Source: Candidatus Pacearchaeota archaeon (GTDB lineage: Archaea > Nanobdellota > Nanobdellia > Pacearchaeales > GW2011-AR1). Taken from it: a stretch of DNA of 64,000 bases. Positions 1 through 64,000 of this stretch are shown here, in pieces (positions within the stretch are counted from its first letter, which is position 1; every line of letters begins with the position of its first letter). Position numbers and translations under genes: made by a program. The notes beneath the pieces are model-generated. The model saw nothing but the letters and a program-made list of their open reading frames with translations. It ran no database searches and was not told the DNA's origin. The DNA lies in NCBI GenBank assembly GCA_038869755.1, contig JAWCQN010000001.1, positions 33,876-97,875 on the forward strand, written 5' to 3'.

Positions 1-1
1 A

Positions 2-433
2 GAGTATGAAATAGAATTAGAACCAAAAGATGCTTTTCAGGAAAGGGACCCTTCCCTAGTAAAACTAATTCCATTAAAGATATTTAGTGAAAAAAATATT
101 TCGCCAAAATCTGGAATGGTGCTGGCTTTAGATAATACGCTTGTAAGGATTATTAGTGTTTCCGGCGGAAGAGTTTTGGTTGATTTCAATAACCCATTAT
201 CTGGTAAAATAATAGTCTACAAATATAAAATATTAAAGATAGTTGAAGATTTACGTGAAAAAATAACCTCCCTCTTTGATTACTTCCTAAAAGAAAGGTT
301 AAAATTTGAGGTAAAAGATAAAGTAGTTGAAGTTGAATGTGATAAAAAATATTCTTCTTTTATAAATATGCTTAATGAAAAGTTTAAAGATGCCTTGGGA
401 GTAGAATTAATAATAAAAGAAAAAGGTAACTAA
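2..433 (+). CDS. FKBP-type peptidyl-prolyl cis-trans isomerase, 3' portion (gene starts upstream of the window)
   Basis: The reading frame is open from position 2. The FGERDPSLV and VDFNNPLSGK motifs match archaeal long FKBP/SlyD-type PPIases. Confidence 0.7.
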   Translation, partial: EYEIELEPKDAFQERDPSLVKLIPLKIFSEKNISPKSGMVLALDNTLVRIISVSGGRVLVDFNNPLSGKIIVYKYKILKIVEDLREKITSLFDYFLKERLKFEVKDKVVEVECDKKYSSFINMLNEKFKDALGVELIIKEKGN

Positions 434-518
434 TAGATAAATCCAAAAAAGAGGTTATATTAAAAAATAAGGATTTATCACAAATTATTCTTTATGGGAA
501 ATATTGTATGCCAATTAA

Positions 519-602
519 TGCGGGAGATAGGATTCGAACCTATGCAAGCACTAAGCTATCACGGCCTAAACGTGACCCGTTTGACCACTCCGGCACTCCC
601 GC
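519..602 (-). tRNA. tRNA-Leu (anticodon UAG), type II tRNA with a long variable arm
   Basis: Cloverleaf folds by eye. Acceptor GCGGGAG/CTCCCGC, anticodon stem UCACG/CGUGA with loop UUUAGGC, T-arm AUAGG-UUCGAAU-CCUAU, 17-nt variable arm. Confidence 0.85.
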
Positions 603-651
603 GTAAAAAAAGTAGTATAAAAAGGTTTAAAAATACTTTTGTATAGAGAAT

Positions 652-765
<114 letters not shown>

Positions 766-766
<1 letters not shown>

Positions 767-780
767 ATTTTTTTAGAATT
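766..780 (+). terminator. Oligo-T tract after 5S rRNA (archaeal-type terminator)
   Basis: CACCTTATTTTTTT immediately 3' of the 5S terminal helix. Confidence 0.4.
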
Positions 781-805
781 AAAAATGTTTATTAATAAAA
801 TGTAG

Positions 806-1003
806 TTAAAACTTCTTGAATTTTGATGTTAACTCCAATAGATCGATCTGGCCTAAAAATATAGCCCTACAACAATATCTTTCCAAACCCAAATCATCCA
901 TTACTTTTCCTGGATCCTCTCCTGATTCTACTCTTTTCTTAAAATCTTCCCATAAATGAGCTATCGGCTTTCCACATGAAAAACAACGAATTGGTATTAT
1001 CAT
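806..1003 (-). CDS. rpoN: DNA-directed RNA polymerase subunit N (Rpo10/RpoN)
   Basis: MIIPIRCFSCGKPI...GEDP...LGLERYCCR is the canonical Rpb10/RpoN zinc-bundle signature. 65 aa. Confidence 0.9.
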   Translation of the reverse strand: MIIPIRCFSCGKPIAHLWEDFKKRVESGEDPGKVMDDLGLERYCCRAIFLGQIDLLELTSKFKKF

Positions 1004-1073
1004 AATAATCTTATAAAAAAATGCTTTTTAAACTTTTGCAAAAGTTTAAAACTAACAATTAACAAGGCCATAT

Positions 1074-1796
1074 ATGTCAAAATTAATAGAATTAAAAAAT
1101 GTGTCAAAACACTATAAAATGGGAGAGAGTATAGTTAAAGCTCTTGATGGAATTAATATTATCATTGAGAAAAAAGATTTTGTTGCAATTATAGGTCCTT
1201 CTGGAAGTGGTAAAAGCACTGGCATGAACCTTACTGGAAGTTTAGATTATGCAACTAAAGGAGAAGTATATTTAGATGGGCAAAATATTGAAAATCTTTC
1301 TGAAAGTGAACTGGCACAAATAAGGGGACAAAAAATAGGTTTTATATTTCAGAGTTTCAATTTAATACCTAATTTAACGGCTTTGGAAAATGTTGCTCTA
1401 CCCATGATGTTCCAAGGAATTGAAAAAAAAGAAAGAGAAGAAAGGGCTAAAAAAATGATGGAAATAGTCGGGTTAGGAGATAGGATATATCATTATCCAA
1501 ACCAGCTCTCTGGAGGACAACAACAAAGGTTAGCAATTGCAAGAGCATTGGTAAATAACCCTGAAATTATTTTAGCTGATGAACCAACAGGGAATTTAGA
1601 TACAAAAACAGGAGAAATAGTAATAGAATTTCTTGAAAAATTGAATAAAGATGGCAAAACAATAATTTTAGTTACACATGATATAAATCTCGCCATGCGC
1701 TATGCAAAAACAATTTACTGGTTAAAGGATGGTCGTGTTGAAAAACTAACGAAAAAAATTTCTGGAAAGTGGAAAGAAGTGAGTATTTTAAAATAA
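1074..1796 (+). CDS. ABC transporter ATP-binding protein (MacB/LolD-like)
   Basis: Walker A GPSGSGKST, ABC signature LSGGQQQRLAIARAL, Walker B ILADEPTGNLD, H-loop VTHD. Confidence 0.9.
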   Translation: MSKLIELKNVSKHYKMGESIVKALDGINIIIEKKDFVAIIGPSGSGKSTGMNLTGSLDYATKGEVYLDGQNIENLSESELAQIRGQKIGFIFQSFNLIPNLTALENVALPMMFQGIEKKEREERAKKMMEIVGLGDRIYHYPNQLSGGQQQRLAIARALVNNPEIILADEPTGNLDTKTGEIVIEFLEKLNKDGKTIILVTHDINLAMRYAKTIYWLKDGRVEKLTKKISGKWKEVSILK

Positions 1797-1874
1797 ATAA
1801 CCATCGGTATAGAGTAGTGACTAAATAATAGTAACAATAAGAAAGTTTAAATATTTAGGTATTTTAAAATTAAT

Positions 1875-2765
1875 ATGATAAAAAGAAACATGTATAAGTC
1901 CAAGATAATAACAATAGAGATACTATCTGTATTTTTTTCCATAATTGTAATTACTTCAAATATTCCTTTTTCTCAAGCAGTAATTGTTTCAGATGCTTCA
2001 CAAACCAGATTATTTCCTGGAAGTCAAGCAAATCTTCAAGTAATCTTAAAGAATAACTTAAATGAAGATGTAACAGATGTTTCTTTCAATTTGGCATTTG
2101 CAAACACCCAGTTTATTCCTATAGGTGGTAGTGAAACAGGCACTGATGAGATTCGGGAAGGAAAAAGCAAAACATTAAATTTTGTAATAAAGGCTTCTCA
2201 AAATATGGAACCTGGAAATTATAATATTCCCTACACTATAAAATATACTGATGCTAATGACAAGGAAATCCAAAGACAAGGAAGTATAGGTGTGGTTGTA
2301 GATGGAAAAACAGAACTTGATTTCAGTGTTGAAACTGAAAAACCAGTTATTGGTGAAAGAGGAAAAATTACCCTAAAAATAATCAATACAGGTTTTGGGG
2401 ATATTAAATTTGTCAATTTAAAGATTCAACCACAAGGATTTGTTTTGATAAGTAGTGAAAGTGAGTATATAGGAAGTATAGATAGTGATGATTTTGAAAC
2501 ATCAACATTTGAAGTTATTTTTAAAAATGAAAGCGCAAAACTTACAGCAACCATCAATTATAAAGACTTCAATAATAACCCTAAAACAGAGATTATCAAT
2601 CTTCCCGTTACTGTTTATTCAAAAGAAAAAGCAATTGAATTGGGAATTATAGAAAGGGATAACACATGGATTTATGTTTTAATATTTGTTATACTTATAT
2701 TTGGATGGTTTATTTACAGGAGTATAAGGAAGAAAAGAAAAAGAAATCAGATAAAGGAGGCATAA
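1875..2765 (+). CDS. Exported protein with N-terminal signal/TM and C-terminal TM anchor plus basic tail
   Basis: N-terminal hydrophobic segment, beta-rich body, C-terminal TM (WIYVLIFVILIFGWFIY) followed by RSIRKKRKRNQ. Likely co-operonic with the ABC transporter. Confidence 0.5.
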   Translation: MIKRNMYKSKIITIEILSVFFSIIVITSNIPFSQAVIVSDASQTRLFPGSQANLQVILKNNLNEDVTDVSFNLAFANTQFIPIGGSETGTDEIREGKSKTLNFVIKASQNMEPGNYNIPYTIKYTDANDKEIQRQGSIGVVVDGKTELDFSVETEKPVIGERGKITLKIINTGFGDIKFVNLKIQPQGFVLISSESEYIGSIDSDDFETSTFEVIFKNESAKLTATINYKDFNNNPKTEIINLPVTVYSKEKAIELGIIERDNTWIYVLIFVILIFGWFIYRSIRKKRKRNQIKEA

Positions 2766-2778
2766 AAGCCTTCTAAAA

Positions 2779-3993
2779 ATGGTTAAGGACTATTTTTCTT
2801 TAGCTTTTGAAAACCTTAAGCATAGGGGTTTAAGGTCGTGGCTTACTATACTTGGCATATTTATTGGAATTGCTGCAGTTGTATCTCTGATTTCCTTAGG
2901 TAGTGGATTACAAAATGCAATTGTCGGACAATTTGCAACCTTATCTATAGATGTTCTAACAATACAAAATGCAGGCACTGGATTTGGACCTCCTGGTAGC
3001 ACTGTAGTCAAAAAATTAAATGAACATGACCTTAACATTGTTGAATCAACAGATGGAATAAAAATAGCTGTTCCAAGGCTTATTAGGGTAACAAGTGTTG
3101 AATATAATAATGTAAAAAGTTTCAAATATATAGGAAGCATTCCAAAAAATAAAAATCAAAGAGATTTTATTTACAAAGAAATAAATCTAAAAACAGAACA
3201 AGGAAGACTCCTAAATGAAAATGACAGAGGCAGGATATTACTTGGAAATGATTTCTTAGGTGAAGAATTTGGAAAAACAATAAGGATTGGGTCTAAAGTC
3301 TTAATTAATGGCAAGGAATTTGAAGTTACAGGAATACTTGCAAAAACATCCACATTCACTATAAACAATGTTATAATGATGCCCGAAGATGATATGAAAG
3401 ATTTATTAGGTATAGGTAATGAAATAGATCTCATTGTCGCGCAAGTTGAAGATAAAAATAAAATAGAAGAGGTTGCTTTAGATTTAGAAAGAAGATTTAG
3501 AAAAGACCGTGGGTTGAAAGAGGGTGAAGAAGATTTTTCTATTCAAACACCTTTACAGGCTTTAGAGAGTGTTAATACTATCTTGAATGTAATAAATATA
3601 GTAATTATAGGAATTGCAGCTATTTCTCTTTTAGTCGGAGCAATTGGAATTACAAATACAATGTATACATCGGTATTGGAAAGGACAAAGGAAATAGGAA
3701 TTATGAAGGCAATAGGGGCCAAAAACCAAGATATTTTATTTATTTTTTTAATTGAATCTGGACTTTTAGGATTGGTTGGAGGAATTATTGGAGCAATCAT
3801 AGGGTTATGGCTCGCATATTTAGTGAGCCAGATAGCTGGAAGTTTATTAGGGAGTATTAACCTAAAAATCTCTGTTTCATACCCATTATTATTGGGCGCA
3901 GTATTATTTTCGTTTCTTATTGGAATTTTATCAGGTATTTTGCCTGCTTTGCAGGCAAGTAGATTAAAACCAGTTGAGGCATTAAGAAAATGA
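2779..3993 (+). CDS. ABC transporter permease, FtsX/MacB family (paralog 1)
   Basis: N-terminal TM, large extracytoplasmic domain, C-terminal FtsX-type 3-TM bundle. Stop overlaps the start of paralog 2. Confidence 0.8.
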   Translation: MVKDYFSLAFENLKHRGLRSWLTILGIFIGIAAVVSLISLGSGLQNAIVGQFATLSIDVLTIQNAGTGFGPPGSTVVKKLNEHDLNIVESTDGIKIAVPRLIRVTSVEYNNVKSFKYIGSIPKNKNQRDFIYKEINLKTEQGRLLNENDRGRILLGNDFLGEEFGKTIRIGSKVLINGKEFEVTGILAKTSTFTINNVIMMPEDDMKDLLGIGNEIDLIVAQVEDKNKIEEVALDLERRFRKDRGLKEGEEDFSIQTPLQALESVNTILNVINIVIIGIAAISLLVGAIGITNTMYTSVLERTKEIGIMKAIGAKNQDILFIFLIESGLLGLVGGIIGAIIGLWLAYLVSQIAGSLLGSINLKISVSYPLLLGAVLFSFLIGILSGILPALQASRLKPVEALRK

Positions 3994-5201
3994 TATCAGA
4001 CCATTTTTCATTGGCATGGAAAAACCTTAAGAAAAGGAAATTAAGGGTTTGGCTAACAATGATAGGCATATTTATTTCGGTTGCAACTATCTTCACTTTA
4101 ATTAGCTTATCTTTAGGGTTACAGAACACAGTAAAAAAACAATTTCAAATACTTGGTGGAGATAAATTCTTCATACAACCCAAGGGACAATTTGGACCTC
4201 CTTCTGCAGGATCATCTGTTTTAATGACAAAATCAGATCTAGAAGTAGTTAAAAAGATCAAAGGAGTTAAAAGAGTTAGTTATTGGATTGTAGGAAATGG
4301 GAAAATTGAATTTAATAATGAAAAAAGATTTTTTCCTGTTTACGGTCTGCCTGCCGAAGATATGGATCTCTATACGGAAATTGGTGGATTTGACATAGAT
4401 GAAGGAAGGATTTTGAAAAGTGGAGATAAAGGAAAGGTTGTTATTGGAAACCACTATAAAACAAGAAATATTTTCGGAAAACCTGTAAAAGAAGGAGATA
4501 AATTCCTTATAAATGATAAGGAATTTGAAGTAAAGGGAATATTTGAATTAATTGGCAACCCTGATGATGACAGAAATATATTAATGAGTGCTGAAGATGC
4601 TGAAAAACTCTTTAATACAGGAGGAAGGGTTGATGTTATAACAGTCCAAATATCAGAAGGTGAGGATATAAATAAAATTGCTGAAAATACTGAAAAGTCT
4701 TTGAGGAAATTTAGAGGTGTTAATGAAAAAACACAAGATTTCACAATATTGACGCCTGAAGAAATTTTAGAGACCTTTGGAAATATTTTAAAGGTAATAA
4801 CTGCTTTTCTCGGGGGAATTGCAGCTATTTCTCTTTTAGTCGGAGCAATTGGAATTACAAATACAATGTATACATCGGTATTGGAAAGGACAAAGGAAAT
4901 AGGAATTATGAAGGCAATAGGGGCCAAAAACCAAGATATTTTATTTATTTTTTTAATTGAATCTGGACTTTTAGGATTGGTTGGAGGAATTATTGGAGTG
5001 ATACTTGGATATGGGATTTCAAAAAGTATTGAGTATATTGCATTTTACCAATTAGGAACAACTTTGTTAAGCGTTTCATCTCCTTTATGGTTAGTTTTTA
5101 GTTGTTTGGCATTTGCATTTTTTACAGGAGTAATTGCTGGAACATGGCCTGCCTGGAAAGCATCAAAAATAAATGTAGTCGATGCTTTAAGATATGAATA
5201 A
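3990..5201 (+). CDS. ABC transporter permease, FtsX/MacB family (paralog 2)
   Basis: Same architecture as 2779-3993. It shares an identical 186-nt tract with paralog 1. Confidence 0.8.
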   Translation: MISDHFSLAWKNLKKRKLRVWLTMIGIFISVATIFTLISLSLGLQNTVKKQFQILGGDKFFIQPKGQFGPPSAGSSVLMTKSDLEVVKKIKGVKRVSYWIVGNGKIEFNNEKRFFPVYGLPAEDMDLYTEIGGFDIDEGRILKSGDKGKVVIGNHYKTRNIFGKPVKEGDKFLINDKEFEVKGIFELIGNPDDDRNILMSAEDAEKLFNTGGRVDVITVQISEGEDINKIAENTEKSLRKFRGVNEKTQDFTILTPEEILETFGNILKVITAFLGGIAAISLLVGAIGITNTMYTSVLERTKEIGIMKAIGAKNQDILFIFLIESGLLGLVGGIIGVILGYGISKSIEYIAFYQLGTTLLSVSSPLWLVFSCLAFAFFTGVIAGTWPAWKASKINVVDALRYE

Positions 5202-5298
5202 TTAAAGAAGTATTTGCCTAAAAAGAACTTATGGTGATTATAAATAAATTTAAAAACCAGAGAGTAATTAGTTATACATTAAAAGTATAAAGAGGGTA

Positions 5299-5472
5299 TA
5301 TGACAAAAAAATGTGTTTATTGTAAGACAAATATTTCTGAAAATTCAGTCATAGATTGTTGCGAATCTTGTGGTATTGGTGTTTGGGGGCCAAAAATGTT
5401 TGATACTATCAAAAAAAATATGGAAAATGCCCGTGAAAGAGGGGATATATATCAAGGATCTGTTGGAATTTA
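5299..5472 (+). CDS. Small zinc-ribbon protein (57 aa) with a CxxC...CCxxC motif. Not in the ORF track
   Basis: MTKKCVYCKTN...DCCESCGIGVWGPKMFD... Four Cys in a ribbon arrangement. AT-rich promoter-like sequence upstream. Coordinates +/-1. Confidence 0.45.
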
Positions 5473-5599
5473 ATAAAAATAATTTTTTACTATTTTTATC
5501 AATAATCTCTATGGTTTTTATTCATAGAATTTTAACATGTTAATAAGAAAGGCTTTTAAAGGCACTATTTTTAAATAATTACATAAAATAACAATAACA

Positions 5600-5851
5600 A
5601 TGTCAAAAAAGAAAAGTATAAAGGAACGTGGAAAGGTCAGACTTAGTGAATACTTTAAAACATTAAATAAAGGAGACAAAATTGCGCTAAAAAAAGAAAA
5701 AAGCATTAAAGCAGGATTTCCGGATAGATTCCAAGGTTTGAGCGGAGTTGTTGTGGGAAAACGTGGAAGAAGTTATATTGTCAAAATAAAGGATTTTAAA
5801 AAGGAGAAAACCTTAATAATTTCACCAATACATTTAAGGAAACTAAAATGA
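5600..5851 (+). CDS. rpl21e: 50S ribosomal protein L21e
   Basis: FPDRFQGLSGVVVGKRGRSYIVKI...KEKTLIISPIHLRKL aligns with the L21e C-terminal half (FHPRFDGQTG.V.GK.G.AY.V...KEKTIIV...HLR). The conserved L21e-rpoF-DUF655 gene order supports the call. Confidence 0.8.
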   Translation: MSKKKSIKERGKVRLSEYFKTLNKGDKIALKKEKSIKAGFPDRFQGLSGVVVGKRGRSYIVKIKDFKKEKTLIISPIHLRKLK

Positions 5852-6150
5852 TAAAAAATATGGAACCTATAACTTTAGCAGAAGCAAAAAAACTTGTAGA
5901 AGAAAATGAAGGAAGAGAAGATATTAAGGGGTATTTTAAAAAATTTCTTAAATTAAATGAAAAAGAATCTATTGAAATGAAAAAAGAAATTGAAAATTTA
6001 AATAATCATAAAATAAGGAAAGAAAATATAGTAAAAATCATAGATTTTCTTCCGATTGATGCGTCAGATATAAATAAAATATTCACAGATGTTTCCTTAG
6101 AGGAAAATGAAATTAAACAAATCACTGATATTGTTGCAAAATACAGATAA
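5848..6150 (+). CDS. rpoF: DNA-directed RNA polymerase subunit F (Rpo4)
   Basis: About 100 aa acidic helical protein. It sits in the conserved archaeal position between L21e and the DUF655 HhH protein. Start overlaps the L21e stop. Confidence 0.6.
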   Translation: MIKNMEPITLAEAKKLVEENEGREDIKGYFKKFLKLNEKESIEMKKEIENLNNHKIRKENIVKIIDFLPIDASDINKIFTDVSLEENEIKQITDIVAKYR

Positions 6151-6152
6151 AA

Positions 6153-6692
6153 ATGAAACAGAAAGAAGAATATGCAGTTATCTTAGATTATCTTCCATAT
6201 GGATATCCTTTAGAAGGGAAAATGATGCCGATAGCTCAAGCTATAGGGGAAAATAACTTTACACTTCTTCAATTAATCCCAAGAAAAGGAGTCTCTTTAC
6301 AATTAAAAGAAAGGGTTTACATTGGTGATGGAAAAAGGGACAAGATTTATTATATTTTGGGAAGATTACCGGCAGAAAAATTAACTGAAAATGCAAAACT
6401 TCAACTTGAAGAATTTATTTCAAAAGTCATAGAAATGAAAGAAGCTGAATTCCTTAATTTTTTTAATACAGCAAGTGCAATAAATACAAGGGTTCATCAA
6501 ATAGAACTTTTACCAGGATATGGAAAAAAACATACTAAAGAAATACTGGATGAAAGGGAAAAAAGCCGATTTGCTTCGTTTGAAGATTTAAAGAAAAGAA
6601 TTTCAAGTCTCCCTGATCCAAAAACAGCCATACAAAAAAGAATAATTGAAGAATTGACTGGAAAGGAAAGGCATAGGTTATTTGTAAATTAA
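6153..6692 (+). CDS. DUF655-family putative RNA-binding protein (OB/S1-like N-terminus plus HhH)
   Basis: EYAVILDYLPYGYP...IAQAIGENNFTLLQL N-terminus is typical of the archaeal protein encoded after rpoF. C-terminal helix-hairpin-helix. Confidence 0.65.
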   Translation: MKQKEEYAVILDYLPYGYPLEGKMMPIAQAIGENNFTLLQLIPRKGVSLQLKERVYIGDGKRDKIYYILGRLPAEKLTENAKLQLEEFISKVIEMKEAEFLNFFNTASAINTRVHQIELLPGYGKKHTKEILDEREKSRFASFEDLKKRISSLPDPKTAIQKRIIEELTGKERHRLFVN

Positions 6693-7193
6693 ATGGAAGA
6701 GAAAACAACACAAGTTCATAAAAAACCTGTATCAAAACAAGAAACAGAATCCCTATTCAGGATTCTCCAAACAGACATACCGGGAGAAAAAAATTTATTC
6801 GCGGGGCTCACAAAGATAAAGGGGGCCTCATTTTCAATTGTAACATCGATATGTAAAAATATAGGGATTGACAAAAAACGCAAAATAAATTCATTAACTC
6901 CTGCTGAAATAGATAAAATATCAAAAGAGATAAAAAACCCAAATGTGCCTTCCTTTATAAAAAACAGGAGGTTTGATTTTGAAAGTGGTGAATCCAGACA
7001 TTTAATTACAACAGAGTTAGATTTAACGAAAGAATTTGATATCAAGAGACTTAAAAAAATAAAGACTTATAAGGGAAATAGACATTCAAGAGGCCTTCCT
7101 GTAAGGGGACAAAGAACAAAAAGCCACTTTAGGAAAAAGGGAAAAAGCAGGGTGGTTGGCGTAAATAAAAAATCAGTAGGCAAAAAAGGATAA
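6693..7193 (+). CDS. rps13: 30S ribosomal protein S13 (uS13)
   Basis: GLTKIKGAS...CKNIGI..., KGNRHSRGLPVRGQRTKSHFRKKG. Confidence 0.9.
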   Translation: MEEKTTQVHKKPVSKQETESLFRILQTDIPGEKNLFAGLTKIKGASFSIVTSICKNIGIDKKRKINSLTPAEIDKISKEIKNPNVPSFIKNRRFDFESGESRHLITTELDLTKEFDIKRLKKIKTYKGNRHSRGLPVRGQRTKSHFRKKGKSRVVGVNKKSVGKKG

Positions 7194-7196
7194 AAA

Positions 7197-7724
7197 ATGA
7201 TAAGAAAACATAAAAAATTCAGAAAACCAAAGAAAGCTTACGACATAAATAGGATAAAGCAGGAAAATATAGTTGTTGAAAAATATGGATTAAAAAATAA
7301 AAGAGAAATTTGGAAAGCAAAGGCAAAATTGGATTCAATAAGAAGAAGAGCAAAAAAATTGATTAATGAAAGTGAGGAAAACCAAGAAAAATACCTCAAC
7401 AAACTAAAAGAGATGGGATTTAAAGTAAAAACAATGATTGATGTATTGGCCCTTACAGAAGAAGACATCCTAAAAAGAAGGTTGCAGACTATTGTCTTCC
7501 AAAAAGGAATTGCTACAACTCCGAGGGGAGCAAGACAATTAATTGTCCATAAACACATAAGAATTAATGAAAAAAAAGTTAATATCCCTTCATATCTTGT
7601 TCCAGTAGAAGAAGAGAATAAAATCAGTAAAGTTTTAAAAAACAAAGCAATGGCAGAAAAAAAAGAGAATAACAGAGAAATTGAAAATGAGAATAATCAA
7701 ATAACTATGGAGGTTTCTGCTTAA
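7197..7724 (+). CDS. rps4: 30S ribosomal protein S4 (uS4)
   Basis: [13 protein letters not shown]..., S4 domain [21 protein letters not shown]. Position after S13. Confidence 0.9.
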
Positions 7725-7725
7725 A

Positions 7726-8115
7726 ATGTCAAAAGAAAAAAAAGAATATACGGGTGTATTACATATATATTCTTCTTTCAATAATACAATTGTCCATGTA
7801 ACAGACCTTTCCGGCAGCACTATATCAAGATATTCAGGTGGCATGGTTACAAAACAAGATAGACTAAAGGCAAATCCAACAACGGGGATGTTTTTAGCAA
7901 AAAAAATTGGAGAAGAAATAAAAGAATTAGGAATAACATCTTTATATATTAAAATGAAAGCGAAAACTGGGGCTCCATCAATAGGGCCGGGTGCAAATAT
8001 GGTAGTAAAAACTCTTTCAAAAGATGGATTTAAAATATTAAGTATTTCAGACCTAACAAAAGTACCAAGAGGAGGACCAAAGAAAAAAGGAGGAAGGAGA
8101 GGAAGGAGAGTTTAA
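7726..8115 (+). CDS. rps11: 30S ribosomal protein S11 (uS11)
   Basis: GVLHIYSSFNNTIVHVTDLSG...AKTGAPSIGPGA...GRRGRRV. Confidence 0.9.
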   Translation: MSKEKKEYTGVLHIYSSFNNTIVHVTDLSGSTISRYSGGMVTKQDRLKANPTTGMFLAKKIGEEIKELGITSLYIKMKAKTGAPSIGPGANMVVKTLSKDGFKILSISDLTKVPRGGPKKKGGRRGRRV

Positions 8116-8201
8116 AAAAATGGCAATAAGGCAACAATTTTCCTAAAAATTTCAAAATAAAAAAATAAACCTTTAAAAAGAAACTTAGATTAAAAATAAA
8201 A

Positions 8202-8954
8202 ATGAAAGAAAAATCAAAAAACAGAATAACACTGGTAACAGATGTTAGTGAGAGTCTTGCAAATGCAATAAGAAGAAGTTCCTCTGAGATCCCTGTTCTC
8301 GCGATTAATGAGATTGAATTTCACAAAAATGACTCGGCTTTATATGATGAAATACTTGCCCATAGAATAGGGCTTATTCCATTAACAGACACAAGGAAAA
8401 TAAATGAAATTGAAAAATGTTCCTGTAATGGTAAAGGATGTAATAAATGCCAGATACAAATAACATTAAAGGCCAAAGGACCAACAACAGTTTACTCAGG
8501 AAATTTAAAAGGAGATGTTGGCATCGTCTATGATAAAATACCTATTGTCATATTGGATAAAGACCAAGAACTAGAATTTATAGGATTTGCCAGATTGGGA
8601 AAATCAATTAAACATGCAAAATTCTCTCCGGGTTTGATTTTTTATAGGCATCTCTCTAAAATAACAATAAATAACCCGGATAAATATGAAGAAATAATTA
8701 ATAAACTTGGAAACCATGTTATTTCGCCACAAAAAGGAAAGGTTAAGACTGGTGATGTTATTTACTCTAACAAAGATGTTGATGAAATAGAGTCTATGTT
8801 CGAAAATGAAAAAGATTTTAGTGTTGAACATGGGGAAAAATTAGTTTTTTTTGTTGAATCATGGGGACAAATTGATCCTAAAGACATAATCATTAATGCA
8901 GTTAAATCTCTTGAAAGCAATCTTAAAGAAGTTTTAAAAACAATTAAAAAATAA
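8202..8954 (+). CDS. rpoD: DNA-directed RNA polymerase subunit D (Rpo3)
   Basis: LANAIRRSSSEIPVLAINEIEFHKNDSALYDEILAHRIGLIPL dimerisation domain. Cys cluster CSCNGKGCNKC. Canonical position after S11. Confidence 0.9.
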   Translation: MKEKSKNRITLVTDVSESLANAIRRSSSEIPVLAINEIEFHKNDSALYDEILAHRIGLIPLTDTRKINEIEKCSCNGKGCNKCQIQITLKAKGPTTVYSGNLKGDVGIVYDKIPIVILDKDQELEFIGFARLGKSIKHAKFSPGLIFYRHLSKITINNPDKYEEIINKLGNHVISPQKGKVKTGDVIYSNKDVDEIESMFENEKDFSVEHGEKLVFFVESWGQIDPKDIIINAVKSLESNLKEVLKTIKK

Positions 8955-8963
8955 TTAAGATAT

Positions 8964-9047
8964 GCGAGAGTGCCGGAGTGGTCAAACGGGTCACGTTAAG
9001 GCCGTGATAGCTTAGTGCTTGCATAGGTTCGAATCCTATCTCTCGCA
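8964..9047 (+). tRNA. tRNA-Leu, type II. The anticodon loop reads UUAAGGC, so the apparent anticodon is AAG, which is unusual
   Basis: Near-identical to the minus-strand tRNA at 519-602. It has a compensatory acceptor-stem change (GCGAGAG/CTCTCGC). Position 34 is A instead of U. Confidence 0.75.
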
Positions 9048-9063
9048 TATCATCACTTTTAAA

Positions 9064-9444
9064 ATGAAAAAAACAAGAATTGAAAAAAAATTAAGAAGAA
9101 AAACAAATCCAAATTTAGTTGAAACAATAATAAAGTCTAAAAAAAGCAAAAATTGGCAAAAAATTTCTCATCTAATTTCAATGCCAAAAAGGAAAATGAT
9201 AGTAGCAAATCTTGACGAAATAGATAAACAATCAATTGATGGTGACTTCCTGGTAGTTCCCGGAAAGGTTCTGGGTGTTGGAGAATTAAATAAAAGGGTC
9301 AAAATAAGTGCGTATTCATTTTCATCTTCAGCAAAAGAAAAGTTAAATAATGCTAAAATTGAGGTTTTAACAATTCAAGAAGCAATACAAAAAAATCCTG
9401 AGGCTAAAAATATAAAAATCATAGTCAAAAAATGGAAAGAATAA
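9064..9444 (+). CDS. rpl18e: 50S ribosomal protein L18e
   Basis: Basic N-terminus MKKTRIEKKLRRKTNPNLVETI, L18e-like body. Start placed at the internal Met because the longer ORF overlaps the tRNA. Confidence 0.8.
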   Translation: MKKTRIEKKLRRKTNPNLVETIIKSKKSKNWQKISHLISMPKRKMIVANLDEIDKQSIDGDFLVVPGKVLGVGELNKRVKISAYSFSSSAKEKLNNAKIEVLTIQEAIQKNPEAKNIKIIVKKWKE

Positions 9445-9836
9445 TCGTTGATGGAAAAAATGCTGTATTGGGAAGGTTGGCAAGTTATGCTGCTAAACAA
9501 TCCTTGCTTGGAAGAGAGGTGATTATTTTAAATTCTGAAGATGTTGTTATCATAGGTAATAAAAAAGATATTTTGAATAAATATCTTTCCCTAATAAAAA
9601 AAGGTGGTAGTAGCTTAAAGGGTCCAAAGATACCTAGGACTCCTGAGAGAATATTAAAAAGAACCATAAGAGGGATGCTCCCTCATAAAAAAGGTAGGGG
9701 AGAAAAATCAATTGATAACATAAAATGTTACAATAATATCCCCGAAGAGTTTAAGGATTCAAAAAAGATAACAGCTGGAAGAGTTAAAACTGGAAAATTT
9801 ATGAAATTGAGCGAGTTAGTTTCTTTAATAAAATAA
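9432..9836 (+). CDS. rpl13: 50S ribosomal protein L13 (uL13)
   Basis: IIVDGKNAVLGRLAS.AAK..L.G..V.I.N.E...I.G. Canonical L18e-L13-S9 order. Confidence 0.9.
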   Translation: MERIIVDGKNAVLGRLASYAAKQSLLGREVIILNSEDVVIIGNKKDILNKYLSLIKKGGSSLKGPKIPRTPERILKRTIRGMLPHKKGRGEKSIDNIKCYNNIPEEFKDSKKITAGRVKTGKFMKLSELVSLIK

Positions 9837-9843
9837 AGATAAA

Positions 9844-10257
9844 ATGGCTATAAAAGAAAAAACATTAATAGTTAGCGGAAAAAGAAAGACAAGTGTAGCA
9901 AAGGCAAGAGTAGTTCCTGGAAATGGAAAGATTTTTGTAAATAATATTCTATATAATAATCTCCCAAGGATACATAAATTATCAATAGAAGAACCGATGA
10001 GAATTGCAAAAAAAACACTTAAAAACTTTGATTTTAATATTGATATAAAAATTTCCGGTGGCGGAAGAGAAAGTCAGATAGAAGCTGCCCGTCTTGCACT
10101 CGCAAAGGCATTGGTTGAAAAATCAAAATCACAACAACTTAGGAAAGCCTTCTTGGAGTATGACAAACATCTTTTAGTAGCAGATGTAAGAAGAAAAGAG
10201 GCCTATAAACCGGGAGATTCAAAGGCTAGGGCTAAAAGACAAACAAGTTATAGATAA
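9844..10257 (+). CDS. rps9: 30S ribosomal protein S9 (uS9)
   Basis: GKRKTSVAKARVVPGNGKI.VN, GGGRESQIEAARLALAKAL, C-terminal ...RQTSYR. Confidence 0.9.
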   Translation: MAIKEKTLIVSGKRKTSVAKARVVPGNGKIFVNNILYNNLPRIHKLSIEEPMRIAKKTLKNFDFNIDIKISGGGRESQIEAARLALAKALVEKSKSQQLRKAFLEYDKHLLVADVRRKEAYKPGDSKARAKRQTSYR

Positions 10258-10261
10258 ATAC

Positions 10262-10690
10262 TTACACACTCTCACGTACAACCACGCCTAACTTTTTTTT
10301 AATAATTTCAAGATCTTTTTTAATATCCCTTATCTCTTTTTCAGCTTTTCGGTTAACAGCATAATCATATTCTGCCCTAAGCCTGTCTCTTTCACTAGCT
10401 CTGTTCTGGGACATCAAAATTATAGGGGCCTGTATAGCTGCCAGGCATGATAAAACTAAATTTAAAAGAATAAAAGGGTAGGGGTCAAATGCCTTACGGC
10501 CATATTGAACGAGAAAATAAGAATTTGTCAAAAACCATAAAAGAATTATGATTAAAAAAATAAAAATAAATGTCCAGCTACCACCAAATGAAGTTATAGC
10601 ATCGGCAGCTTTTTGGCCAAAGGTTAATTTCTTTCTTCCTTCAGCATGTGAAAGCTGTTTTGAATCTAAAAAGTTTCTTTTTATAACCAT
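10262..10690 (-). CDS. DUF1003-family membrane protein
   Basis: TFGQKAAD.ITSFGGSW.FI...FDPYPFILLNLVLS.LAAIQAPIILMSQNR..ERDR matches the DUF1003 pattern. Start set at the internal Met; the ORF is open to 10768. Confidence 0.6.
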   Translation of the reverse strand: MVIKRNFLDSKQLSHAEGRKKLTFGQKAADAITSFGGSWTFIFIFLIIILLWFLTNSYFLVQYGRKAFDPYPFILLNLVLSCLAAIQAPIILMSQNRASERDRLRAEYDYAVNRKAEKEIRDIKKDLEIIKKKLGVVVRESV

Positions 10691-10752
10691 TAAAATAATA
10701 AAAGAAAAATTATATATAAATATTGCCTTATTTTTATTAAGGGTGTAATAAA

Positions 10753-11220
10753 ATGAAAAATAAAACAATAAGGTTTTTTATAGGAATAATATCTATAATA
10801 CTATTCTTACTATTATATTATCTTGCCTCGTTTGAAAATAGTGTTGCAGAAGAAAAAATAGTGACTAAAATAATCGATGGAGACACAATAATAGTTGAAG
10901 GTGGAGAAACCATCAGGTTAATAGGTATTGATTGTGATGAAAAAGGCAGAGAATGTTATGATGAATCAAAGGAAAGAATAGACACATTATTATTAAATAA
11001 AAAAGTCAGGCTTGGAAAGGATGTTGAAAATAAAGATAGATATGGAAGAAGTTTGAGATATGTCTTCTTGGATAATGAAAATATAAACATTAAAATGGTA
11101 AAAGAGGGATATTGCATAGCCAGATTTGAAAGCAAGGATTCTAAATATAAAACAGATATTCAAGAAGCTGAAAAGTATGCGATTACAAATAAAGTGGGAT
11201 GTAAATGGAATCAAAATTAA
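10753..11220 (+). CDS. Membrane-anchored thermonuclease (staphylococcal nuclease/SNase-like)
   Basis: N-terminal TM, DGDTIIV...IRLIGIDCDE...GRSLRYVF, which is the SNase fold signature. Confidence 0.75.
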   Translation: MKNKTIRFFIGIISIILFLLLYYLASFENSVAEEKIVTKIIDGDTIIVEGGETIRLIGIDCDEKGRECYDESKERIDTLLLNKKVRLGKDVENKDRYGRSLRYVFLDNENINIKMVKEGYCIARFESKDSKYKTDIQEAEKYAITNKVGCKWNQN

Positions 11221-11711
11221 ATAAAAAAAGAAATTTAGCAGTAAGTTTAGCAGTGATTTTTTTAATTATATCATCGATTGGATTTGCTATTTTGAGTTTA
11301 ATGATAAAAAGTAATTTTAAAGAAAATAAAAAGTATCCTATAAATTCAAGAGAGATATGTTTTAATAAAAGCCAAATATGTTTTAACACAGAAATAGCTG
11401 ATACAGAAAATGAAAGAAAAATTGGCTTAATGTCAAGAGAGTATCTTGAAGAGAATAAAGGAATGTTGTTTATATTTCATAAAGAAGACAAATATGGTTT
11501 TTGGATGAAGGATGTGTTAATTCCATTGGATATAATATGGATTAATTCTGATCTTGAAGTTGTGCATATAGAAAAAAATGTGTTGCCCTGTAAGTCAGTA
11601 ATTTGCAATACCTATTTCCCTGATAAAAACTCTTTATATGTCCTGGAAATAAATGGAAATTTAACTGAAAAAAATATTATTTCTATTGGAGATAAAATTA
11701 TTTTTAGATAA
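11205..11711 (+). CDS. DUF192 (COG1430) family protein with N-terminal TM
   Basis: GLMSREYL..NKGMLFIF......FWMKDVLIPLDIIWI..D..VV.I is the DUF192 pattern. Confidence 0.6.
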   Translation: MESKLNKKRNLAVSLAVIFLIISSIGFAILSLMIKSNFKENKKYPINSREICFNKSQICFNTEIADTENERKIGLMSREYLEENKGMLFIFHKEDKYGFWMKDVLIPLDIIWINSDLEVVHIEKNVLPCKSVICNTYFPDKNSLYVLEINGNLTEKNIISIGDKIIFR

Positions 11712-11718
11712 ATATTTA

Positions 11719-12552
11719 TCATTTCATTAAACCATCCAATGGGCTTTTAATTTTTTTAAGTTCTTCTTTTGATATATGGGTATATATCTGAGTTGTTGAT
11801 AAATCGCTGTGACCCAATAATTCTTGAATAATTCTTATGTCTGTTCCATTTTCCAAGAGATGGGTTGCAAAACTATGTCTTAATGTATGGCAGGAAACTT
11901 GTTTTTTTATTCCAGCCTTTAACGAGAGAAATTGAACTATTTTCTGTATATTTCTCGAGCTTAATTTACCATTCGGACCTGAAAACAGGTATTCTTGTTT
12001 CATATTTTTTTGATTTTCAACCTGGCTTATCAAATCATTTTTTAGAAAATTCGGGATGTTAAAAATCCTGTCTTTTTTTCCTTTAGCCTGCCTTATAATT
12101 CCTATATTTTCATCAAACTGCAAATCTTCAATTTTCAAATTGATTAACTCAGAGACCCTCATACCAGCAGCGTATAATAAAGACAACATAAGTTTGCTTT
12201 TTTTTGTTTCGCATTTATCCAGTAAAACCTTAACTTCTTCCTTGGTTAAAACAGTTGGTATTTTTTTCTCTCTTTTAGGCCTTTTAATTCCAATAGTCGG
12301 ATCTGTTTTTAAAATATTTAAGTAGGCATATTTTATAGCAGACAAAAAAAGAATTATTGACATTGAAGATTTATTTGATAGTTTTTCTGACATGTATTTT
12401 TTAATATCATCTTCTTTTATTTCTTCCGGTTTTTTGCCTGTAAAATCCAAAAGTCCCATATTTGCACTAAGATAATTCCTAATAGTATATTCTGAATTTT
12501 TAGATATTTTTAATTCAATTTTCAGTTTTTCTAAAAAATCATTTTTATCCAT
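11719..12552 (-). CDS. xerA: Tyrosine recombinase, XerA/XerCD-like integrase
   Basis: Catalytic box HTLRHSFATHLLENGTDIRIIQELLGHSDLSTTQIYTH with the R..H..R..Y tetrad, and an N-terminal SAM-like core-binding domain. Start placed at the internal Met (ORF open to 12591). Confidence 0.85.
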   Translation of the reverse strand: MDKNDFLEKLKIELKISKNSEYTIRNYLSANMGLLDFTGKKPEEIKEDDIKKYMSEKLSNKSSMSIILFLSAIKYAYLNILKTDPTIGIKRPKREKKIPTVLTKEEVKVLLDKCETKKSKLMLSLLYAAGMRVSELINLKIEDLQFDENIGIIRQAKGKKDRIFNIPNFLKNDLISQVENQKNMKQEYLFSGPNGKLSSRNIQKIVQFLSLKAGIKKQVSCHTLRHSFATHLLENGTDIRIIQELLGHSDLSTTQIYTHISKEELKKIKSPLDGLMK

Positions 12553-13114
12553 TGTTATAATTTTTATATAATGCCAAAATATTATCTTCATTAATTATTT
12601 CGACTCTTTTTTTATGCTCCATTATTTCATGAAATGGTTTTGTGTAGAGATCGTGGGCTAAAATGTGGGAAATGTATATAATTTTAAGGCAATAATGCAC
12701 ATTGCCTTTCTTAATAAAATGATCAACTGAAAAAAGTTTAAATATTGTACTGAAACAGTCCATTAAAAATTCTTTGTGCCATGGCCTAATTATTCCATCA
12801 AAATAACATTTTATACCGCCAATTTTTTCCTGACAAGAATCCAAAAAATCTTGTATTAAATATGGGGCAACTAACTGAAGATTAGGCTGCATATTTCTTA
12901 AATTTCTATCAAAAAGAGTTGCAAACCTATAATCATTATCATGGCATTCATGAAACCACCTTAATAATTGATCCATATCCTTCCTATTTTTAAACTTTTG
13001 AATTTTCGAATCTGATACATTAAAAGAAAATGAAGCTACAATAATATCTCCTTTTCTATCTCCAGCGTGATTTAAGTCGTCAAAACCAATAATTAAGGTT
13101 TTATCCTCTAACAT
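12545..13114 (-). CDS. Hypothetical protein with a possible RNase H-like N-terminus
   Basis: The N-terminus LIIGFDDLNHAGDRKGDIIVA loosely resembles the RNase HII GIDEAGRGPV motif. Otherwise no recognisable family. Confidence 0.3.
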   Translation of the reverse strand: MLEDKTLIIGFDDLNHAGDRKGDIIVASFSFNVSDSKIQKFKNRKDMDQLLRWFHECHDNDYRFATLFDRNLRNMQPNLQLVAPYLIQDFLDSCQEKIGGIKCYFDGIIRPWHKEFLMDCFSTIFKLFSVDHFIKKGNVHYCLKIIYISHILAHDLYTKPFHEIMEHKKRVEIINEDNILALYKNYNNG

Positions 13115-13199
13115 CTAACACCTCTTTTATATTGTGCGAACATATTATTTAAAACTATGGTGTGTAAGGTTTTGTAAAAGATATAATTAGAAATTTTAA

Positions 13200-13652
13200 T
13201 TAGCTTATAATAATTGGCATTTCTTTTACACTCGACAAAATCAATTGGGTTTGAGTTCTTTCTACAAATTCATATGCTTGAACTGTCTTTAAGTAATTAT
13301 CCAGTTCTCTTCTGTTTTTGAAACGGGCAATAACCATAATATCAAATTCTCCTGTCAAATCATAAATTGCAGTAACATTTGGTGAATTAAAAAGTTTTTT
13401 TCCCACTACTACTTCTTGGCCCTGAGATACGCGAATATTAATTATAACATGGACCTCATATCCGAGTAAGTCGTAATCTACCAGAGTAGTATAAGCTTTC
13501 AAAATACCATTATTTTTAAACTCTTTAAGTTTATTAGATATGGTAGCAACAGAAACCTTAGATTCTTTAGCTAACTCTCTATAGGATTTCCTGGAATCTT
13601 TTATTAAAGTATTGAGTATCCTTTTCTCTGATTCGTTTATTGGCTTTTTCAT
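13200..13652 (-). CDS. Lrp/AsnC-family transcriptional regulator
   Basis: N-terminal HTH (ILNTLIKDSRKSYRELAKESKVSVATISNKLKEF..NGIL), C-terminal RAM domain. Confidence 0.85.
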   Translation of the reverse strand: MKKPINESEKRILNTLIKDSRKSYRELAKESKVSVATISNKLKEFKNNGILKAYTTLVDYDLLGYEVHVIINIRVSQGQEVVVGKKLFNSPNVTAIYDLTGEFDIMVIARFKNRRELDNYLKTVQAYEFVERTQTQLILSSVKEMPIIIS

Positions 13653-13781
13653 TGTTACTTGTTAAATTTATTAAAATATTAAAAAGGTATAATAAACAAA
13701 TATATAAATATTTGCTTTTTTTTAAACGTTTGTTTAAAAAAAAATGATAAATTATATAAAGAATAAAAATATTTTTTAGTT

Positions 13782-14066
13782 ATGAGAATTGAAGATGGGG
13801 TTATAACAAGCTCAGATATTCCAAGGCCAAGATCGTTACTAGATATTGCAATTGAGCTACATGGATTGGAAGATATTGGAAGCGAGTTATGGATGAGATA
13901 TGACTATGAAAAAGCAAATTTAAATAGCGAAACAAAAACGTCTGTAGATACCCTTGCTTATTATTTAATAAACGGCTTATATGAAAGTGCGAGACAATTG
14001 GTAGATATAAATAAATATCCTTACAATTTAAAAAGAAGAATATATGCTTTAAAGCCATTAAAATAA
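13782..14066 (+). CDS. Hypothetical protein
   Basis: 94-aa ORF immediately followed by the next ORF. No recognisable motif. Confidence 0.35.
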   Translation: MRIEDGVITSSDIPRPRSLLDIAIELHGLEDIGSELWMRYDYEKANLNSETKTSVDTLAYYLINGLYESARQLVDINKYPYNLKRRIYALKPLK

Positions 14067-14363
14067 ATGAAAAACCATATCATCAAAAAGCCGGAATTAG
14101 GAAGGTACCTCTTAAGTGCTGATGTAAATCAGGGAGATATTGTTTTTATTGAAAATACAGATAAGAGATATCTTGCTATCTATGTGGAAAAAAATAAAAA
14201 AGTTCTTTTAGCAAGCAGAAATGGGGTTTTGACTAATGGAATTAGCCAGATAGAGATAATTGCCTATGAAAAATCAAATATGCCTCCATCAAAAATTTAC
14301 CTTAAAATAGGTGATCCTGCATATGAGTTTCAGGATTTAAATCTTAAAAATGTTTGCCTTTAA
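14067..14363 (+). CDS. Hypothetical protein
   Basis: 98-aa ORF abutting 13782-14066 as a two-gene cassette. No recognisable motif. Confidence 0.35.
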   Translation: MKNHIIKKPELGRYLLSADVNQGDIVFIENTDKRYLAIYVEKNKKVLLASRNGVLTNGISQIEIIAYEKSNMPPSKIYLKIGDPAYEFQDLNLKNVCL

Positions 14364-14415
14364 AATTGCCTCTAATTTTTGGGAATATTTAAATATGTTT
14401 TTTTCGTTATAGAAT

Positions 14416-14838
14416 ATGATTGTCCAAGTAAATGTTAACTATTTAACTATTTTGATAGCAAGTGTTATTTCTTTTTTAATAGGAGTGTTATGGTATTCTC
14501 CATTATTATTTGGAAAATGGTGGGCTAAACTTACAGATACTGGCAAGAAACCAGTAATTGAAATGATAAAAAAGAAAGCCATAGTTGGTTGTTTAGTTGG
14601 GTTTTTAGCACAATTAGTAATGACATATGTTTTAGCACATTTTATTATATACGCAGATGCCATTACTTTAATAGATGGTGCCATAATTGGGTTCTGGACA
14701 TGGTTTGGTTTTGTAGCCACAATATTTTTAGGAATGGCATTATGGGAAAACAAACCGGCACAGCTATATTTGTTAAACTCTGGTTATTGGTTGTTATCGT
14801 TAATAGTTCAAGGAATGATCCTCTCTGTGTGGCAATAA
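14416..14838 (+). CDS. Hypothetical polytopic membrane protein
   Basis: 4 predicted TM helices. 140 aa. Confidence 0.45.
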   Translation: MIVQVNVNYLTILIASVISFLIGVLWYSPLLFGKWWAKLTDTGKKPVIEMIKKKAIVGCLVGFLAQLVMTYVLAHFIIYADAITLIDGAIIGFWTWFGFVATIFLGMALWENKPAQLYLLNSGYWLLSLIVQGMILSVWQ

Positions 14839-14986
14839 TCCATGCAAAAGCTTAAATACAGTGTTTTTCTGTAAAATATACCTGTTAAGGAAAGGAAATT
14901 AATCTAATTCTTACAGCAAAATAAACAGAATTGAAGCATGAAAAAATCAAGTAAAAATTCAATTATCGGGTATAAGGGAGGAAATC

Positions 14987-15184
14987 ATGGAAAGAAGATT
15001 TAGTGGTCCTAGAAAACACCCTGGTGGATTCAATAGAGGATTTAGACAGGGGTTCAGACCAAGGGAAATGCATAAAGCAGTTTGTGCAGATTGTAAACAG
15101 GAATGTGAAGTTCCATTCAAACCAAATGAAGGCAAACCAGTTTATTGTAGAGATTGCTTTCAGAAAAGAAAAGAAACAGCATAA
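14987..15184 (+). CDS. Small Arg/Gly-rich zinc-ribbon protein (CxxC-x17-CxxC)
   Basis: RGG-like N-terminus (GGFNRGFRQGFRP), CADCKQEC...CRDCF. Strong RBS AGGGAGGA upstream. Confidence 0.6.
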   Translation: MERRFSGPRKHPGGFNRGFRQGFRPREMHKAVCADCKQECEVPFKPNEGKPVYCRDCFQKRKETA

Positions 15185-15487
15185 ATAATTTTTTATTCTA
15201 AAGGTTTAATTGTGTTTTATTTTGTCTTTTTCAGATATTAACAACCCAATAAAAAAAAGAAGTAACAAGAAACTTGACGCCCAAATTATTATTAAGGTCA
15301 AGAATAAAAATAAATTTACAAGAAAATTTGAATTTATAACAATTAAAAATAGAAAAATCGAAAAAAATAAGATAATGGCCAAAAAAATATTCTTTGAAAT
15401 TTCCATTTTATATTATTGAAGAAATATTTATAATAATTTATGTCTTAAAAAAGATAGGTTTATTAAAACATAAACAAAAATAATATT

Positions 15488-15919
15488 ATGGCAATTGAAT
15501 TGATATTGATTGGAATTATTGTTTTCTTAGTAATAATGGTTTGGTTTATGTATAAAATTGGTATTCAAAAAGGAAGAAATGAGAAAGAAATTGAGTGGCA
15601 ATCAAACTTAATCAAATTAAGAAAAGATATAGCAGATAAACAAAGAGTTAACATAAAGGGCAGAGTGGCTGAAATATTTGCTCCTTTTTTAGAAGGGTTC
15701 CCGTACAAAGCGTCAGAGAGTAAATTTATAGGAGATCCAATAGATTACCTGGTCTTTGAAGGACTTGAGGAAAGGAATATAAGAGGAGTACATCTTGTTG
15801 AAATAAAAACAGACAAATCGCAGTTAAATAAAGTCCAAAGGCAAATAAAAGAAATTATAGAGAATAATGCTAATGATAAAATTAGCTTCAAGACATTTGA
15901 ATTTAAAACAACAATTTAA
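15488..15919 (+). CDS. Membrane-anchored putative PD-(D/E)xK-fold nuclease-like protein
   Basis: N-terminal TM, then a GDPIDYLVFEG...VHLVEIKT arrangement (D...E.K) compatible with a restriction-endonuclease-like fold. This is an inference. Confidence 0.35.
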   Translation: MAIELILIGIIVFLVIMVWFMYKIGIQKGRNEKEIEWQSNLIKLRKDIADKQRVNIKGRVAEIFAPFLEGFPYKASESKFIGDPIDYLVFEGLEERNIRGVHLVEIKTDKSQLNKVQRQIKEIIENNANDKISFKTFEFKTTI

Positions 15920-15935
15920 ATAAATTAATATTAAA

Positions 15936-16223
15936 ATGAAAATAAACAAGCTTTGGTTAAAATATGGGATCTTCTCTTTAATTATTGGAGTAATTTTACT
16001 GATTGTATTACTTTTAATTGCCCATTTTTGTCAGATAATAACAGGCAATAACCCTTACTGCAAGAATTTTATATTTCCTCTCCATCTGTTTGTTGAATTA
16101 TCAAAAATTCCTTCTGAAAAAATAGCATTTGGAATAGGAATTGTAATTATCTTGTTATTTTTTATGTTTATTGGAATAGTCATCGGATTAAAAAAGGGTG
16201 ATTTAAATTCACAAAGAGCATAA
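15936..16223 (+). CDS. Hypothetical membrane protein
   Basis: Two or three TM helices. 95 aa. Confidence 0.4.
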   Translation: MKINKLWLKYGIFSLIIGVILLIVLLLIAHFCQIITGNNPYCKNFIFPLHLFVELSKIPSEKIAFGIGIVIILLFFMFIGIVIGLKKGDLNSQRA

Positions 16224-16317
16224 GATAGTAACCATTATCCAGTATGACAGTATATAAATATAATTATTATATTAGTTATATTTTTCTCTATATATTATAT
16301 TTAAATATAAAAGACTG

Positions 16318-16542
16318 GTGAAAATATATAAAATGAAGGTGATGAAAATAAGCCAAAATCACGGCAAGATAACTAGAGAGTTGATCTCAAACTTTGGTCA
16401 GAATCTTTATAAGTATGATGAAGTAAAAACAGTCCTAATCAAAGTGAAATTTAAAGATGGGTGTGAAATTGGTTTTAAAAGAGATGAGGAAGAAGACGAA
16501 TTAGAAGAATTCTTTAAAGAGAAAAAAAGTTCTGGTAATTAA
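16318..16542 (+). CDS. Hypothetical small protein
   Basis: 74-aa ORF with an acidic C-terminus. Confidence 0.3.
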   Translation: MKIYKMKVMKISQNHGKITRELISNFGQNLYKYDEVKTVLIKVKFKDGCEIGFKRDEEEDELEEFFKEKKSSGN

Positions 16543-16574
16543 TAATTTAATTTTATATTTATTTCAAATTTTTC

Positions 16575-17252
16575 CTAAGAACATTCACCCTCTATGTAAT
16601 ATAAAACTCTTTCATCAGAACAGGCAACACATGAATTGGAGAATGTTTCTGGAACAGGATTACATGGTACTCTAATACACTCTATCTGCCTGTATCCACA
16701 AACTGGTTTGTAAATCTGAATACAATGTGGCATGTTTCTTTGTCCAGGGAGGCAGTTTATTTTATCTTTATTTGGAATGTTATTTGAAATAAGTGAGATT
16801 ATCAATTCAACTTGGGATGTATTTGACGGAACAATATCAAATCTTTTTCCTAAATTATCCAAAAGAGTTTTCATTCCATTAAAAGTAATTGATTCGTCAG
16901 CAGAGGTATTTGATATGGTATTATCCATTATAAATTCTAATTTATTATTTTGAAATTTATAAATTCCTCCATAAGTTTCAACACCATCAAAATCCTTTTC
17001 CTCCAACCCAGTGTAAAACTCCATAAGCATTACTGGAGAAAAACCCTCTATTGGCCTTCCTTTCTCTCTAATATACTTGTTTTGTATAGAATTAAAAAAA
17101 TAGCTGTAAATTTCTTCTGAAGTTCTGCCTGAAGAAGTTTGAGTTTTTTTAATTATAAGGTATGAGTTTATTACTAAAAGAATGAAAATTAAAAGCAGAA
17201 TGAAAACAATCACTACAATAATTGTTAAAAATTTAGTATTACTTTTAGCCAT
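16575..17252 (-). CDS. Exported Cys-rich protein (N-terminal TM anchor)
   Basis: N-terminal hydrophobic helix. C-terminal region with 10 Cys (CLPGQRNMPHCIQIYKPVCGYRQIECIRVPCNPVPETFSNSCVACS...). Confidence 0.5.
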   Translation of the reverse strand: MAKSNTKFLTIIVVIVFILLLIFILLVINSYLIIKKTQTSSGRTSEEIYSYFFNSIQNKYIREKGRPIEGFSPVMLMEFYTGLEEKDFDGVETYGGIYKFQNNKLEFIMDNTISNTSADESITFNGMKTLLDNLGKRFDIVPSNTSQVELIISLISNNIPNKDKINCLPGQRNMPHCIQIYKPVCGYRQIECIRVPCNPVPETFSNSCVACSDERVLYYIEGECS

Positions 17253-18549
17253 AACTTCTCTAATAACCTAGTTTATTTAAATTTAATCAAAAATCCAAAA
17301 ACAATTGGAATCTTTTTACTTTATTAAGAAAAGATTAAACATCATAGATTTTAAATAACTTGATTAAGATCTAAATACGAATAAAACTCTCTTTTAGTTT
17401 TAATTGGATTATTAATAGTGAGGATGGTTAAATTTTTTATATCAAATAATTTATTTTCTAATTCAGGCGTTAGTACTAATTATTCTCTTGACATTATAAA
17501 AATGAAAAAAAATAAAAAACTTTCATCTTGATGGGGAGAATTTTAAATTTATCATGGATGGTGTAGAAAACTGATATCAGGGTTAAAAAAAGAGGTAAAG
17601 TAGAAATTGTTTTTGAGTCTTATTGTAGTGTTGGAAAGTATGGGGGAGAGAAAATGGTGTGAAGAGTAAATTAATAGTTGAGGAGTTTTCTAAGAGATGT
17701 TTATTTAATTTTACAACTTAACCACTATCTTCTTCAAATTCATTATAATTAAGCACTACCAATATAAGTTAAATATTTTAATTATTAATTAAATATTTTA
17801 GACATGTTTTTTTAAGGAAGGATATTTTTGAAAAAGGAGTATTTTTCCTTCATTTTTAGAGTGCTGACAATATATCTTGTGCGTAATTTTAAGTGATTTT
17901 TAGCCTATTTTTAAGTTTTTTATGAATTTGTGCGAACTTTTTAGCTTATTTTTAGTGGTACTAAAAGTTTTAAGTATTAATTAAATATTTTAAGTATATT
18001 TTTTAAGCCAATTATATCATCTTCAGTCTTGATTTAAACTATCTATGTATTAAACTATCTACATATCTTGAGAATCTTGAGGCCATTCTTTTATTTCTTA
18101 TAACTATTTCATATAATTAAGACCATAACTATATTGTTTGAATTAGTTCGGATTATAACCTTAAAAAGAATAGCTATTACTCTAAGTATAATCCAAAAGG
18201 TTAGAAAGTGATGAAAAATTGTTAAAATAGAACATATTTGAATTTATGGTTTTTCATACAATCAAAAAAATACAAAAAAATATTTAGAATAACACCGAAA
18301 ATAATAAAAATAGGCTATGCTAAAACTTTTAAGCAAAGATTAAAATTTTTAATAAGCTTAGTTTAAATCTTGATTTAGAGAAGTATAAGAAATATAGTCA
18401 TTATTAGTATTATATATTAAGCCCCGAATATGTTGATTAAATCCAATTAGACTAAGTAAACTAAGTAAAAAATAAGAAAAAACCTAAAAAGTGTTTTATT
18501 CAAAATTTTAGCAAGAAACCGGTATTTTCCAGCTATTCAAAATAAAATT

Positions 18550-18717
18550 TTATTTTATTAGCTTGTAATTCCTTATAAGCTTGGCTATACCTATGACTAA
18601 AACTGCAATTGCTATCAGCCACGGATTATATATTGCCAACTGAGGCAACACATTGGCAGCTTCAAGCAAGAGCAATAGCCCTATAATAGTTACAAGCCAT
18701 GCAGTTAGTTTTGCCAT
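18550..18717 (-). CDS. Possible small hydrophobic protein (55 aa) inside the ORF-free region
   Basis: MAKLTAWLVTIIGLLLLLEAANVLPQLAIYNPWLIAIAVLVIGIAKLIRNYKLIK. Two TM helices. Not in the ORF track (<60 aa). Confidence 0.3.
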   Translation of the reverse strand: MAKLTAWLVTIIGLLLLLEAANVLPQLAIYNPWLIAIAVLVIGIAKLIRNYKLIK

Positions 18718-19169
18718 TTTCTCTCCTTTATATTTTCCATTTTTTTATGTGTTTTTTTGTGTGTTTTGAACTAATAAAACATGGCCAGCCTAATAATTCC
18801 TAAAAATCTTTACAAAAGAAATTTAGAGTAAAACCGATCGTGTAAATTAGGATATCCAACCTAATTTCAAACAATTTTTAGCTCTTTTTTAGCTTAATAA
18901 TCTTAATATTTTAGAGATTTTAAAGTTTTCTAATTTTGATTGTACGAACTTAAGAGGAATTAATAAACCTGAAGAAACAGACTAATTTTTGTCGAGTTAA
19001 TTTTTTAAAAATGAATTTTTTTAAATAGTTAATTAAAAAAATAACAAAAAATATTTGTTTAAGCGATTTAAAAAAACAGAAAAACCTTATTTTTTGTTAA
19101 ATGTTCTGTGTTAACCTTTACTATTATTTGACTATTTTTGAACATCCTTAGTTTTTATTTTTATCGACG

Positions 19170-19230
19170 ATAAACAGCTGTTTAAGGCTGTTTAAACAGC
19201 TGTTTAAACAAAAAATGATGGTGTTTAAAC
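19170..19230. promoter_or_regulatory. Cluster of palindromic iteron-like motifs (AAACAGCTGTTTAA / GTTTAAAC), about 120 bp upstream of the wHTH gene
   Basis: GATAAACAGCTGTTTAAGGCTGTTTAAACAGCTGTTTAAAC ... GTGTTTAAAC. The same core recurs inside the downstream ORF at about 19611-19625. Confidence 0.45.
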
Positions 19231-19348
19231 TATATAAATTAGTCTTTTTATGGTATTTTTAGTAGATTTTTATATAGTTAATTTATATGATTTATTTAGT
19301 TTTTAGAAAGGTTTAAATAGTATTCTTCGTCTATAAATATTAAACAAT

Positions 19349-19981
19349 TTGTATTTTAATAAAATGTTTGAATGGTTTTTTGGAAAAAAGGATAAAAAAG
19401 AAGCTGATGAAATAAAAAAAGAAGTCAGAAATTCTTTTTCACTTGTAAAAAAAGATATAAATAAAATAACTACGTGGATTAATCACCTAAATGAATATGA
19501 TAAATCCTTAAGTAATGAAGTAAATAGTGTTAAAGAAGAAATATCGAATATAAATGACCAGATAGAACAAATAAAAGATTTAATCTCTATGATATCTGAC
19601 GGGTTTAATAAACAGCTGTTTAAAACATCAACGCCTGTTTATCGTAAACAAACAGGTGTTGATGTTGTTCAAACAGGTGTTCAAACAGGTGTTCAAACAG
19701 CTAATTTTTACGGATTTTCTAACTTGTCTGCAACAGAAAGAGCAATAATATGGATATTAATCAACAATGATTTAAAATTAAGTTATGATGATTTAGCAGC
19801 AATGTTAGGAAAAACAAGGTCAACAATAAGAGGGCAAATAAATAGTATAAAACAAAAAAGTGTGGGATTAATAGAGGAGTATATTGAAAAAAACGGAAAA
19901 AAGAGGGTTTACATACCTGAAGAAATAAAACAAAAAATATTGAAAAAGACGAAAGTGAGAGTTAAAAAAGATAAAGAGTAG
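19349..19981 (+). CDS. Coiled-coil + C-terminal winged-helix DNA-binding protein with an in-frame tandem repeat (QTGV x3)
   Basis: N-terminal heptad-rich region. 12-nt tandem repeat CAAACAGGTGTT x3 at 19648-19701 (QTGVDVVQTGVQTGVQT). C-terminal HTH-like SATERAIIWILINNDLKLSYDDLAAMLGKTRSTIRGQINSIK. Confidence 0.55.
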   Translation: MYFNKMFEWFFGKKDKKEADEIKKEVRNSFSLVKKDINKITTWINHLNEYDKSLSNEVNSVKEEISNINDQIEQIKDLISMISDGFNKQLFKTSTPVYRKQTGVDVVQTGVQTGVQTANFYGFSNLSATERAIIWILINNDLKLSYDDLAAMLGKTRSTIRGQINSIKQKSVGLIEEYIEKNGKKRVYIPEEIKQKILKKTKVRVKKDKE

Positions 19982-20325
19982 TTAGTAAAAATATTTTTTT
20001 AAGTTGTTATATTAAAAGTAGAGGGTAAAAAAAATACATAAAAAACAGAAAGTGATAGTTAGAATAGATAAAAATTAACAGAATTAAGGAAAAAAGAAAT
20101 GGAAAAAATCAGTGTAAAAAGGAAAGAGAGATAAAAAACCATAGAAAAAAATAATAAATCTAGGAAAGTGAGAAAAAACAAAAAAATGATAAGGAGGCAA
20201 TGGTGTGTAAGGGAATTAGATTTAAAATTGAAAAAAAATAAGTAGTGGATAAAGATATTGAAAAAAGACTAAAAAAGAGATTGAGTAGGAAAAAATAAAA
20301 AAATTAATTCGGTTTACCGATTTTC
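19982..20325 (+). other. Polypurine (A/G about 85%), C-depleted ORF-free spacer between convergent genes
   Basis: GAAAAAA/GGAAAG/GAGAGA-type words throughout. Almost no C on the + strand. Stops in all frames. Confidence 0.5.
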
Positions 20326-20988
20326 TTATTTAGACTCTCTTAGTAGTAGAATTGTATCTAAAGAAGCTAATTTTTTAAAATCGTCAGGGATATGGAGGAT
20401 GATATGTTTATTATTCTCTTTAGTTTTTATCAAAGGGGCCCCTTTATTTAAGATCCTTTGAACATAATCTCTAATGGAACTTTGGGAAAGAGATAATTTA
20501 GTAGCAAGGAAGTGATAATCTATAGTCGTTTGGTTGTTGTCATATTGGTAAATCGTTGAAAAAACAAGCATTTCCTGATTGGTTAAACTTTTGATTTTAT
20601 CTTTAAGTTCTTGTCTTAAACCATCTATTTGGTTTATTATTAGTGTTGATAAATTTCCTTTTTCACTTAATTTGTCTGTCTGTCTGATTGTCTGTCTGTC
20701 TGTCGAAACCCCTTCATTTCCTATGGAATTTTTTATATTTTGCCTTTTTAAGGCTTGAAATGGTAAAATATCTGTCGAAGTGTCTGTCGAAGTAACTTTA
20801 TGTGTCGAATTTGTCTGTCGAAGTGTTTGAACTTCAATATTAAGTGTCGAATTTAATTTAGTTAGATTAAGAATAGATGTTTGTATCTCTTCTAATTCTT
20901 TTTTTATACTATTTATTTCTATTTTTAAATCATATATATCTTGTTTTACCTTGTTAAATGCTTCTTTTATTTGATCCATTTTTTTCAA
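20326..20988 (-). CDS. Paralogous coiled-coil + winged-helix protein with in-frame STD/TDxS short repeats
   Basis: Same architecture as 19349-19981, convergent to it. DNA repeats TGTCTGTCGAAG/TGTCTGTCTG at 20683-20710 and 20771-20860 encode STDTSTD...STDRQTIRQTD. C-terminal wHTH-like LVFSTIYQYDNNQTTIDYHFLATKLSLSQSSIRDYVQRILNKG. Confidence 0.55.
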   Translation of the reverse strand: MKKMDQIKEAFNKVKQDIYDLKIEINSIKKELEEIQTSILNLTKLNSTLNIEVQTLRQTNSTHKVTSTDTSTDILPFQALKRQNIKNSIGNEGVSTDRQTIRQTDKLSEKGNLSTLIINQIDGLRQELKDKIKSLTNQEMLVFSTIYQYDNNQTTIDYHFLATKLSLSQSSIRDYVQRILNKGAPLIKTKENNKHIILHIPDDFKKLASLDTILLLRESK

Positions 20989-21021
20989 TAAAAATGTTTT
21001 AATATTTAAGGTTTTTTATTT

Positions 21022-21288
21022 TTATAGTTTTTTATAAGCGTCATATGCTTTATTAGATAATCTCCACCTTACCCTCCGAGTGTAATTTACTCCTTTTGGA
21101 TTTTTTATCACTTTAACTAATAACTCTTTTTTCTCAAGTTTTTCTAATAAAGATTTAATAAATTCCTCATCCCTAGCAACTTCCTGAGAAATATTTGCAG
21201 TAAATAAAGGTTTTGGATAAGAAGAATATAATAAAGATAAGATATGTTCTGAAATTTTGTCTTTCTTTTTATCTGATATTTTAGGCAT
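21022..21288 (-). CDS. Small winged-helix-like putative DNA-binding protein
   Basis: 88 aa. ILSLLYSSYPKPLFTANISQEVARDEEFIKSLLEKLEKKELLVKV resembles a wH recognition helix plus wing. Basic C-terminus. Confidence 0.4.
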   Translation of the reverse strand: MPKISDKKKDKISEHILSLLYSSYPKPLFTANISQEVARDEEFIKSLLEKLEKKELLVKVIKNPKGVNYTRRVRWRLSNKAYDAYKKL

Positions 21289-21322
21289 TAATAATCTATA
21301 AAAAAAAGATATTTAAGGTTTT

Positions 21323-21766
21323 TTAATTTAGTGAATCTTTAGATTTTCCTATTTTTGGTTTATCTACAAATTTTGGAGTTGGAATATGAAAAGGGATATT
21401 TAGTGTTTCTTCAAGCTCCATGGCTGTTAAATTACATTTATTGAAAATAATATTAAGTAAAGGAATTCTTAACTCATCTTCAACTTTTTTTTCCTTCCAA
21501 CTCTTTAAAATCTTTTTAAACAAATCATTTTCTGATTTTTCCATTAGTAGAGCAATATTTCCAGAAAAAAAAAGCTCGGCAAAATCAGGCATATATTTAA
21601 TTTTAAGTTCATAATCTATATTTAGAATATCCTGATCTTTAAATAAATCGTTAATCCTAGATTGGATATCTTTTATTTGAATATCTGTATTAATATTTAA
21701 TTCATTCGTAGGTTCTTTATTTTTTTCAATAGATATTTTCTTAAAATTAAATCCAATTAATCTCAT
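21323..21766 (-). CDS. Hypothetical protein
   Basis: 147-aa ORF with no recognisable motif. Confidence 0.35.
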   Translation of the reverse strand: MRLIGFNFKKISIEKNKEPTNELNINTDIQIKDIQSRINDLFKDQDILNIDYELKIKYMPDFAELFFSGNIALLMEKSENDLFKKILKSWKEKKVEDELRIPLLNIIFNKCNLTAMELEETLNIPFHIPTPKFVDKPKIGKSKDSLN

Positions 21767-21780
21767 TTTTAATATAAAAG

Positions 21781-22041
21781 CTACCTTAAATCTTCTTCAG
21801 AAATGACAACAAAATCGCCAATAGCCATAATTGAGTTATGAGGTACTAATAATTCTCCCTGACTAGATCTTTCTAAGTTTAAATTCTGAGAATAAGGAGT
21901 AGCATTTTTAATGACTAATTGAATTAATTCACCTGTTCTAGTCTCAAAAGTAAGGTCCTGAACAATACCAAGTCTTTTACCCTCTTTAGTCACAACCATC
22001 TTACCAACAAGATCTCTAAGTGGTCTTTTATCACTTACCAT
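21781..22041 (-). CDS. PRC-barrel domain protein
   Basis: L.GK.VVTKEGKRLGIVQDL.FETRTGELIQLVI ... IMAIGDFVVISEE is the typical archaeal stand-alone PRC barrel. Confidence 0.7.
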   Translation of the reverse strand: MVSDKRPLRDLVGKMVVTKEGKRLGIVQDLTFETRTGELIQLVIKNATPYSQNLNLERSSQGELLVPHNSIMAIGDFVVISEEDLR

Positions 22042-22439
22042 ATTTTGTAGAAATTAAGTTAATATTTAAACTTTTCTGTAGTCACCAAGTATTTTTAGTG
22101 TTTTTTGTTTTATTTTTTCTTAAATTTAATAATTTTAATACTTTTATTTGAAATTTATAAGTATTTAATCAATTATAAAAAACTAAAAAGATGAATAAGT
22201 ATAGTTAATTTTAAATAAAAGATATTATATTCAAAAAATATATTTAATAGTGGTTAAGAATTGAAATTAATATACATAATAGTGGTCAGGAAAAAGTTAT
22301 AACTATTTTTTTATGTAGTTCTTTTTAGGCAATATATTAGAAATAATAAAAAAATAGGTTTTAAAGAGTATTTGATTTTGTTTATTTTTTCTCTTTATTT
22401 TACCCTACCCCTTTATTTCATATAGAAATATTTAAAAAA

Positions 22440-22600
22440 GAAATGTTATTTTTTTGTTTTTAAAATTTATTTATAAATATTTATATATTATATAATACAT
22501 ATTGTATTATATTTATTCTATTAAATATATTATATTAATTTTATTTTAGCATACATACTAAATTACATATGATATATTATATATAATAGATAATCTAACT
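22440..22600. other. Near-pure A/T stretch, candidate DNA-unwinding element
   Basis: About 160 bp with only a handful of G/C. It lies within the 990-bp ORF-free region upstream of orc1/cdc6. Confidence 0.45.
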
Positions 22601-22747
22601 TATTTATTTTAATATATCTTATATCAAAATCTTATTTATTCTATATAACCTGCTGTTTTAATATATCTTATATCAAAATCTTATTTATTCTATATAACCT
22701 GCTGTTTTAATATATCTTATATCAAAATCTTATTTATTCTATATAAC
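22601..22747. repeat. Three perfect tandem 49-bp direct repeats (AATATATCTTATATCAAAATCTTATTTATTCTATATAACCTGCTGTTTT)
   Basis: Read directly; copies start at about 22601, 22650 and 22699. No spacers, so not CRISPR. About 290 bp upstream of orc1/cdc6. Confidence 0.85.
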
Positions 22748-23032
22748 CTGCTGTTGTATACTTAAAATATACTTAGTATGTAGACTTAGCTTCAATATTA
22801 ACCTTTAACTTTTAGCATTTTTTTTCCAAGAGAAATCATGGTGTGACTCTTTTTAATAAACTAAAGATTATATAAACTCTTATTAAATTGTACTAAAATT
22901 TATGGTAATACTTTTATTCGATAAGTGAACGTCTTATTATTTTTAATCAAAAGTTTAATTAATGTCTCCATATGAAATGAAGGTACTATTTTTTTCTATA
23001 ATAAAATTTATACAAAACTTTATAAAATATAT

Positions 23033-24292
23033 TTGGATTTAGACTTATACATTAAATTAAAAAGGGATGAAATGGACTTAAAAGTTAATTCAAAGGTAGA
23101 TAAAATTTTTGATTCTTTTATGGATAATAAGATTTTTCAGGACAAATTTGTTTTACAGACAGGTTATACTCCAAGTACTATACCTCATAGAGATGAGCTT
23201 ATTACCCAAATTGCTTCAATACTTGCCCCTTCATTAAGGGGTGAAAAAACCAGTAATCTTTTTGTTTATGGTAATACAGGGACCGGAAAAACACTTTCTA
23301 TTCAGTATGTAAGGGACGAATTACTAAGGAGAAACAACCATTTAAAAAATAACTTAGTAATAGAGTATGTAAATTGTAAATTAAAAAAAATATCAGATAC
23401 TGAATACAGGATTTTTGCGGAATTAATAAAAAAATTAGGAGGAAATGTTCCTGCAACAGGGTTGCCCACAGATCAGGTTTATAATAAGTTTATAGAATTA
23501 GTAGATAGTGGTAAAAAATTAATTATCTTAGTTTTTGATGAAATCGATCATGCAGTTGATAAAATATCAGATAATTTTTTATATAATTTAACAAGAATTA
23601 ATTCTGAATTAAAAAAATCACAAATAAGTATTATTGGAATTAGTAATAATTTAACTTTTTTGGAAAATTTAGATCCAAGAGTAAGAAGTTCATTGAGTGA
23701 AGAGGAAATTGTATTTCCACCATATAATGCCTTACAACTTAAAGATATATTAAAAGAGAGGGCTGAAAAAGCCTTTAAGAAAGGGGTTTTAGATGAAGGA
23801 GTCATTTCAAAATGTGCTGCCTTTGCAGCAAAAGAACATGGAGATGCAAGAAGAGCTTTGGATTTATTAAGAATTGCAGGAGAAATTGCAGAAAGGAAGA
23901 ATTCAGATAAAATAACTTTAGACGATATTGATTTAGCCAATGATAAAATTGAAAGAGATAAAATATTAGATAGTGTCACAAATGCTCCAAAACAATTCCA
24001 ATTATCTTTATTGGCAATAATAAGTTTAGTTGAGAAAAATAAAATCAAAGAAATATTTACAGGAGAAGTTTATAATGAATACCAAGATTTATGTAAAATT
24101 ACTAAAACAGAAGTTTTAACACAAAGAAGGGTTTCAGATATATTATCTGAATTTGATATGATGGGAATAATTAATTCAAATATTATTTCTAAAGGAAGGC
24201 AAGGAAGAACAAGAAAGATTAGGCTATCAATACCAGTCAAATTAATTCCAAAAGTTAAAGAAAACTTATACGAATCTCTTAATTTACCTTAA
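23033..24292 (+). CDS. orc1: Orc1/Cdc6 replication initiator
   Basis: AAA+ Walker A FVYGNTGTGKT, Walker B ILVFDEID, sensor motifs, C-terminal winged helix. Confidence 0.9.
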   Translation: MDLDLYIKLKRDEMDLKVNSKVDKIFDSFMDNKIFQDKFVLQTGYTPSTIPHRDELITQIASILAPSLRGEKTSNLFVYGNTGTGKTLSIQYVRDELLRRNNHLKNNLVIEYVNCKLKKISDTEYRIFAELIKKLGGNVPATGLPTDQVYNKFIELVDSGKKLIILVFDEIDHAVDKISDNFLYNLTRINSELKKSQISIIGISNNLTFLENLDPRVRSSLSEEEIVFPPYNALQLKDILKERAEKAFKKGVLDEGVISKCAAFAAKEHGDARRALDLLRIAGEIAERKNSDKITLDDIDLANDKIERDKILDSVTNAPKQFQLSLLAIISLVEKNKIKEIFTGEVYNEYQDLCKITKTEVLTQRRVSDILSEFDMMGIINSNIISKGRQGRTRKIRLSIPVKLIPKVKENLYESLNLP

Positions 24293-24316
24293 TAATATTA
24301 TTTTTCCTAATGAAAA

Positions 24317-25912
24317 ATGGATCAAGAAATTATACAATTTTGCAATCAGAGAGGTATTTTACTAGATAAGTATCTGATTAAACAATTAACTCATTTTAAT
24401 AATAATTATCTTTTAAAAAATTTGTTAGATAGAATTACCCTTCAGTATAAACAAAAAATAATTACTAAATCTTTTTTTAACGACAAAAAAAAGATTATTG
24501 AAATCTTATCTAACTATAATAATAATGAGCGTATCATTTTAGAGGATTTTTTTGAAAGTTTGGGAATAGATACTAATTTTTTTAATAACAAATCACCTTC
24601 AGACTATTCTTTTATTACCAATAATGAAAGTGGAGAGGTATCTATAAATAAAGTTTACCATAATAAGCCAAGGAAATTAAGTGTTGAAGATTTTATTAAT
24701 AATTTTAAAAACAGGTTTTTATTTTTGAAAAATATATTACAAGAGAGACCAGATCTTGATAATTTAGTTTCTATAAATAAGTTAGAAACATCTACAAATA
24801 AAAATTTTTCATTAATAGGCATAGTTTATGACAAACATACAACAAAAAATGGAAATGTCTTATTAACTATTGAAGATCTAACCGGTTCAATAAATGCATT
24901 GGTTAATAAAAATAAGAGTGATGTATTTGAGAAATCTAAAGAGATATTGTTTGATGAGGTAATAGCTTTAAAATGTTCTGGAAGTAAGGAAATGGTTTTT
25001 GTTAATGATATAATATTTCCTGATTCAAGAATTATAACTAAAAAAAAATCAAATTTTGAAGAATATGCCGCATTTACTTCAGATATTCATGTTGGAAGTG
25101 ATAAATTTTTGGAGAGCAATTTTATTAAATTTATTAATTGGCTTAATGGGAATATTGGTGATGAAAATCAGAGAAGAGAGGCATTAAAAGTAAAATATCT
25201 TTTTATAACAGGAGATTCAATAGATGGTGTTGGTATTTATCCCGGTCAAGAGTCACAATTAATTATCAAAGATGTTAATGAACAATATAAAAAATTAGCA
25301 GAATTGTTACTTGCTATCAGGCCTGATGTCAGCATAATTTTGTGTGCTGGACAACACGATGCTGTCAGAGTGGCAGAACCCCAACCAATTATTGGAGAAC
25401 ATTATGGTTCATCTTTAAATCTCATTAATAATTTATATTTAGTAAGTAATCCCTCAATTGTAAGTATAGGAAGGGATGTTAAGTTTAAAGTTTTAATGTA
25501 CCATGGAGCCAGCATTCACGGGATAATAAATGAAATTGATAGTTTAAGAATTAATAAGGCACATGATTCTCCAACCTCTGTTGTAAAGTATATGTTAAAA
25601 AAAAGACATTTGGCTCCAACTCACTCATTAGTAACATATACTCCTTTAGAGAAAGAGGATGCTTTATTAGTGAGTGAAATCCCTGACATACTGGCAACAG
25701 GAGATTTACATAGGCCAGAGATATCAGATTATAATGGAGTCATTTTGATAGCATCAAGTTGCTGGCAGTCTAAAACACCCTTTGAAGAGAAAGTAGGCAA
25801 TAATCCTGATCCTTGTAAAGTCCCTTTATTTAATCTTAAAACAAGAGAAATAAAAATTCTTGATTTTAGCGATAATTTAGTTGAGGAGAAAAAGATGGAA
25901 AATGCAGACTGA
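24317..25912 (+). CDS. polB... (DP1): DNA polymerase II (PolD) small subunit DP1
   Basis: N-terminal OB domain. C-terminal calcineurin-like phosphoesterase motifs (FTSDIHVGSD, ITGDSIDG, ATGDLH). Adjacent to DP2. Confidence 0.85.
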   Translation: MDQEIIQFCNQRGILLDKYLIKQLTHFNNNYLLKNLLDRITLQYKQKIITKSFFNDKKKIIEILSNYNNNERIILEDFFESLGIDTNFFNNKSPSDYSFITNNESGEVSINKVYHNKPRKLSVEDFINNFKNRFLFLKNILQERPDLDNLVSINKLETSTNKNFSLIGIVYDKHTTKNGNVLLTIEDLTGSINALVNKNKSDVFEKSKEILFDEVIALKCSGSKEMVFVNDIIFPDSRIITKKKSNFEEYAAFTSDIHVGSDKFLESNFIKFINWLNGNIGDENQRREALKVKYLFITGDSIDGVGIYPGQESQLIIKDVNEQYKKLAELLLAIRPDVSIILCAGQHDAVRVAEPQPIIGEHYGSSLNLINNLYLVSNPSIVSIGRDVKFKVLMYHGASIHGIINEIDSLRINKAHDSPTSVVKYMLKKRHLAPTHSLVTYTPLEKEDALLVSEIPDILATGDLHRPEISDYNGVILIASSCWQSKTPFEEKVGNNPDPCKVPLFNLKTREIKILDFSDNLVEEKKMENAD

Positions 25913-28900
25913 AAAATATTTTCATGAATTAGAAAAAGAAATAAAGAGGAACTATAAAATAGCAGAAGAGGCTAGAAAAAAAGGGTTAGATCCTGTGGAT
26001 TTTGTAGAGGTCCCTCTTGCACACAATTTAGCCGAGAAGTCAGTAGGGCTTATTTCAAGTTTATATCCCCAATTAAATGACAAGAAAATTGTAAACAGGA
26101 TAGTTGAGTTAGAGAAAGAATATGGCCGATTGGACGTTTCTGTTTGTTTGAAGATAGCAGAGGAAATAGCTAAAGAGAAATTCTGTAAATTTAAATCTCA
26201 TTTAGAGGCTATTGAAGCAGGAATCAGGGTAGGATTCGCATATATCACTTTAGGTGTTGTCTCAAGTCCAATAGAGGGCTTTACTTTTCTTAAAATTGGA
26301 AAAACAGAAAAAGGGAAGGAATATTTTATTCCATACTTTTCAGGACCTTTAAGAAGTGCAGGCGGAACAGGGGCAACATACTCGTTAATGATAATTGATC
26401 ATTTAAGAGAAGTGTTTGGGTATAGTAAATATGATCCTAATGAAAAAGAAGTTAAAAGGGCTGTAACAGAAATTTTTGATTTCCATGAGAGGGTTACAAA
26501 CTTACAATATCTCCCTGCCGTTGAAGAAATTGAGTTTTTAGTTAGGAATTTACCCATTCAAATTGCTGGAGAGCCAAGTGAGAATATAGAAGTTTCAAAT
26601 TATAAAGATCTTCCAAGAATTGATACAAATTATTTAAGAAGCGGTGTTTGTTTAATGATTGCAGAGGGCATTGCCCAAAAAGCCCCGAAAGCTTTAAGAG
26701 TTTTAAAAGGATTAAGAAAAAACGGATTTAAATTAAGTGACTGGGATTTTTTGGAAGGTTATTGTAAAATACATGAAAAGTCAAAATCAGGTGAAAAAGA
26801 TTTAGTTGCAACATATATAAAAGACATTGTTGCAGGAAGACCTATTTTTGGACATCCATCAAAGTCAGGAGGATTTAGGTTTAGATATGGTCGTTCAAGA
26901 GTATCTGGTTTTTCCGGTACTTCTATTCATCCGGCTACAATGGCCATTTCTGATAGTTTCTTGGCTATTGGAACCCAATTAAAACTTGAGAAGCCAAGTA
27001 AAGGATGTGCTATTTCTGTTTGTGACTCAATTGATGGACCAATAGTAAAGTTGAATGACGGAAGTGTTAAAAGAATTTCTGATTATCATGAAGCAAAAAA
27101 ACTTTCTAAAGATGTTTCTGAAATATTATATTTTGGAGATTTGCTTTTTCCATTTGGAGATGTAGTAAATAGGAATAGTCTTTTACTGAAACCCGGCTAT
27201 GTTGAAGAGTGGTGGTCTTTAGAGCTGGAAAAAGCAGGCCAGATGGTTAAAAATATTTATGATGTTGGATTTGATGAAGCAGTTAACCTATCAAAACAAT
27301 TTTGTCTGCCCCTTTATCCAAAATACATATTTTTCTGGAGCCAGATAACTTATAAAGATTTACTTGAGTTATTAAGATGGATGAGTTATGCAAGGCTAAA
27401 TGGAAAAATTATTTTACCTTACTCTCATCTTGAGGCAGAGAAATTTAAAGAAGGGAAAAGAGTATTGGAGCTTTTGGGTGTTGAGCACTATATTTGGGTT
27501 GAAAATGTCATAATTTCTCCTATTGATAGTAAGGCTTTATTTGTTAATTTAGGGTTAGACTTGGAATATCTTGATAAGGAAAATTATTTTATAGAGGATG
27601 AAATAAATAAAATTGCAGACAAGGTTTTATCTTATGAAGAAAAAGATGTTTTGAAGATTATTAATTCCTTATCTCATTTTGTTATTAAAGATAAGGCAGG
27701 AGATTTTATAGGAGCAAGAATGGGCAGGCCGGAAAAAGCCAAACTTAGAAAATTGACTGGAAGCCCACATGTTTTATTTCCAGTAGGCGAGGAAGGCGGG
27801 AGGTTCAGGAGCATACAGGAAGCATGTTTAAAAGAGGGTGTTGTTTCAGATTTCCCATTATTTTTCTGTGAAGTATGCAATAATGAAACTATTTATCCTT
27901 CTTGCGAAAAATGTGGTAAGAAAACTAAAAAGATGTATTATTGTCGCCAGTGCTTAAAAAAATTATCTCAGGAAAAATGCGAGGAACATGGAACAGGAAC
28001 TGGATTTTATAAGAGGAGAATAAATATTAATGATTATTTTAATCACTCTCTTAAACTTCTTAATTTAGGTAGTGGAGAAATACCCGGACTTATAAAAGGC
28101 GTTAGAGGAACGTCCTCTGAAGACCATGCTGTGGAAAGTTTAGCTAAAGGAATCATTAGAGCCAAATTTAACTTACATGTCAATAAAGATGGAACAATAA
28201 GATATGATATGACTGAACTGCCAATTACACATTTTAAACCGAAAGAGATTGGAATAAGTATTGAGAAGGCAAAAGAACTTGGATATACAAAAGATTTTTG
28301 TGGAAATCCGTTAGTGGGTGAAGATCAGATATTAGAGCTAATGCCTCATGATATAATTCTCCCGTGTTGCCCGGAATCTGGAGATGAAAAAGCAGATGAA
28401 GTTTTTGTCGCTGTTGCACATTTTATGGATTTTTTATTGAAAAATTTTTATTATTTAGATAGTTTTTATAATATAAAGAAAAAGGAGGATTTGATAGGTC
28501 ATTTGATGGTTTGTATGGCTCCTCATAATTGTGCAGGAGTAATTTCCAGAATTATAGGGTTTTCAAAAACACAGGGTTTGTTAGCCAGCCCATATATGCA
28601 TGCTGCAATGAGGAGAGATTGTGATGGGGATGAAGCTGCTTGTATGATGTTATTGGACGTATTAATTAACTTTTCCAGAAAGTATCTTCCAAGCCATAGA
28701 GGTGGAACACAAGATGCTCCTCTTGTTTTAAATGGCCGTATTGTTGCTGGTGAAGTTGACGATCAGATACTTGATTTTGAAGTAGTAAGCAGATACCCTT
28801 TGGAGCTTTATGAAAAAGCAGAACAAAGAGCACATAGCAGTGAGGTAAAAATTGAGATGGTTAAAGACCTACTAAGGAAATCTTTAGATCCGTTTAAAAA

Positions 28901-29369
28901 TATTTCTTATACACATGAAACAAATGATTTTAATGAGGGTGTTTTATGTTCTTCTTATAAGAAAATACCTACAATGCAAGAGAAAGTTGAAAGAGAAATG
29001 GAATTGGTAAAAAAATTAAGGTCTGTTGATTCTTCGGATGTTGCACGTTTGATAATAGAGAGGCATTTCATAAGAGATATTAGAGGTAATTTAAGAAAAT
29101 TTTCTATGCAGGGTTTTAGATGTGTAAAATGCAATGAAAAATTTAGAAGACCTCCTCTTCAAGGAACATGTCTTAAGTGTGGAGGCAGAATAATTTTTAC
29201 AATTTCAGAAGGAGGAATTATAAAATATCTGGAACCGGCCTTAAATTTGGCAAAATCTTATGATATCCCTGTTTATGTTAAACAAAATATTGAACTGACT
29301 AAAAAGTATATAGAAAGCATTTTTGGAAGGGAAGAGACTAAACAGACTCAACTTGAACAATGGTTTTGA
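25902..29369 (+). CDS. DNA polymerase II (PolD) large subunit DP2
   Basis: 1150-aa protein with the DP2 catalytic region and Cys clusters (CEVCNNET...CEKCG, CVKCNEKFRRPPLQGTCLKCGG). Start set at the Met overlapping the DP1 stop (ORF open from 25881). Confidence 0.9.
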   Translation: MQTEKYFHELEKEIKRNYKIAEEARKKGLDPVDFVEVPLAHNLAEKSVGLISSLYPQLNDKKIVNRIVELEKEYGRLDVSVCLKIAEEIAKEKFCKFKSHLEAIEAGIRVGFAYITLGVVSSPIEGFTFLKIGKTEKGKEYFIPYFSGPLRSAGGTGATYSLMIIDHLREVFGYSKYDPNEKEVKRAVTEIFDFHERVTNLQYLPAVEEIEFLVRNLPIQIAGEPSENIEVSNYKDLPRIDTNYLRSGVCLMIAEGIAQKAPKALRVLKGLRKNGFKLSDWDFLEGYCKIHEKSKSGEKDLVATYIKDIVAGRPIFGHPSKSGGFRFRYGRSRVSGFSGTSIHPATMAISDSFLAIGTQLKLEKPSKGCAISVCDSIDGPIVKLNDGSVKRISDYHEAKKLSKDVSEILYFGDLLFPFGDVVNRNSLLLKPGYVEEWWSLELEKAGQMVKNIYDVGFDEAVNLSKQFCLPLYPKYIFFWSQITYKDLLELLRWMSYARLNGKIILPYSHLEAEKFKEGKRVLELLGVEHYIWVENVIISPIDSKALFVNLGLDLEYLDKENYFIEDEINKIADKVLSYEEKDVLKIINSLSHFVIKDKAGDFIGARMGRPEKAKLRKLTGSPHVLFPVGEEGGRFRSIQEACLKEGVVSDFPLFFCEVCNNETIYPSCEKCGKKTKKMYYCRQCLKKLSQEKCEEHGTGTGFYKRRININDYFNHSLKLLNLGSGEIPGLIKGVRGTSSEDHAVESLAKGIIRAKFNLHVNKDGTIRYDMTELPITHFKPKEIGISIEKAKELGYTKDFCGNPLVGEDQILELMPHDIILPCCPESGDEKADEVFVAVAHFMDFLLKNFYYLDSFYNIKKKEDLIGHLMVCMAPHNCAGVISRIIGFSKTQGLLASPYMHAAMRRDCDGDEAACMMLLDVLINFSRKYLPSHRGGTQDAPLVLNGRIVAGEVDDQILDFEVVSRYPLELYEKAEQRAHSSEVKIEMVKDLLRKSLDPFKNISYTHETNDFNEGVLCSSYKKIPTMQEKVEREMELVKKLRSVDSSDVARLIIERHFIRDIRGNLRKFSMQGFRCVKCNEKFRRPPLQGTCLKCGGRIIFTISEGGIIKYLEPALNLAKSYDIPVYVKQNIELTKKYIESIFGREETKQTQLEQWF

Positions 29370-29459
29370 GTTTTAGAACAAGCCAGTAATTACTAAATAG
29401 GATTTTTTTTATCAGTTTTATTTTTTACTTGTAACAATTTTAGATGACCGCTTTTTATT

Positions 29460-30653
29460 TTATATTAAATAAAACAAGATTACTGGAACGACCAAACACC
29501 CCATTAAGTTAATTCTCCTTACTCCTGTTAAAATACCATAAAGTCCCGTGGCTGTTGATACAATGTATATAAAAAAACCTAAAAATCCAGAGAATAAGAA
29601 TACTATAACGGAAATTATCCCTAAAACAACAATAGAGAGTCTTGTATAATTATATTTACTTATAATTTTTGAAAAAAATTTTCCAAGGAACAATGTCCAA
29701 TAAAAACAAATAATCCCTACTAAAATTATTGTAACTATTATTGTTAATATGTTATTTAATGTTAGTTCATTTATTATTTTATTTAGGGCTACAGCCATGC
29801 CTGTTCTTTTTCTTTCAATAGAATACAAGACTATGAAACTTAATCCTAAAACTATTGTATTAACAGCACCTAAAAGTACAAGAAATTGTTCTCTCGACAT
29901 TTCTTTTATGGAAGATGCAAGAACAGCAGCCTGTCCACTACCAACACCAGGAAGAAAACTTGTTATTGGTGCTGTAAATGTTGAAGCTATTAGTGGAGGT
30001 ATTAGTGTCTTTTTATCTATTTTATATCTCTTTATGGTTTGTTTTGGAATTTTGGTTTTTGTTTTTATGCTTATTATCAGAGAAGATGCTCCAAATAACC
30101 CTGAAAGCATCGGAAGAAAAGGTTCTTGAATGTTTGAATTGAATACAGCCATCCCTAAAAAACCAGAAAGTATAAAGACAAATAGCGCATATAATTTATT
30201 TTTTTCTTTAAGTATTAAGAGCATACTTAATGTTATTAGTAAGTAAGGTATAAGGATTTTTATTGTTGTCTCAAATTTCGGAAGTGCAATAATAAATATA
30301 GGCGAGATAAGCATTATAATGAAAACAGCTCCAATGCTTCCATAAGTGGATAAAATGATTGCTTTATATCCCTCTCCATTTTTCAATAGCTCATGCCCTG
30401 GCAAAATAGATAAAACACTATCTTCATCAGGAGCTCCAAGAAAAATACTTGGTATAAAATCTATGAAAGTATGTGTTATGGCCATTGATACTATAAATAT
30501 TCCAATTGTAATCGGAGAAAAGAATTCAAGTAATGCAACAGAGACAGTTATCAACAACGCTCCAATCAAATTAATGTGTATTCCCGGTATTAAGCCTGTT
30601 AAGGTTCCTATTAAAATTCCAATAAATAATGCAAGGATTAGTTCTGCTAACAT
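29460..30653 (-). CDS. Polytopic membrane protein, possibly TctA/DUF112-like
   Basis: About 10 TM helices. PGVGSGQAAVLASSI-type motif. Family assignment is tentative. Confidence 0.4.
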   Translation of the reverse strand: MLAELILALFIGILIGTLTGLIPGIHINLIGALLITVSVALLEFFSPITIGIFIVSMAITHTFIDFIPSIFLGAPDEDSVLSILPGHELLKNGEGYKAIILSTYGSIGAVFIIMLISPIFIIALPKFETTIKILIPYLLITLSMLLILKEKNKLYALFVFILSGFLGMAVFNSNIQEPFLPMLSGLFGASSLIISIKTKTKIPKQTIKRYKIDKKTLIPPLIASTFTAPITSFLPGVGSGQAAVLASSIKEMSREQFLVLLGAVNTIVLGLSFIVLYSIERKRTGMAVALNKIINELTLNNILTIIVTIILVGIICFYWTLFLGKFFSKIISKYNYTRLSIVVLGIISVIVFLFSGFLGFFIYIVSTATGLYGILTGVRRINLMGCLVVPVILFYLI

Positions 30654-31114
30654 TTATTGAGTAATTTGGTTTCTAATATACAACCATTTACTATCAAACT
30701 TAATTCTTTTGCTCTTTCTTCTTCTAAAACATTTTTAGCTTGATGGCTTATGTAATATTTTTTTATACTTCCTGTTTTTAATATTCTGCATTCTCCACAT
30801 TGATTTCCACATTTATATTTTAGGGTTTTATCATTGTTTATTATCAAATCCAATGTTTTTATATCAAAATTATCTTCAGACGTTCTTTCCAAAGTTATTT
30901 CTATTTCATTTGTTTCTTGGTTTATGCAGGCATTATATATTCTCACAACTTTATTGAATTGAAGAATCGGACACGATTCTTCTGGAGAGAAGGCAGGGTT
31001 ATTAATTATTTTAAATAACGACATTGAAATAAGGAGTATAGAAGCTAAAATAAGCAAAACTATTATCATGTTTCCTATCAAGTTAGATAACCCCTTTTTA
31101 TTTACTCTAAACAT
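30647..31114 (-). CDS. Exported protein (N-terminal TM anchor), Cys-containing
   Basis: N-terminal hydrophobic helix. CGNQCGEC motif. Confidence 0.4.
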   Translation of the reverse strand: MFRVNKKGLSNLIGNMIIVLLILASILLISMSLFKIINNPAFSPEESCPILQFNKVVRIYNACINQETNEIEITLERTSEDNFDIKTLDLIINNDKTLKYKCGNQCGECRILKTGSIKKYYISHQAKNVLEEERAKELSLIVNGCILETKLLNKC

Positions 31115-32223
31115 GGTCTTGCTCCAATATCAAATAAATTTATTTCTCCAATTTTATTTTCATTTAAGTTTATTTCTAATGTTTTTGAATTTGGAATCTC
31201 AGGAACCCTAAGGAAGAAGCTTCTTTCCTGCAAATAAGTTTCTCCATTTATTTCGTAATTCATTGCCGGATCCTCTCCCGGAGAATCTGTAAAAATTAAT
31301 TCAGGATTAAATTCTGTTCCGTGTATTTCCGAGTTGTCTGTTTTAATTATTTTGTATGTAAATGGGCCGGCGCCATTATCTCCAAAACACCCGTTTTCAA
31401 TTGACTTATGGATTAATTTAATTTTATTATCCTCATATTTTGCCTCAATTAAATAATAATTTTCTCTTGAACAATCTTTTTCTTGACCAGAGATAACTCT
31501 TCCTGTAGTCTTTGTTTCATTTTTTCTATTTATTTTTTCCAACAGAAGTCTTTCATTATATGCTCCATATTTATTTGAGGATAAAGTCCTCATAACCCCA
31601 TTTTCTATAGACCTGTACGCATCACTTTTTGAACACTCTTTATAACAACCATCTTTTGGCTCTCCAAATTCTTTACATGAAAATAAGCAATTTTTGGACC
31701 CCTTTGGTATCTGGGCAGGAACGTATTCCTCTGCAAAATTTGCGAATGAATGTCCGAATTCATGGGAAAACACAGATAATGGATGGTTTGTATTTATGCT
31801 TAATACATTCATATAAGAAGAACTTCTTATTACTCTTTCTTCTTTTTTAAGTATAACAATGTAGTCATTGGGACAGGAAGAAGCCTTTTTTAATACCTCT
31901 TTTGAATAACATAATATGGCTATACCTTTATATATCTCGCAATCAGGAATAAAACTATCAATATAATAAACATTAAAATATTTTTTATTTTCATTAAAAG
32001 GGTTTGTTTGAAAGAAAAAATCCGAGTACCTTTTTGCATCTTCCTTAGTAGAAAAAAAGAGGATATTGAAAGCATTTTCTCCATTATAAACTATGTTTTT
32101 ACACTCTTCTAAAGAAGTATTTTTTGGGCTGTAACTGGTTTTTTGTGTGATTGCAATAAATATCGCAAATAAGATAATTACAATTGACGATAACACTATT
32201 ATGAGTAAAATTTTTTTGTCCAT
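31102..32223 (-). CDS. Exported putative zinc metalloprotease (HExxH)
   Basis: N-terminal TM. FSHEFGHSF zincin motif followed downstream by Glu-containing AEEY. Confidence 0.5.
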   Translation of the reverse strand: MDKKILLIIVLSSIVIILFAIFIAITQKTSYSPKNTSLEECKNIVYNGENAFNILFFSTKEDAKRYSDFFFQTNPFNENKKYFNVYYIDSFIPDCEIYKGIAILCYSKEVLKKASSCPNDYIVILKKEERVIRSSSYMNVLSINTNHPLSVFSHEFGHSFANFAEEYVPAQIPKGSKNCLFSCKEFGEPKDGCYKECSKSDAYRSIENGVMRTLSSNKYGAYNERLLLEKINRKNETKTTGRVISGQEKDCSRENYYLIEAKYEDNKIKLIHKSIENGCFGDNGAGPFTYKIIKTDNSEIHGTEFNPELIFTDSPGEDPAMNYEINGETYLQERSFFLRVPEIPNSKTLEINLNENKIGEINLFDIGARPCLE

Positions 32224-32256
32224 TTTATTAAGATAGGAGTTATTGGTATTTAATTA

Positions 32257-32598
32257 TTAGTATTTATATACCTTTATTATTTCTGCCCGGACTTCCAATC
32301 CTTCAGCGTATTCAATAACTTTCCCGATTACTTCAATAGTTTCGTTATTTTTAATATCCGGACAATTACAGGTAACTTTAATTTTTCCGGTTTCGTCACT
32401 TAAACTAAAAATCGTAAAGTTATTTTTATTTACAATCATATTATCTGGCTTTCCAACAATTTTGATTGATTTATGAAGTAGGTTTTCATTTATATCAGAT
32501 ACCTTGTTTATTTCATTTTCTCTTAAATTATTTAGGGCAAGCAAAATAATTATTCCTGTCATACTTATTAGTAGGGATATTTTTGAAATTTTGTCCAT
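32257..32598 (-). CDS. Exported OB-fold (BOF/tRNA_anti-like) protein
   Basis: N-terminal TM/signal. FTIFSLSDETGKIKVTCN... is OB-fold-like. Confidence 0.4.
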   Translation of the reverse strand: MDKISKISLLISMTGIIILLALNNLRENEINKVSDINENLLHKSIKIVGKPDNMIVNKNNFTIFSLSDETGKIKVTCNCPDIKNNETIEVIGKVIEYAEGLEVRAEIIKVYKY

Positions 32599-32647
32599 TA
32601 TCTAAATTTATAGAAACATTTAATAATAAAATTTCTCTTTTTTTGAA

Positions 32648-33667
32648 ATGGACCTTGAAAAAAAATTTAAGCTTATTAAAAGAAATACAGAAGAGATTAT
32701 ATCAGAAGAAGAACTTAGAAATTTACTAACTAAGAAAAATAAACCTGTTGTGTATCTTGGTACTGCTATTACCGGCAGACCACATGTAGGTTATTTTGTT
32801 TGGGTATTAAAACTAAGTGACTTTTTAAAAGCCGGATTTAAAGTTAAAATTTTGCTGGCAGATTTACATGGAGCTTTAGATAATACTCCTTGGCCTGTTT
32901 TGGAACAAAGATACAAATACTACTTAAAAACCATTCCTTTAATGTTTGAGGCTCTTGGAATTAACCCAAAAGATTTAGAATTTATAAAAGGAAGCGAGTT
33001 TCAGTTAAAACCGGAATATATGTATGATTTACTTCAATTGGCGACATTCAATTCCATAAATGATACAAGAAAGGCTGCCTCTGAAGTTGTTAAGTTTGGG
33101 GATAACCCGAAACTTTCTGGATTGATATATCCTATAATGCAGGCTCTTGATGAGGTATATCTTAATGCTGATGTCCAGTATGGTGGAATTGATCAGAGAA
33201 AAATACTTATGTTTGCCCGAGAGAATCTTCCAAAATTAGGCTATGATCCAAGGGTTGAGGTTATGACGCCATTAATTCCAGGACTTGTTGGAAAGAAAAT
33301 GTCAGCTTCTGATAATAAATCTAAAATAGATTTGTTGGATAGTGAGGAAGAAGTTTTCAGGAAGGTTAAAAATGCTGAATGTATTGAAGGGAATCCTGAT
33401 AACGGGATTATGGCCTTTTTAAAATATGTTATCATGCCATTAAAATCTGATAATAATAAAAAATTTATAGTTAAAAGGGACAAAAAATTTGGAGGAAATT
33501 TATCATACGAATCTTATTTTGAAATAGAAAAAGATTTTATATCTAAAAAATTACATCCATTAGACCTGAAAAATACAGTTGCTACAGAAATAAATTTCAT
33601 GTTAAATGTTTTTAGGAAAAATAAAAAAGTTCTTGAAAGTTTATCCAAGGAAGCATATCAAAATTAA
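32648..33667 (+). CDS. tyrS: Tyrosyl-tRNA synthetase (archaeal type)
   Basis: HVGYF (HIGH-class motif), KMSAS (KMSKS variant), GGIDQR. Confidence 0.85.
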   Translation: MDLEKKFKLIKRNTEEIISEEELRNLLTKKNKPVVYLGTAITGRPHVGYFVWVLKLSDFLKAGFKVKILLADLHGALDNTPWPVLEQRYKYYLKTIPLMFEALGINPKDLEFIKGSEFQLKPEYMYDLLQLATFNSINDTRKAASEVVKFGDNPKLSGLIYPIMQALDEVYLNADVQYGGIDQRKILMFARENLPKLGYDPRVEVMTPLIPGLVGKKMSASDNKSKIDLLDSEEEVFRKVKNAECIEGNPDNGIMAFLKYVIMPLKSDNNKKFIVKRDKKFGGNLSYESYFEIEKDFISKKLHPLDLKNTVATEINFMLNVFRKNKKVLESLSKEAYQN

Positions 33668-33979
33668 AAAAATCGCTATAGGAGTTTAATTTAATGGATA
33701 AACCCGTTCTATCTGAAAAATATTTCAAAAAAGATGGGTTAAATGAACGAGAATGATTGTTCCACCAAAAAAATTGTGAAATGGATTTCCCAGATAAAAA
33801 ATGGATATGAAGATATTAATGGATATGAAGATATTACTTATGTAAAAAGATCCAACCTCAAAAATTCAAGGCTCAAAAGAATGGGTCGGGTAAAATATTT
33901 GGTATAGTTTAATAAAAGTGATAAAATTATGTTGTAACTTTAGTCTCTACAAAATTAAAAAAAAAGAAAAATTAAAAAT

Positions 33980-34330
33980 TTAGTTTTTTGCTAATGAAAA
34001 GACATTCTTTACTGCCACTACTATTACTGCTGGCACAAAAATAGCCAATAATGCTTCAAGGACTCCGCTTAATTGCGAGACTGTTTCCATTGCACTTTTT
34101 CCAAATTGGCTTGCAATTATCAAGACAGTTCCAGACATCAAAAAAGGCCCTGATTCATCATGTCCAACATTCAAGAATCCTGCTATTAGACCGATTATTA
34201 CCAGAATATAGACTATTCCTTCTGTTAATCCACCAAATAGCCCGAATCCAAGAACGAAAGCAACAATTACTGCTATTAAAAATGCCCAGTTGCCTATCAT
34301 CCTCATTGTGTTCTTAGATGATTTTGCCAT
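33980..34330 (-). CDS. Hypothetical membrane protein (3-4 TM)
   Basis: Hydrophobic 116-aa ORF. Confidence 0.4.
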   Translation of the reverse strand: MAKSSKNTMRMIGNWAFLIAVIVAFVLGFGLFGGLTEGIVYILVIIGLIAGFLNVGHDESGPFLMSGTVLIIASQFGKSAMETVSQLSGVLEALLAIFVPAVIVVAVKNVFSLAKN

Positions 34331-34411
34331 TTTTTACCTCCTTTCACATTATATTTTATTATATATATTAAATAGCATATATTAAGGTTTCGGTTTTTAT
34401 CACCCTTCTAT

Positions 34412-35326
34412 TTATCTTGTTTTGAATTCGACTATATCTTTATCCTTTATTTCATGATTAAATCCAACTTTTTGGTTCGGAAATTTGCTTGAAGGTCCCC
34501 AGATATGTATTTCTTTTATTGATTTTAAAAAATTTTTCCCTATTTTCTCTGCAACATCTTTTATTAGTGCAGGAGATTTTATTGTTAATGGTATTTGTCC
34601 CGGAGATTTTCCGGGCTCTTTAAGGTAAACTCTTATTATATTAAAACTTGAAAATATTTTTTCCTTTAATTCTTCAATTCCCTCTTTTGTTAATGTAGAA
34701 ACCATTACAAAATTCATCTTTTTGCTTTTTAATGTTTCTGATAATTTTCTTTTTTCATTTTCACTTATGAGATCTATTTTGTTTAATACAATTATCTTTT
34801 TTCCATGTGTTTTTTCCAGGAAGATTTCACTTTCTTTTATTTCGTTTAGGTTTGTTATGACTATTAATATCAAATCAGTATTATTTAATATGCCCACATC
34901 AAAATTTTCATTCTTGAAACTTGGTTCGTCAATTATCTGAAATTTAACACCTCCATACTCCATTGTCCCAATTTCAGGGTTGTTGGTTGAATATGGATAT
35001 TCTGTAATTACAGGTTTGGCATTTGTCAGTACGCTTAATAATGAAGATTTTCCTGAGTTGGTGAAACCAACTAATACTACTTGCATCTCGCCCTTTTTTA
35101 TTCCCGGTTTATTTGAAGTTTTTTTTGATTTTTTTATTCTTTCAATCTTTTCCAGTAATTTTATGCGCCTTGTTTTTAAGTTGGCCAGCATTTTTTCGGC
35201 CGATTTATGTTTTGGACACTCTTTAATCATTTCATCAAGCCAGTAGAGTTTCTCATTATCATTCTGGGCATTTAAGTATTTCTCTTCGGCTTTTTTGTAA
35301 AATGGAGATTGGTTTGTGGATGCCAT
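34412..35326 (-). CDS. Predicted GTP-binding protein
   Basis: G1 VVLVGFTNSGKSSLL, G2-like T, G3 IIDEPS, NKID. N-terminal helical domain. Confidence 0.55.
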   Translation of the reverse strand: MASTNQSPFYKKAEEKYLNAQNDNEKLYWLDEMIKECPKHKSAEKMLANLKTRRIKLLEKIERIKKSKKTSNKPGIKKGEMQVVLVGFTNSGKSSLLSVLTNAKPVITEYPYSTNNPEIGTMEYGGVKFQIIDEPSFKNENFDVGILNNTDLILIVITNLNEIKESEIFLEKTHGKKIIVLNKIDLISENEKRKLSETLKSKKMNFVMVSTLTKEGIEELKEKIFSSFNIIRVYLKEPGKSPGQIPLTIKSPALIKDVAEKIGKNFLKSIKEIHIWGPSSKFPNQKVGFNHEIKDKDIVEFKTR

Positions 35327-35445
35327 GCAAGTCTAACTGGTTTTTTATTTATCAATTTTTTCTTTTGGGTTTTATGCCAAATTTTTATAAGAGTTTTATA
35401 AAAGGGCATAGTTAGCTTTAAAAATAAAGCTATGTTTTTATAAAA

Positions 35446-36633
35446 ATGATCCAAAGAAAAGTTCTCAATAATGGCATGACTCTTGTTTACAAAGAAAGAA
35501 AAAACAAGGTTGTAAGTGTTGCCTTTGCAGTCAGGTTTGGTGGAATGAATGAAAAAAAAGAACATAAGGGAATTGCACATTTTATTGAACATATGTTGTA
35601 TAAAGGCACTCCGACAAGAAATTCCCAGGAAATTTCAATAGAGATTGAAAGAAACGGAGGAATATTGAATGGATTTACAGCCGAACAGGTTACGGCTTAC
35701 TGGTGTAAGATGCCTTATAGGCATTTAGATGTTGCTCTTGATGTTTTGTCAGATATGGTTAAGAATCCCTTATTTGATCCCAAAGAAGTAGCTAAGGAAA
35801 GGCAGGTAATTTTTGAAGAAATGAAAATGTATCAGGATAACCCAAAGATGCATGTATTTGATAAAATAAAATCTTTAATGTATAAAGGAGATTTTGCAAT
35901 CCCGATTATAGGAACCAAGGAGTCCATGAACTCAAATACAAAGGAAAGGCTTCAAGAATTTTTTGATAGGATTTATGTTCCGGAAAATATGGTTTTGTGT
36001 GTTGTTGGCGATGCTGATTTTTATAAGTTATGCAGTTATGTAGAGGAAAACTTCAAAAAATCTGGAAAAAAGGCAAGTTATCCAAAAATAAGGTTAAATA
36101 ACGGGGAACTAATTGAAAAAAGAAAAGGGATTGATCAGGCTAATCTTGTCTTTGCTTACCATGTTCCATTGGATAAAAAATCAAATTATATCGCAGAGGT
36201 ATTAAGTGTTTTAATGGCCGGAGGTATGTCTTCAAGGCTTTTTTCCGAAATAAGAGAAAAAAGGAATATGGCATATGCAGTAAAAGGAAGCCACGAATCT
36301 GAGGGCAATTATGCATTTAACCAAATATATATTGGAACAACTCCTGATAATGTATCAAAAGTAAAAAAATTAATTCTAAAGGAGTTTGATAAGGTATCTA
36401 AAAGCCTTGAAGAAAAGGAGTTAAATAGCGTTAAAGAACAGATAATTGGCAATTATTTTATTTCACAAGAAGATTCTCATAATGTAATGATAGATTTACT
36501 GGTTTCTGAAATAAAAGGCGATGCCAAGGAATCTGAAAAATATATAGAGAATATAAGGGCTGTAAAGCTTGAAGATGTTAAGAGAATGGCGAAAATAAAA
36601 AATTATAGTTTTTTTGCCCTTGTTCCTGAATAA
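35446..36633 (+). CDS. M16-family (insulinase/pitrilysin-like) zinc peptidase
   Basis: Inverted zinc motif HFIEHMLYKGT (HxxEH) and a downstream Glu. Confidence 0.8.
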   Translation: MIQRKVLNNGMTLVYKERKNKVVSVAFAVRFGGMNEKKEHKGIAHFIEHMLYKGTPTRNSQEISIEIERNGGILNGFTAEQVTAYWCKMPYRHLDVALDVLSDMVKNPLFDPKEVAKERQVIFEEMKMYQDNPKMHVFDKIKSLMYKGDFAIPIIGTKESMNSNTKERLQEFFDRIYVPENMVLCVVGDADFYKLCSYVEENFKKSGKKASYPKIRLNNGELIEKRKGIDQANLVFAYHVPLDKKSNYIAEVLSVLMAGGMSSRLFSEIREKRNMAYAVKGSHESEGNYAFNQIYIGTTPDNVSKVKKLILKEFDKVSKSLEEKELNSVKEQIIGNYFISQEDSHNVMIDLLVSEIKGDAKESEKYIENIRAVKLEDVKRMAKIKNYSFFALVPE

Positions 36634-36707
36634 GGTGTTTTTGGTATTTTCTCCTATATTTGTTTTAAGAAATAAAGATATAAAAACATTCTTTTTTTAA
36701 GTCTTTA

Positions 36708-37502
36708 ATGATTATTGTCAAAGTACCAATAGAAAATAGCCATGATAGTAATGGTTGCAGAAAGGCAGGCAATGAAATTATCAATAAAATTCCTAACAAG
36801 TTCATTAATGAATCAAAAAAAATTATCGAAAAGCCAAATCTTTTATTTGAAGAAATACATTTAGATAATGCCAATCTTTCCCAAGCCAATGATTTAATCT
36901 ATAAAAATTCTCTTGATATTATAAGTGGAAATGAGAAATCTATTTTCATTGGCGGAGATCATTCAAAATCCTTTTCAATAGGGAAGGCATTTATAGATGT
37001 TTGCAGAAGAGAGGGCCACGAACCTTTTTTGATTGTATTTGATGCTCATGCAGATTGTTGTAAATATACTAATGGGCATCCAAATAATATCCAATGGCTT
37101 AGGGCTTTGATAGATAACAACTTCCCGAAAGATAAGGTAATTTTGATTGGATTAAGAAGTTATAGTGAAGATGAAATTTCTTATCTTGGTGAAAATATGA
37201 TAAGAAGATATGAAATGAAAGATATGCTTGATATCCAAGAAATATGTGATATTGTAATGGAGCTGTCAAGGAAATTTTATATTTATCTGTCTATAGATAT
37301 AGATGTTGTTGATTCTGCATTTGTTCCTGGTACTTTTAGAAGAGAGTCTGGTGGAATGACTTCCCGCCAGCTTATTTATTTTGTCCAGAGGCTGAATCTT
37401 TTAAAAAATTTAAGAGTTATTGATTTAAGTGAAATAAATCCCGATTTGGAAAATGATGTAACTGTTTCCTTGGGAGCAAAGATAGTTACGGAATTCATAT
37501 AA
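36708..37502 (+). CDS. Arginase/agmatinase-family ureohydrolase
   Basis: GGDHS, DAHAD, SIDIDVVD manganese-binding motifs. Confidence 0.75.
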   Translation: MIIVKVPIENSHDSNGCRKAGNEIINKIPNKFINESKKIIEKPNLLFEEIHLDNANLSQANDLIYKNSLDIISGNEKSIFIGGDHSKSFSIGKAFIDVCRREGHEPFLIVFDAHADCCKYTNGHPNNIQWLRALIDNNFPKDKVILIGLRSYSEDEISYLGENMIRRYEMKDMLDIQEICDIVMELSRKFYIYLSIDIDVVDSAFVPGTFRRESGGMTSRQLIYFVQRLNLLKNLRVIDLSEINPDLENDVTVSLGAKIVTEFI

Positions 37503-37544
37503 CAAAACATTTATTAGCAAGTATATTTTATTTATCTTATTAAA

Positions 37545-38105
37545 ATGAGAGTTTTTATATCTATAGATCTGCCAGAAAGAATCAAAAATGATTTGATTTT
37601 GATTCAGAAAGAAATTGACAAGCTTGGTTTGATAAGGGGGAAGTTCATAGAACCAGAGAATATTCATTTAACTTTGAAATTTTTGGGAGAGATAAGTGAA
37701 AGCGAACTTAGGGCTGTTCAAGATAAATTATCTGGTTTTAGGTTTAAGAAATTTAATATCTCCCCTGACAAGCTTGGTGTGTTTTCAGAGAATTTTGTAA
37801 GAATTATATGGGTAAGTATTAAGGGTGAAGGCTTGTTTGGGCTGCAGAAAAATATTGATAGTCTTTTGGAGGATATTTTTCCAAAAGAATACCATTTTAT
37901 GGCACATATAACTCTTGCAAGGCCCAAGTTTGTTGAAGATAGAAGGATGTTACTTGATGAACTTGAAAAAATCAAAATTCCAAACCATAGTTTTCAGGTG
38001 AATAGGATTTTTATCAAGGAATCGAGACTGACAAAAAGAGGTCCTGTCTATAGGACATTAAATGTGTTAAATTCTATAGAAGAAGAGCCAGAAATAGCTG
38101 TTTAG
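37545..38105 (+). CDS. thpR: RNA 2',3'-cyclic phosphodiesterase / 2'-5' RNA ligase (ThpR/LigT, 2H family)
   Basis: Two H-x-T/S-x motifs (HLTLKFLG and HITLAR). Confidence 0.8.
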   Translation: MRVFISIDLPERIKNDLILIQKEIDKLGLIRGKFIEPENIHLTLKFLGEISESELRAVQDKLSGFRFKKFNISPDKLGVFSENFVRIIWVSIKGEGLFGLQKNIDSLLEDIFPKEYHFMAHITLARPKFVEDRRMLLDELEKIKIPNHSFQVNRIFIKESRLTKRGPVYRTLNVLNSIEEEPEIAV

Positions 38106-38223
38106 ACACGGTTATTTTTGAAATATAATATAAAAAGATTTTATCTATTTATAAGATTTTTGTATTTTTACCTATATTTTTCCGGATAGATTTTTTTTTA
38201 AACCCCAATTTCTTTTTTGTATT

Positions 38224-38568
38224 TTGATGAGCAGCTTAGAAAAAAGAGGAAATAAACCTGTTTATGATTTGGATTCATTCTCAAAAAATATTTTTGATGA
38301 GTTTTGTTTATGTCTCTCAAATCCTGATATTGCCCGAAGATTTGATGGAATAATCTTGTATGGTTTAGATGACTTTTATACTTTAAATTATATAAGGGAA
38401 AAAGTCTCCGGATTTTTAAATGAACAAAATCTTGATTATCTTGTTATAGCTTCCCCTTCTCTTCCAGAAGATTTTCCAACCCTTCACCATAAAAGTAACA
38501 ACAACAAATATCAATTAGTGGATGTTGGCTGGTTTGTTAAACAAGGATGGTTGAAAATGTACCGGTAA
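38224..38568 (+). CDS. Hypothetical protein
   Basis: 114-aa ORF with no motif. Confidence 0.3.
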   Translation: MMSSLEKRGNKPVYDLDSFSKNIFDEFCLCLSNPDIARRFDGIILYGLDDFYTLNYIREKVSGFLNEQNLDYLVIASPSLPEDFPTLHHKSNNNKYQLVDVGWFVKQGWLKMYR

Positions 38569-38592
38569 ATTATATTTAATTCTAACTCAATA

Positions 38593-39270
38593 TTAATCTT
38601 TGTATTTTTTATCAATTATATTAAATATCTCGGCTTTTTTTCCAATTATTCTTTTTAGTTCTTCATTTGACGAGTTAATTATGTTTCTTATTGTTTTCAG
38701 TTCTTTCAAAAGTTTTTTTGCCGATTTTGGGCCTATTCCCGGGAAGCCCTCCATTATATACTGGAGTTGTTCGTTTATATCCTTTGATTTTCTTTTTGCA
38801 TTTATACTAATTTCTTTGGATTTTTCTTCTTTCTTTGCAAGGACTTTCAGAAAACCTGCGCTGTCTTCGTAATCTTTGGTAAATATTATTGGAGTATTAT
38901 ATGTTAGTATTATTGTTAAAAGAAAGCCCCTTATCGCATTTCCATTGACACCACTTTTTGTGCCATAAATATCATCTTCTTCTATGCCTTCTATTATCAA
39001 CAGTTTTTTTTCTATGCTTTTCATTGATTCAAGCTGGTTAAGTAGCCTTTTATTAATCATTGAAGATATAAAATCTGAAACTGTTTTTCTTTCTATTACA
39101 ATGTTTTTTACTATATAATCTCCAACTTCAAGATTTTTGAATTCTATTTCTATTCCACTACTGGCTAATTCAGATGGGACAGGAGAATTTTTTTCTCTTG
39201 TATCAATTATTACTTTAGGTTTTTTTTCAACCATTTCTTTTTTCCTGTTAAATATATCTAAAAATGGCAT
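38593..39270 (-). CDS. ERCC4-type nuclease (XPF/Hef nuclease domain) with HhH2
   Basis: IIDTREKNS...GDY...ERKTVSDF (ERK motif), C-terminal GIGPKSAKKLLKEL helix-hairpin-helix. Confidence 0.8.
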   Translation of the reverse strand: MPFLDIFNRKKEMVEKKPKVIIDTREKNSPVPSELASSGIEIEFKNLEVGDYIVKNIVIERKTVSDFISSMINKRLLNQLESMKSIEKKLLIIEGIEEDDIYGTKSGVNGNAIRGFLLTIILTYNTPIIFTKDYEDSAGFLKVLAKKEEKSKEISINAKRKSKDINEQLQYIMEGFPGIGPKSAKKLLKELKTIRNIINSSNEELKRIIGKKAEIFNIIDKKYKD

Positions 39271-39372
39271 TTTCTTGATTTTTAATCAGATTTTCAGTTT
39301 TTTTCTTTTTTTATCTCAATATAGACAAAATCAAAAAGTATATATATAATTTTTCCTTAAAAATTTTGAATT

Positions 39373-40962
39373 TTAAAACAAAGTTTTTTGTTCATGATCT
39401 TCTTTATCTGGTTTTAGTTTATTGTTAGTTAAATTTTCTTTTATTTCATCTATTGCTTTGTGCATTTTTTTTTCTTTTGAAATTGATGCCCAGTAAAATG
39501 CCTCATCTCTTGTACCCTTTGTAATGAGCATAATCAATTCTCCGGGCATTAACCTTGCAGTTCTGCCAGCTCTTTGTATTTTTCTTATTGCTGAGGGAAC
39601 AGGTTCATAAAAAATAACTGCATTAACTTCTGGAATATCCAGTCCTTCTTCTCCTATTGAAGTTGCACACAATACATTAAATTTTTTATCTGAAAAATCT
39701 TTTATTATTTCTTGCTGTTCTTTCTGTGATAATCCTTTGTCTTTGCTATTTTTTTTAGTTTGCCCTACAAATACTTTTGCAATTACTCCAGATATTGAAT
39801 TTAGCTCTTTGCATATTTTTATTACGCTATCCCTATATTGTGTGAATACTATAATTTTTGCATTTTTATTTTTTTTAATTTTATTTTCTACTACAGATTT
39901 TAGCTTCAGTAATTTTGGATGCTCTACATTTTTCGAAACGAGTTCTTTTACGATTGTATTTGCCATGATGAAATTTGGATTTGTAACCAATTTTTTTACA
40001 GCCTTGCTTTTGTTTTTATCTGCTTGATCAATTAAATTATCCATGTAATTTGACAAGGTGAATATTGTTTGTGTTTCAATTAATTCTATGGCGTGTTGTA
40101 CTTTTAATGCTTGGGCACACGTTGAGATTAAATGGAACAATCCAAAATTTTTTGATCCGGTAGCCAAAGATTTCATCATTTTATTTTGACATTCCAATAA
40201 GGTTACTTTATTTGCTGGACCAACTAAAACATTTTTTTTCTTAAGACTCTCTATTTTCTCGTCATACATTTTTTTCAATAGTTCCCTTATTTCGCGGAAT
40301 TCTTTTGGAAATTCTATTTTTATTGTTTTATAATTCATTTTTTGAAGGTATTCTTTAACATCATCACTATCCCTTGTTCTTACTTCTACAGCTTCTATAG
40401 AAAGATTCTTACATATAACTTCTATGGATTTTTTATCAGTGCCAGGAGAAGCAGTTAAACCCAATACCCTTTTATTTGAATGACTTTCCAAATATTTTTT
40501 TGCTACATATGTATAAGAATAATTTTTTACACATCTATGGACTTCATCTTCTATAAGAAGGGAAACATTGTTTAAACTATATAACTGGTTTTTTAGGTCG
40601 TTAGCAATACACTGTGGTGTTGAAAATATTATATCTGATCTTTCCCATATTTTTTTTCTTTTTTCAGCCCGGATTTTTCCTGTAAATAACTCCATTTGCC
40701 CAAATAAGTCAGGGAGGTGTTTTTTAAAATAATTAAGATGTTGTTGTGCCAAAGGCCTTGTTGGCGCCAAGAACAGGATTTTTTCAGCAGGGAATTTTTG
40801 CATTCTGTCTATCGAGAGCATTAAGGCAATCAATGTTTTTCCCACGCCTGTTGGTAGTATAACAAGGCTGTTTTTATCTTTTATTTCTTCAAATATCTTT
40901 TTTTGATACTCTCTTGGTTTAATATTTAAGAGAAAATTTTCCACCATTTTTTGCTGGCACAC
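39373..40962 (-). CDS. hef: Hef/FANCM-like SF2 helicase (helicase portion only)
   Basis: Motif I LPTGVGKT, II DEVH, III LTASPG, VI QRAGRTAR. The nuclease partner is encoded by the next gene downstream. Confidence 0.8.
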   Translation of the reverse strand: MCQQKMVENFLLNIKPREYQKKIFEEIKDKNSLVILPTGVGKTLIALMLSIDRMQKFPAEKILFLAPTRPLAQQHLNYFKKHLPDLFGQMELFTGKIRAEKRKKIWERSDIIFSTPQCIANDLKNQLYSLNNVSLLIEDEVHRCVKNYSYTYVAKKYLESHSNKRVLGLTASPGTDKKSIEVICKNLSIEAVEVRTRDSDDVKEYLQKMNYKTIKIEFPKEFREIRELLKKMYDEKIESLKKKNVLVGPANKVTLLECQNKMMKSLATGSKNFGLFHLISTCAQALKVQHAIELIETQTIFTLSNYMDNLIDQADKNKSKAVKKLVTNPNFIMANTIVKELVSKNVEHPKLLKLKSVVENKIKKNKNAKIIVFTQYRDSVIKICKELNSISGVIAKVFVGQTKKNSKDKGLSQKEQQEIIKDFSDKKFNVLCATSIGEEGLDIPEVNAVIFYEPVPSAIRKIQRAGRTARLMPGELIMLITKGTRDEAFYWASISKEKKMHKAIDEIKENLTNNKLKPDKEDHEQKTLF

Positions 40963-41004
40963 AGAATACTTCTTTATATATAAGTCTATTCTTCTTAATT
41001 ATTC

Positions 41005-41649
41005 CTAAGGCAAGAACAAAACATAACTTAAAAATATTGATGTTATCACTGCTAATGTGAACCACACCACCCTATTACCAAAAAATATCTTTGTTCCATC
41101 AAGTGAGCCAAAAGGCAATAGCGAATATGCTGCATAGAATATACTCCACCTACCTAATAGTGAAAGATCTGCAAGGTAGGCAAAAACAGCTAACAATAAA
41201 TTAAATACTACTCCTGATGCTAAAATCATCCCTAAATTATTTTCTGTTAATTCTGTGAACCTGTAAATGCCATGTCTTTTGGAAGCACGGGCGCTTGTGC
41301 CTTCAGCATCTGACTCTAAGACAGCCATAAAAATAAAAAAGCCTTTTGTTATGAGCGCAATTATGGCAGAGAGCAAGATTCCTAAAGGAATAGGGGTGTT
41401 TAAATATTCATGTCTTTTAAATCCATATCTTTCCCACATCCAAATTTTAACATATAATTCAGATTCGAAATAATATGCAGATATTTTTTTTGTAAGAATG
41501 TTCCCCACCAGTATTATTGAGATAAAGATTAAAGATAGAAAAAGAGTTATATAGGTAAGAGTTTGGTTAAGTGCTTGGCCATATACAACAGCAAAAGTTA
41601 AAACAATTATTGCGAATAGTATATGGTAACTTTCTTCTTTTTTAATCAT
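41005..41649 (-). CDS. Hypothetical polytopic membrane protein
   Basis: About 6 TM helices. No motif recognised. Confidence 0.4.
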   Translation of the reverse strand: MIKKEESYHILFAIIVLTFAVVYGQALNQTLTYITLFLSLIFISIILVGNILTKKISAYYFESELYVKIWMWERYGFKRHEYLNTPIPLGILLSAIIALITKGFFIFMAVLESDAEGTSARASKRHGIYRFTELTENNLGMILASGVVFNLLLAVFAYLADLSLLGRWSIFYAAYSLLPFGSLDGTKIFFGNRVVWFTLAVITSIFLSYVLFLP

Positions 41650-41739
41650 TTACTTAAAAATTTTCTGTTTTTTATAAATGTTCTGTCATTTATTTTGAAG
41701 GATAGAAAAGTATATAAATGGCTGGTTTGTCAAATTCTT

Positions 41740-42024
41740 ATGTTGCAGATAAAAAAGATAAGTGACGTGATTGGAAAAAAAGTTTATACTGATGCAGGTA
41801 ATTTTTTTGGAGAAGTTGAGGAGGTTAATCTTGTAAATAATAAGGTTGATGGCTGGAGAATCAGGGTTGGTGGAAGAGTGAGTAATGTTTTTAGTGGTGC
41901 CAGAGGAGTAATCATTCCTCATAGTTATGTTAAGTCTGTAGGAGATGTTTTTATTATTAGCCAGATTGCAATGCCTTCCCAACATGAACTACCTGAGCTA
42001 TCTGAAGAATCTCTGTCAGCTTAA
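41740..42024 (+). CDS. PRC-barrel domain protein
   Basis: KISDVIGKKVYTDAGNFFGEVEEV......DGWRIRV... is PRC-barrel-like. Start set at the internal Met (ORF open from 41623). Confidence 0.6.
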   Translation: MLQIKKISDVIGKKVYTDAGNFFGEVEEVNLVNNKVDGWRIRVGGRVSNVFSGARGVIIPHSYVKSVGDVFIISQIAMPSQHELPELSEESLSA

Positions 42025-42032
42025 GAGGTGAA

Positions 42033-42539
42033 ATGGCTTTTGCAGAGAATATATTTATGAGTGATTTTGCAGTTTATATTATTTATCCATTCCTTCTTAT
42101 ATTTACTTTGATTTTTGCCATTCTGGAAAAATCAAAAATTTTGGGAGAGGATAAAAGACAGATCAATGCCATGGTGTCTCTTTCTATTGCTTTAATATTT
42201 GTTTCATTTTCATGGGCAACCGGGATTATTGTTGATTTAATACCTTTCCTTGCCGTATCTGTTGTCGTTTTACTGGTTTTTATGGTTTTGTTCGGATTTG
42301 TATCCAGTACAAAAGAGGAAGGATTGAAATTACCCGGCTGGTTAATTTGGAGCTTTTTTGTTTTAATAGTCCTTTTCATAGTTATAGTTTTACTTGTAAT
42401 TACAGGACAATGGGATTATGTTTATGGTTCTTTATTTATAGGAGGCCAGCCAACTAATTTAATGTCTAATATTTTTCTTCTTTTTATTATAGGTGCAGCC
42501 CTTGTTGTTGTGTTTTTATCAGGAAAAAAATCTAAATGA
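42033..42539 (+). CDS. Small polytopic membrane protein, paralog 1 of 3 in tandem
   Basis: 4-5 TM. It shares the IFA(I/V)L(E/A)K(S/T)KILGE motif with 43137-43610. Confidence 0.5.
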   Translation: MAFAENIFMSDFAVYIIYPFLLIFTLIFAILEKSKILGEDKRQINAMVSLSIALIFVSFSWATGIIVDLIPFLAVSVVVLLVFMVLFGFVSSTKEEGLKLPGWLIWSFFVLIVLFIVIVLLVITGQWDYVYGSLFIGGQPTNLMSNIFLLFIIGAALVVVFLSGKKSK

Positions 42540-42589
42540 AAATATTAATTATGCGAAAGGTATATAAATAATATTTATATTTTAATGAT

Positions 42590-43135
42590 ATGGCTTTACC
42601 AATAGGTGTGATTCTTCAGCAATGGGCAGATTTAGGAATTTTTTATTATGTTCTTCCATTCTTATTGGTGTTCGCCCTTGTTTATGCAATACTTTATAAA
42701 ATCAATATTATGGGTGGACAGGATGCAAGCGATAATCGTGGAGTTTATGCAATTATTGCTCTTGCTATTGCTTTGATGTCCCTTCAGTTTGATTTTGTTC
42801 CTGTATTTTTTCAGATACTTTTTCCAAAAGTCGGAGTTGGCCTTTCTATTATTTTAATGGCTATGATTTTGGTTGGCCTTTTTCTTGATTTCAGAAAAAG
42901 CCAGGGTTTGAATCTTGCCTTTCTTGGTGGAGCTGGAGTTATTGGGTTGGTTATTTTATTAACTACTTTTGAAAATTTTTCTTGGTGGACAGGAAGCTTT
43001 TGGCTTAATAGGGATAATCTTTCAGCTATTGTAGCAGGAATTATAATTGTGGTTTTGGTTTTAGTTATTGTAAATTCTGGAAAGACAACGGGGACAAATA
43101 TTTTTTATAGAGAGGTTCCTGGTAATGTGAGGTAA
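42590..43135 (+). CDS. Small polytopic membrane protein, paralog 2 of 3
   Basis: Same size and topology as its neighbours. Confidence 0.5.
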   Translation: MALPIGVILQQWADLGIFYYVLPFLLVFALVYAILYKINIMGGQDASDNRGVYAIIALAIALMSLQFDFVPVFFQILFPKVGVGLSIILMAMILVGLFLDFRKSQGLNLAFLGGAGVIGLVILLTTFENFSWWTGSFWLNRDNLSAIVAGIIIVVLVLVIVNSGKTTGTNIFYREVPGNVR

Positions 43136-43136
43136 A

Positions 43137-43610
43137 ATGGCAATTGATTTGACCTGGCTTTCATATTATGTTCCAATATTTGGATTTTTATTTGTTTCTA
43201 CCCTTATTTTTGCAGTACTTGCAAAAACGAAAATTCTTGGAGAAAGTCCTGCTGCTAATCTTTTAATAGCTTTTATTTTTGGCATAATTTTTGTTACATT
43301 TGTTCCAGGAGTAATTTACGTTCAGACAATAATTCCATGGTTTGTTATATTAATGATTTCACTTTTTTTCCTTCTAATGATTGTCGGGTTTTCTCAGAAA
43401 GAAATGGATAAATTTATGAAGCCTTGGATTGCATGGGTGTTTATAGGATTATTGGTTGTAATTTTTGTCTGGTCAGCTATTATTGTTTTTAATCCTTTTT
43501 TACAAAATTATGTTAATCGTATTTTATATTCACAGAGAGTTTATGGGGCATTATTATTATTTATAGTTGCACTTCTTGCTTCATGGGTTTTAACAAGAAG
43601 TAATAAGTAA
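43137..43610 (+). CDS. Small polytopic membrane protein, paralog 3 of 3
   Basis: FAVLAKTKILGES motif, 4-5 TM. Confidence 0.5.
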   Translation: MAIDLTWLSYYVPIFGFLFVSTLIFAVLAKTKILGESPAANLLIAFIFGIIFVTFVPGVIYVQTIIPWFVILMISLFFLLMIVGFSQKEMDKFMKPWIAWVFIGLLVVIFVWSAIIVFNPFLQNYVNRILYSQRVYGALLLFIVALLASWVLTRSNK

Positions 43611-43611
43611 A

Positions 43612-44439
43612 TTATTTTTTTCTTTTCCTTGTTTTCCTTTTATGGTGGGTTGAATGAACAGGATATGTAGTTTTTGTATTTTCTTGTTTTTCAATTTCCC
43701 TTGCTTTATCAACTAAAGGGTTTATTATTTTTCCAAAACCTCTTTGCATTTCAATCATTTCAGATTTTATATCTTCAATGTTCTGCTCCTGCTCCGTTGC
43801 CTTTCTTATAAGCATTAGCTGCAACTGGTCTATAATAGATTCAATTTTATTTAGTCTTTCATCTATTCTATCAACTTTTGCATCTATCAGTGTTTTAAAT
43901 TCTGTTAGTTCTTTAATTATTTTATTTGTTTTAACCATTTTTTCATCAAGAATTTGTGAGGCTATTTCACTCACAGTATCTGTGTTTGTTGCATAATACC
44001 CACCATAATTCTGTTCCCCATAACCTTGTGGATATCCTTGTTGATATTGGTCACCATATTCAATTTCATTTCCTTGAGGTTGCTCTCCATAACCTTGTGG
44101 ATATACTTGTGATTGCTCTCCATATCCTTGCTGGTTTCCATAAGGACTATACTCAGGCATGTAGGTTTGGTTTTCAGCTCCGTAATTATACTGGTCCTGT
44201 GCTTCTTGTGGTATTGGAGCCATCATTGATGGCTGCATTCCACTAATTTGCATGTCTTCATTCATTTCTTGAGGCATTTCTATTGGAGAGTTATTTATTA
44301 TTTCTTCCTTAATTTTTGATTGGGCAAGAGCGTCATTAATTTCTCTTGGTCTTATTCCCTGCTCCTGCAGTGTTTTTATAATATCTGAGTCATTATACCC
44401 TTGTTGTCTTAGCTGTTTGACCAAATCTATTGTTGCCAT
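43612..44439 (-). CDS. UBA-like N-terminal domain + Q/G/Y-rich low-complexity region + C-terminal coiled-coil protein
   Basis: DLVKQLRQQGYNDSDIIKTLQEQGIRPREINDAL (UBA-like), then about 100 aa of YGxQ/QGYGEQ repeats, then heptad coiled coil and a KRKTRKRKK tail. Start set at the internal Met (ORF open to 44517). Confidence 0.5.
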   Translation of the reverse strand: MATIDLVKQLRQQGYNDSDIIKTLQEQGIRPREINDALAQSKIKEEIINNSPIEMPQEMNEDMQISGMQPSMMAPIPQEAQDQYNYGAENQTYMPEYSPYGNQQGYGEQSQVYPQGYGEQPQGNEIEYGDQYQQGYPQGYGEQNYGGYYATNTDTVSEIASQILDEKMVKTNKIIKELTEFKTLIDAKVDRIDERLNKIESIIDQLQLMLIRKATEQEQNIEDIKSEMIEMQRGFGKIINPLVDKAREIEKQENTKTTYPVHSTHHKRKTRKRKK

Positions 44440-44443
44440 TTTC

Positions 44444-44857
44444 CTAAATTTTCCCGCTCCAGAATCCGGATTTATTTTCCGGTTCTTGTTTATGTGCTTT
44501 ATGGTGTATTTTTTCATCTATTACTTTTTCAACATCTTCAATCCTTACATATTTTAGTGGTTCAAACATTTTGTATTGCCTTGACAATATCGCCAATTCC
44601 TCTTTTCTTGCACTTTTTGAGACTTCATCAGATATTGTTTCAATTATGCTTTTCATCCTTTTAATGTCTGTTTTTAAATCCTGTATTTCTTTCTTTATTT
44701 CAATTATTTCTGAAGAGTTTTTTTCTTGAGATTCAATAAGGTTTTGTCCTATTAAGAAAATCCTTTCTTTCATTAGTTTTTGTCCCTCTTCCAAATCTCT
44801 CAGCTTTAATGCCAGCTCATAGGAAATATTGTCTTGAGAAATTTGATTTTGTACCAT
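44444..44857 (-). CDS. Coiled-coil protein
   Basis: 137 aa. Heptad-rich with no enzymatic motif. Co-directional with, and directly upstream of, the Q/G/Y-rich protein. Confidence 0.45.
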   Translation of the reverse strand: MVQNQISQDNISYELALKLRDLEEGQKLMKERIFLIGQNLIESQEKNSSEIIEIKKEIQDLKTDIKRMKSIIETISDEVSKSARKEELAILSRQYKMFEPLKYVRIEDVEKVIDEKIHHKAHKQEPENKSGFWSGKI

Positions 44858-45002
44858 TTTTTATCTATAATAATGGGTGAATGGGTTTAAAATACTTTGC
44901 TAATAATTTCCGGCAACCAAATCTTTAAATTACCAAAGCCTATAATTATTTAAGTAAGAATTTTTATAAATACAAAATAATTAATGAATATTAAGAAATA
45001 AA

Positions 45003-47270
45003 ATGATTTTTGAAAAAGGGGCTAAACTATACTCATATGAAGTTAGGAGAGAGTCTGGAGAAAATGTTGCTTATGTAAATTATCTTGGAGCACCATATAT
45101 TCCGAGCATTGCCAAGTCTCCTGAGATAATGGCAAGAGTTATTGATTTATTGATTGAATCTCCAAATATATCCCGGCTTGTGCTGGTCCAACAAAGGAAT
45201 TATAACTACAATTCTAATCAAATTAATTTATTGGCAGGGATTGCAAGCCTCTATACTTTTTTGATTAAACAAGAGAAAATTCTTTCTGTAGAAAAGATGA
45301 CTTCTGATCAAAAACTTGTTTCTCAAAGATATAATTTTATTAATTACTTTTTACAGATATTGAAAACAGATCCTGTATTGGCTTATAAAAAAATATTAAA
45401 TGCCCTTATTGAAGAGAAGGCTGCATCAAAGGCTGGACAGCCGGATAATACATATATGAGGTTGCTGGAAAAAGTATCTTCTTTGCTTGAAAAAACTGAT
45501 TTGATTCAGGAGGTTATTTCAGACATAGACTCAATTCCTTATGGAGATAGAAATATTTACGACGAATTTTTTTCTCCGGATATTGTTCCCAATTATGCTT
45601 TTGCAAGACTTGTCTCTAAACTTCCTGATAATTCAAAAATGGTTTCCCAATATGAAATCGGAAAAGGAAATGATAAATCTATTGTTACAATATTAAAAAA
45701 ACCAAATGAGCTTAAGTATTTATACCATATAATGCCTCCGGAATATTTCCTTAATGAAGACCATCAAATGCTTTTAAATCTTGCAAGGAATGTTCTTATT
45801 GAACACCAACCCAAAGCAGAAGAGTTTATTGATCCGGAAAGAACAAGACAGGTTTTTTTTAATGTTGCAAGGGATTTATTGAGCGAGTTGTCACAAAATA
45901 AAAATATCAACATTTCCTACAACGACTTAAATAAATTAGCATCTATTTTGGTAAGACATACAATAGGTTTTGGATTAATGGAAGTATTATTACATGACCA
46001 AAATCTTCAGGATATTGTTTTAAATGCACCTATAAGCTTAAATCCTATTTTTGTTAGACATGGGCTTTATGATGAGTGTTATACAAATATTTTACTTAGT
46101 CAGGAAGATGCAGACTCTTGGGCTGCTAAATTGAGGATGGTTTCCGGAAGGGCTTTGGACGAATCAAATCCCGTGCTTGATACTGATTTATCTCTGGAGC
46201 ATGCTCGGGCAAGAATTTCTGTTGTTCAAAAGCCACTATCTCCAAATGGGTTAGCATATGCTATCAGAAGACATAGGGATTACCCATGGACTTTGCCATT
46301 GTTTATTAAAAATAAGATGATTGATTCTTTTTCAGCAGGTCTATTAAGTTTTTTAATTGATGGTGCGAGAACAATATTAATAGCTGGAACAAGGTCAAGT
46401 GGAAAAACCTCTTTATTGGGCGCTTTAATGCTTGAAATGAAACCGAAATACAGGATGATTCTTGTAGAAGATACTTTAGAGCTGCCTGCAGATTATTTCA
46501 GGAAGCTTAGTTATGATGTGCTTAGTATGAAAGTCAGGTCTGCATTGTCTGAAACTACGAATGAAGTTTCTGCTGAAGATGGTATAAGGACAAGTTTGAG
46601 GTTAGGAGACTCGAGTTTAATAGTTGGTGAGATAAGAAGTTCTGAAGCTAAAGCATTATATGAAGCTATGCGTGTAGGAGCTTTAGCAAATGTTGTAGCA
46701 GGAACTGTCCATGGAAGCTCTCCATATAGTGTATTTGACAGGATAGTCAATGATTTGCAGGTTCCTATAACTTCATTTAAAGCTACTGATTTGATATTGG
46801 TTGCTAATCCTGTTAGGTCTCCTGATGGATTACACTCTTCAAGAAGGGTTATTCAACTCACGGAAGTCAGAAAACATTGGACTAAAGATCCTTTGGAAGA
46901 GGGAGGTTTTGTTGATTTGTTAAATTATAATGTTGAAAAAGATATTTTAGAGCCAAGTGACGATTTAATAAACGGAAATTCTGAAGTTATTAAGGCCATT
47001 GCTTCACAGGTCAGAGGTTGGGCTGGTGACTGGAATGCAGTTTATGATAATATTGTTTTGAGGGGAAAAATTAAACAGGAAATAGTTGAACTTGCCGAGA
47101 AGCTGAATAAACCAGAGTTGTTAGAAGCGGAATTTAGTTTATTGGCAAACAGTATTTTTTACGAAGTTTCAGATGAAATCTCAAAAACAATGGGTGTGCC
47201 GCATTCGTCTAAGGTTTTTCCGGAATGGAAGAAAAGGATAATGAAAGAAATAAAGATTTTTAACATTTAA
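45003..47270 (+). CDS. Type IV pilus/archaellum-type secretion ATPase (FlaI/TadA/VirB11 family)
   Basis: Walker A AGTRSSGKTS, Walker B RMILVEDT, Asp/His boxes (VGEIRSSEA, GTVHGSS). Long N-terminal extension. Confidence 0.8.
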   Translation: MIFEKGAKLYSYEVRRESGENVAYVNYLGAPYIPSIAKSPEIMARVIDLLIESPNISRLVLVQQRNYNYNSNQINLLAGIASLYTFLIKQEKILSVEKMTSDQKLVSQRYNFINYFLQILKTDPVLAYKKILNALIEEKAASKAGQPDNTYMRLLEKVSSLLEKTDLIQEVISDIDSIPYGDRNIYDEFFSPDIVPNYAFARLVSKLPDNSKMVSQYEIGKGNDKSIVTILKKPNELKYLYHIMPPEYFLNEDHQMLLNLARNVLIEHQPKAEEFIDPERTRQVFFNVARDLLSELSQNKNINISYNDLNKLASILVRHTIGFGLMEVLLHDQNLQDIVLNAPISLNPIFVRHGLYDECYTNILLSQEDADSWAAKLRMVSGRALDESNPVLDTDLSLEHARARISVVQKPLSPNGLAYAIRRHRDYPWTLPLFIKNKMIDSFSAGLLSFLIDGARTILIAGTRSSGKTSLLGALMLEMKPKYRMILVEDTLELPADYFRKLSYDVLSMKVRSALSETTNEVSAEDGIRTSLRLGDSSLIVGEIRSSEAKALYEAMRVGALANVVAGTVHGSSPYSVFDRIVNDLQVPITSFKATDLILVANPVRSPDGLHSSRRVIQLTEVRKHWTKDPLEEGGFVDLLNYNVEKDILEPSDDLINGNSEVIKAIASQVRGWAGDWNAVYDNIVLRGKIKQEIVELAEKLNKPELLEAEFSLLANSIFYEVSDEISKTMGVPHSSKVFPEWKKRIMKEIKIFNI

Positions 47271-47338
47271 TGAAAACAATACTTTTATTAACAATTTTTT
47301 CTTCATAATTTTAAAAATACAGGGATAAAAAAAGGTGT

Positions 47339-49525
47339 GTGAATTTTATTATTATGTCTGATGTTGATGATATTATGAAGAAGTATAGCAGTAAAATATC
47401 AAAGAGTTTTAATGAGGAATATGTTTCTGGAGATGTTTCTAAGGAATATTTAACATTCAAGGAAGATATGATGCCCTCACAAACAAGGTTTGAGAAATTT
47501 GCAAGGGCCTTTTCATTCGTTGATATAAAACTGACAGAGAAAGACAGAACAAGGATTCAAAAATATTTAGATATGGCACATCTTGATTTGACTCCGGGAC
47601 AGGTTGTTGCATACGCTTTTTTTTCAGCATTTTTAATAATTTTAATTGGTATTCTTATTTCACTCGGGGTTTTTTATTATTCTGGAGAATTCCCAACACC
47701 GGTTGCTATATTCTTGGGATTGATGGTTATAACTTCAATGTTTGTTTTCTATTATATTTATAGCTCTCCTCAAAGATTGGCAAATATCTGGAGGTTAAGG
47801 GCAGGATCTCAAATGGTTCCATGTATCTTATATGTAGTAGTTTATATGAAACATACCTCTAATTTGGAAAGAGCTATTGCTTTTGCTGCAAAACATGTTC
47901 AACCACCCCTTTCTTTGGATTTGAAGAAAATATTTTATGATGTTGAAACAGGAAAATTTTCATCCATTAAAGAAAGCCTTGATAATTACCTTAAAACATG
48001 GGAGAATGACTCTTTAGAGTTTGTTGAAGCATTTCATTTAATTGAATCAAGTCTGTATGAGCCAAGCGATTCAAGAAGGATATTGACTTTGGAAAAAGCC
48101 TTACAGGTAATACTGGATGGAGTTTATGAAAACATGCTTTCTTTTTCAAGAGAAGTAAGGAGCCCTTTAACAAATGTCTACATGTTAGGAGTTGTCCTTC
48201 CAACTTTAGGACTTGCACTACTCCCTCTTGCTTCAACTTTGCTTGGAGGAGCCATTCTTCCATATCATGTTTTTATCTTATTTAATCTTATTGTGCCTTT
48301 TTTTGTTTTTTATCTTACCAACTCTGTTTTATTGAAGAGGCCATTGGGGCATGGAGAAACCGAAATTTTAGAATTAAACCCACAATATTATCTATATAAA
48401 AGCAAAAAACCATATGTCATTGCTTTTATAATTTGTTTCCCTTTGTTTTTGCTGGGATTAACCCCTTTTTTATTTCAGAACCAGTTTTTTCTTGAGCAAA
48501 CTGGTTTAAAGAGTGATTATGATTTATCTGAGTTTGGTCTTGGTTTTTTGGAAGGCATAAAGCTTTTTGATTTTAAGAGAGCTCCTGAAAGTCAAGAAAT
48601 TGTCGGTCCTTTTGGAATTGGCGCCCTTCTTTTTGGTATATTTATTCCACTTTCTATAGCTTTATTTTTTTCTTTATCTTACAGATTAAAGACCAAGAAA
48701 TTAATTGTTGCCAGAAATGACACTAAACAGCTTGAAATGGAATTCACAAACTCACTTTTTCAGCTTGGGAATAGGATTGGAGATGGTTTGCCTGCTGAAA
48801 TTGCATTTTCACGGGTTGCCGAATCTACAAGAGGGCAAAAAACAGAGGAATTTTTTAGAAAAGTTAGTATTAATTTACATCAGGTAGGCATGTCTCTGGA
48901 TGAAGCAATTTTTAATAAACAAAGGGGAGCTGTTATATTTTTTCCATCTTCGCTTATTGCTACGAGTATGAAAATACTTCTGGAGTCGGTTAAAAAAGGT
49001 TTGAAAATAGCTGCCCAAAGTCTGATGAGCATTTCCGAATATATGAAAAATATCAATAAAGTTGAGCAGAGATTGAAGGATTTATTGGCAGAGGTTGTTT
49101 CTGACATGAAAAGCAATATAGTATTTTTAGCACCTCTTTTGTCAGGAATTGTTGTCGGATTATCCAGCATGATTACTCTGATATTAAATAAACTGACTAC
49201 TATATTTACCCAGGCAATAAGTTCTGGCAGTTCGCCCGAATTTGGTATAGGAAATATAGGTGATTTGCTAAATTTATTCAGAATTTACGAGATGATTCCT
49301 CCTTACTATATACAAGTTGCCATTGGTATTTATATGATTCAGATTACTTTTATTTTAACTAATGTTTTGACAATAATTGACTCAGGGGACGATAGGCTTC
49401 AAAAAACCTATTCCATTTCCAAAAATTTGTTAACTGGAATGGTTTTTTATTTAGTAGTAACTTTAATTTCTGTTATTACTTTGTCTTTGTTAGCAGCATT
49501 TGCTTTACAGGGTGTGACAGCATAA
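47339..49525 (+). CDS. Polytopic membrane platform protein (FlaJ/TadC-like)
   Basis: 728 aa with about 9 TM and two cytoplasmic domains. Directly downstream of the ATPase. Confidence 0.55.
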   Translation: MNFIIMSDVDDIMKKYSSKISKSFNEEYVSGDVSKEYLTFKEDMMPSQTRFEKFARAFSFVDIKLTEKDRTRIQKYLDMAHLDLTPGQVVAYAFFSAFLIILIGILISLGVFYYSGEFPTPVAIFLGLMVITSMFVFYYIYSSPQRLANIWRLRAGSQMVPCILYVVVYMKHTSNLERAIAFAAKHVQPPLSLDLKKIFYDVETGKFSSIKESLDNYLKTWENDSLEFVEAFHLIESSLYEPSDSRRILTLEKALQVILDGVYENMLSFSREVRSPLTNVYMLGVVLPTLGLALLPLASTLLGGAILPYHVFILFNLIVPFFVFYLTNSVLLKRPLGHGETEILELNPQYYLYKSKKPYVIAFIICFPLFLLGLTPFLFQNQFFLEQTGLKSDYDLSEFGLGFLEGIKLFDFKRAPESQEIVGPFGIGALLFGIFIPLSIALFFSLSYRLKTKKLIVARNDTKQLEMEFTNSLFQLGNRIGDGLPAEIAFSRVAESTRGQKTEEFFRKVSINLHQVGMSLDEAIFNKQRGAVIFFPSSLIATSMKILLESVKKGLKIAAQSLMSISEYMKNINKVEQRLKDLLAEVVSDMKSNIVFLAPLLSGIVVGLSSMITLILNKLTTIFTQAISSGSSPEFGIGNIGDLLNLFRIYEMIPPYYIQVAIGIYMIQITFILTNVLTIIDSGDDRLQKTYSISKNLLTGMVFYLVVTLISVITLSLLAAFALQGVTA

Positions 49526-49643
49526 ATTTTTTAAATACTTTTTAAAAAATTATTATAATATCTTAATATAGCTATTTAACCAATTAAAATCTTGTAAAAC
49601 ATGGCAAACAAACCTTTATTAATTATCTTCATTTATTATTAGA

Positions 49644-49799
49644 ATGAAGAATAAAAAAGGTATTGAGATTGAGGTGCTTGGATGGTGGATAATGGCTATA
49701 GTTGTTTTGGTGATTATATTGCTGGCAGGAATAATTTTAATAAACAAGGGTCAGGGAGGATTATCTTATTTTAGGGAGCTTTTCAGGTTTGGAAAATGA
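49644..49799 (+). CDS. Small type IV pilin-like protein (51 aa), class III signal peptide. Not in the ORF track
   Basis: MKNKKGIEIEVLGWWIMAIVVLVIILLAGIILI... Basic stretch, Gly, then hydrophobic helix. ATGA overlap with the next ORF. Confidence 0.5.
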   Translation: MKNKKGIEIEVLGWWIMAIVVLVIILLAGIILINKGQGGLSYFRELFRFGK

Positions 49800-50830
49800 A
49801 TTCATTAGTATCAGATAATAAGGCTATACTGGCAATAAATAAGCTAATTATTGCTATTATTGTTATTTTTGTTGTAGTTTTAGTAATTTGGTTTTGGTTT
49901 AAATTAAATATCCCCGGAAAATTAAATATAATTCTTCCGGGATTTGGTAGTTCCGGAGCTGGAGAAAAAGAGGATAATCAAAATACTCCCCAACATATTT
50001 TTTGTAAGGGCATTTCATGTTTCCCATCTGGAGAGTGTAAGAATCAAGAAAGTGCTGGTTCAGATGAAATTTTGGTAGAAAATATACTTTGTCCAAATAA
50101 TCAGAAATGTTTTGTAAAAGAAAGCGAGAGTATTCTTGAAAATGAAGGGCTTAAAATAGAAATGTTTGAAACTAATATTAAGGGTATTTCTAAAGATTTA
50201 CTCTTCGCTCCTAGCTCTGTTAATTTTATCTCTCATTATGGAGAGATAAACAAGTTAAGTTTTGTTGTTACATATCCAAAAGATTTTTGTTATATTCTTA
50301 GGACAAATAAAGCAGTTTTATTACAGACAGGAGAGATATGGAGAGCTCCGGAAATAGATAATCCATGGAAATATTCATGGGAACAGACCCCTAAAGACAG
50401 GTTTATTGAATTGTTGGCATGGGATGTTAATGATAAAAATAAATTTGTTTCCAAAAGAATAAAAATTATTCAGCCGGATTTCAAATACTTTGATGGCAAG
50501 AGAATTGAAGATACTAAATTTAAAGAAGAAATGTTAAACTCAAAAATAGGACAAAGGTTTTATGTTGTTGGAATAAAAACTGACGTGCTTAGCGATAAGA
50601 ATTATAATAATGTTCCACTTGATTTTGGTATTGAGGTCATTGATAATGGTGATGGAAAAAGAGGGTATAGTGTTTATATCTCACCAATACTTCAATCTGA
50701 TAGGAAAATAAGCTACATGCAAGAATGGAAGCAGCTAGATTGTTCCTATTGGCCATGGGATTCTGTTTTACAAGAAAAAAATCTCAAAAATAGTTTTAAG
50801 GAAACACTTGAATCAAATTGCAATTTTTAA
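49796..50830 (+). CDS. Pilin-like/pilus-associated exported protein
   Basis: N-terminal hydrophobic helix. Cys-rich extracellular domain. Confidence 0.45.
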   Translation: MNSLVSDNKAILAINKLIIAIIVIFVVVLVIWFWFKLNIPGKLNIILPGFGSSGAGEKEDNQNTPQHIFCKGISCFPSGECKNQESAGSDEILVENILCPNNQKCFVKESESILENEGLKIEMFETNIKGISKDLLFAPSSVNFISHYGEINKLSFVVTYPKDFCYILRTNKAVLLQTGEIWRAPEIDNPWKYSWEQTPKDRFIELLAWDVNDKNKFVSKRIKIIQPDFKYFDGKRIEDTKFKEEMLNSKIGQRFYVVGIKTDVLSDKNYNNVPLDFGIEVIDNGDGKRGYSVYISPILQSDRKISYMQEWKQLDCSYWPWDSVLQEKNLKNSFKETLESNCNF

Positions 50831-50831
50831 A

Positions 50832-51416
50832 ATGAATAAAAGAGGATTTTTATTGGGAGAACATACAATAAATATCATAATTGCAATTTTAGCCATAGTT
50901 GTATTGGTGTTTTTGGGAATTGGTATTTTCGGAATATTCTCTTCAAATAATGATTTTAGAATAGCAGAAGCCCATGTAAATAATATTAAAGCCATTATTT
51001 TAGGGCTTAAAGAAAAAGGTGGTGGAACACAAAATTATGTTTTGGTTTCTCCAAAAAAATGGGCTATTATTTCATGGCCTGCTTATGATGTTAAACCAAT
51101 TCCTGGTGGTCCTGGCGGAATACCATACTCCGGCCCTATTATGATTTCTAATGGAGATATTCCTATTGCCTGTAAAACCAATGAATGGAATAAATGTGTT
51201 TGTTTATGCGATTATTCTTCCGGAATATCGCTGAAAAAATGTAATGAAAATGGAGTGTGTTTTGGAGATAAAGACTTAGATATTATTGTCAAAAATTCAA
51301 AAGATCTGGCAGATAACCAAAGATCTTACATTGATATAAAATCACTTATTAAATCTGGAAAGGAGATTGAGATTTCTTTGGATAATAATAAGGTTATTAT
51401 TTCAAGAAATCCATAA
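50832..51416 (+). CDS. Type IV pilin-like protein
   Basis: MNKRG|FLLGEH: Gly(-1), Phe(+1), Glu(+5) prepilin signature, then hydrophobic helix. Start at the internal Met (ORF open from 50808). Confidence 0.55.
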   Translation: MNKRGFLLGEHTINIIIAILAIVVLVFLGIGIFGIFSSNNDFRIAEAHVNNIKAIILGLKEKGGGTQNYVLVSPKKWAIISWPAYDVKPIPGGPGGIPYSGPIMISNGDIPIACKTNEWNKCVCLCDYSSGISLKKCNENGVCFGDKDLDIIVKNSKDLADNQRSYIDIKSLIKSGKEIEISLDNNKVIISRNP

Positions 51417-51426
51417 GAAGAATAAA

Positions 51427-51540
51427 ATGAACAATAAAGCTGATCAGGATTCATTGGTAAAAATAATCTTGTGGATAATATTTTTTCTTATAGCATCTTT
51501 TATAGCTTATTATCTTGTTGGTTTTTTAACCGGAAGGTAA
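51427..51540 (+). CDS. Possible tiny membrane protein (37 aa)
   Basis: MNNKADQDSLVKIILWIIFFLIASFIAYYLVGFLTGR. Intergenic position in the pilus locus. Confidence 0.25.
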   Translation: MNNKADQDSLVKIILWIIFFLIASFIAYYLVGFLTGR

Positions 51541-51577
51541 AAGATAATAATATAAATGATATTTTATTTAATTTAAA

Positions 51578-52606
51578 ATGGATAGAAAGGGTGAAATTAC
51601 ATCAAGCCAGTTAGTTATGATTATTATTCTTGTTTTTAGTTTTGTTGTTATTATGTTCTTTTATTTCCAAATCTTTCCAGACACAGGAAAGGGTTTGGCT
51701 GGTGATGCTGCCTGTAAAGAGTCTATAGCATTGAGACATTCCCTTAATATCGGGAGTTTAGTTGAATTAGGAAAAAATTACATTCCTTTAAGATGCAAGA
51801 CCCATAAAATCTGCCTTAGCACAGGAAAGTATCTGTGTGAAAAAGAGTTTACTGCACTTGCGAAAGATGATCCCTTTCAGAGAATAAAAGTTAGTGAAGA
51901 TATGGAAAAAGCGAAAGAAAAAGTTTTAAATGAAGTTTCAGAGGCTTTAATTAATTGCCATGTTGTTCTCGGCCAAGGTAGTCTGGATTTTATGCCACAC
52001 AAAACTTTTGAGCAAAATTATTGTTTAGTATGCTCCAGAATCGCTTTTGATGATAAAACTTATGAAAATGTCGAAAATTTGAACATTCAGGATTTGTATA
52101 ATTATCTACACTTCAAAAAAACACAGGACGGGACTTCATACCTTGAGATATTATATGGAATTAAGGATCCAAGAATTTTGCCCTTGATTTATAATGGAAT
52201 AATTAGCTCTTCGGATTTTCCTAATTTGAAACAACCAGAACTTTATGAGGGTATTGCTGTAGAGGATATCAAATTATTTCCTACTAAAGATACAGCAATT
52301 ATTGCGCAAATAAGGGCTCCTGGGAAATGGCTAAATTATCTAACTTCAGGAGGAACTGCTGTAGCAGGCATTGCAGCTGTTGCTTATATGGCCTCAATTC
52401 CACTAAGTGGAGGTTTAAGTCTTGCTGCTGTAGGTGGCGCTGTAGCTATTCTGAAATTTGGGTCTATAGGAGTTGGTGGCGCAACTGGGCTTGTTTATTA
52501 TTGGACAACTCCTGGAGGAAGCACTTATTCTCCTCCTATTTTGGTGCCATATAATGCAGAAGAGCTTTCCAAACTAGGTTGCACAAGCTTTGAGGAATCA
52601 CCATGA
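51578..52606 (+). CDS. Pilin-like exported protein with a C-terminal Gly/Ala-rich segment
   Basis: MDRKG|EITSSQLVMIIILVF class III signal-like N-terminus. C-terminal GIAAVAYMASIPLSGGLSLAAVGGAVAIL. Confidence 0.45.
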   Translation: MDRKGEITSSQLVMIIILVFSFVVIMFFYFQIFPDTGKGLAGDAACKESIALRHSLNIGSLVELGKNYIPLRCKTHKICLSTGKYLCEKEFTALAKDDPFQRIKVSEDMEKAKEKVLNEVSEALINCHVVLGQGSLDFMPHKTFEQNYCLVCSRIAFDDKTYENVENLNIQDLYNYLHFKKTQDGTSYLEILYGIKDPRILPLIYNGIISSSDFPNLKQPELYEGIAVEDIKLFPTKDTAIIAQIRAPGKWLNYLTSGGTAVAGIAAVAYMASIPLSGGLSLAAVGGAVAILKFGSIGVGGATGLVYYWTTPGGSTYSPPILVPYNAEELSKLGCTSFEESP

Positions 52607-52679
52607 TTTTTCTCCATGTTTTTTATGAAAATTATTGAGCAAGACAAACCTTTATTAATTATTTTAAGTTATTAGAAAT

Positions 52680-53102
52680 ATGGATTTATTTAGAAATAAA
52701 AAAGGGGTTGATCTATTACACAGCACTATTATTTTTTTAATATTAAATCTAATGTTTTTTGGAATTATGTTTGGAGTTGTCTATAAAGCAGGAACAAATG
52801 CAGCATTTTATGAACAACTATATTCAAAACAGATTGCTCTTTTAATTGATAGTTCTAAACCAGGAACTACCTTATCTATTAACTTAAACCATATAGAAGA
52901 AATATTGGAGAGCGAAAATATCTCTCCAAATGAAATTTTTGATTTTCAAAATGGCAAGGTAACAGTCAAATTAACCCGTGGCACAAAAGGTTACTCTTTT
53001 TTTTATTTTAGCAATTATAATGTAGAGAAATCTCTGGAAAGAGGAGGTAATGGGGATTTATTCCTGAAATTAATTATTTCAGAGAAGTCAAAAAATGGAT
53101 AG
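52680..53102 (+). CDS. Pilin-like protein
   Basis: RNKKG|VDLL + hydrophobic helix. Confidence 0.45.
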   Translation: MDLFRNKKGVDLLHSTIIFLILNLMFFGIMFGVVYKAGTNAAFYEQLYSKQIALLIDSSKPGTTLSINLNHIEEILESENISPNEIFDFQNGKVTVKLTRGTKGYSFFYFSNYNVEKSLERGGNGDLFLKLIISEKSKNG

Positions 53103-53628
53103 TTTAAAAATTTTTTCAATAAAGGGAAAGAAAGGTGATGAAAAAATCATGTTTGGATTTATGGTTTTTGTCTGGTTTTTGGTTGGATTAGGGGTTATGC
53201 TTGGAATTTATTTTGTTTATGGAGAGGAATCTGATATAAAGGAATTTCAGGCAGAAATTTTGTCTGATAGGATAGCTGGATGTTTAGTAAGGGATTCAAA
53301 ATTAGCTCCCGAGTTATATAAGGAAAATAATGAATTTGATTTATATAAATTGTGTAATTTTAATAAAGACACTCTTTCCGGAAACAAGTTTTATGTTAGT
53401 ATAAATTTTAATTATATTGATGGAGATAAGGTCGGAGAAAAATTTAGAGAGCAGGTTGTTACTGGCAATCCAGATGCCATTACCCAGTGTGCTTTAAGGG
53501 AAAAAAATATTCGTGCAGAAAGATATTTTAGGTGTGTTGGGAAAAAGTATTATGCCTTAACATCAGAGAATAAAGTAGTTTTGGTTGACATATTTACAGG
53601 CTCCAATAATGAGGGAGGAAGATTTTAA
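53095..53628 (+). CDS. Pilin-like protein
   Basis: KGKKGDEKIMFGFMVFVWFLVGL N-terminus. Confidence 0.4.
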   Translation: MDSLKIFSIKGKKGDEKIMFGFMVFVWFLVGLGVMLGIYFVYGEESDIKEFQAEILSDRIAGCLVRDSKLAPELYKENNEFDLYKLCNFNKDTLSGNKFYVSINFNYIDGDKVGEKFREQVVTGNPDAITQCALREKNIRAERYFRCVGKKYYALTSENKVVLVDIFTGSNNEGGRF

Positions 53629-54228
53629 ATGATTTTAAAAAACAAAAAAGCAGTTATAGGAACTACTTTAACATGGGTGGTTGCATCAATTATACTTGTT
53701 TTTGTTTTAGTAATTTATTTTATTGTATTGAATTTATTATTTGGGGTAAATTTTATTTCACAATCCAGTATTATGGTAGAGAAGGGCATATATTACAATT
53801 TAAACGAGAATAAAAATATTCTTTTATTTATTGATAAAAATAAAGAAGTCGTTGATAAATGGGTTGATAGTGATTTGGTAGTTTCAAGAGAAGAGTTTAT
53901 TAATGGAGAAATTTCTGAAGAAAAAAAGAAATTATATGACGATTTATTTTATTCATATACTTCTTTTGCCAAAAATTTGGATTATAAAGATCCTTATTTT
54001 TATATAAGGACAAAAGAAAAGGAAATGAAAATTAGGAAATCTCCTTTATCAAACAATTTGGAATTTGATAAATGGAGTATAAATAACCCGACTAATGGTA
54101 TTTTTTATCATGACATAGAGGCAGACAAGATTGAAGGAGATCCAAATTATTTAAATAGGTATTATTTTGTTTCAGAGGGAGGAAATTTAATACTAATTAT
54201 TTTTTATGATGAATCAAAAATCTATTAA
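53629..54228 (+). CDS. Pilin-like protein
   Basis: MILKNKKA|VIGTTLTWVVASIILVFVLVIYF N-terminus. Confidence 0.4.
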   Translation: MILKNKKAVIGTTLTWVVASIILVFVLVIYFIVLNLLFGVNFISQSSIMVEKGIYYNLNENKNILLFIDKNKEVVDKWVDSDLVVSREEFINGEISEEKKKLYDDLFYSYTSFAKNLDYKDPYFYIRTKEKEMKIRKSPLSNNLEFDKWSINNPTNGIFYHDIEADKIEGDPNYLNRYYFVSEGGNLILIIFYDESKIY

Positions 54229-54718
54229 AATTGTTAAGAATAAAAAAGGAGGGGTGCCTTTGTCTATTGTTTTGATAGTTATACTTACAATAATACTATT
54301 ATCCACAAGTCTTGTCTTATTTTTATCAAGAGAAAAACAATTTTCAAATTCTATTTATTCAACTTCTATACTAAATGATATCTATGTAAGAGAGAATATG
54401 CTGAATTACCAGATTCAAAATTTAATTGAAAATTCCCTGAAAAATGCCAATTCAGAAGAAGAGTTTATTGAAAGTTTTAAAAACCAGTTAAATTCCTATA
54501 AAAATCTGCAAGGAGTTTATTTAAATCCTGATTTGGCTCAGATAGAAAAACAGCTAAATGAAAGAGACAAAACAAGGGTTAGTTTTCAAAATCAAGGAGA
54601 TATAAAAATAATTTCAATTAGTTTTAATATCTATTTGAATAATGAGTTATTGGATAGGGATAAAAAAGTTTTTAATACAGAGTATAGTTATTTAAAAAAT
54701 TTTGAAGCTGAAACTTAG
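54206..54718 (+). CDS. Pilin-like protein
   Basis: KNKKGG|VPLSIVLIVILTIILL N-terminus. Confidence 0.4.
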   Translation: MMNQKSIKIVKNKKGGVPLSIVLIVILTIILLSTSLVLFLSREKQFSNSIYSTSILNDIYVRENMLNYQIQNLIENSLKNANSEEEFIESFKNQLNSYKNLQGVYLNPDLAQIEKQLNERDKTRVSFQNQGDIKIISISFNIYLNNELLDRDKKVFNTEYSYLKNFEAET

Positions 54719-54720
54719 TA

Positions 54721-55185
54721 ATGTTTATAAATACAAATAAATTAATTATTGATAAGCATATGATGGTGATTAAAAATAAAATAGGTCAGGAATTTTCTGT
54801 TGTTACCCTTGTTATTCTGGGGCTTGCTATTTTTACTGCACTTATTATTGCATGGGGCTTTTATACTAATTGGACATTTATTACAGGCAAAACTGATGTT
54901 CTTCCATCTGATTTGGCATTAAAGGCCACAGCATGTAAGAGTCTTGTTTCAAATCAACAAGCTTATTGCGAGTTTGGGCCGCCTTTAAGAGTTCCAGGAA
55001 TTTCAGGAGATTTATATGTTAATTGCGAATACCCTGATCCTAATTTCAAGAAATTGCTTGAAGATATTACCAATAAACCTGAATGTGATCTGAATACATC
55101 TCAAAGTTTTTGTGATAAATTAAAAGCTAATACTCGCTTTAAAGGCGCCACGGTTAATGATATTGTGTGTGAAAAAAATAGTTAA
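54721..55185 (+). CDS. Pilin-like protein (Cys-containing)
   Basis: KNKIG|QEFSVVTLVILGLAIFTALII N-terminus. 6 Cys in the extracellular domain. Confidence 0.4.
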   Translation: MFINTNKLIIDKHMMVIKNKIGQEFSVVTLVILGLAIFTALIIAWGFYTNWTFITGKTDVLPSDLALKATACKSLVSNQQAYCEFGPPLRVPGISGDLYVNCEYPDPNFKKLLEDITNKPECDLNTSQSFCDKLKANTRFKGATVNDIVCEKNS

Positions 55186-55463
55186 TAAGTATTAATTTTT
55201 ATTTATGGATGTTTTGTATATAAGAAAATGTCTGATGATTATGTTTTTGCAGGGAAGAGAAAGACAAAGAAGGATCTCTGGAGAAAAAGAAAAAACAGAG
55301 GGTATAAAAAGGGCGGCCAAAACAGGAGTGTTAAATAATTATTTAATTTATAATTGAATTAGTGTTAGCTTAGGAAAATTATTCCTCGTTAAAATTATTT
55401 TTATTAAATCCTCTTAAATTTGAAAAAAATATTCCTTTATTTTTCATTTTAGTTATATATTTT

Positions 55464-56456
55464 TTATTTTGATTCATGTGTTGCTATTTCTTCTGCCAAG
55501 CTTAGGGCTATACTTAATATTAGGGGACCTATAATAAATCCTGTAATACCAAATATTCTTATTCCACCTATTACACCTATCAACATTATTATAGGGTGTA
55601 TTTCTGACCTTTTTTGAAGTATCTTGATTCTTAATAACCAGTCAATTCCAACACTTAATATTAGGCCTAAAATTAATAGCAGTGTTGCATTTAGATAGTT
55701 ACCGTTGATTATTTCTATTACCATTAGAGGCAGCCATATTATTATTGGCCCTAATAAAGGGATGACTGCAAAAATTCCAATTATTATTCCGAATAATACT
55801 GCAAGTTTAATGCCTAAAAGAGAGAATCCTATTATTGCTACAACAGCTTCAATAATCCCGATTATCAGGGTTCCATAAATAATTTCTGAGCTAACTTTTT
55901 CAATTCTTTTTAGTATTATTGCTTTATTTTTGAAGGGCATAGCATTTATTATTCTTGCTTTAATATTATACCAGTCGACTAATATGTAATACATCAAAAA
56001 GAAAATAATGAATAAACTGAATAGTGTTTTCGGAACCAAAAATGCCAGCGAAGGTAACTTTGAGATTAAATAATTTCCAATAGATCCTTTAATAGAATCC
56101 ATATTATTTATTATAATTTCTGATTCTGGAAATTTTGATACTAAATTAATAATCTCGTTTGGAGTTGACGAATTAATTAAGATATAAACTTCCTTAAGAA
56201 TCGATTTGGCAATAAATGTGATAGAAATTGTTATTATTGTCAATAAACTTATTACAGAAATCAGTGCAGCTACTGGCCTTGATATTTTTTCAGCAAGTTT
56301 ATCTGTCAAAGGTTTTATTAAAAATGCCAACACGATTGCAGTTATTGATTCTATGAAAAAATCCTTTACAATAAAATATGATACAATGAAAATAGCTGCA
56401 AGAACCCCATAAAAGAAATATCTCTTAAGGTTGTTACCCTCTTCTTGTTTATGCAT
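55464..56456 (-). CDS. AI-2E family (PerM/UPF0118) transporter
   Basis: 8-TM topology. Conserved C-terminal half pattern ...IPLLGPIIIWLP...HPIIMLIGVIGG..IFGITGFIIGPLIL. Confidence 0.65.
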   Translation of the reverse strand: MHKQEEGNNLKRYFFYGVLAAIFIVSYFIVKDFFIESITAIVLAFLIKPLTDKLAEKISRPVAALISVISLLTIITISITFIAKSILKEVYILINSSTPNEIINLVSKFPESEIIINNMDSIKGSIGNYLISKLPSLAFLVPKTLFSLFIIFFLMYYILVDWYNIKARIINAMPFKNKAIILKRIEKVSSEIIYGTLIIGIIEAVVAIIGFSLLGIKLAVLFGIIIGIFAVIPLLGPIIIWLPLMVIEIINGNYLNATLLLILGLILSVGIDWLLRIKILQKRSEIHPIIMLIGVIGGIRIFGITGFIIGPLILSIALSLAEEIATHESK

Positions 56457-56506
56457 TCTTTTTCAAGGCAGGAAACCTTAATAAAGCTTTTTCCCTTTTC
56501 ATTGAG

Positions 56507-57367
56507 ATGATTGAGTTCCTTGCAATTATTGGAGTAATATGGATAGTTGCAGCCATGGTTCAGGATTTTAAGCAGAGGGAGATTGCCAACTGGATAAATT
56601 TTTCTCTAATAATCTTTGCTTTAACTTTCAGACTATTTTATAGTGTTTTTTCAGATAACTACAGTTTTTTTGTTTTTGGTTTATTCGGACTAGCTGTGCT
56701 TTTTATTGTTGGGCATTTGCTATATTATGCAAGGGTTTTTGCAGGAGGAGACGCTAAGCTATTCATTGCTCTTGGTTCAGTAATTCCATTTGCTTCAGAT
56801 TATTATCTTAACACCCTGATATTTTTTCTATTTTTAATTTCTCTTCTGGCAGGAGGAGCCTTATATAGTATTGCTTATACTCTTTTTTTGGTTTATAAGA
56901 ATAAAGAAGAATTTAAAAAAGAATTCAGGAAAAACTTCAATTCCAGATTAAAGCTTTTTATTTCTTTAATATTTGTTTTTTTTATTTTTTTATTATTTTC
57001 ATTAATGTTAAAGAATTTTATAATTATTTTATTTCCATTATTTTTGATTTTAACCTTTTTTCTTTATATTTATGCGAAATCTATTGAGAAAACCTGTATG
57101 TTTGTTTATACTAATCCGAAGCGTTTAACCGTTGGAGACTGGTTAGCCGAGACAATAATGGTTAAAGGAAAAAAGATTGAACCTTATTGGGAAGGATTAT
57201 CCCAAGAACAAATTGATTTTATAAAAAAATATTATAAAAAACCAGTATTGGTAAAACAGGGAATTCCCTTTTCTCCAGCCTTTCTTATAGCTTTTTTGGT
57301 AATTTTATATATTCAGTTTTTAGGGAATGCGGATTGGGGCCTTTGGAAGTTTAATTTCTTTTTTTGA
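56507..57367 (+). CDS. Type IV prepilin peptidase (A24 family; PibD/FlaK-like)
   Basis: Polytopic membrane protein with a conserved catalytic Asp box FAGGDAKLFIALG and a C-terminal extension domain. Confidence 0.7.
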   Translation: MIEFLAIIGVIWIVAAMVQDFKQREIANWINFSLIIFALTFRLFYSVFSDNYSFFVFGLFGLAVLFIVGHLLYYARVFAGGDAKLFIALGSVIPFASDYYLNTLIFFLFLISLLAGGALYSIAYTLFLVYKNKEEFKKEFRKNFNSRLKLFISLIFVFFIFLLFSLMLKNFIIILFPLFLILTFFLYIYAKSIEKTCMFVYTNPKRLTVGDWLAETIMVKGKKIEPYWEGLSQEQIDFIKKYYKKPVLVKQGIPFSPAFLIAFLVILYIQFLGNADWGLWKFNFFF

Positions 57368-58000
57368 ATTTTGTTTTATTTTGGTATTTTTACCTTTTGT
57401 AATTTTCCGGTTTTTTGAATCAATTTTTGTCCTTTCTTTTTTCTTTTGTCCTAATATTTCCTGATATGATTTAAGCTCTTCTTCTGCAGCTTTTCTTCTT
57501 GGCATGCCTAAGTGTTCATCATTATATACTGGCAGAACCTGTATAATTCCCTCACCAATTATTTCAGATGTCGAGATGCTGACTTTTGAACATTTAAACT
57601 TCAACTTTATTTTTTTTGCCACTTTATTGGCTAAAGAGAATGCCTGACTTGGAATATCATTTTCTTTTACAGGCCTTTTAGGTATTATTATTGTATGCCC
57701 CTTTGTTATGGGGTTTATTTCCAAAACCGCTAATGCTTTTGAATTTTCGGCTATTTTATATGCAGGTATTTTACCTTCTATTATAAGCCTGAAAGGAGAT
57801 TCTTGTCCTTTGAAATGGCTTTTTTCATTTCCCTCATTTTGTATGGATATAAGCTTGTTTTTTACAAGAAATTCCTCAAATTGCTCATCACTCATTTCCT
57901 CTATTTGTGTTTTCATAGAAGACTTTTGCGGTTCTGGAAAACTTTCTATCTGTTTTATCAGTTGTTCTTTAACACTTGCCAATTGCTCTTTTGATAACAT
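57320..58000 (-). CDS. HIT-like fold protein lacking a canonical His triad, with a Lys-rich C-terminal tail
   Basis: FRLIIEGKIPAYKIAENSKALAVLEINPITKGHTIIIPKRPV resembles a HIT-domain core. No HxHxH motif. Confidence 0.35.
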   Translation of the reverse strand: MLSKEQLASVKEQLIKQIESFPEPQKSSMKTQIEEMSDEQFEEFLVKNKLISIQNEGNEKSHFKGQESPFRLIIEGKIPAYKIAENSKALAVLEINPITKGHTIIIPKRPVKENDIPSQAFSLANKVAKKIKLKFKCSKVSISTSEIIGEGIIQVLPVYNDEHLGMPRRKAAEEELKSYQEILGQKKKERTKIDSKNRKITKGKNTKIKQNSKKEIKLPKAPIRIP

Positions 58001-58107
58001 ATAAATTTAAGTTATTTCAGCTTTATAATCCTATAGCTATCTGTATTTCAGAACTAAATTTATAAAATCATAGAAAATATTAAATATATCTGTCGTTATG
58101 GTTAATA

Positions 58108-58671
58108 ATGATAAGAGGCACTGATGATAAAACTATTCTCGATGAATTTGCCGAAAAATTTGCCCAAATAGTTGAAAAACATTGCAGGTATATAGTAGTT
58201 TCTGGCTTTGTTGCTATTGCCCATGGCAGAAGTAGAGCAACTGAAGATATTGATATGATAATAGAAAAAATATCTAAAGATAAATTTATAGAATTACATA
58301 ACGATTTGGTAAAAAACGGATTTGAGTGCATGCAATCAGAAGACCCAAATATTATTTATGATAATTATCTGTTACATAAAACAAGTGTAAGATATACTAA
58401 AAAAGGAGAGTTTATTCCAGAGATGGAAATAAAATTTACTAAAGACCATTTAGACGAATTGCAGATTAAATCAAGAAAGAAGCTTCCATTGACTGGAATC
58501 GACATCTATTTTTCCTCAATTGAATCAAATATCGCATTTAAAGAAGAGTATTTAAGGTCAAAAAAAGATTTGGAAGATGCTATGCATTTAAGAATCATTT
58601 ATAAAGATAGCATTAATGAAAACGAAATAAATGAAATAAAGAAAGAGATAAAAAGGTTTAGAAGAAAATGA
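58108..58671 (+). CDS. Nucleotidyltransferase-fold (MNT-like) protein
   Basis: VVSGFVAIAHGRSRATEDIDMII is the GS...(D/E)xD minimal nucleotidyltransferase signature. Confidence 0.55.
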   Translation: MIRGTDDKTILDEFAEKFAQIVEKHCRYIVVSGFVAIAHGRSRATEDIDMIIEKISKDKFIELHNDLVKNGFECMQSEDPNIIYDNYLLHKTSVRYTKKGEFIPEMEIKFTKDHLDELQIKSRKKLPLTGIDIYFSSIESNIAFKEEYLRSKKDLEDAMHLRIIYKDSINENEINEIKKEIKRFRRK

Positions 58672-58865
58672 GCAATAAAGTAAGAGAGGAACATAAAGAG
58701 CAAATAATCAGGTGGGCTAATTTTGTCAGGGAAAATCCAGAAGAGTGGAAAAAACATCTGAAGCCTTTTTTAGACGCCCAGATTATAATTGCACAGAGAT
58801 TTTATAAAAACCTCTCCAAAAGTGAAGAAGGTAGGGAGAAAATTAAACTACTTAAGGCAATTTAG
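58668..58865 (+). CDS. Small hypothetical protein, translationally coupled to the NTase
   Basis: 65-aa ORF overlapping the upstream stop (ATGA). Confidence 0.3.
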   Translation: MSNKVREEHKEQIIRWANFVRENPEEWKKHLKPFLDAQIIIAQRFYKNLSKSEEGREKIKLLKAI

Positions 58866-58967
58866 TTTTTGTTTAATGTTTACTTAATTGTTATTGCTAA
58901 CATAAGATTTAAATATTATTTTTTCTTTTGTGTTGTTAGGTTTATACTAAAAAACTAAAGAGGTTGA

Positions 58968-59222
58968 ATGAACAGAACTATAGGTTATTTGATAAGTGTT
59001 GCAGGGCTCGTGGTTTTGGTGTTGGGAATTGCCCCTTTTAACGAGGAGCTTGTTTCTTACTTTCCTGTTTTGTCAGGAATACCTTATTATCTTTTTTTTG
59101 GTTCGGGCCTTATAATTGTTATTGTCGGAATTCTTTTTCTGAGAAAGTCATCAGGAAGGCAGCCTGCAGAAGTTCCTATATATCACGGGAAGAATATTGT
59201 TGGATATAGAAGAATGAAGTAA
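58968..59222 (+). CDS. Small membrane protein (2 TM)
   Basis: Hydrophobic 84-aa ORF. Confidence 0.35.
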   Translation: MNRTIGYLISVAGLVVLVLGIAPFNEELVSYFPVLSGIPYYLFFGSGLIIVIVGILFLRKSSGRQPAEVPIYHGKNIVGYRRMK

Positions 59223-59260
59223 GGATTTAAAGTATTATGATAAATTTAATATCAACAAAT

Positions 59261-60091
59261 TTATGTTTCATATCTTGCTCCCAAACGTCTTAATCTTTTT
59301 CTTATTCTTTCTATTGTCCTTTTTTGTTCAGGAGAGGGAGATGGGCCAGCATTTACCATTATCCTATGAAGGTCTGCCTGTAAATTTGCTATTTCATTTT
59401 CTATAGAAACTCTTTCAAATTCTTTTATATTCATGCCACTAAAATAAGCATGTATTCTTCTATCAAATAGTAACATGCCCCCTATTAGAATTATTATCCA
59501 TAGATATATTTGGTTTCCAATAGGGTTTATTTGATCTGCTTTGTATATCCATAGTATTATAAATATTATTCCAAAAAATATCCATGCAACCTTTCTTCCA
59601 ATACCTGGAAGACCTATTACATGGACACCATATGCAAAAATTAAGAAAGGAACTATCGTGGTAATAGCTATACCTAAAGTCGTATATGGAAGCAATAATC
59701 CCAGGATAAAATTATTTTCAGACATAAATCTTACTGATAATACAGAAACTATTAGTGCAACTAACATAGCTATATTTCTAAATCCTTCAAAAAATGGAAC
59801 TCTATCCAAAATAACAAAAATTATAATGAATAATAATATTAAGAATAAAGCTTTAATGAAAAAATATTCTCCGTTAGAATAATCTCCAATAATCACTTCA
59901 AATATTGGGGTAAAAAATCCTACCGCCTGATCTATTAACTGCTGCATTCCTATCTTTAAATCAATTTGATTAATCAAAGAGCTTTGCGCAGATACTGATT
60001 TTAATGAAAAAAATATTAAGGATAAAGATGTTGTGAGAATTATAAATGAAGTATTGTTTAACCAATTATCTTTTCCAATTTTTTTATTCAT
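59261..60091 (-). CDS. Membrane protein, paralog family A (signal peptide, polytopic, basic C-terminal helix)
   Basis: Clear similarity to 60190-61056 (VLDRVPFFEGFRNIAMLVALIVSVLSVRF vs VLDNVDFFNGRIWLQIGVGSIISILGIRF). Confidence 0.5.
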   Translation of the reverse strand: MNKKIGKDNWLNNTSFIILTTSLSLIFFSLKSVSAQSSLINQIDLKIGMQQLIDQAVGFFTPIFEVIIGDYSNGEYFFIKALFLILLFIIIFVILDRVPFFEGFRNIAMLVALIVSVLSVRFMSENNFILGLLLPYTTLGIAITTIVPFLIFAYGVHVIGLPGIGRKVAWIFFGIIFIILWIYKADQINPIGNQIYLWIIILIGGMLLFDRRIHAYFSGMNIKEFERVSIENEIANLQADLHRIMVNAGPSPSPEQKRTIERIRKRLRRLGARYET

Positions 60092-60189
60092 GCTATTTTT
60101 AAGGTTATTTAGTTTAAAAATATTAACTTAGTTGAATATATATTGAAATTTAGTCTCGAAATATTTATAAAGAAACTTTTCATTCATAT

Positions 60190-61056
60190 GTGATGAGTAA
60201 AAAGAGAAAGTTAAGGAATAAATTTTATTTTTATTCTATTTTATTAATTATTTCTTTATTGTTCTTTCTTTCATTTATAAATGCCCAAAGTGATAATCCA
60301 AAAGCTACTGAAATAACAAGCGGAGCTAATTCACCTAAAGGATTTGTGGATAGTATTGTTTTGTTTGTAAACCAGGTTATTAATTTATTTACTCAAGTAG
60401 GCAACCCACTTTTTTCCACTTTATTAGGAAATGTAGGTGCTGGCGGCGATTTATTCACTAAGGTGTTAATATTTTTTCTTGTTGTTATTGTTACTATTGC
60501 TGTTCTTGACAATGTTGATTTCTTTAACGGCAGAATTTGGCTTCAAATAGGTGTTGGGTCTATTATTTCTATTTTAGGAATAAGGTTTATCCCAAATGAT
60601 ATGATACAATCTATTATTCTTCCTTCAGGAGCTTATGTAGCCGCCCTTACAATGATTATTCCATTGGCATTATATTTTTATGTTATGGAAAAGTTTATTC
60701 CAAATTTTATTATAAGGAGAATTGGGTGGATTTTATTTGCAGTTGCAGCTGTTATTTTATGGGGATATAATTACAATAAACCTTTTTATTGGATATATCC
60801 AATCACTACTGTCATTTGTATTGTATTGTTTTTTATTGATGGAACATTAAATAATTGGATGTCCAGAGCAAAGGCAAAAAGAAGTTTGGAACATGCAAAT
60901 AGCGAAGAGATAGAGCTTCTTGAATCACGTATGAAAGCTACAAGGGAAGCAATAGGTAGAGCTCGTGATCCAGCTAAATTAGCGTTACTTCAGAAACAGT
61001 ATGCTGAACAGAAGAAGGCATTAAAGGCATTAACAAGTTCAAGATATACTCCTTAA
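60190..61056 (+). CDS. Membrane protein, paralog family A
   Basis: Divergently transcribed paralog of 59261-60091. Confidence 0.5.
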   Translation: MMSKKRKLRNKFYFYSILLIISLLFFLSFINAQSDNPKATEITSGANSPKGFVDSIVLFVNQVINLFTQVGNPLFSTLLGNVGAGGDLFTKVLIFFLVVIVTIAVLDNVDFFNGRIWLQIGVGSIISILGIRFIPNDMIQSIILPSGAYVAALTMIIPLALYFYVMEKFIPNFIIRRIGWILFAVAAVILWGYNYNKPFYWIYPITTVICIVLFFIDGTLNNWMSRAKAKRSLEHANSEEIELLESRMKATREAIGRARDPAKLALLQKQYAEQKKALKALTSSRYTP

Positions 61057-61087
61057 TTACCTTTAAAAATAAGTTATTCTTATTTTA

Positions 61088-61756
61088 TTGATGAAAAAAG
61101 AGTTAAATCTATTCTTTATTTTTTTGTTTTTGATTAATTTTTTTATTGTAAATGTTTATTCTTTAGAAATTCAAAGTCCTGAGCAAACTATAGGAATAAA
61201 TATAGATAATCTTCCAAGGAATGAAGATGAAGCAAAAGATGTTACTAAAGAGTATTTAAAGCAGGAATGGGATAGTATCTTAGAGAGGGGCCAATTTGGA
61301 AGATTTTTATTAGGAGTAAATAAAATATTTGTAGCTTTAAGTCCATTCTTTAAAAGTATTATTGGAGTTGAATATTCTTTGAGCTGGTATTTTTTCATAT
61401 CTTTATTTTTATGGGTTTTTATTTTTATAATAATTTTCCATACATTAAAAGACATTATTTTATTTAATATATGGGGGGTAATAGGTATTAGTTGTATTAT
61501 TCCAACCATTGCGGCTCAGGCTAATTTTTTTAAATTATCTGTTGACTTTTTATTAGATTTTATTGATAATGCTTGGCTGGTAATAACTTTTCTTTTATTA
61601 ATGCTTATAACAATTTATTTTTATGAGGCATTTATGAATTCTTTTGGTAAGATAATGAAGAAAAAGCTTAATAAAGATATTGAAAGAAGAAGAGAGCTTA
61701 AGGCAGCTACAGTTGAAAGATTACATGATATAGAACTTAAGTCAAGAGGGAGTTAG
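61088..61756 (+). CDS. Membrane protein, probable third member of paralog family A
   Basis: Signal peptide, polytopic core, basic/charged C-terminal helix of the same style. Confidence 0.4.
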   Translation: MMKKELNLFFIFLFLINFFIVNVYSLEIQSPEQTIGINIDNLPRNEDEAKDVTKEYLKQEWDSILERGQFGRFLLGVNKIFVALSPFFKSIIGVEYSLSWYFFISLFLWVFIFIIIFHTLKDIILFNIWGVIGISCIIPTIAAQANFFKLSVDFLLDFIDNAWLVITFLLLMLITIYFYEAFMNSFGKIMKKKLNKDIERRRELKAATVERLHDIELKSRGS

Positions 61757-61804
61757 CCAAAAGTCCGTTTTCATTTGAATTCATTTATTATGCAGAAAGA
61801 ATGT

Positions 61805-62077
61805 TCATCCAAAAGCCCTGCGGAAATCAATTATTTCTGCTGAGTTTACATGAGGAATTTTTGAAAGTTTTTCCTCTAATTTTTCTCTTTCAGCATCTTC
61901 TTCCCAGGAAAATGTAATTATCAGTGCTTTAATGCCAAAAGCTATTGGTTCATGTTCTACTTTGCCTATCTTTCCCCTTTCTGTTTTAATTATCTTTTCA
62001 GCTTTTTCTTCTATATCCAAGAGATTTGCATTAGGAGAATCCGGCATTATTTTTATTTTAACTGCTGCCTTCCCCAT
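61805..62077 (-). CDS. ef1b: Elongation factor 1-beta (aEF-1beta)
   Basis: 90 aa. KIKIMPDSP...EHEPIAFGIKALII...VNSAEII matches aEF1B. Confidence 0.8.
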   Translation of the reverse strand: MGKAAVKIKIMPDSPNANLLDIEEKAEKIIKTERGKIGKVEHEPIAFGIKALIITFSWEEDAEREKLEEKLSKIPHVNSAEIIDFRRAFG

Positions 62078-62242
62078 TTTTTATTGAGTAGATAATTGTT
62101 TTTAAACTTTTATGCTACCCTTAATTGTTTAACTTTTATCACTTGAAAGTTTATTTCAGGTTTTATTAGTGCTATTTTGGATATGACAATGCTTAAAAAT
62201 ACTGAATATTTTTAGGATTTGTAAATAGAAAGAGGACGAGAA

Positions 62243-63175
62243 ATGTTACAGAATTATCAACAGCTTATTGAGAAAATATCTAGGGCTTCTGGTTTGAGTG
62301 TTGAAGAAGTGGACAGGAAGGTTGAGGCGAAATGTGCCAAGCTTTCAGGGCTTATAAGTAAGGAAGGAAGCGCACAGATAGTCGCTTCTGAGCTTGGAAT
62401 TTCGTTTGAGAAGGAAAAGATGAAAATTTCTGAACTGGTTTCAGGAATGAAAAGAGTAAATATTATTGGAAAAGTCATAAGTGACCCACTAATTAGGGAA
62501 TTTAACAAAAATGGAAGAGGGGGCAAGGTGCTTTCCATGGACATTGCTGATGACACAGGAAATATAAGGGTTGTATTGTGGGATACAAATCATATCTCTT
62601 TATTTGAGAAAAATGAACTTAATAAGGATGATGTGATTGAGATTTCAAATTCCAGCGTCAGAAATGACGAATTGCATTTAGGAAGTTTTTCAGATATTAA
62701 AAAAAGTAAGGAAATTTTTAGTTCTATTATTATGGAGAAATCAGTCCCCGAGAGAAAAATATCCGAGTTAAAGGCCGGAATGAGGGCTAAGTTAAGGGCT
62801 TTTGTAGTCCAAATTTTTGAACCAAGGTTTTTTGAAGTATGTCCTGAATGCGGGAAAAAATCCATGAGTTCTGAATGTGCAACACATGGAACAATAATAC
62901 CTGAAAAAAGGGCTTTAATTGGAATTGTTTTAGATGACGGCTCTGAAACTATAAGAGGTGTTTTGTTTCAGGAGCAAATCTCCCAGATCGGGATTAGTAT
63001 TGAAGAGTTAAGTGATGCTGCTTTATTTATGAGAAAAAAAATGGATTTGCTTGGAAATGAATTTTATTTTATTTGCAATACAAGGAATAACAACCTTTTT
63101 AATACCATGGAGCTAATTATTCAAGAGGTGAAACCTTTGGATCTTGATGTTTTGATACATGATCTAAGAGCTTAG
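62243..63175 (+). CDS. rpa: Replication protein A (RPA/SSB) with OB fold and zinc ribbon
   Basis: Archaeal RPA N-terminus LIEKISRASGLSVEEV...EGSAQIVASELGI. OB fold (NIIGKVIS...RVVLWD). CPECGKK...C..HG zinc finger. Confidence 0.75.
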   Translation: MLQNYQQLIEKISRASGLSVEEVDRKVEAKCAKLSGLISKEGSAQIVASELGISFEKEKMKISELVSGMKRVNIIGKVISDPLIREFNKNGRGGKVLSMDIADDTGNIRVVLWDTNHISLFEKNELNKDDVIEISNSSVRNDELHLGSFSDIKKSKEIFSSIIMEKSVPERKISELKAGMRAKLRAFVVQIFEPRFFEVCPECGKKSMSSECATHGTIIPEKRALIGIVLDDGSETIRGVLFQEQISQIGISIEELSDAALFMRKKMDLLGNEFYFICNTRNNNLFNTMELIIQEVKPLDLDVLIHDLRA

Positions 63176-63178
63176 TGA

Positions 63179-63628
63179 ATGTTAGTAAGAACCCATTTTT
63201 CAATAAGTATTTTCGCAATGATTTTGTTTCTTCCTTTAGTTAATTCTCCTGTTATTTTTATTATAATGGTTTTATTAGGAACCTTTTTGCCAGATATAGC
63301 TGCTATTCTTGTTCAAGTGGAAAAAAGGCAAAACAAACTTATTCATTTTATAAGTATTCACCACAATTTTTTGCATAGCTTGACAATTTGTCTCTTGGTC
63401 TCAATTATTTTTTCTATTTTTATCCCTATTTTAGCATTTGGATTTTTTTTAGGTTATTCTTTACATTTGCTGGCAGATAGTTTTACAAAAACAGGGATAA
63501 CTCCTTTCTGGCCTTATCCAAGGAAAATTGAGGGTCCTTTGAATTATGGGAGTGTTGTTGAGAAATCTCTCTTTTTTACGTTTGTTATTTTAGATGTGTT
63601 GCTACTTTTTTTTACATTAACTAAATAA
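63179..63628 (+). CDS. DUF457-family membrane-bound metal-dependent hydrolase
   Basis: HSLT...LGYSLHLLADSFTKTGITPFWPY pattern. Confidence 0.55.
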   Translation: MLVRTHFSISIFAMILFLPLVNSPVIFIIMVLLGTFLPDIAAILVQVEKRQNKLIHFISIHHNFLHSLTICLLVSIIFSIFIPILAFGFFLGYSLHLLADSFTKTGITPFWPYPRKIEGPLNYGSVVEKSLFFTFVILDVLLLFFTLTK

Positions 63629-63697
63629 TTAATATTATTATGGTGTTGGTTTTTTTACTGAAATAATATTTATATACTCTTTTTGTGAAAATTAGGT

Positions 63698-64000
63698 ATG
63701 TCAAAAGATGAGGTAAAGAAAATTAAAGACGCGATTGACGAGCAACCAAGTTTAAAAGATTTACCAGGAATAGGTCCTGCAGCTATATCAAAATTAGAGG
63801 CTGCCGGGATTTATGATTTAATGGGAATTGCAACCCTTTCTCCCCCAGCATTATCTGAAATTTCAGGATTAGGGGAGAGTGTTGCAAGAAAAGCTATTCA
63901 GGCTGCGAGAAAAATGTTAAATTTGGGGTTTATAGATGCATCTGAGTATGCAAAGAAACGTGAAGATATCAACTTTATTACAACTGGTAGTAAAAATTTA
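63698..64000 (+). CDS. radA: DNA repair and recombination protein RadA, 5' portion (continues beyond the window)
   Basis: N-terminal HhH domain LKDLPGIGPAAISKLEAAGIYDLMGIA...ISGLGESVARKAIQAAR, then the start of the RecA core. Confidence 0.8.
   Translation, partial: MSKDEVKKIKDAIDEQPSLKDLPGIGPAAISKLEAAGIYDLMGIATLSPPALSEISGLGESVARKAIQAARKMLNLGFIDASEYAKKREDINFITTGSKNL

Follow-up and report, generated by a model that had tools for sequence, protein, structure and literature searches.

The region at positions 11719-22041 of a 64-kb stretch of chromosome from a Pacearchaeota (DPANN) archaeon, referred to here as the window, is very likely native DNA, made up of a chromosomal xerA, a stretch of small-gene turnover and an origin-proximal module. 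This reading is carried by synteny with related Pacearchaeota loci (designated by L-numbers and compared over ~20 kb each, the closest relatives being 72-75% identical in XerA), by family assignments, by the lack of element signatures and by native composition. An earlier note, made from the sequence alone, had located the recombinase, Lrp regulator, short ORFs, nuclease-like protein, Cys-rich protein, wHTH proteins and PRC barrel correctly, and had interpreted them as a ~10-kb island or the remnant of an integrated plasmid or virus. The features of the region are as follows.

11719-12552, minus strand: xerA, archaeal Xer tyrosine recombinase, 277 aa (NCBIfam, Pfam, structure alignment, synteny)
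12545-13114, minus strand: orf189, putative RNase H-fold protein, overlapping the xerA start by 8 nt
13200-13652, minus strand: Lrp/AsnC regulator (Pfam HTH_24 and AsnC_trans_reg)
13782-14363, plus strand: orf94 and orf98, abutting, strain-specific ORFan pair without family match
14416-14838, plus strand: DUF1761 membrane protein, strain-specific cargo (Pfam PF08570, E=4e-27)
14987-15184, plus strand: CxxC-x17-CxxC treble-clef zinc-finger protein (PF23477, E=1e-19; TIGR04272)
15488-15919, plus strand: N-terminal TM helix and PF10107 'Endonuc_Holl' Hjc-related endonuclease domain (Pfam E=3e-22)
15936-16542, plus strand: small genes orf95 (membrane) and orf74, with homologs in relatives
16575-17252, minus strand: TM-anchored protein with Cys-rich C-terminus, similar to proteins of relatives
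17253-18549, no strand: 1.3 kb of AT-rich non-coding DNA found in this genome only, without similarity to relatives
18550-18717, minus strand: orf55, 55-aa membrane protein with homologs in relatives, where conservation resumes
18718-19348, no strand: long conserved region upstream of the first wHTH gene, containing an array of palindrome and direct repeats at 19170-19210
19349-22041, mixed strands: wHTH210 (plus), wHTH220 (minus), wHTH88 (minus), orf147 (minus) and PRC barrel (minus), syntenic

The recombinase at the left end, which had been taken for the element's own, is an orthologous, syntenic chromosomal xerA and thus the cell's own Xer recombinase. The protein matches Pfam Phage_integrase (E=4e-43) and passes the NCBIfam equivalog recomb_XerA_Arch (NF040815; 243 bits, cut-off 220), as do the XerA proteins of five relatives. 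Its start is probably M14 of a 290-aa ORF, since the 277-aa form is the form on record. Among solved structures the best match is P. abyssi XerA (4A8E, E=3.8e-45), with which the protein is collinear from residue 4 to residue 268. The motifs RHSFATH, LGHS and QIYT are conserved in the alignment to 4A8E/5HXY, each facing an identical motif in the P. abyssi protein. Similarly to the archaeal Xer/dif system (Cortez et al., 2010, PMC2958812; PMC3646895, 4A8E), the window has a single XerA, aligned end to end and bearing the same motifs, and its gene is chromosomal, not element-borne. The gene occupies the same position, with the ribosomal cluster on one side and the origin module on the other, in nine loci (L005, L006, L007, L008, L010, L012, L046, L048 and L081). 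While a passage of PMC2958812 describes the position of xerA relative to oriC as highly variable in Thermococcales, xerA in the clade of the window is fixed ~10 kb from orc1. Orthology and synteny thus favor the alternative that the earlier note had itself offered, a chromosomal dimer-resolution recombinase kept near the origin, in which XerA would presumably resolve chromosome dimers at a dif site.

Members of the RNase H-like superfamily have a beta-alpha core fold in which acidic residues lie where strands 1 and 4 end and within the helix that follows. The putative member encoded by orf189 has homologs in L081 (48% identical) and L084 (63%) and is likely a co-translated partner of xerA; the two genes would be co-transcribed in the sub-clade of the window, and their products may be functionally linked. 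This translational coupling sets the sub-clade apart from the archaeal Xer/dif literature, in that a keyword search of two XerA papers (PMC2958812, PMC3646895) returned no XerA-coupled RNase H-fold partner, and the gene may merit separate study.

The right-hand 3.5 kb (18550-22041) is a conserved origin-proximal module of putative DNA-binding proteins. The 55-aa membrane gene has homologs at the same position in at least seven loci (L004, L008, L012, L013, L023, L026 and L081), wHTH210 and wHTH220 are two coiled-coil/HTH proteins, and the small wHTH gives a weak match, below the Pfam cut-off. Synteny of the module upstream of orc1-polD extends to ~15 relatives (L003-L008, L010, L012, L013, L023, L025-L027, L033 and L048). 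The array upstream of wHTH210 contains the best-conserved non-coding 28-mer of the interval, with 22-27 of 28 positions matching in eight relatives, and AAACAGCTGTTT is present in three exact copies, where chance alone would give 0.37 matches with up to one mismatch allowed. The palindrome and repeats lie at the same positions in relatives, and this conserved array around the origin-side coiled-coil wHTH gene may also merit separate study.

Comparison with relatives places the variation between these two anchors. In nine loci the order is ribosomal cluster-(DUF1003)-SNase-(DUF192)-xerA-[interval]-wHTH210, and those loci that extend further continue with wHTH220-wHTH88-orf147-PRC (in inverted order in two loci)-origin-orc1-polD. 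Part of the supposed island does vary, from 12553 to ~18549 (~6 kb), whereas xerA and 18550-22041 are conserved. Every relative has such an interval with different contents, and the distance from xerA to wHTH210 is 1.9, 2.3, 2.4, 2.6, 2.7, 3.8, 4.2, 6.8 (window) or 9.4 kb. The cargo in relatives consists of ordinary cell genes, including RRM, DHH/OB (RecJ-like), FKBP, hemerythrin, flavodoxin and DUF5654 proteins. L081 is collinear with the window for orf189 (48%), the Hjc-like nuclease (66%), orf74 (61%), the Cys-rich domain (56%) and orf55 (54%), while L084 has the order Lrp (66%)-orf189 (63%)-xerA (75%). No empty site was found in the compared relatives, none of which is closer than 75% XerA identity. 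Because the interval is present in every relative and its skeleton is collinear in the closest, we interpret it as a gene-turnover zone between two conserved anchors and not as one inserted element.

Individual genes of the interval have traceable relatives. The Lrp homolog (66% identical) of L084 and L085 occupies the equivalent position, with one gene between it and xerA on its downstream side; the homolog of the PF10107 nuclease (66%) adjoins orf189-xerA in L081-L083; orf74 is 61% identical to the collinear L081 gene; and orf95 has a weak match within the L005 interval. The Cys-rich protein has no match in a Pfam search, and its C-terminal 59 residues are 46-56% identical to same-interval proteins of L081 and L004 and to a protein near xerA in L045. 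The claim of many orphan ORFs accordingly holds for orf98, a strict ORFan, and nearly so for orf94, but not for the DUF1761, CxxC-x17-CxxC zinc-finger and PF10107 proteins, which belong to known families. The 1.3-kb stretch at 17253-18549 has no ORFs of at least 50 aa, no Rfam match and no structure signal (z > -2), and it resembles the intervals of relatives at neither the protein nor the DNA level; at its counterpart position L081 carries ~13 small genes. These patterns are consistent with a low-constraint zone at 12553 to ~18549, in which small genes would be acquired, lost or left to decay bit by bit while the anchors stay fixed. Roughly half of the interval genes would have been inherited vertically within the sub-clade and the others would be strain-specific ORFans or single acquired genes, with the ORFless 1.3 kb as the remainder where relatives carry other small genes.

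For five genes (orf94, orf98, DUF1761, the zinc finger and a dubious orf66) and for the 1.3-kb spacer, the compared relatives offer no counterpart, so there may have been a small recent insertion inside the interval. A more specific version of this, that illegitimate recombination recently brought in a horizontally acquired sub-block at ~13.78-15.4 kb (orf94, orf98, DUF1761 and the zinc finger, perhaps together with the 1.3-kb spacer) from a donor outside the lineage, is possible though rather unlikely, and it refines native turnover and is compatible with it. None of the related loci compared carries a homolog of its genes (a zinc-finger homolog in L040 lies on the opposite side of xerA). Both orf94 and orf98 lack matches in Pfam, PHROG, NCBIfam and PADLOC, homolog searches with orf98 return itself alone, and orf94 has a single homolog (42%) among 1.84 billion representatives. 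Similarly, DUF1761, absent from every related locus compared, has nearest homologs only 45-50% identical, and the single context examined is bacterial-type (def-fmt, MreB, HPF, VanY). However, codon usage, including that of orf94 and orf98, and GC are native, indicating that any transfer was old or from a donor of similar composition. Moreover, the gene at the orf98-equivalent position in L084 is faintly similar to it (30% over 37 aa, E=0.27), which hints at fast divergence and not import, and no repeats were found at the borders of the sub-block.

Native turnover also has to account for the island-like statistics of the region. Coding density is indeed lower, at 0.71 (11719-22041) compared to 0.91 (1-11718) and 0.92 (23033-64000), and median gene length is 120 aa compared to 162 and 219 aa in the flanks. 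The drop in density is due almost wholly to two gaps, 17253-18549 (1297 bp) and 18718-19348 (631 bp), and the blocks of genes bordering them are 0.84-0.86 coding. What had been described as an ORF-free 2.1 kb contains the real 55-aa membrane gene. The reported sharp drop in strand coherence is not seen, with 0.24 strand switches per gene compared to 0.21 and 0.36 in the flanks. Tetranucleotide distance is typical at 12-17 kb (z -0.6 to -0.85) and deviates in the conserved, spacer-rich 17-25 kb (z 2-3.6), while the variable genes have CAI, GC and GC3 values inside the core range. The long AT-rich regulatory spacers of the 18550-22041 module and the origin spacer account for both the reduced coding density and the unusual k-mer profile. 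In a second assembly, from the same strain, the stretch 10059-19695 is unbroken.

Integrated archaeal plasmids and proviruses bring a tyrosine integrase of their own, att repeats (often tRNA-derived) and replication or structural genes, and leave an empty site in relatives. The window likewise has a tyrosine recombinase beside small, poorly conserved genes. A degraded ~10-kb element, with the recombinase as integrase and the small ORFs and spacer as decayed cargo, would also suit the position of this gene at one end and its matches to phage integrase PHROGs, the short or orphan ORFs, the low coding density, the nuclease gene and the several HTH regulators. That reading is nevertheless extremely improbable and already largely refuted, in that the recombinase is a XerA equivalog whose position is kept in nine relatives, the right third is conserved core in ~15, L081 and L084 retain a collinear skeleton, and k-mer and codon usage are native. 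The borders share only trivial AT-rich 14-mers in place of att repeats, and no tRNA or intragenic target was found: there are no tRNA genes within 11-23 kb and no matches of at least 11 nt to either tRNA-Leu. Searches of the region with Pfam, PHROGs, NCBIfam and PADLOC recovered no replication, capsid, packaging or conjugation hallmarks, the PHROG matches being to XerA only, and PADLOC found no defence hallmark genes. Similarly, no viral-contig relatives were found for the three genes searched, and mobile-element genes were not seen in the interval of the window or among the larger relative-interval genes scanned.

A second possibility is recombinase-driven gene capture, in which XerA, perhaps with orf189, inserts small units as an integron-like cassette array or as IMEX-like insertions at a dif-like site. 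DPANN archaea do have integrons (Ghaly et al., 2022, PMC9668308), and there, as here, a recombinase diverges from co-oriented small ORFs, many of no known function. In the window the minus-strand recombinase faces away from seven small, unrelated plus-strand ORFs at 13782-16542, a resemblance that is superficial, and interval content differs in each relative. Moreover, XerA of L008 and L012 is discordantly divergent (45%, compared to 73-75% for Orc1), which indicates that recombinational exchange does occur at the xerA locus. We nonetheless consider gene capture very improbable. Integrons are defined by an IntI-specific additional domain around patch III and by two or more attC sites, spaced under 4 kb from each other, that separate cassettes. 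The window XerA scores 210 bits against the 265-bit cut-off of the integron-integrase model TIGR02249, split into two stretches, and the same holds in five relatives; where both ends are reported in relatives, model positions ~1-181 and 237-315 are matched and ~182-236 are not, the latter presumably the IntI-specific domain. Alignment to IntI4 (2A3V) is limited to the C-terminal part. No RYYYAAC...GTTRRRY attC core pairs 50-160 nt apart occur in 12553-17252 (0.9 expected), and in three cases the would-be cassettes are separated by 0, 16 and 32 bp, which leaves no room for attC. In addition, xerA is parted from the array by orf189 and Lrp, and the genes in common with L081 are collinear, unlike those of a shuffling array.

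A perfect 11-6-11 inverted repeat at 19175-19202, CAGCTGTTTAA-GGCTGT-TTAAACAGCTG, would offer gene capture a dif-like site. It is not kept as such in relatives, which retain one palindrome and phased direct repeats, an arrangement that in sequence would fit an operator. Within the 64-kb window we sought dif as a pair of 11-bp inverted arms around a 6-bp spacer that relatives would share, and no conserved dif was identified there, the left arm of this one perfect repeat being unconserved. It is likewise very improbable that XerA and the coupled orf189 insert and excise small DNA units beside the origin as an attC-less integron-like or IMEX-like DPANN platform. If true, Xer-dependent capture would account for an interval that differs from one Pacearchaeota genome to every other, and for the swapped XerA type of some lineages.

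Native turnover has a closer parallel in plasticity zones. These are variable regions between conserved anchor genes in prokaryotic chromosomes. The interval of the window is likewise always present between fixed anchors, varies in size and content, is native in composition and holds both vertically inherited and strain-specific genes; it differs in being small (2-9 kb), in lying beside the replication origin and xerA, and in having no mobile-element genes seen within it.

The main value of this analysis is a correction, since a recombinase, short orphan ORFs and low coding density together can mimic an island when judged on sequence alone. Here the island-like pattern arises from a housekeeping xerA, the normal turnover of small genes in DPANN archaea and origin-proximal regulatory spacers, and the region is ordinary native chromosome and not a decayed virus or plasmid. 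The succession of ribosomal cluster, xerA, variable interval, wHTH module, origin and orc1-polD provides a landmark for the annotation of Pacearchaeota MAGs.

An earlier note had read positions 11719-22041 as one accessory region of about 10 kb, possibly a degraded integrated element, with a chromosomal xerA kept near the origin as its alternative. The gene set that it named is largely real:

Genes and non-coding stretches between 11.7 and 22 kb
11719-12552, minus strand: xerA tyrosine recombinase, above the cut-off of the curated XerA equivalog for archaea (243 vs 220 bits)
12545-13114, minus strand: orf189, overlapping the xerA start by 8 nt
13200-13652, minus strand: Lrp/AsnC
After Lrp/AsnC: orf94 and orf98, abutting ORFans
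After orf94/orf98: DUF1761 membrane protein
After the DUF1761 gene: CxxC-x17-CxxC zinc finger
After the zinc finger gene: TM-anchored, Hjc-related PF10107 nuclease
Between the nuclease and Cys-rich protein genes: two small ORFs
16575-17252, minus strand: TM-anchored protein with Cys-rich C-terminus
17253-18549: stretch without an ORF of at least 50 aa
18550-18717, minus strand: 55-aa membrane protein (orf55)
18718-19348: non-coding; long conserved upstream region of wHTH210
19349-22041: two coiled-coil/HTH proteins, small wHTH, orf147, PRC barrel

The reported fall in coding density was confirmed (0.71 in 11719-22041 vs 0.91-0.92 in the flanks), and of all intergenic gaps in the 64 kb only three exceed 400 bp, each of them within 17.2-23 kb. 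The reported loss of strand coherence was not borne out, strand switches being no commoner than in the flanks. The window has a GC content of ~30%. Its tetranucleotide composition is typical over 12-17 kb (z -0.6 to -0.85) and deviates over 17-25 kb, the conserved, spacer-rich part that includes the origin. For the variable genes, codon adaptation, GC and GC3 fall within the range of 58 core genes.

Signs of integration were likewise lacking. A repeat search of 11-23.5 kb and a k-mer search of border against border, which covered the att sites proposed at 11.7 and 22 kb, returned AT-rich chance matches only, and no tRNA genes or tRNA fragments that could have served as a target were found there. 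There was no PHROG match except XerA and no Pfam hallmark of an element, and three scans yielded no viral-contig relatives of orf189, the PF10107 nuclease or the Cys-rich protein. PADLOC detected no defence system, its matches being limited to Lrp at the HTH level, and that reading was dropped.

Synteny was the decisive test among those run. All window proteins were compared by tblastn with 37 genome loci (via Orc1), 18 informative metagenome loci (via XerA) and six loci found via orf189 homologs, at ~20 kb per relative. The closest relatives, MAGs labelled Pacearchaeota, Woesearchaeota or Nanoarchaeota, are 63-78% identical in Orc1, PolD and their neighbours, with XerA identity of only 72-75% in the nearest. 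Proteins identical to those of the window carry the NCBI name 'Candidatus Pacearchaeota archaeon'. The metagenome scan with XerA recovered no relative above 75% identity except an 85-residue fragment at 84% (L057); exact matches came solely from the same strain in the dataset SRR27730039. In an independent assembly of that dataset, two contigs match window positions 10059-19695 and 19670-22636 with one mismatch; both end in internal repeats and neither at a border of the supposed island.

Both sides of the proposed region are conserved. The 3.5 kb beside the origin (orf55, wHTH210, wHTH220, wHTH88, orf147 and PRC, upstream of orc1-polD) is kept in ~15 relatives, with its order retained down to 63% Orc1 identity. 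The position of xerA is kept in nine loci (L005, L006, L007, L008, L010, L012, L046, L048 and L081), in the order ribosomal cluster-(DUF1003)-SNase-(DUF192)-xerA-interval-wHTH210. The interval between xerA and wHTH210 is always present, with differing content and a length of 1.9-9.4 kb across loci (6.8 kb in the window). The relatives' interval genes are ordinary cell genes (RRM, DHH/OB RecJ-like, FKBP, hemerythrin, flavodoxin, DUF5654), and none had a match elsewhere in the window. In one of the two closest relatives, L081, the interval holds orf189, an Hjc-like nuclease, orf74, the Cys-rich domain and orf55 in the window's order and orientation; the other, L084, has Lrp-(one gene)-orf189-xerA. 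Only orf94, orf98, DUF1761, the zinc finger and the 1.3-kb spacer are without a positional counterpart.

In two more distant relatives (L027 1054-8561 and L033 3178-8575), wHTH88 and orf147 of the conserved module are held apart by 5.4-7.5 kb encoding an Lhr helicase, metallophosphoesterase, PRPP synthetase, TrmB, PIN and nucleotidyltransferase; these are cell genes, and no element.

The ORF-free stretch 17253-18549 has no DNA- or protein-level similarity to relatives. RNA gene searches were negative (Rfam at gathering and E<=1, ARAGORN), sliding-window folding z-scores gave no signal there, the palindrome array being the sole exception in the RNA searches, and promoters and terminators occurred at chance level. 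Neither six-frame translation against all loci, in search of pseudogene remnants, nor comparison with 206 interval proteins of relatives gave anything above chance. The equivalent place in L081 holds ~13 small genes, and we infer that the stretch is filler within the turnover zone, either decayed or never coding. Among the non-coding words of the interval, the 28-mer TAAAACTTTTAAGCAAAGATTAAAATTT at 18321-18348 ranks second in conservation (eight relatives match it at 20-23 of 28 positions), with multiple blastn copies in the related loci L003 and L005.

The divergent promoter region of Lrp and orf94 contains an imperfect palindrome (13701-13758; 27-nt arms, 78% complementary, 4-nt loop) that may serve as an Lrp operator. 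The C-terminal 60 residues of the 16575-17252 protein (…YKPVCG…TFSNSCVAC…) had no match among Pfam models and, judged by eye, look like a Kazal-type inhibitor; L004, L045 and L081 have it as a separate domain in proteins of other architectures.

DPANN archaea are known to carry integrons (PMC9668308), and the layout here recalls one, with seven small ORFs on the strand opposite the recombinase. Against the integron-integrase model, the window XerA scores below cut-off and matches in two stretches, as in five relatives; in those relatives for which both ends are given (~1-181 and 237-315), the profile is unmatched at positions ~182-236, a gap that we take to be the IntI-specific domain. Three of the spacers between the small ORFs are 0-32 bp, and attC core pairs numbered 0 against 0.9 expected. 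The integron reading was rejected on the negative model and attC searches.

At 19175-19202 lies a perfect inverted repeat of 11-6-11 form, a geometry like that of dif; the XerA papers do not state the dif sequence in their text. A 28-mer conservation scan for dif led instead to an operator-like array at wHTH210, whose upstream region measures 395-734 bp in relatives. The 11-6-11 form is window-specific. A transcription-factor operator fits better than a dif site, since relatives keep only one palindrome with GNTGTTTA repeats phased at 11 bp and the palindrome recurs within wHTH210. The 12-bp palindrome AAACAGCTGTTT has three exact copies upstream of and within wHTH210 (19170-19210 and 19610-19621), against 0.37 chance matches expected with up to one mismatch allowed; inside the gene the palindrome recurs at ~+261 and ~+301. 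In relatives (L004-L013, L023, L026, L081) it occupies matching positions (~-120 to -200, +261, +301) adjoining GNTGTTTA repeats, and further copies precede xerA by 24 bp in L006 and by 160 bp in L048. AAACAGCTGTTT is probably the operator of an origin-proximal wHTH protein.

The 991-bp spacer upstream of orc1 contains probable origin recognition elements: three tandem 49-bp repeats (22607-22758, 98-100% identical), inside which the independent Logan assembly ends, and a neighbouring stretch (~22400-22540) conserved in most relatives.

The XerA product aligns end to end with P. abyssi XerA, its annotated start being M14 of a 290-aa ORF. At the same locus, L008 (1231-2031) and L012 (3699-4499) carry a XerA 45% identical to the window's and 72% to each other, despite Orc1 at 73-75%, and the more distant L048 (Orc1 64%) has a XerA of the window's type at 63%; the XerA model recognises both types. 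These identities suggest that xerA in L008 and L012 was replaced in situ or is evolving faster.

Taken together, the equivalog match and the position kept in nine loci support the alternative of a chromosomal xerA near the origin, and the proposed island merges a housekeeping xerA, a 6-kb interval of native gene turnover and a conserved origin-proximal module.

Follow-up and report, generated by a model that had tools for sequence, protein, structure and literature searches.

What does an archaeal chromosome keep in 2.1 kb of DNA that holds no long open reading frame (ORF)? The question is raised by positions 17253-19348 of the window, that is, of the whole 64-kb stretch of DNA that was analysed. 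The original prediction that this segment is free of ORFs held: none of 60 aa or more overlaps it on either strand, and it is the longest such segment in the window. Only one other gap reaches 400 nt, at 22042-23032, and it corresponds to the replication origin. With an A+T content of 70%, long ORFs would be absent from any non-coding DNA here; the anomaly is the quantity of such DNA, rather than its stop codons. A small gene, encoding a 55-aa protein, divides it into parts of roughly 1.3 and 0.63 kb. Comparison with related loci gave a divided picture: a dif-like site with its flank, the module that carries the 55-aa gene, and the region upstream of the next gene to the right (a winged helix-turn-helix, or wHTH, gene) are conserved, and most of the stretch is not. 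We conclude, with a probability of roughly two in three, that the gap is an intergenic composite, situated in the origin-proximal core of a Pacearchaeota chromosome, and that its main element is a dif-type site. The window itself is chromosome of a member of the Pacearchaeota (DPANN archaea), and no mobile element. For annotation, the lesson is that a single 'empty' gap of 2.1 kb resolved into at least four separate features.

The dif-like site occupies 17860-17887 on the plus strand and reads AGTGCTGACAA TATATC TTGTGCGTAAT, two 11-bp arms around a 6-bp spacer; it is the presumed recombination site of XerA. A matrix built from 15 relatives matches the window once in 64 kb, at 30.0 bits, the runner-up scoring 6.5. 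The same placement was found in 36 loci (the window and 35 other distinct loci), and over 32 distinct sites the consensus is AGTTCGCACAA TATATC TTGTGCGAACT, with 11-bp arms that are perfectly inverted about the 6-bp spacer. The median site is symmetric at 7 of 11 arm positions, where random 28-mers average 3.1 (P = 0.02 for 7 or more). The window copy also reaches 7, its left arm being weak, and some relatives have 4 or 5; across the family, the left arm carries 9.9 bits of conservation and the right arm 16.3. The site is intergenic in every related locus, usually with one copy per locus, and in most relatives two convergent genes enclose it with their 3' ends, in gaps of 70 to 250 nt. It is unique within the 64 kb of the window; this single-copy status covers the window and the homologous loci, and a second, terminus-proximal dif may exist elsewhere.

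The best members of the family match Escherichia coli dif at 21 of 28 positions, the ceiling for any 28-mer of the window being 18. The window copy scores 18 of 28, which is chance level, as 8 other 28-mers of the window reach the same value. Its score against the degenerate Thermococcales consensus, 20 of 28, is at chance level too, being reached by 629 other 28-mers. After these A+T-rich controls, the likeness of the window site itself to the E. coli and Thermococcales sites was dropped as evidence, and the family-level comparison was kept.

The presumed partner of the site is xerA (11719-12591, minus strand), which lies outside the gap. Its product scores 242.7 bits against the NCBIfam equivalog NF040815, recomb_XerA_Arch (cut-off 220), and by this score the nearby 'integrase' is a housekeeping XerA. 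The protein is 45 to 72% identical across relatives, and at the 15 loci where both are visible, the distance between the dif-like site and the start of xerA ranges from 48 nt to 7.2 kb. In relatives, the site is 1.05 to 2.6 kb upstream of the conserved coiled-coil/wHTH gene and 4.2 to 6.7 kb (in one locus 10.9 kb) from the start of orc1 in 24 loci. The order xerA, dif-like site, wHTH gene, second wHTH gene, 147-aa gene, oriC, orc1, polD is shared by dozens of loci. In the window, the distances are 5.2 kb to orc1 and about 4.5 kb to the first ORB box, which is not a terminus-type placement. From its sequence and its surroundings, 17860-17887 is the probable site of XerA chromosome separation, only about 5 kb from the origin.

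The real origin is at about 22.4-23.0 kb, outside the gap. There, oriC (22390-22990) comprises a 17% G+C region with three perfect 49-nt repeats, flanked by three ORB-like boxes (22394-22430, 22823-22848 and 22966-22988), and orc1/cdc6 follows directly downstream (23033-24292; Pfam Cdc6_C, 1e-28). The gap itself has zero ORB-like boxes, and was rejected as an origin or a second one. The idea that it forms the regulatory or replicative core of an element thus survives in part: a dif-type site, promoters and operator-like palindromes are present, an origin is not, and the surroundings are a conserved chromosomal core.

To the right of the site is a conserved flank of about 130 bp (17888-18016, plus strand), in which T-tracts recur with a 10-11 nt phase. 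It also carries one more half site of the right-arm type, TTGTGCGAA at 17928-17936, and a box TAAAAGTTTTAAG at 17962-17974. An nhmmer search with 17855-18012 recovered this block, never inverted, in more than 20 relatives; of the 20 exact matches to the box in 94 loci, 19 are located 0-3 kb upstream of the wHTH gene. Two observations made on the sequence beforehand can be placed here. Repeated AT-rich words were reported, and 17770-17812 indeed matches 17962-18004 at 84% over 43 nt; likewise, 17880-17980 does contain the TTTT(T)AG/TTTTAAG units, their T-tracts being spaced by 10-11 nt. As a mechanism, two XerA monomers would bind the two 11-bp arms and cut where these meet the 6-bp spacer, and the strand exchange that follows would resolve chromosome dimers after replication. 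The flank, with its phased T-tracts, extra half site and TAAAAGTTTTAAG box, would probably serve as accessory or architectural DNA.

The second conserved feature is the 55-aa gene (18550-18717, minus strand), proposed in the original prediction as the only plausible ORF, with two transmembrane helices. It proved to be a real gene. We found 232 homologues of 50 to 70 aa, mostly 52 to 58 aa, one of them 100% identical (hypothetical protein QXI33_00415 of a Pacearchaeota metagenome-assembled genome), and substitutions favour the third codon position (51:31:124 by codon position). In the closest relatives, nucleotide identity is 77 to 79% across 18544-18951, also at loci with another downstream context; in the closer relatives that were found by means of the 55-aa protein (loci L119 to L122), only this segment is conserved. 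Conservation ends exactly at a dif-arm-like half site, at 18951. This half site, AAGTTCGTACAAT on the minus strand (18940-18952), stands just upstream of the promoter of the gene and is found in 10 of the 13 loci with a long leader; against the dif matrix it gave no full-site score. The promoter is a BRE/TATA box, AAAACTTTAAAA (18918-18929, minus strand), detected by a pattern scan and aligning with AAAG(N)TTTAAA(W)A in relatives. The segment 18544-18952 (minus strand) is a self-contained module, made of half site, BRE/TATA box, a leader of about 150 nt, Shine-Dalgarno sequence and 55-aa gene.

Most promoters of this genome are about 30 nt from the start codon, and the leader of the 55-aa gene is longer. 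It is also structured (18760-18906, minus strand), with three conserved, covarying helices: helix 1 pairs 18867-18860 with 18851-18844; helix 2 pairs 18839-18832 with 18790-18783 and is only 59% paired; helix 3 pairs 18827-18818 with 18808-18799 around the loop TTTTGTAAA and shows compensatory changes at 9 of its 10 pairs. Over the 27 pairs of the three helices, 71 to 73% of cells are paired, compared to 24 to 53% in slid controls, and the covariation score is 0.31 to 0.32, compared to at most 0.14 for slid partners, with none of 500 shuffles as high. The G-U pairs fit the minus strand only. The covariance model was built from 13 distinct sequences of one clade, and it recovered no members beyond these. 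It scores the window copy at 98 bits and has 16 matches in 1.07 Mb, each directly upstream of a homologue of the 55-aa gene; at 13 further loci with more distant homologues it found no matches, which restricts it to one clade. No Rfam family matched the leader. By its conserved structure, this is a new candidate cis-regulatory RNA, one that we infer to control expression of the 55-aa gene in cis. Very few RNAs of this kind have been listed in archaea, and the leader is a further candidate. Like known leaders of the riboswitch or attenuator kind, it is long, conserved and placed between promoter and Shine-Dalgarno sequence, with covarying helices; it differs from them in matching no Rfam family and in being known from 13 distinct sequences in a single clade.

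The abrupt end of the module at an arm-like half site brings up another history, in which mobile DNA used Xer to integrate at the dif-like site, or to be excised from it, and left the stretch as a scar, the filler being a decayed element and the half sites remnants of hybrid sites. Several observations fit: the genes flanking the site vary among relatives while those to the right are strictly syntenic, extra arm-like half sites are present at 17928-17936 and 18940-18952, and the 55-aa module, which stops exactly at the second of these, is found in other contexts in L119 and L121. Yet a second full site is absent from the window, and the filler resembles neither phage records nor the genes of relatives. 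A pattern scan of viral contigs returned 8 matches at G+C contents of 31 to 62%, an estimated chance level, one of them on a fragment of a tailed phage; this gives no support to the idea that viruses carry the site. We consider such a scar unlikely, and it would in any case need the site as a Xer target, which makes it an extension of the dif reading and not a replacement for it.

What, then, fills the rest of the gap? At its left edge, the gene for a 225-aa membrane protein (16575-17252) has a promoter box that is BRE/TATA-like (GATTAAATTTAAATAAAC at 17271-17288, minus strand), about 20 to 35 nt upstream of the ATG and fitting the promoter pattern common upstream of most genes of the window. 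Beyond it, 17301-17859 is A+T-rich and includes a hairpin (17811-17857) and the C-poor segment 17520-17700. The latter had been described as nearly devoid of C, and it does hold only 8 C in 181 nt, within the lowest 0.8% of windows of that size, though it is not the lowest. Neither blastn nor tblastx matched 17301-17859 to any of 121 related loci. In the segment 18017-18543 the box occurs again, as TAAAACTTTTAAG at 18321-18333; this segment gave just one short match, 18303-18368, in a few relatives. The third segment, 18953-19160, is an A-tract-rich spacer with little conservation, whose A-tract density ties the window maximum (z = 3.6 and 2.9). No similarity of the filler to phage records was detected by blastn, and a metagenome search for closer relatives with the flanking 225-aa protein returned nothing. 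By sequence comparison, which would miss functions that leave no comparative trace, about 1.3 kb (17301-17859, 18017-18543 and 18953-19160) is lineage-specific filler. The size of the gap would then probably be a by-product of gene turnover beside the site, with no functional requirement, since the dif-like sites of relatives sit in gaps of 70 to 250 nt. For the same reason, a large gap as a conserved feature of a dif boundary, as in Thermococcus kodakarensis, was rejected.

Gene turnover could also have left recognizable remains, and a pseudogene relic was among the origins first suggested: the filler would consist of one or several ordinary genes that decayed recently. Relatives do have small genes to the left and right of the site that are missing from the window, and the purine-rich strand bias of 17520-17700 resembles the coding-strand bias of this genome. 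The translated searches for a decayed gene, however, detected no relic: tblastx against the 121 related loci and tblastn with the ORFs that flank the site in relatives matched the 55-aa gene alone, and none of the genes that relatives carry has left a trace in 18017-18543. The longest stop-free segments are of at most 48 aa and look low in complexity. Judged from these related loci, a recent pseudogene is an improbable source of the filler; an old gene, by now decayed beyond recognition, may have been there.

The right end of the gap belongs to the coiled-coil/wHTH gene (19349-19981, plus strand), itself outside the gap. Its product has an N-terminal coiled coil and a C-terminal wHTH domain of the Lrs14/Sta1 type (Pfam HTH_11, 1e-5; NCBIfam Sta1, 2e-6, a score short of the family cut-off), and more than 265 relatives were found in metagenomes. 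The promoter (19298-19343, plus strand; BRE/TATA GAAAGGTTTAAAT at 19306-19318) is conserved in relatives. Upstream of it is a palindrome cluster, 19161-19215, consisting of TTATCGACGATAA (19161-19173), two copies of AAACAGCTGTTT (19172-19183 and 19194-19205) and a half copy; the block is conserved in about 50 loci. The 12-mer AAACAGCTGTTT has exactly three copies in the 64 kb, the third being inside the wHTH gene at 19610, and among 94 loci, 469 of 521 matches to the palindrome motif are within 500 nt of the start of the wHTH gene. The cluster is presumed to be an operator or binding array of the downstream gene. As a whole, 19161-19343 combines the promoter of that gene with a palindrome array, to which the wHTH protein itself would bind.

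Could the 28-bp palindrome at 17860-17887 likewise be an operator, bound by a transcription factor, and the stretch an extended regulatory region? Palindromic sites are typical of operators, several HTH regulator genes are nearby, and a half site with the same arm is found 10 to 15 nt upstream of the 55-aa promoter in 10 of 13 loci. Against this, an operator would in most relatives have no promoter to act on, as the full site lies between convergent stop codons. Its 11-6-11 layout is that of dif sites, and the core is dif-like too, with TCGCACAA-TGTATA-TTGTG compared to GCGCATAA-TGTATA-TTATG in E. coli; moreover, the site is linked to xerA wherever both are visible (n = 15). The operator explanation thus seems quite unlikely.

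A non-coding RNA gene, long or novel, that makes up 17253-18549 or part of it, as the prediction of a large non-coding RNA implied, is very improbable: the region is long, ORF-free and has a strand-asymmetric C-poor segment, and its conserved block 17859-17993 keeps a constant orientation, but a scan with Rfam 15 (RNase P, SRP, riboswitches and sRNAs among its families) left the stretch empty, whether gathering thresholds were applied or E values of up to 10 allowed (best sub-threshold hairpin 24.7 bits, against 55.8), a tRNA scan of the stretch found none, 150-nt sliding folds over 17200-18550 stayed at the level of dinucleotide shuffles on both strands (z from -1.9 to +1.6), with folding signals at the small gene and the DNA palindromes only, the pattern scan found no promoter-like box in 17301-17859, G+C content is 24 to 26%, the 5S rRNA and tRNA genes in the window having 47 to 56%, and the conserved part, only about 160 nt, is explained by the DNA palindrome and its flank. 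The structured RNA that does exist in the gap is the smaller leader of about 150 nt.

With the dif-type site retained as the main element, a broader reading can be formulated, which we regard as tentative and rather doubtful. In Pacearchaeota, the only dimer resolution site would lie about 5 kb from the origin, in an island made of xerA, dif, two coiled-coil/wHTH genes, oriC, orc1 and polD, and resolution would be organised at the origin instead of the terminus. The first wHTH protein would bind the AAACAGSTGTTT arrays, both those within its gene and those in front of it, as an origin-proximal factor of centromere-like or architectural kind, and the 55-aa leader would represent a new class of archaeal riboswitch-like RNA. 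A conserved dif-type site a few kb from oriC, in genomes without FtsK, would mean that the terminus is no requirement for dimer resolution. Moreover, xerA, dif, oriC, orc1, polD and two putative DNA-binding proteins would form a compact, testable locus for chromosome maintenance in ultra-small archaea.

The dif site is where circular chromosomes unlink, and it is usually discussed as a marker of the terminus; the archaeal cases come from few lineages. Terminus placement is the bacterial paradigm, and in archaea it is not strictly defining. FtsK is not known from archaea. Our literature search found no paper on a dif site in DPANN archaea, and the family of dif-like sites beside oriC in these organisms is new.

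How does this family compare with known systems? Mobile DNA that exploits Xer (IMEX, and the pdif modules of Acinetobacter plasmids) is similar in the variable genes beside the site and in the small module that ends at an arm-like half site in differing contexts; it differs in that paired full sites, element genes and signs of mobility are missing here. Bacterial dif (in E. coli, GGTGCGCATAA TGTATA TTATGTTAAAT, acted on by XerC and XerD) has the same layout and a similar core, and the best Pacearchaeota family members share its full TGTATA spacer. The unequal conservation of the two arms parallels the XerD and XerC arms, whereas bacteria use two recombinases at the terminus and the present site would be served by one, away from the terminus.

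The closest parallels are archaeal. In the XerA/dif systems of Pyrococcus abyssi, other Thermococcales, Thermoplasma and Sulfolobus (PMC2958812, PMC3646895, PMC4640148), there is likewise a single XerA-family gene and a 28-bp site of 11-6-11 layout, intergenic, with A+T-rich conserved flanks and one copy per locus, and the Thermococcales spacer consensus TVDDYM accommodates the TATATC of the window. The arms differ, being ...CGCACAA/TTGTGCG... here and ...TATAA/TTATA... there. The left arm is here much less conserved than the right. XerA is a single recombinase, and the published Thermococcales sites are nearly symmetric, compared to 7 of 11 positions in the window copy, which counts against the dif reading. 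So does the placement: known archaeal dif sites are 122 to 180 degrees from oriC (PMC2958812), and the putative site described here is about 5 kb away. In haloarchaea, a dif-like site is found upstream of the xerA operon, and xerA/dif modules have been described (PMC5357621, PMC11840125); the linkage of site and xerA in Haloferax and Halobacterium is like that seen here. Finally, among euryarchaea with a domain boundary centred on dif, the dif of T. kodakarensis occupies a 1.9-kb intergenic region (PMC5357621, PMC11840125), compared to 70 to 250 nt in most Pacearchaeota relatives, a large gap being specific to the window genome. Both settings have convergent genes, in the window's case in its relatives, together with A-tract-rich flanks in T. 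kodakarensis and phased T-tracts in Pacearchaeota; a part played by the flank in chromosome folding is conjectural.

An ORF scan bore out the absence of ORFs of at least 60 aa on both strands of the stretch 17253-19348, and an ORF-gap scan of the 64 kb identified it as the longest ORF gap of the window; just one more gap reaches 400 nt, at 22042-23032. The further features described in the original prediction were also encountered: repeated AT-rich words (17770-17812 compared to 17962-18004, 84% match over 43 nt), T-rich TTTTTAG/TTTTAAG units, a C-poor segment (8 C in 181 nt, among the lowest 0.8% of same-size windows) and a 55-aa ORF on the minus strand. The observation is confirmed. Since the DNA is 70% A+T, long ORFs are expected to be missing from any non-coding stretch; the unusual feature here is the quantity of non-coding DNA, not the missing long ORFs. 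We favor a composite explanation, with a probability of roughly 0.65. From one of the interpretations first proposed, namely the regulatory or replicative core of an element, it retains regulatory and maintenance DNA held in the stretch, and gives up the origin and the mobile element.

The DNA of the window comes from the chromosome of a Pacearchaeota (DPANN) archaeon and is identical to a Logan contig. Its tyrosine recombinase (11719-12591, minus strand) clears the NCBIfam archaeal XerA equivalog cut-off (242.7 bits compared to 220); by this score it is an archaeal XerA, and the locus is accordingly not an integrated element. Downstream of the stretch, orc1/cdc6 (23033-24292) is followed by the DNA polymerase D genes (small and large subunit). 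Using Orc1 and a 210-aa wHTH protein as probes, 117 related loci were fetched. Dozens of them share the same order: the coiled-coil gene encoding this protein (19349-19981, plus strand), hereafter the wHTH gene, a second wHTH gene on the minus strand, a 147-aa gene, oriC, orc1 and polD; xerA is found farther upstream, and the intervening genes are variable. Blastn of the stretch against all related loci delimited four conserved islands, at 17860-18016, 18303-18368 (a short one), 18503-18951 and 19153-19343, and gave zero matches outside them. Cumulative GC skew climbs steadily over 1-64000 and turns neither at the putative origin nor at the dif-like site described below. Most genes on either side of these have plus-strand orientation, and skew in the window tracks transcription direction, not replication. 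Two nearly identical, opposed tRNA-Leu genes lie 8.4 kb apart, at 519-602 (minus strand, anticodon TAG) and 8963-9048 (plus strand, anticodon AAG), and a 5S rRNA gene is present at 653-765.

The core of the first island is a 28-bp imperfect palindrome (17860-17887), quite likely a dif-type site and putative XerA target. It reads AGTGCTGACAA TATATC TTGTGCGTAAT in the window, and near-perfect copies exist in some relatives, such as GGTTCGCACAA TGTATA TTGTGCGAATG. The consensus of 32 distinct dif-like sites, AGTTCGCACAA TATATC TTGTGCGAACT, has perfectly inverted 11-bp arms and a 6-bp spacer; the median site is symmetrical at 7 of 11 arm positions, compared to 3.1 in random 28-mers, and information content is 16.3 bits for the right arm and 9.9 for the left. 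When the window was scanned with a matrix made from relatives only, there was a single match, at 30.0 bits, the runner-up reaching 6.5 bits. An nhmmer-type profile built on 17855-18012 recovered the island in more than 20 relatives, in a single orientation throughout and always upstream of the wHTH gene. The site lies 1.05 to 2.6 kb upstream of that gene in 36 distinct loci. Its distance from orc1 is 4.2 to 6.7 kb (10.9 kb in one locus), and from the start of xerA 48 nt to 7.2 kb. In most relatives it occupies a 70 to 250 nt gap separating the stop codons of convergent genes, a position hard to reconcile with an operator. Gaps carrying the site include 3327-3394 in locus L002, 6060-6130 in L069 and 814-893 in L073; which gene families flank the site varies from genome to genome. 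T-tracts phased at 10 to 11 nt are present to the left and right of the site, and its flank holds a conserved extra half site (17928-17936) and a box, TAAAAGTTTTAAG (17962-17974). Among 94 loci, 19 of 20 exact copies of this box are located 0 to 3 kb upstream of the wHTH gene.

The 55-aa ORF (18550-18717, minus strand) is a real gene, as argued by its 232 homologues (50 to 70 aa, mainly 52 to 58 aa) and by substitutions relative to close relatives of 51:31:124 at codon positions 1 to 3. The two-TM product is identical to QXI33_00415 from a Pacearchaeota MAG. The segment 18544-18951 keeps 77 to 79% nucleotide identity in the closest relatives, also where the downstream context differs, and the module is found in other genomic contexts as well (L119, L121). 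Reading along the minus strand, the gene is preceded by a dif-arm-like half site, a BRE/TATA box, a leader of about 180 nt and a Shine-Dalgarno sequence. The half site, AAGTTCGTACAAT (18940-18952, minus strand), marks the exact end of the module's nucleotide conservation; 10 of 13 related loci carry it, 10 to 15 nt from the promoter on the upstream side. As most window genes have a promoter-to-start distance of about 30 nt, this long leader is unusual. RNAalifold predicted one hairpin in it, with compensatory changes at 7 of 7 pairs. A proposed three-helix structure was 71% paired in a structure-blind alignment, compared to 24 to 53% with partners slid, and its covariation score of 0.31 (compared to at most 0.14) was reached by none of 500 shuffles. 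The corresponding covariance model gave 16 matches in 1.07 Mb, each directly upstream of a homologue of the gene, including 18760-18906 in the window (98 bits); counts from the model alignment were similar to the structure-blind ones, with 9 of the 10 pairs in helix 3 showing compensatory changes. The leader had no Rfam match, and was not found upstream of more distant homologues in other contexts. These comparisons give moderate support to a candidate cis-regulatory RNA, possibly a new RNA motif. Some homologues (L065, L070, L078, L081, L092, L104, L106, L116) have a second class of upstream region, in which the long leader is replaced by a palindrome that is conserved, ACTTAGTTAACCTAAGT, along with TAAACACC repeats. 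Distant homologues (L131-L136, L140) lie among tiny membrane-protein genes (DUF378, DUF3096) or beside mscL, neighbors hinting that the protein acts at the membrane or under osmotic stress.

Upstream of the wHTH gene, whose promoter is at 19306-19318, a palindrome TTATCGACGATAA occupies 19161-19173, and AAACAGCTGTTT has exactly three copies in the 64 kb, at 19172, 19194 and, inside the gene, 19610. In 94 loci (1.28 Mb), 469 of 521 matches to AAACAG[CG]TGTT (90%) fall within 500 nt of the wHTH gene start. The motif recurs two to four times inside the coding sequence, as well as upstream, in 19349-19981 and homologous genes of 84 loci. Its use of two reading frames within the gene (KQ[LV]F 52 times, QT[AG]V 125 times) points to a constraint on the DNA itself, and the pattern as a whole suggests that the gene contains binding sites for a protein. 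The wHTH protein, a coiled coil with a C-terminal wHTH weakly resembling Lrs14/Sta1, may bind these arrays. The divergently arranged second wHTH gene (20326-20988, minus strand), which likewise encodes a coiled coil, contains short DNA repeats of its own, TCTGTCTG and TCTGTCGAAGTG units at 20672-20829, in its linker region.

For the filler between these features (17301-17859, 18017-18543 and 18953-19160), we found no conservation in related loci, no folding signal, no promoter-like boxes and no remnant of genes carried there by relatives. Gaps at the homologous place are short in relatives, so the large size is lineage-specific. The dif-like site is a fixed point beside a hot spot of gene turnover, of which the large gap is probably a by-product. 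An extension of this idea, that the gap arose through integration or excision of DNA exploiting Xer, is possible but unsupported; 17253-18549 showed no similarity to phage records. A replication origin in the stretch was rejected, as ORB-like boxes are absent from 17253-19348. The probable, typical archaeal oriC is at 22390-22990, directly upstream of orc1/cdc6: the gap 22042-23032 holds a region of 17% G+C in which a 49-nt unit stands in three perfect tandem copies (22607-22755). ORB-like boxes flank this region at 22394-22430 (inverted), 22823-22848 (TTTTCCAAGAGAAATCATGGTGTGA) and 22966-22988, and similar boxes precede orc1 in relatives. Of the two other readings raised at first, a pseudogene was not recognizable, tblastx against related loci yielding the 55-aa gene alone, and a large RNA was not borne out.

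For comparison with known Xer/dif systems, one reference was the E. coli dif sequence, which has a TGTATA spacer. The best family members have 21 of 28 positions in common with it, complete spacer included, compared to at most 18 for window 28-mers; the window copy itself reaches 18 of 28, a chance-level value in this DNA that was dropped as evidence. So was its 20 of 28 match, likewise at chance level, to the degenerate Thermococcales consensus WTKDSMTATAA TVDDYM TTATATSHMAA (PMC4640148). Published work defines dif by the 11-6-11 layout, for archaea as well as bacteria (PMC2958812, PMC4640148, PMC5357621); in T. kodakarensis, dif lies in a 1.9-kb A-tract-rich intergenic region, and xerA/dif modules have also been published (PMC5357621, PMC11840125). 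No paper on a dif site of DPANN archaea came up in a literature search. Archaeal Xer/dif as published shares with this family the layout, the association with xerA and the placement between convergent genes. However, published archaeal sites lie 122 to 180 degrees from oriC (PMC2958812), whereas the present family is about 5 kb away, its arm sequence differs, and its arms are markedly unequal in conservation.

Follow-up and report, generated by a model that had tools for sequence, protein, structure and literature searches.

In phage lambda, ori lies within gene O, and its iterons are the stretch of the gene that codes for the linker between the domains of the initiator. In Bacillus subtilis, parS is located inside spo0J/parB near oriC, and in the parC/ParR system of plasmid R1 iteron arrays flank the promoter. 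In Pyrococcus, a cluster of origin recognition boxes (ORBs) inside the dp1 gene is bound by Cdc6/Orc1 both in vivo and in vitro (Matsunaga et al. 2007, PMC1904270); this ORB3/mini-ORB cluster is located in dp1, the gene for the small subunit of PolD, in Pyrococcus and Thermococcus, and is conserved in related genomes (PMC1904270).

Here we analysed a window of 64,000 nucleotides (the whole stretch of DNA considered) from a Candidatus Pacearchaeota archaeon, in which two convergent genes, A and B, resemble these systems. Like lambda O, gene A has inverted-repeat iterons in the linker-coding part of the presumed binder's gene, and, like dp1, gene B codes for a protein, contains an ORB and lies a few kb away from oriC and orc1/cdc6. 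As with parS/spo0J and R1 parC, the A locus has origin-proximal sites in and around the gene of the presumed binder, and its upstream array likewise consists of multiple helical-repeat-spaced sites (10 bp) near a promoter that is presumably autoregulated. The genes and the origin region are as follows.

19364-19981, plus strand: gene A, encoding a 205-aa protein (coiled coil, disordered linker, winged helix-turn-helix (wHTH)); NCBI name HTH domain-containing protein
20326-20979, minus strand: gene B, paralogue of A, 217 aa (helix, long disordered linker, helix plus wHTH)
21022-21288, minus strand: wH88, a small wHTH gene and conserved neighbour, 88 aa (Pfam HTH_69 E = 5.9e-5, below cutoff)
21323-21766, minus strand: p147, a conserved 147-aa gene without Pfam, NCBIfam, PHROG or PDB match
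21781-22041, minus strand: PRC-barrel gene, 86 aa (Pfam PRC E = 4.5e-10), which leads the leftward gene string
22402-22986, no strand assigned: probable oriC, with ORBs, an AT-rich region and tandem repeats
22402-22428, minus strand: degenerate ORB, the left ORB of oriC
22607-22758: three perfect 49-nt tandem repeats in the AT-rich region of oriC, which has 13-14% GC
22823-22846, plus strand: second ORB of oriC
22966-22986, plus strand: ORB-like site
23033-24292, plus strand: orc1/cdc6 initiator gene, followed by the small and large subunits of polD (24317-29369)

Both A and B are where an earlier note on this DNA had placed them, but the starts given there (TTG 19349 and TTG 20988) were wrong: homologues and promoter position set the true starts at ATG 19364 for gene A and ATG 20979 for gene B. 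A TATA-like hexamer was present at -45 to -20 (mode -27) in 73/73 orthologous gene A loci with an ATG start, the promoter consensus of the gene A orthologues is aAAAa.aAAA.aTTTTTAAA, and the gene A mRNA is probably leaderless. The order A-B-wHTH-p147-PRC-[oriC]-orc1-polD is conserved in 80 related, species-level genomes of Pacearchaeota, Woesearchaeota and Nanoarchaeota, with wH88 found in 74, p147 in 68 and PRC in 68 of the 80 loci. The A-B pair is origin-proximal in a sister lineage too, and the p147 gene is also found there. The earlier suggestion of an origin-associated module was therefore borne out, since the pair lies, in a conserved arrangement, 1.4-2 kb from an ORB-flanked region of 13% GC by orc1/cdc6 and polD; the very AT-rich DNA of the window spans 22100-22700. 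In the literature library that was searched, we found no paper that joins DPANN with "origin recognition box" or describes the A-B cluster, and none on the organisation of replication initiation or chromosome segregation in DPANN; the PRC-barrel paper makes no mention of the A-B neighbourhood.

AlphaFold2 predicts for protein A a helix (residues 4-80), a disordered segment (80-115, pLDDT <50) and a wHTH domain (117-194), and for protein B a helix (2-43), a disordered segment (44-104), a second helix (105-130) and a wHTH domain (134-196), the winged helix-turn-helix fold being predicted in both with pLDDT of about 86-96. The two proteins match weakly by BLASTP (22% identity, E = 0.015), and profile-profile comparison backs homology of their wHTH domains (probability 96%, E = 2e-9); they are distant paralogues. 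Searches of Pfam, NCBIfam, PHROGs, PDB sequence profiles and Foldseek returned only generic wHTH or coiled-coil matches for A, B, p147 and wH88, and no homology to a known Rep or initiator family, in agreement with the earlier description of A and B as a paralogous coiled-coil plus wHTH pair of an uncharacterised family. PHROG matches were marginal for A and wH88 (best E = 5.9e-4) and absent for B and p147; Pfam HTH_11 scored 25.7 for A against a cutoff of 25, with B under the cutoff. The best Foldseek matches of the wHTH domains were MepR, MarR and AbfR2 (E 1e-4 to 1e-3), and the ORC2 winged-helix domain was also matched. A and B share the C-terminal wHTH fold with Lrs14/Sta1/AbfR and MarR/MepR proteins, but unlike them have a long N-terminal helix and a disordered linker of 35-60 residues, and the MarR-type dimerisation helices are absent. 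In NCBIfam the similarity to Sta1 and Lrs14 is weak, the curated thresholds being missed by far (Sta1 27 bits versus a cutoff of 80; Lrs14 18 versus 90).

Synonymous sites are scattered in the rest of A, B and the neighbouring genes but almost fixed in the two linkers. Third-position conservation is 0.88-0.96 in the linkers (0.88-0.94 in the A array) versus a mean of 0.55-0.63 in wH88, p147, PRC and Orc1, where no comparable conserved nucleotide runs were found. In the gene A linker, Thr is encoded by ACA in 366/379 cases (background 46%), Ala by GCT in 154/155 (35%) and Gly by GGT in 115/116 (21%). Gln103, Gln107 and Gln111 are CAA in 231/231 cases, yet Gln84 and Gln91 are CAG in 75/78; at positions 85 and 92 V and L alternate, with GTG/CTG retained as the codon (background 11% and 5%). 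Ahead of the linker, at the degenerate palindrome copy of codons 60-64, Ser61 is TCG in 68/73. Gene B behaves in the same way, with Ser85 as TCC in 75/75, Gly90 as GGG in 74/75 and Asp94 as GAC in 72/72. Equally conserved residues of A outside the linker use scattered codons, with saturated synonymous sites. The 80 lineage-1 loci were chosen partly by the peptide pattern T[GAP]VQT[GAP]VQT, which may inflate peptide conservation; codon conservation should escape this bias, assuming fully degenerate back-translation by the search tool, and it affects neither the analysis of gene B nor the set of sister-lineage loci. Since both linkers are predicted to be disordered (pLDDT <50), a structural cause for an invariant peptide is unlikely. 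On sequence evidence, the micro-repeats of the two linkers are DNA elements that act in cis and do not represent peptide repeats in evolution. Peptide repeats that contract and expand, as had been proposed, are not a feature of gene A, which keeps three VQT units in 73/79 orthologues and a length of 199-223 aa. The nucleotide-level conservation of the linker repeats had escaped the first reading of this DNA.

The sites at gene A are the following.

19152-19170, no strand assigned: E1 palindrome TTTTATCGACGATAA, directly 5' of the iteron array
19171-19230, no strand assigned: upstream iteron array of six half-sites, [CG]TGTTT[AG] / [CT]AAACA[CG], with two AAACAGCTGTTT palindromes 22 bp apart
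19313-19339, plus strand: gene A core promoter, with TATA-like TTTAAATA at 19313-19320 and TATAAATA at 19332-19339
19541-19555, plus strand: degenerate intragenic E1 copy ATATCGAATATAAAT at codons 60-64 (in most orthologues TTATCGACGATAAAA, encoding L-S-T-I-K)
19609-19700, plus strand: intragenic iteron array of seven half-sites, encoding the linker KQLFK...KQTGVDVVQTGVQTGVQT

The gene A linker contains about ten half-sites of the iteron AAACAS/STGTTT, and the same iteron is arrayed upstream of the A promoter. AAACAGCTGTTT occurs in three exact copies in the 64 kb (19172, 19194 and 19610; 0.37 expected, a count reached in 0/100 shuffles) and CAAACAGGTGTT also in three (19649, 19670 and 19682), while the half-site [CG]TGTTT[AG] forms only two clusters in the window, of six at 19171-19221 and seven at 19609-19694 (shuffles, maximum 3). 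The palindromes are thus local iterons that recur in gene A, as first proposed, but the upstream copies lie about 155-195 bp from the true ATG and not about 120 bp. The earlier note had held that its view would fail if the proteins belonged to a well-characterised family with no link to replication or partition, if the palindromes were ubiquitous in the genome, or if the repeats were absent or frame-breaking in relatives; none of these was found. Orthologous upstream arrays, present in 80/80 loci, average about eight half-sites per locus at -400 to -50, against a background of about 0.05 per 100 bp. Enrichment of the motif, 50-100 fold, is confined to -300 to -100 and +100 to +400 from the A start, and none is seen in the origin region upstream of orc1; TATCGWCG is enriched solely upstream of A and at A codons 60-64 (80 loci). 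In the linker the iterons are preceded by the TTATCGWCGATAA palindrome, and the same order of elements is found in the non-coding DNA upstream of the promoter. The centres of AACA-SS-TGTT are distributed alike upstream (GC 62, GG 43, CC 6, CG 0) and in the coding sequence (GC 92, GG 115, CC 21, CG 1), so that the choice of residue (A, G or P, never R) mirrors the non-coding preference, and TAA is found in the upstream copy where the coding sequence must read CAA. The coding and non-coding arrays are thus one and the same element. Compared with lambda O, gene A is chromosomal, archaeal and without homology to the phage protein, it has a second array upstream of its promoter, and its intragenic array has no clear AT-rich unwinding element, a separate ORB-type oriC being nearby.

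In gene B, the corresponding stretch consists of an ORB and tandem repeats.

20707-20728, minus strand: canonical ORB TTCCATAGGAAATGAAGGGGTT, inside B codons 84-91 (S-I-G-N-E-G-V)
20672-20706, minus strand: TCG(ACAG)n tract abutting the ORB on its 3' side, encoding STDRQTIRQTD, with (TGTC)8 at 20673-20704
20771-20829, minus strand: further TTCGACAGAC-type units ('STD' repeats) in the variable linker of B, with TCTGTCGAAGTG-type copies

The canonical ORB TTCCAnnGGAAAtnaaGGGGT is present in the gene B linker of both lineages. The consensus of 75 B genes, tTTCCAnnGGAAAtnaaGGGGTT, contains the dyad core TCCAnnGGAAA, the spacer and the G-string (GGGGT), and the site matches the Pyrococcus ORB1/ORB2 oligonucleotides, including P. 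furiosus ORB1 (PMC1904270); the Pyrococcus sequence TTCCAGTGGAAATGAAA...GGGG and TTCCAnnGGAAAtnaaGGGGT of gene B are alike. This ORB, too, is missing from the earlier note. Outside gene B, (ACAG)n is absent, and in the sister lineage the place of the ACAG tract is taken by (CAAT)n, (CACT)n, (CATT)n, (CAAG)n or repeats of 10-12 nt. Linker length varies only in B, which ranges from 208 to 387 aa overall. The B recognition helix differs between repeat-unit groups; since phylogeny confounds the pairing of helix and repeat, we make no claim of covariation for B. Unlike dp1, the gene that hosts this box encodes an uncharacterised wHTH protein and lies across oriC from where dp1 does, and the box itself is a predicted Orc1 site, known from its sequence. 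It further differs from the dp1 cluster in being located in a disordered linker and forming the most conserved part of its gene, in being always followed by a lineage-specific tandem repeat, and in being able to flip strand, as it does in the B linker of one sister-lineage locus (L144). In the window 1.7 kb separate the B ORB from the AT-rich region, and its polarity is that of the left oriC ORB; in L144, the sister-lineage locus where it was located, it is about 6 kb from the PRC-orc1 intergenic region. At these distances a role at the origin proper is uncertain.

The sister lineage was selected by wHTH patterns only. Its recognition helix reads VTxRRHINDI, versus STIRGQINSI in lineage 1, and its linker iteron is CGTTCAA, with TTCATGAA, GAACGTTC and TCAATCGT in 41-43 of 45 loci. 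CGTTCAA, not AAACAG, is found at -160 to -25 in 12/50 sister loci and nowhere else within about 4 kb. Since recognition helix, linker iteron and upstream iteron change together, a covariation that spans two lineages only, we infer that A binds its own iterons. With the upstream array restricted to so few sister loci, the intragenic array is the constant feature.

Taken together, A and B are probably a lineage-specific, chromosomal and origin-proximal pair of paralogous, sequence-specific DNA-binding proteins whose linker repeats are cis-acting DNA elements. We infer both the identity of the binder at each site and the effect of binding. The N-terminal helix would oligomerise the two proteins, and the reading frame would merely tolerate the DNA elements in the linkers. 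Oligomerised A would bind the upstream and intragenic arrays, enclose between them about 440 bp with the promoter and the 5' half of its gene, and in this way autoregulate gene A; it may also build a fixed nucleoprotein complex flanking oriC. Orc1/Cdc6, encoded a few kb away, would bind the ORB inside gene B, and the repeat next to this ORB may be B's own site. Such an arrangement would tie the expression of B, or the B protein, to the initiator. As for the A iterons, B or the 88-aa wHTH protein could bind them in place of A. Several observations count against this explanation. The constancy of the intragenic array means that simple promoter-operator autoregulation cannot explain everything; the lineage-1 arrays are 110-300 bp upstream of the TATA box, which is far for a classical archaeal operator; the G/C half-site variant shows no correlation between upstream and coding copies within genomes (rho = 0.11); one sister-lineage genome (L143) is seemingly without B; and the distances of the B ORB from the origin region have been given above.

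Tentatively, and with less confidence, A and B can be seen as dedicated architectural or segregation factors of the origin region in Nanoarchaeota-type DPANN, with A as a ParB- or RacA-like anchor and B as a partner of Orc1. A would assemble on its two iteron arrays, one of them in its own gene, and mark or tether origin-proximal DNA, while B, on its lineage-specific tandem repeat beside Orc1 on the embedded ORB, would modulate initiation. With the cis site lodged in the gene itself, protein and site would be inherited, and co-evolve, as a unit, and this would explain the lineage-specific iteron switches. As in ParB/parS systems, a cluster of origin-proximal sites is found at and in the gene of the presumed binder, a part proposed for A from covariation only. 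The fold of A and B, a coiled coil plus wHTH, differs from a ParB HTH and from a ribbon-helix-helix, and the conserved block, in which the neighbours are the small wHTH gene, p147 and PRC, lacks a partition NTPase (ParA, ParM, SegA) as well as any P-loop or actin-like gene. A segregation role for A and B is pure conjecture.

An unlikely reading takes the A-B locus for a replication origin, or an origin-like element, in its own right, with A an accessory initiator that has iterons in its own gene as in lambda O, the B ORB recruiting Orc1, and unwinding nearby. In its favour are an iteron array that coincides with the linker codons of a DNA-binding protein, an ORB 1.1 kb away, the pair of inverted ORBs about 80-90 bp apart inside B in some loci (L013, L099, L108 and L110), an intragenic array that is steadier than the upstream one, and the 344-bp A-B spacer, which is unusually long for convergent genes and has a strong purine skew. 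However, a far better candidate lies beside orc1, with its 13-14% GC, inverted ORBs and 49-nt repeats; the B ORB shares the polarity of the left oriC ORB, and homology to known initiators is absent. GC is 0.28-0.30 at 19500-19900, which covers the A array and is about the window average, and 0.21-0.25 in the A-B spacer, so neither is a clear unwinding element, and the intragenic iterons lack the adjoining AT-rich element of a lambda-O-type origin.

We consider it quite improbable that the arrays act at the RNA level, through mRNA structure or through a small RNA from the upstream array that pairs with the intragenic array and controls the translation or stability of A. Inverted repeats abound in the arrays, and the upstream copies (about 2:1 forward) are mostly opposite in orientation to those in the coding sequence (about 1:3). 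In 48/80 loci, moreover, a conserved element 5' of the array, GTGCACTWAGGTTAnCTTWGTKMA, is preceded by a AAATTTTT box and often followed by T-runs, which could be the promoter and terminator of a small transcript; no tRNA genes were found adjoining this element. Against this, the spacing of sites, 10 bp upstream versus 12 bp in the coding sequence, leaves no long co-linear complementarity, and the S of the half-site is G or C without compensation in the partner arm, GG and CC being common and CG essentially absent. The TATA box, which is universally conserved and lies 27 nt before the ATG, is also downstream of the array, gene B has an ORB as its element, which is a DNA site, and no Rfam family matched in the window, around the arrays or in one related locus.

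The earlier note had favoured a plasmid or viral Rep or partition cassette, or an integrated mobile element, which is now very unlikely. Iterons beside and within a DNA-binding protein gene, in arrays of direct and inverted sites as in an iteron-Rep replicon, and a family without annotation are what remains of this view: the location is neither extrachromosomal nor variable, since 80 genomes share one gene order beside orc1-polD and the sister pair is likewise origin-proximal, and Rep or initiator homology is lacking. There was no integrase, direct repeat or compositional island at the locus, and no meaningful PHROG match, and IMG/VR, INPHARED and PLSDB (2.9 million viral contigs, 50,697 phage records and 72,556 plasmids) yielded no relative.

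Hardly credible, finally, and rejected by codon usage, is the proposal that KQTAVxxVQTxVQTxVQT and SIGNxGVSTDRQTxRQTD function as short linear motifs, with codon bias and shared ancestry accounting for the nucleotide conservation: although the peptides are near-invariant within lineage 1, rare codons are fixed (CTG, GTG, TCC, GGG, GAC, TCG) and the commonest synonyms ACT, GCA and GGA are absent, residues change while the DNA motif stays at 84/85 and 91/92, synonymous sites are saturated at conserved residues beyond the linker, non-coding sequence contains the same DNA, the L144 ORB is antisense, and the linkers are predicted to be disordered.

The preferred explanation, an origin-proximal pair of DNA-binding proteins with cis-acting elements in their linkers, bears on a group that is difficult to study: DPANN archaea are uncultivated or hard to grow, and their genomes are about 1 Mb or less. 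For DPANN, the locus offers a sequence-defined oriC, an extra, very strongly conserved and predicted Orc1 box in an unexpected place, and two candidate origin-associated DNA-binding proteins, for whose predicted sites an in vitro test would need no more than recombinant protein. The A and B linkers are also an unusually clean example of dual-use coding, in which the top "conserved peptide motif" would be the by-product of a DNA element in a disordered linker, and this element switches sequence between lineages along with the recognition helix. Invariant motifs in disordered regions need not, therefore, be peptide signals, and synonymous-site scans can reveal cis elements in compact genomes.

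Genes A and B, the neighbouring genes under study, lie in a window of ~29% GC, and proteins identical to both are already in the database, from a Candidatus Pacearchaeota MAG. The TTG starts called by the ORF tool and used in the earlier note (19349 and 20988) are wrong, as homologues begin MF.W... (A) and MD.IKEAF (B). The homologue N-termini, together with a conserved TATA box 27–32 nt before the ATG, place the true start of A at ATG 19364. This TATA box is the core promoter of A and is found in every orthologous locus, 27 nt before the ATG in the modal case; the upstream iteron array lies outside it.

Gene models used here
19364–19981, plus strand: gene A, 205 aa
20326–20979, minus strand: gene B, 217 aa

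AlphaFold2 predicts an N-terminal helix (residues 4–80), a disordered linker (80–115, pLDDT < 50) and a winged helix-turn-helix domain (wHTH, 117–194) for A, and for B an N-terminal helix (2–43), a disordered linker (44–104, pLDDT < 50), a further helix (105–130), a wHTH (134–196) and two short helices. While BLASTP of A against B is marginal by itself, profile–profile comparison supports the proposed paralogy, with homologous wHTH domains (96%, E = 2e-9). The wHTH regulator fold itself is of a known kind. We detected 2,078 relatives of A and 652 of B, assigned, where named, to Pacearchaeota or Nanoarchaeota, and since an exhaustive profile search yielded just 511 clusters at 50% identity, the A/B family is lineage-restricted. 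The A–B spacer (19982–20325, 344 bp) is strongly purine-skewed (GC skew 0.6–0.7, AT skew 0.4–0.5) and ranges from ~70 to >800 bp between genomes; it holds degenerate copies of the 3′ coding sequence of A (ATATTGAAAAAAACGGAAAAAAGAG at 19881, 19937 and 20255). Elsewhere, the window carries a 5S rRNA gene (653–765), two tRNA-Leu genes (519–602 and 8964–9047) and, unusually for so compact a genome, 1.3 kb (17253–18549) in which neither strand has an ORF of at least 50 aa and Rfam gives no match.

The suggested origin association of the module is supported by gene order. In 80 species-level genomes of the window's lineage (lineage 1) the order is A(+), B(−), an 88-aa wHTH gene (wH88, −), a 147-aa gene (p147, −), a PRC-barrel gene (−), an intergenic region of oriC type, orc1(+), polD-small(+) and polD-large(+). 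B is present in 80/80 loci, wH88 in 74/80, and p147 and the PRC-barrel gene in 68/80 each; orc1 was seen in 52/80, essentially all those with sufficient flank. The 1-kb spacer before orc1 contains the following elements, ORB being the origin recognition box, the Orc1/Cdc6 site.

Elements of the spacer before orc1
22402–22428, minus strand: degenerate ORB
22468–22588: AT repeats of 14-nt period
22607–22758: three perfect tandem copies of a 49-nt repeat, each ending in CCTGCTGTTTTA, in a stretch of 13–14% GC
22823–22846, plus strand: ORB-like site
22966–22986, plus strand: ORB-like site

This is the usual archaeal layout, and 22402–22986, just upstream of orc1/cdc6–polD, is probably the chromosomal oriC. 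The gene closest to it in both lineages is that for the stand-alone PRC-barrel protein (21781–22041, −; 86 aa). In haloarchaea, stand-alone PRC-barrel proteins (CdpB) take part in FtsZ-based division (bioRxiv 10.1101/2023.03.28.534520), a report that makes no mention of a link to the origin region. Just upstream of B and of wH88, TATTTAAGGTTTTTTA occurs twice (20997–21015 and 21303–21320); its minus strand, AAAACCTTAAATA, is BRE/TATA-like, pointing to a separate promoter for every gene of the leftward string.

The peptide of the A linker, KQLFKT...KQTAVxxVQTxVQTxVQT, looks invariant, yet it maps to the stretch for which disorder is predicted. The earlier note read its repeats as evolving peptide repeats; for A, the near-fixed codons identify them instead as DNA elements.

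Codon use in the A linker, with the background frequency of each codon
Thr (five positions): ACA, 366/379; background 46%
Ala: GCT, 154/155; background 35%
Gly: GGT, 115/116; background 21%
Gln103/107/111: CAA, 231/231; background 64%
Gln84/91: CAG, 75/78; background 36%
Positions 85 and 92: V or L varies, codon GTG or CTG kept; background 11% and 5%

At equally conserved residues of A outside the linker (T124, T154, G157, L139 and others) codons are scattered, and thus synonymous sites are saturated at this divergence. Third-position conservation peaks at 0.88–0.94 over codons 96–113, against 0.47–0.76 over most of the gene; the remaining peaks are at codons 86–90 (0.80; KQLFK, in the linker) and 196–200 (0.87), and neighbouring genes have none comparable. 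The conserved linker DNA is a series of AAACAS/STGTTT iteron half-sites. Near the 3′ end of A, AAAGTGAGAGTT (19949–19960; codons 196–199, KVRV) is also conserved as nucleotides, with Val198 encoded by GTG in 76/76 although GTG makes up just 11% of Val codons; it may be a further embedded element.

The same half-sites recur in non-coding DNA. On average, the 80 loci carry ~6.5 at −300 to −100 and ~7.5 at +100 to +400 of A, compared with ~0.05 per 100 bp elsewhere, including the orc1 spacer. The repeats and palindromes listed in the earlier note are all present, far above chance expectation.

Centre (SS) of the inverted pair AACA-SS-TGTT
Upstream non-coding: GC 62, GG 43, CC 6, CG 0
In coding sequence: GC 92, GG 115, CC 21, CG 1

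Since the centre preference is alike in both settings, the residues seen at x of VQTx (Ala, Gly or Pro, but never Arg) mirror the DNA motif. The array reads GTTTAAACAG upstream and GTTCAAACAG in the coding sequence, where TAA in frame would end translation. A second palindrome, TTATCGWCGATAA (19152–19170), directly precedes the upstream array, and most orthologues carry its counterpart, TTA-TCG-ACG-ATA-AAA, at codons 60–64 of A ahead of the intragenic array (Ser61 is TCG in 68/73). Thus, the element order of the upstream DNA is repeated in the coding sequence. Farther out, at about −200 to −600 of the A start, 48/80 loci share GTGCACTWAGGTTAnCTTWGTKMA, which lies 5′ of the iteron array, forms a 9-bp hairpin in some loci and follows a TGCAAAATTTTTGCA-like palindrome and a patch rich in GC. 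It matches neither Rfam nor tRNA and may represent a gene for a small RNA or a further site for a protein; the window has a possible degenerate counterpart at ~18920–18950.

More divergent family members have other linker peptides, such as ERSIVHERSxAFNRSNQSFMNVQS in a sister lineage, and intermediate members carry linkers of VRTGVRTG or KQMSV type. We collected 62 metagenome loci of this sister lineage with scan patterns drawn from the wHTH alone, so that linker conservation is unbiased. Here too the linker DNA is fixed as nucleotides (TTCATGAA, GAACGTTC and TCAATCGT, each in 41–43/45 loci), this time as 4–7 copies of another iteron, CGTTCAA. Two or more copies of CGTTCAA, but not AAACAG, lie at −160 to −25 of A in 12/50 loci, and none was seen elsewhere within ~4 kb. 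The intragenic array is present in all loci; the constant feature is therefore the intragenic rather than the upstream array. The recognition helix reads VTxRRHINDI in the sister lineage versus STIRGQINSI in lineage 1, and it is chiefly this three-way covariation of linker iteron, upstream iteron and recognition helix from which we infer that A binds its own iterons. With 10-kb flanks (A, B, ..., ArgRS, LonB, PRC-barrel gene, spacer, cdc6, polD) the pair is again seen to be origin-proximal; one genome (L143) has no recognisable B and no cdc6 at that place. Between A–B and PRC–oriC–cdc6 there are insertions of LonB (intein match in L144) and arginyl-tRNA synthetase (L144, 16155–17165, and another locus), and upstream of A the same loci have integrase, toxin–antitoxin and transposase genes.

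The B linker is nucleotide-fixed over codons 84–101 (Ser85 TCC 75/75, Gly87 GGA 69/69, Gly90 GGG 74/75, Asp94 GAC 72/72, Gln96 CAG 71/73 and every Thr ACA), with the consensus tTTCCAnnGGAAAtnaaGGGGTTyCrACAGACAGACAGACA. Judged by sequence, its leading 22 nt are a canonical ORB; reverse-complemented, the ORB1 oligonucleotide of P. furiosus is TTCCAGTGGAAATGAAACTCTGGGGGG (PMC1904270). Lineage-1 loci have ORB-like sites nowhere but in B and the orc1 spacer, and the ORB of B is oriented like the left ORB of oriC. An intragenic, origin-proximal ORB has precedent, since in Pyrococcus an ORB cluster within dp1 is bound in vivo by Cdc6/Orc1 (PMC1904270). In sister-lineage B the ORB stays in the same position, followed by (CAAT)n, (CACT)n, (CATT)n, (CAAG)n, (AAAT)n or 10–12-nt repeats rather than (ACAG)n, and L144 has it on the other strand from the reading frame of B. 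Two inverted ORB cores ~80–90 bp apart occur within B in L013 (+1002/+1079), L099, L108 and L110.

Nucleotide-level constraint is confined to the disordered linkers of A and B; the A element is identical with that of the non-coding upstream array and the B element with the ORB consensus. A, oligomerised via its long helix, would bind both arrays, ~440 bp apart, and so bracket its own promoter, leading to autoregulation and perhaps to a fixed nucleoprotein complex on the oriC flank. Orc1 would bind within gene B, and by analogy with A the variable repeat adjoining the ORB may be the site of B itself.

Binding sites inside the gene of their own binder are familiar from lambda O/ori and spo0J/parS, and a second origin resembling that of lambda O is an unlikely alternative. 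An RNA-level function of the arrays we consider marginally less likely again. That the linkers are conserved as peptide motifs, as the apparent invariance of the A peptide might suggest, is highly improbable, given the predicted disorder and near-fixed codons of the A linker, and is hard to square with the opposite-strand ORB of L144. The mobile element envisaged in the earlier note is just as improbable, and we reject it because the gene order is conserved on the chromosome in 80 genomes and no relative of A was found in IMG/VR, phage or plasmid collections.

Among the parts, ORBs, iterons and an ORB within a gene (Pyrococcus dp1) are of known kinds. We found no papers describing the A/B family, its origin position or its linker elements. 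What appears to be new is the protein family with its constant position next to the origin throughout a whole DPANN group, the cis elements in the linkers to which both paralogues owe their most conserved "peptide motifs", and the change of these elements together with the recognition helix. The two paralogous wHTH proteins show lineage-specific element switches at a conserved origin-proximal position, and the role of the proposed complex may be transcriptional control only, control of initiation, or origin tethering or segregation.
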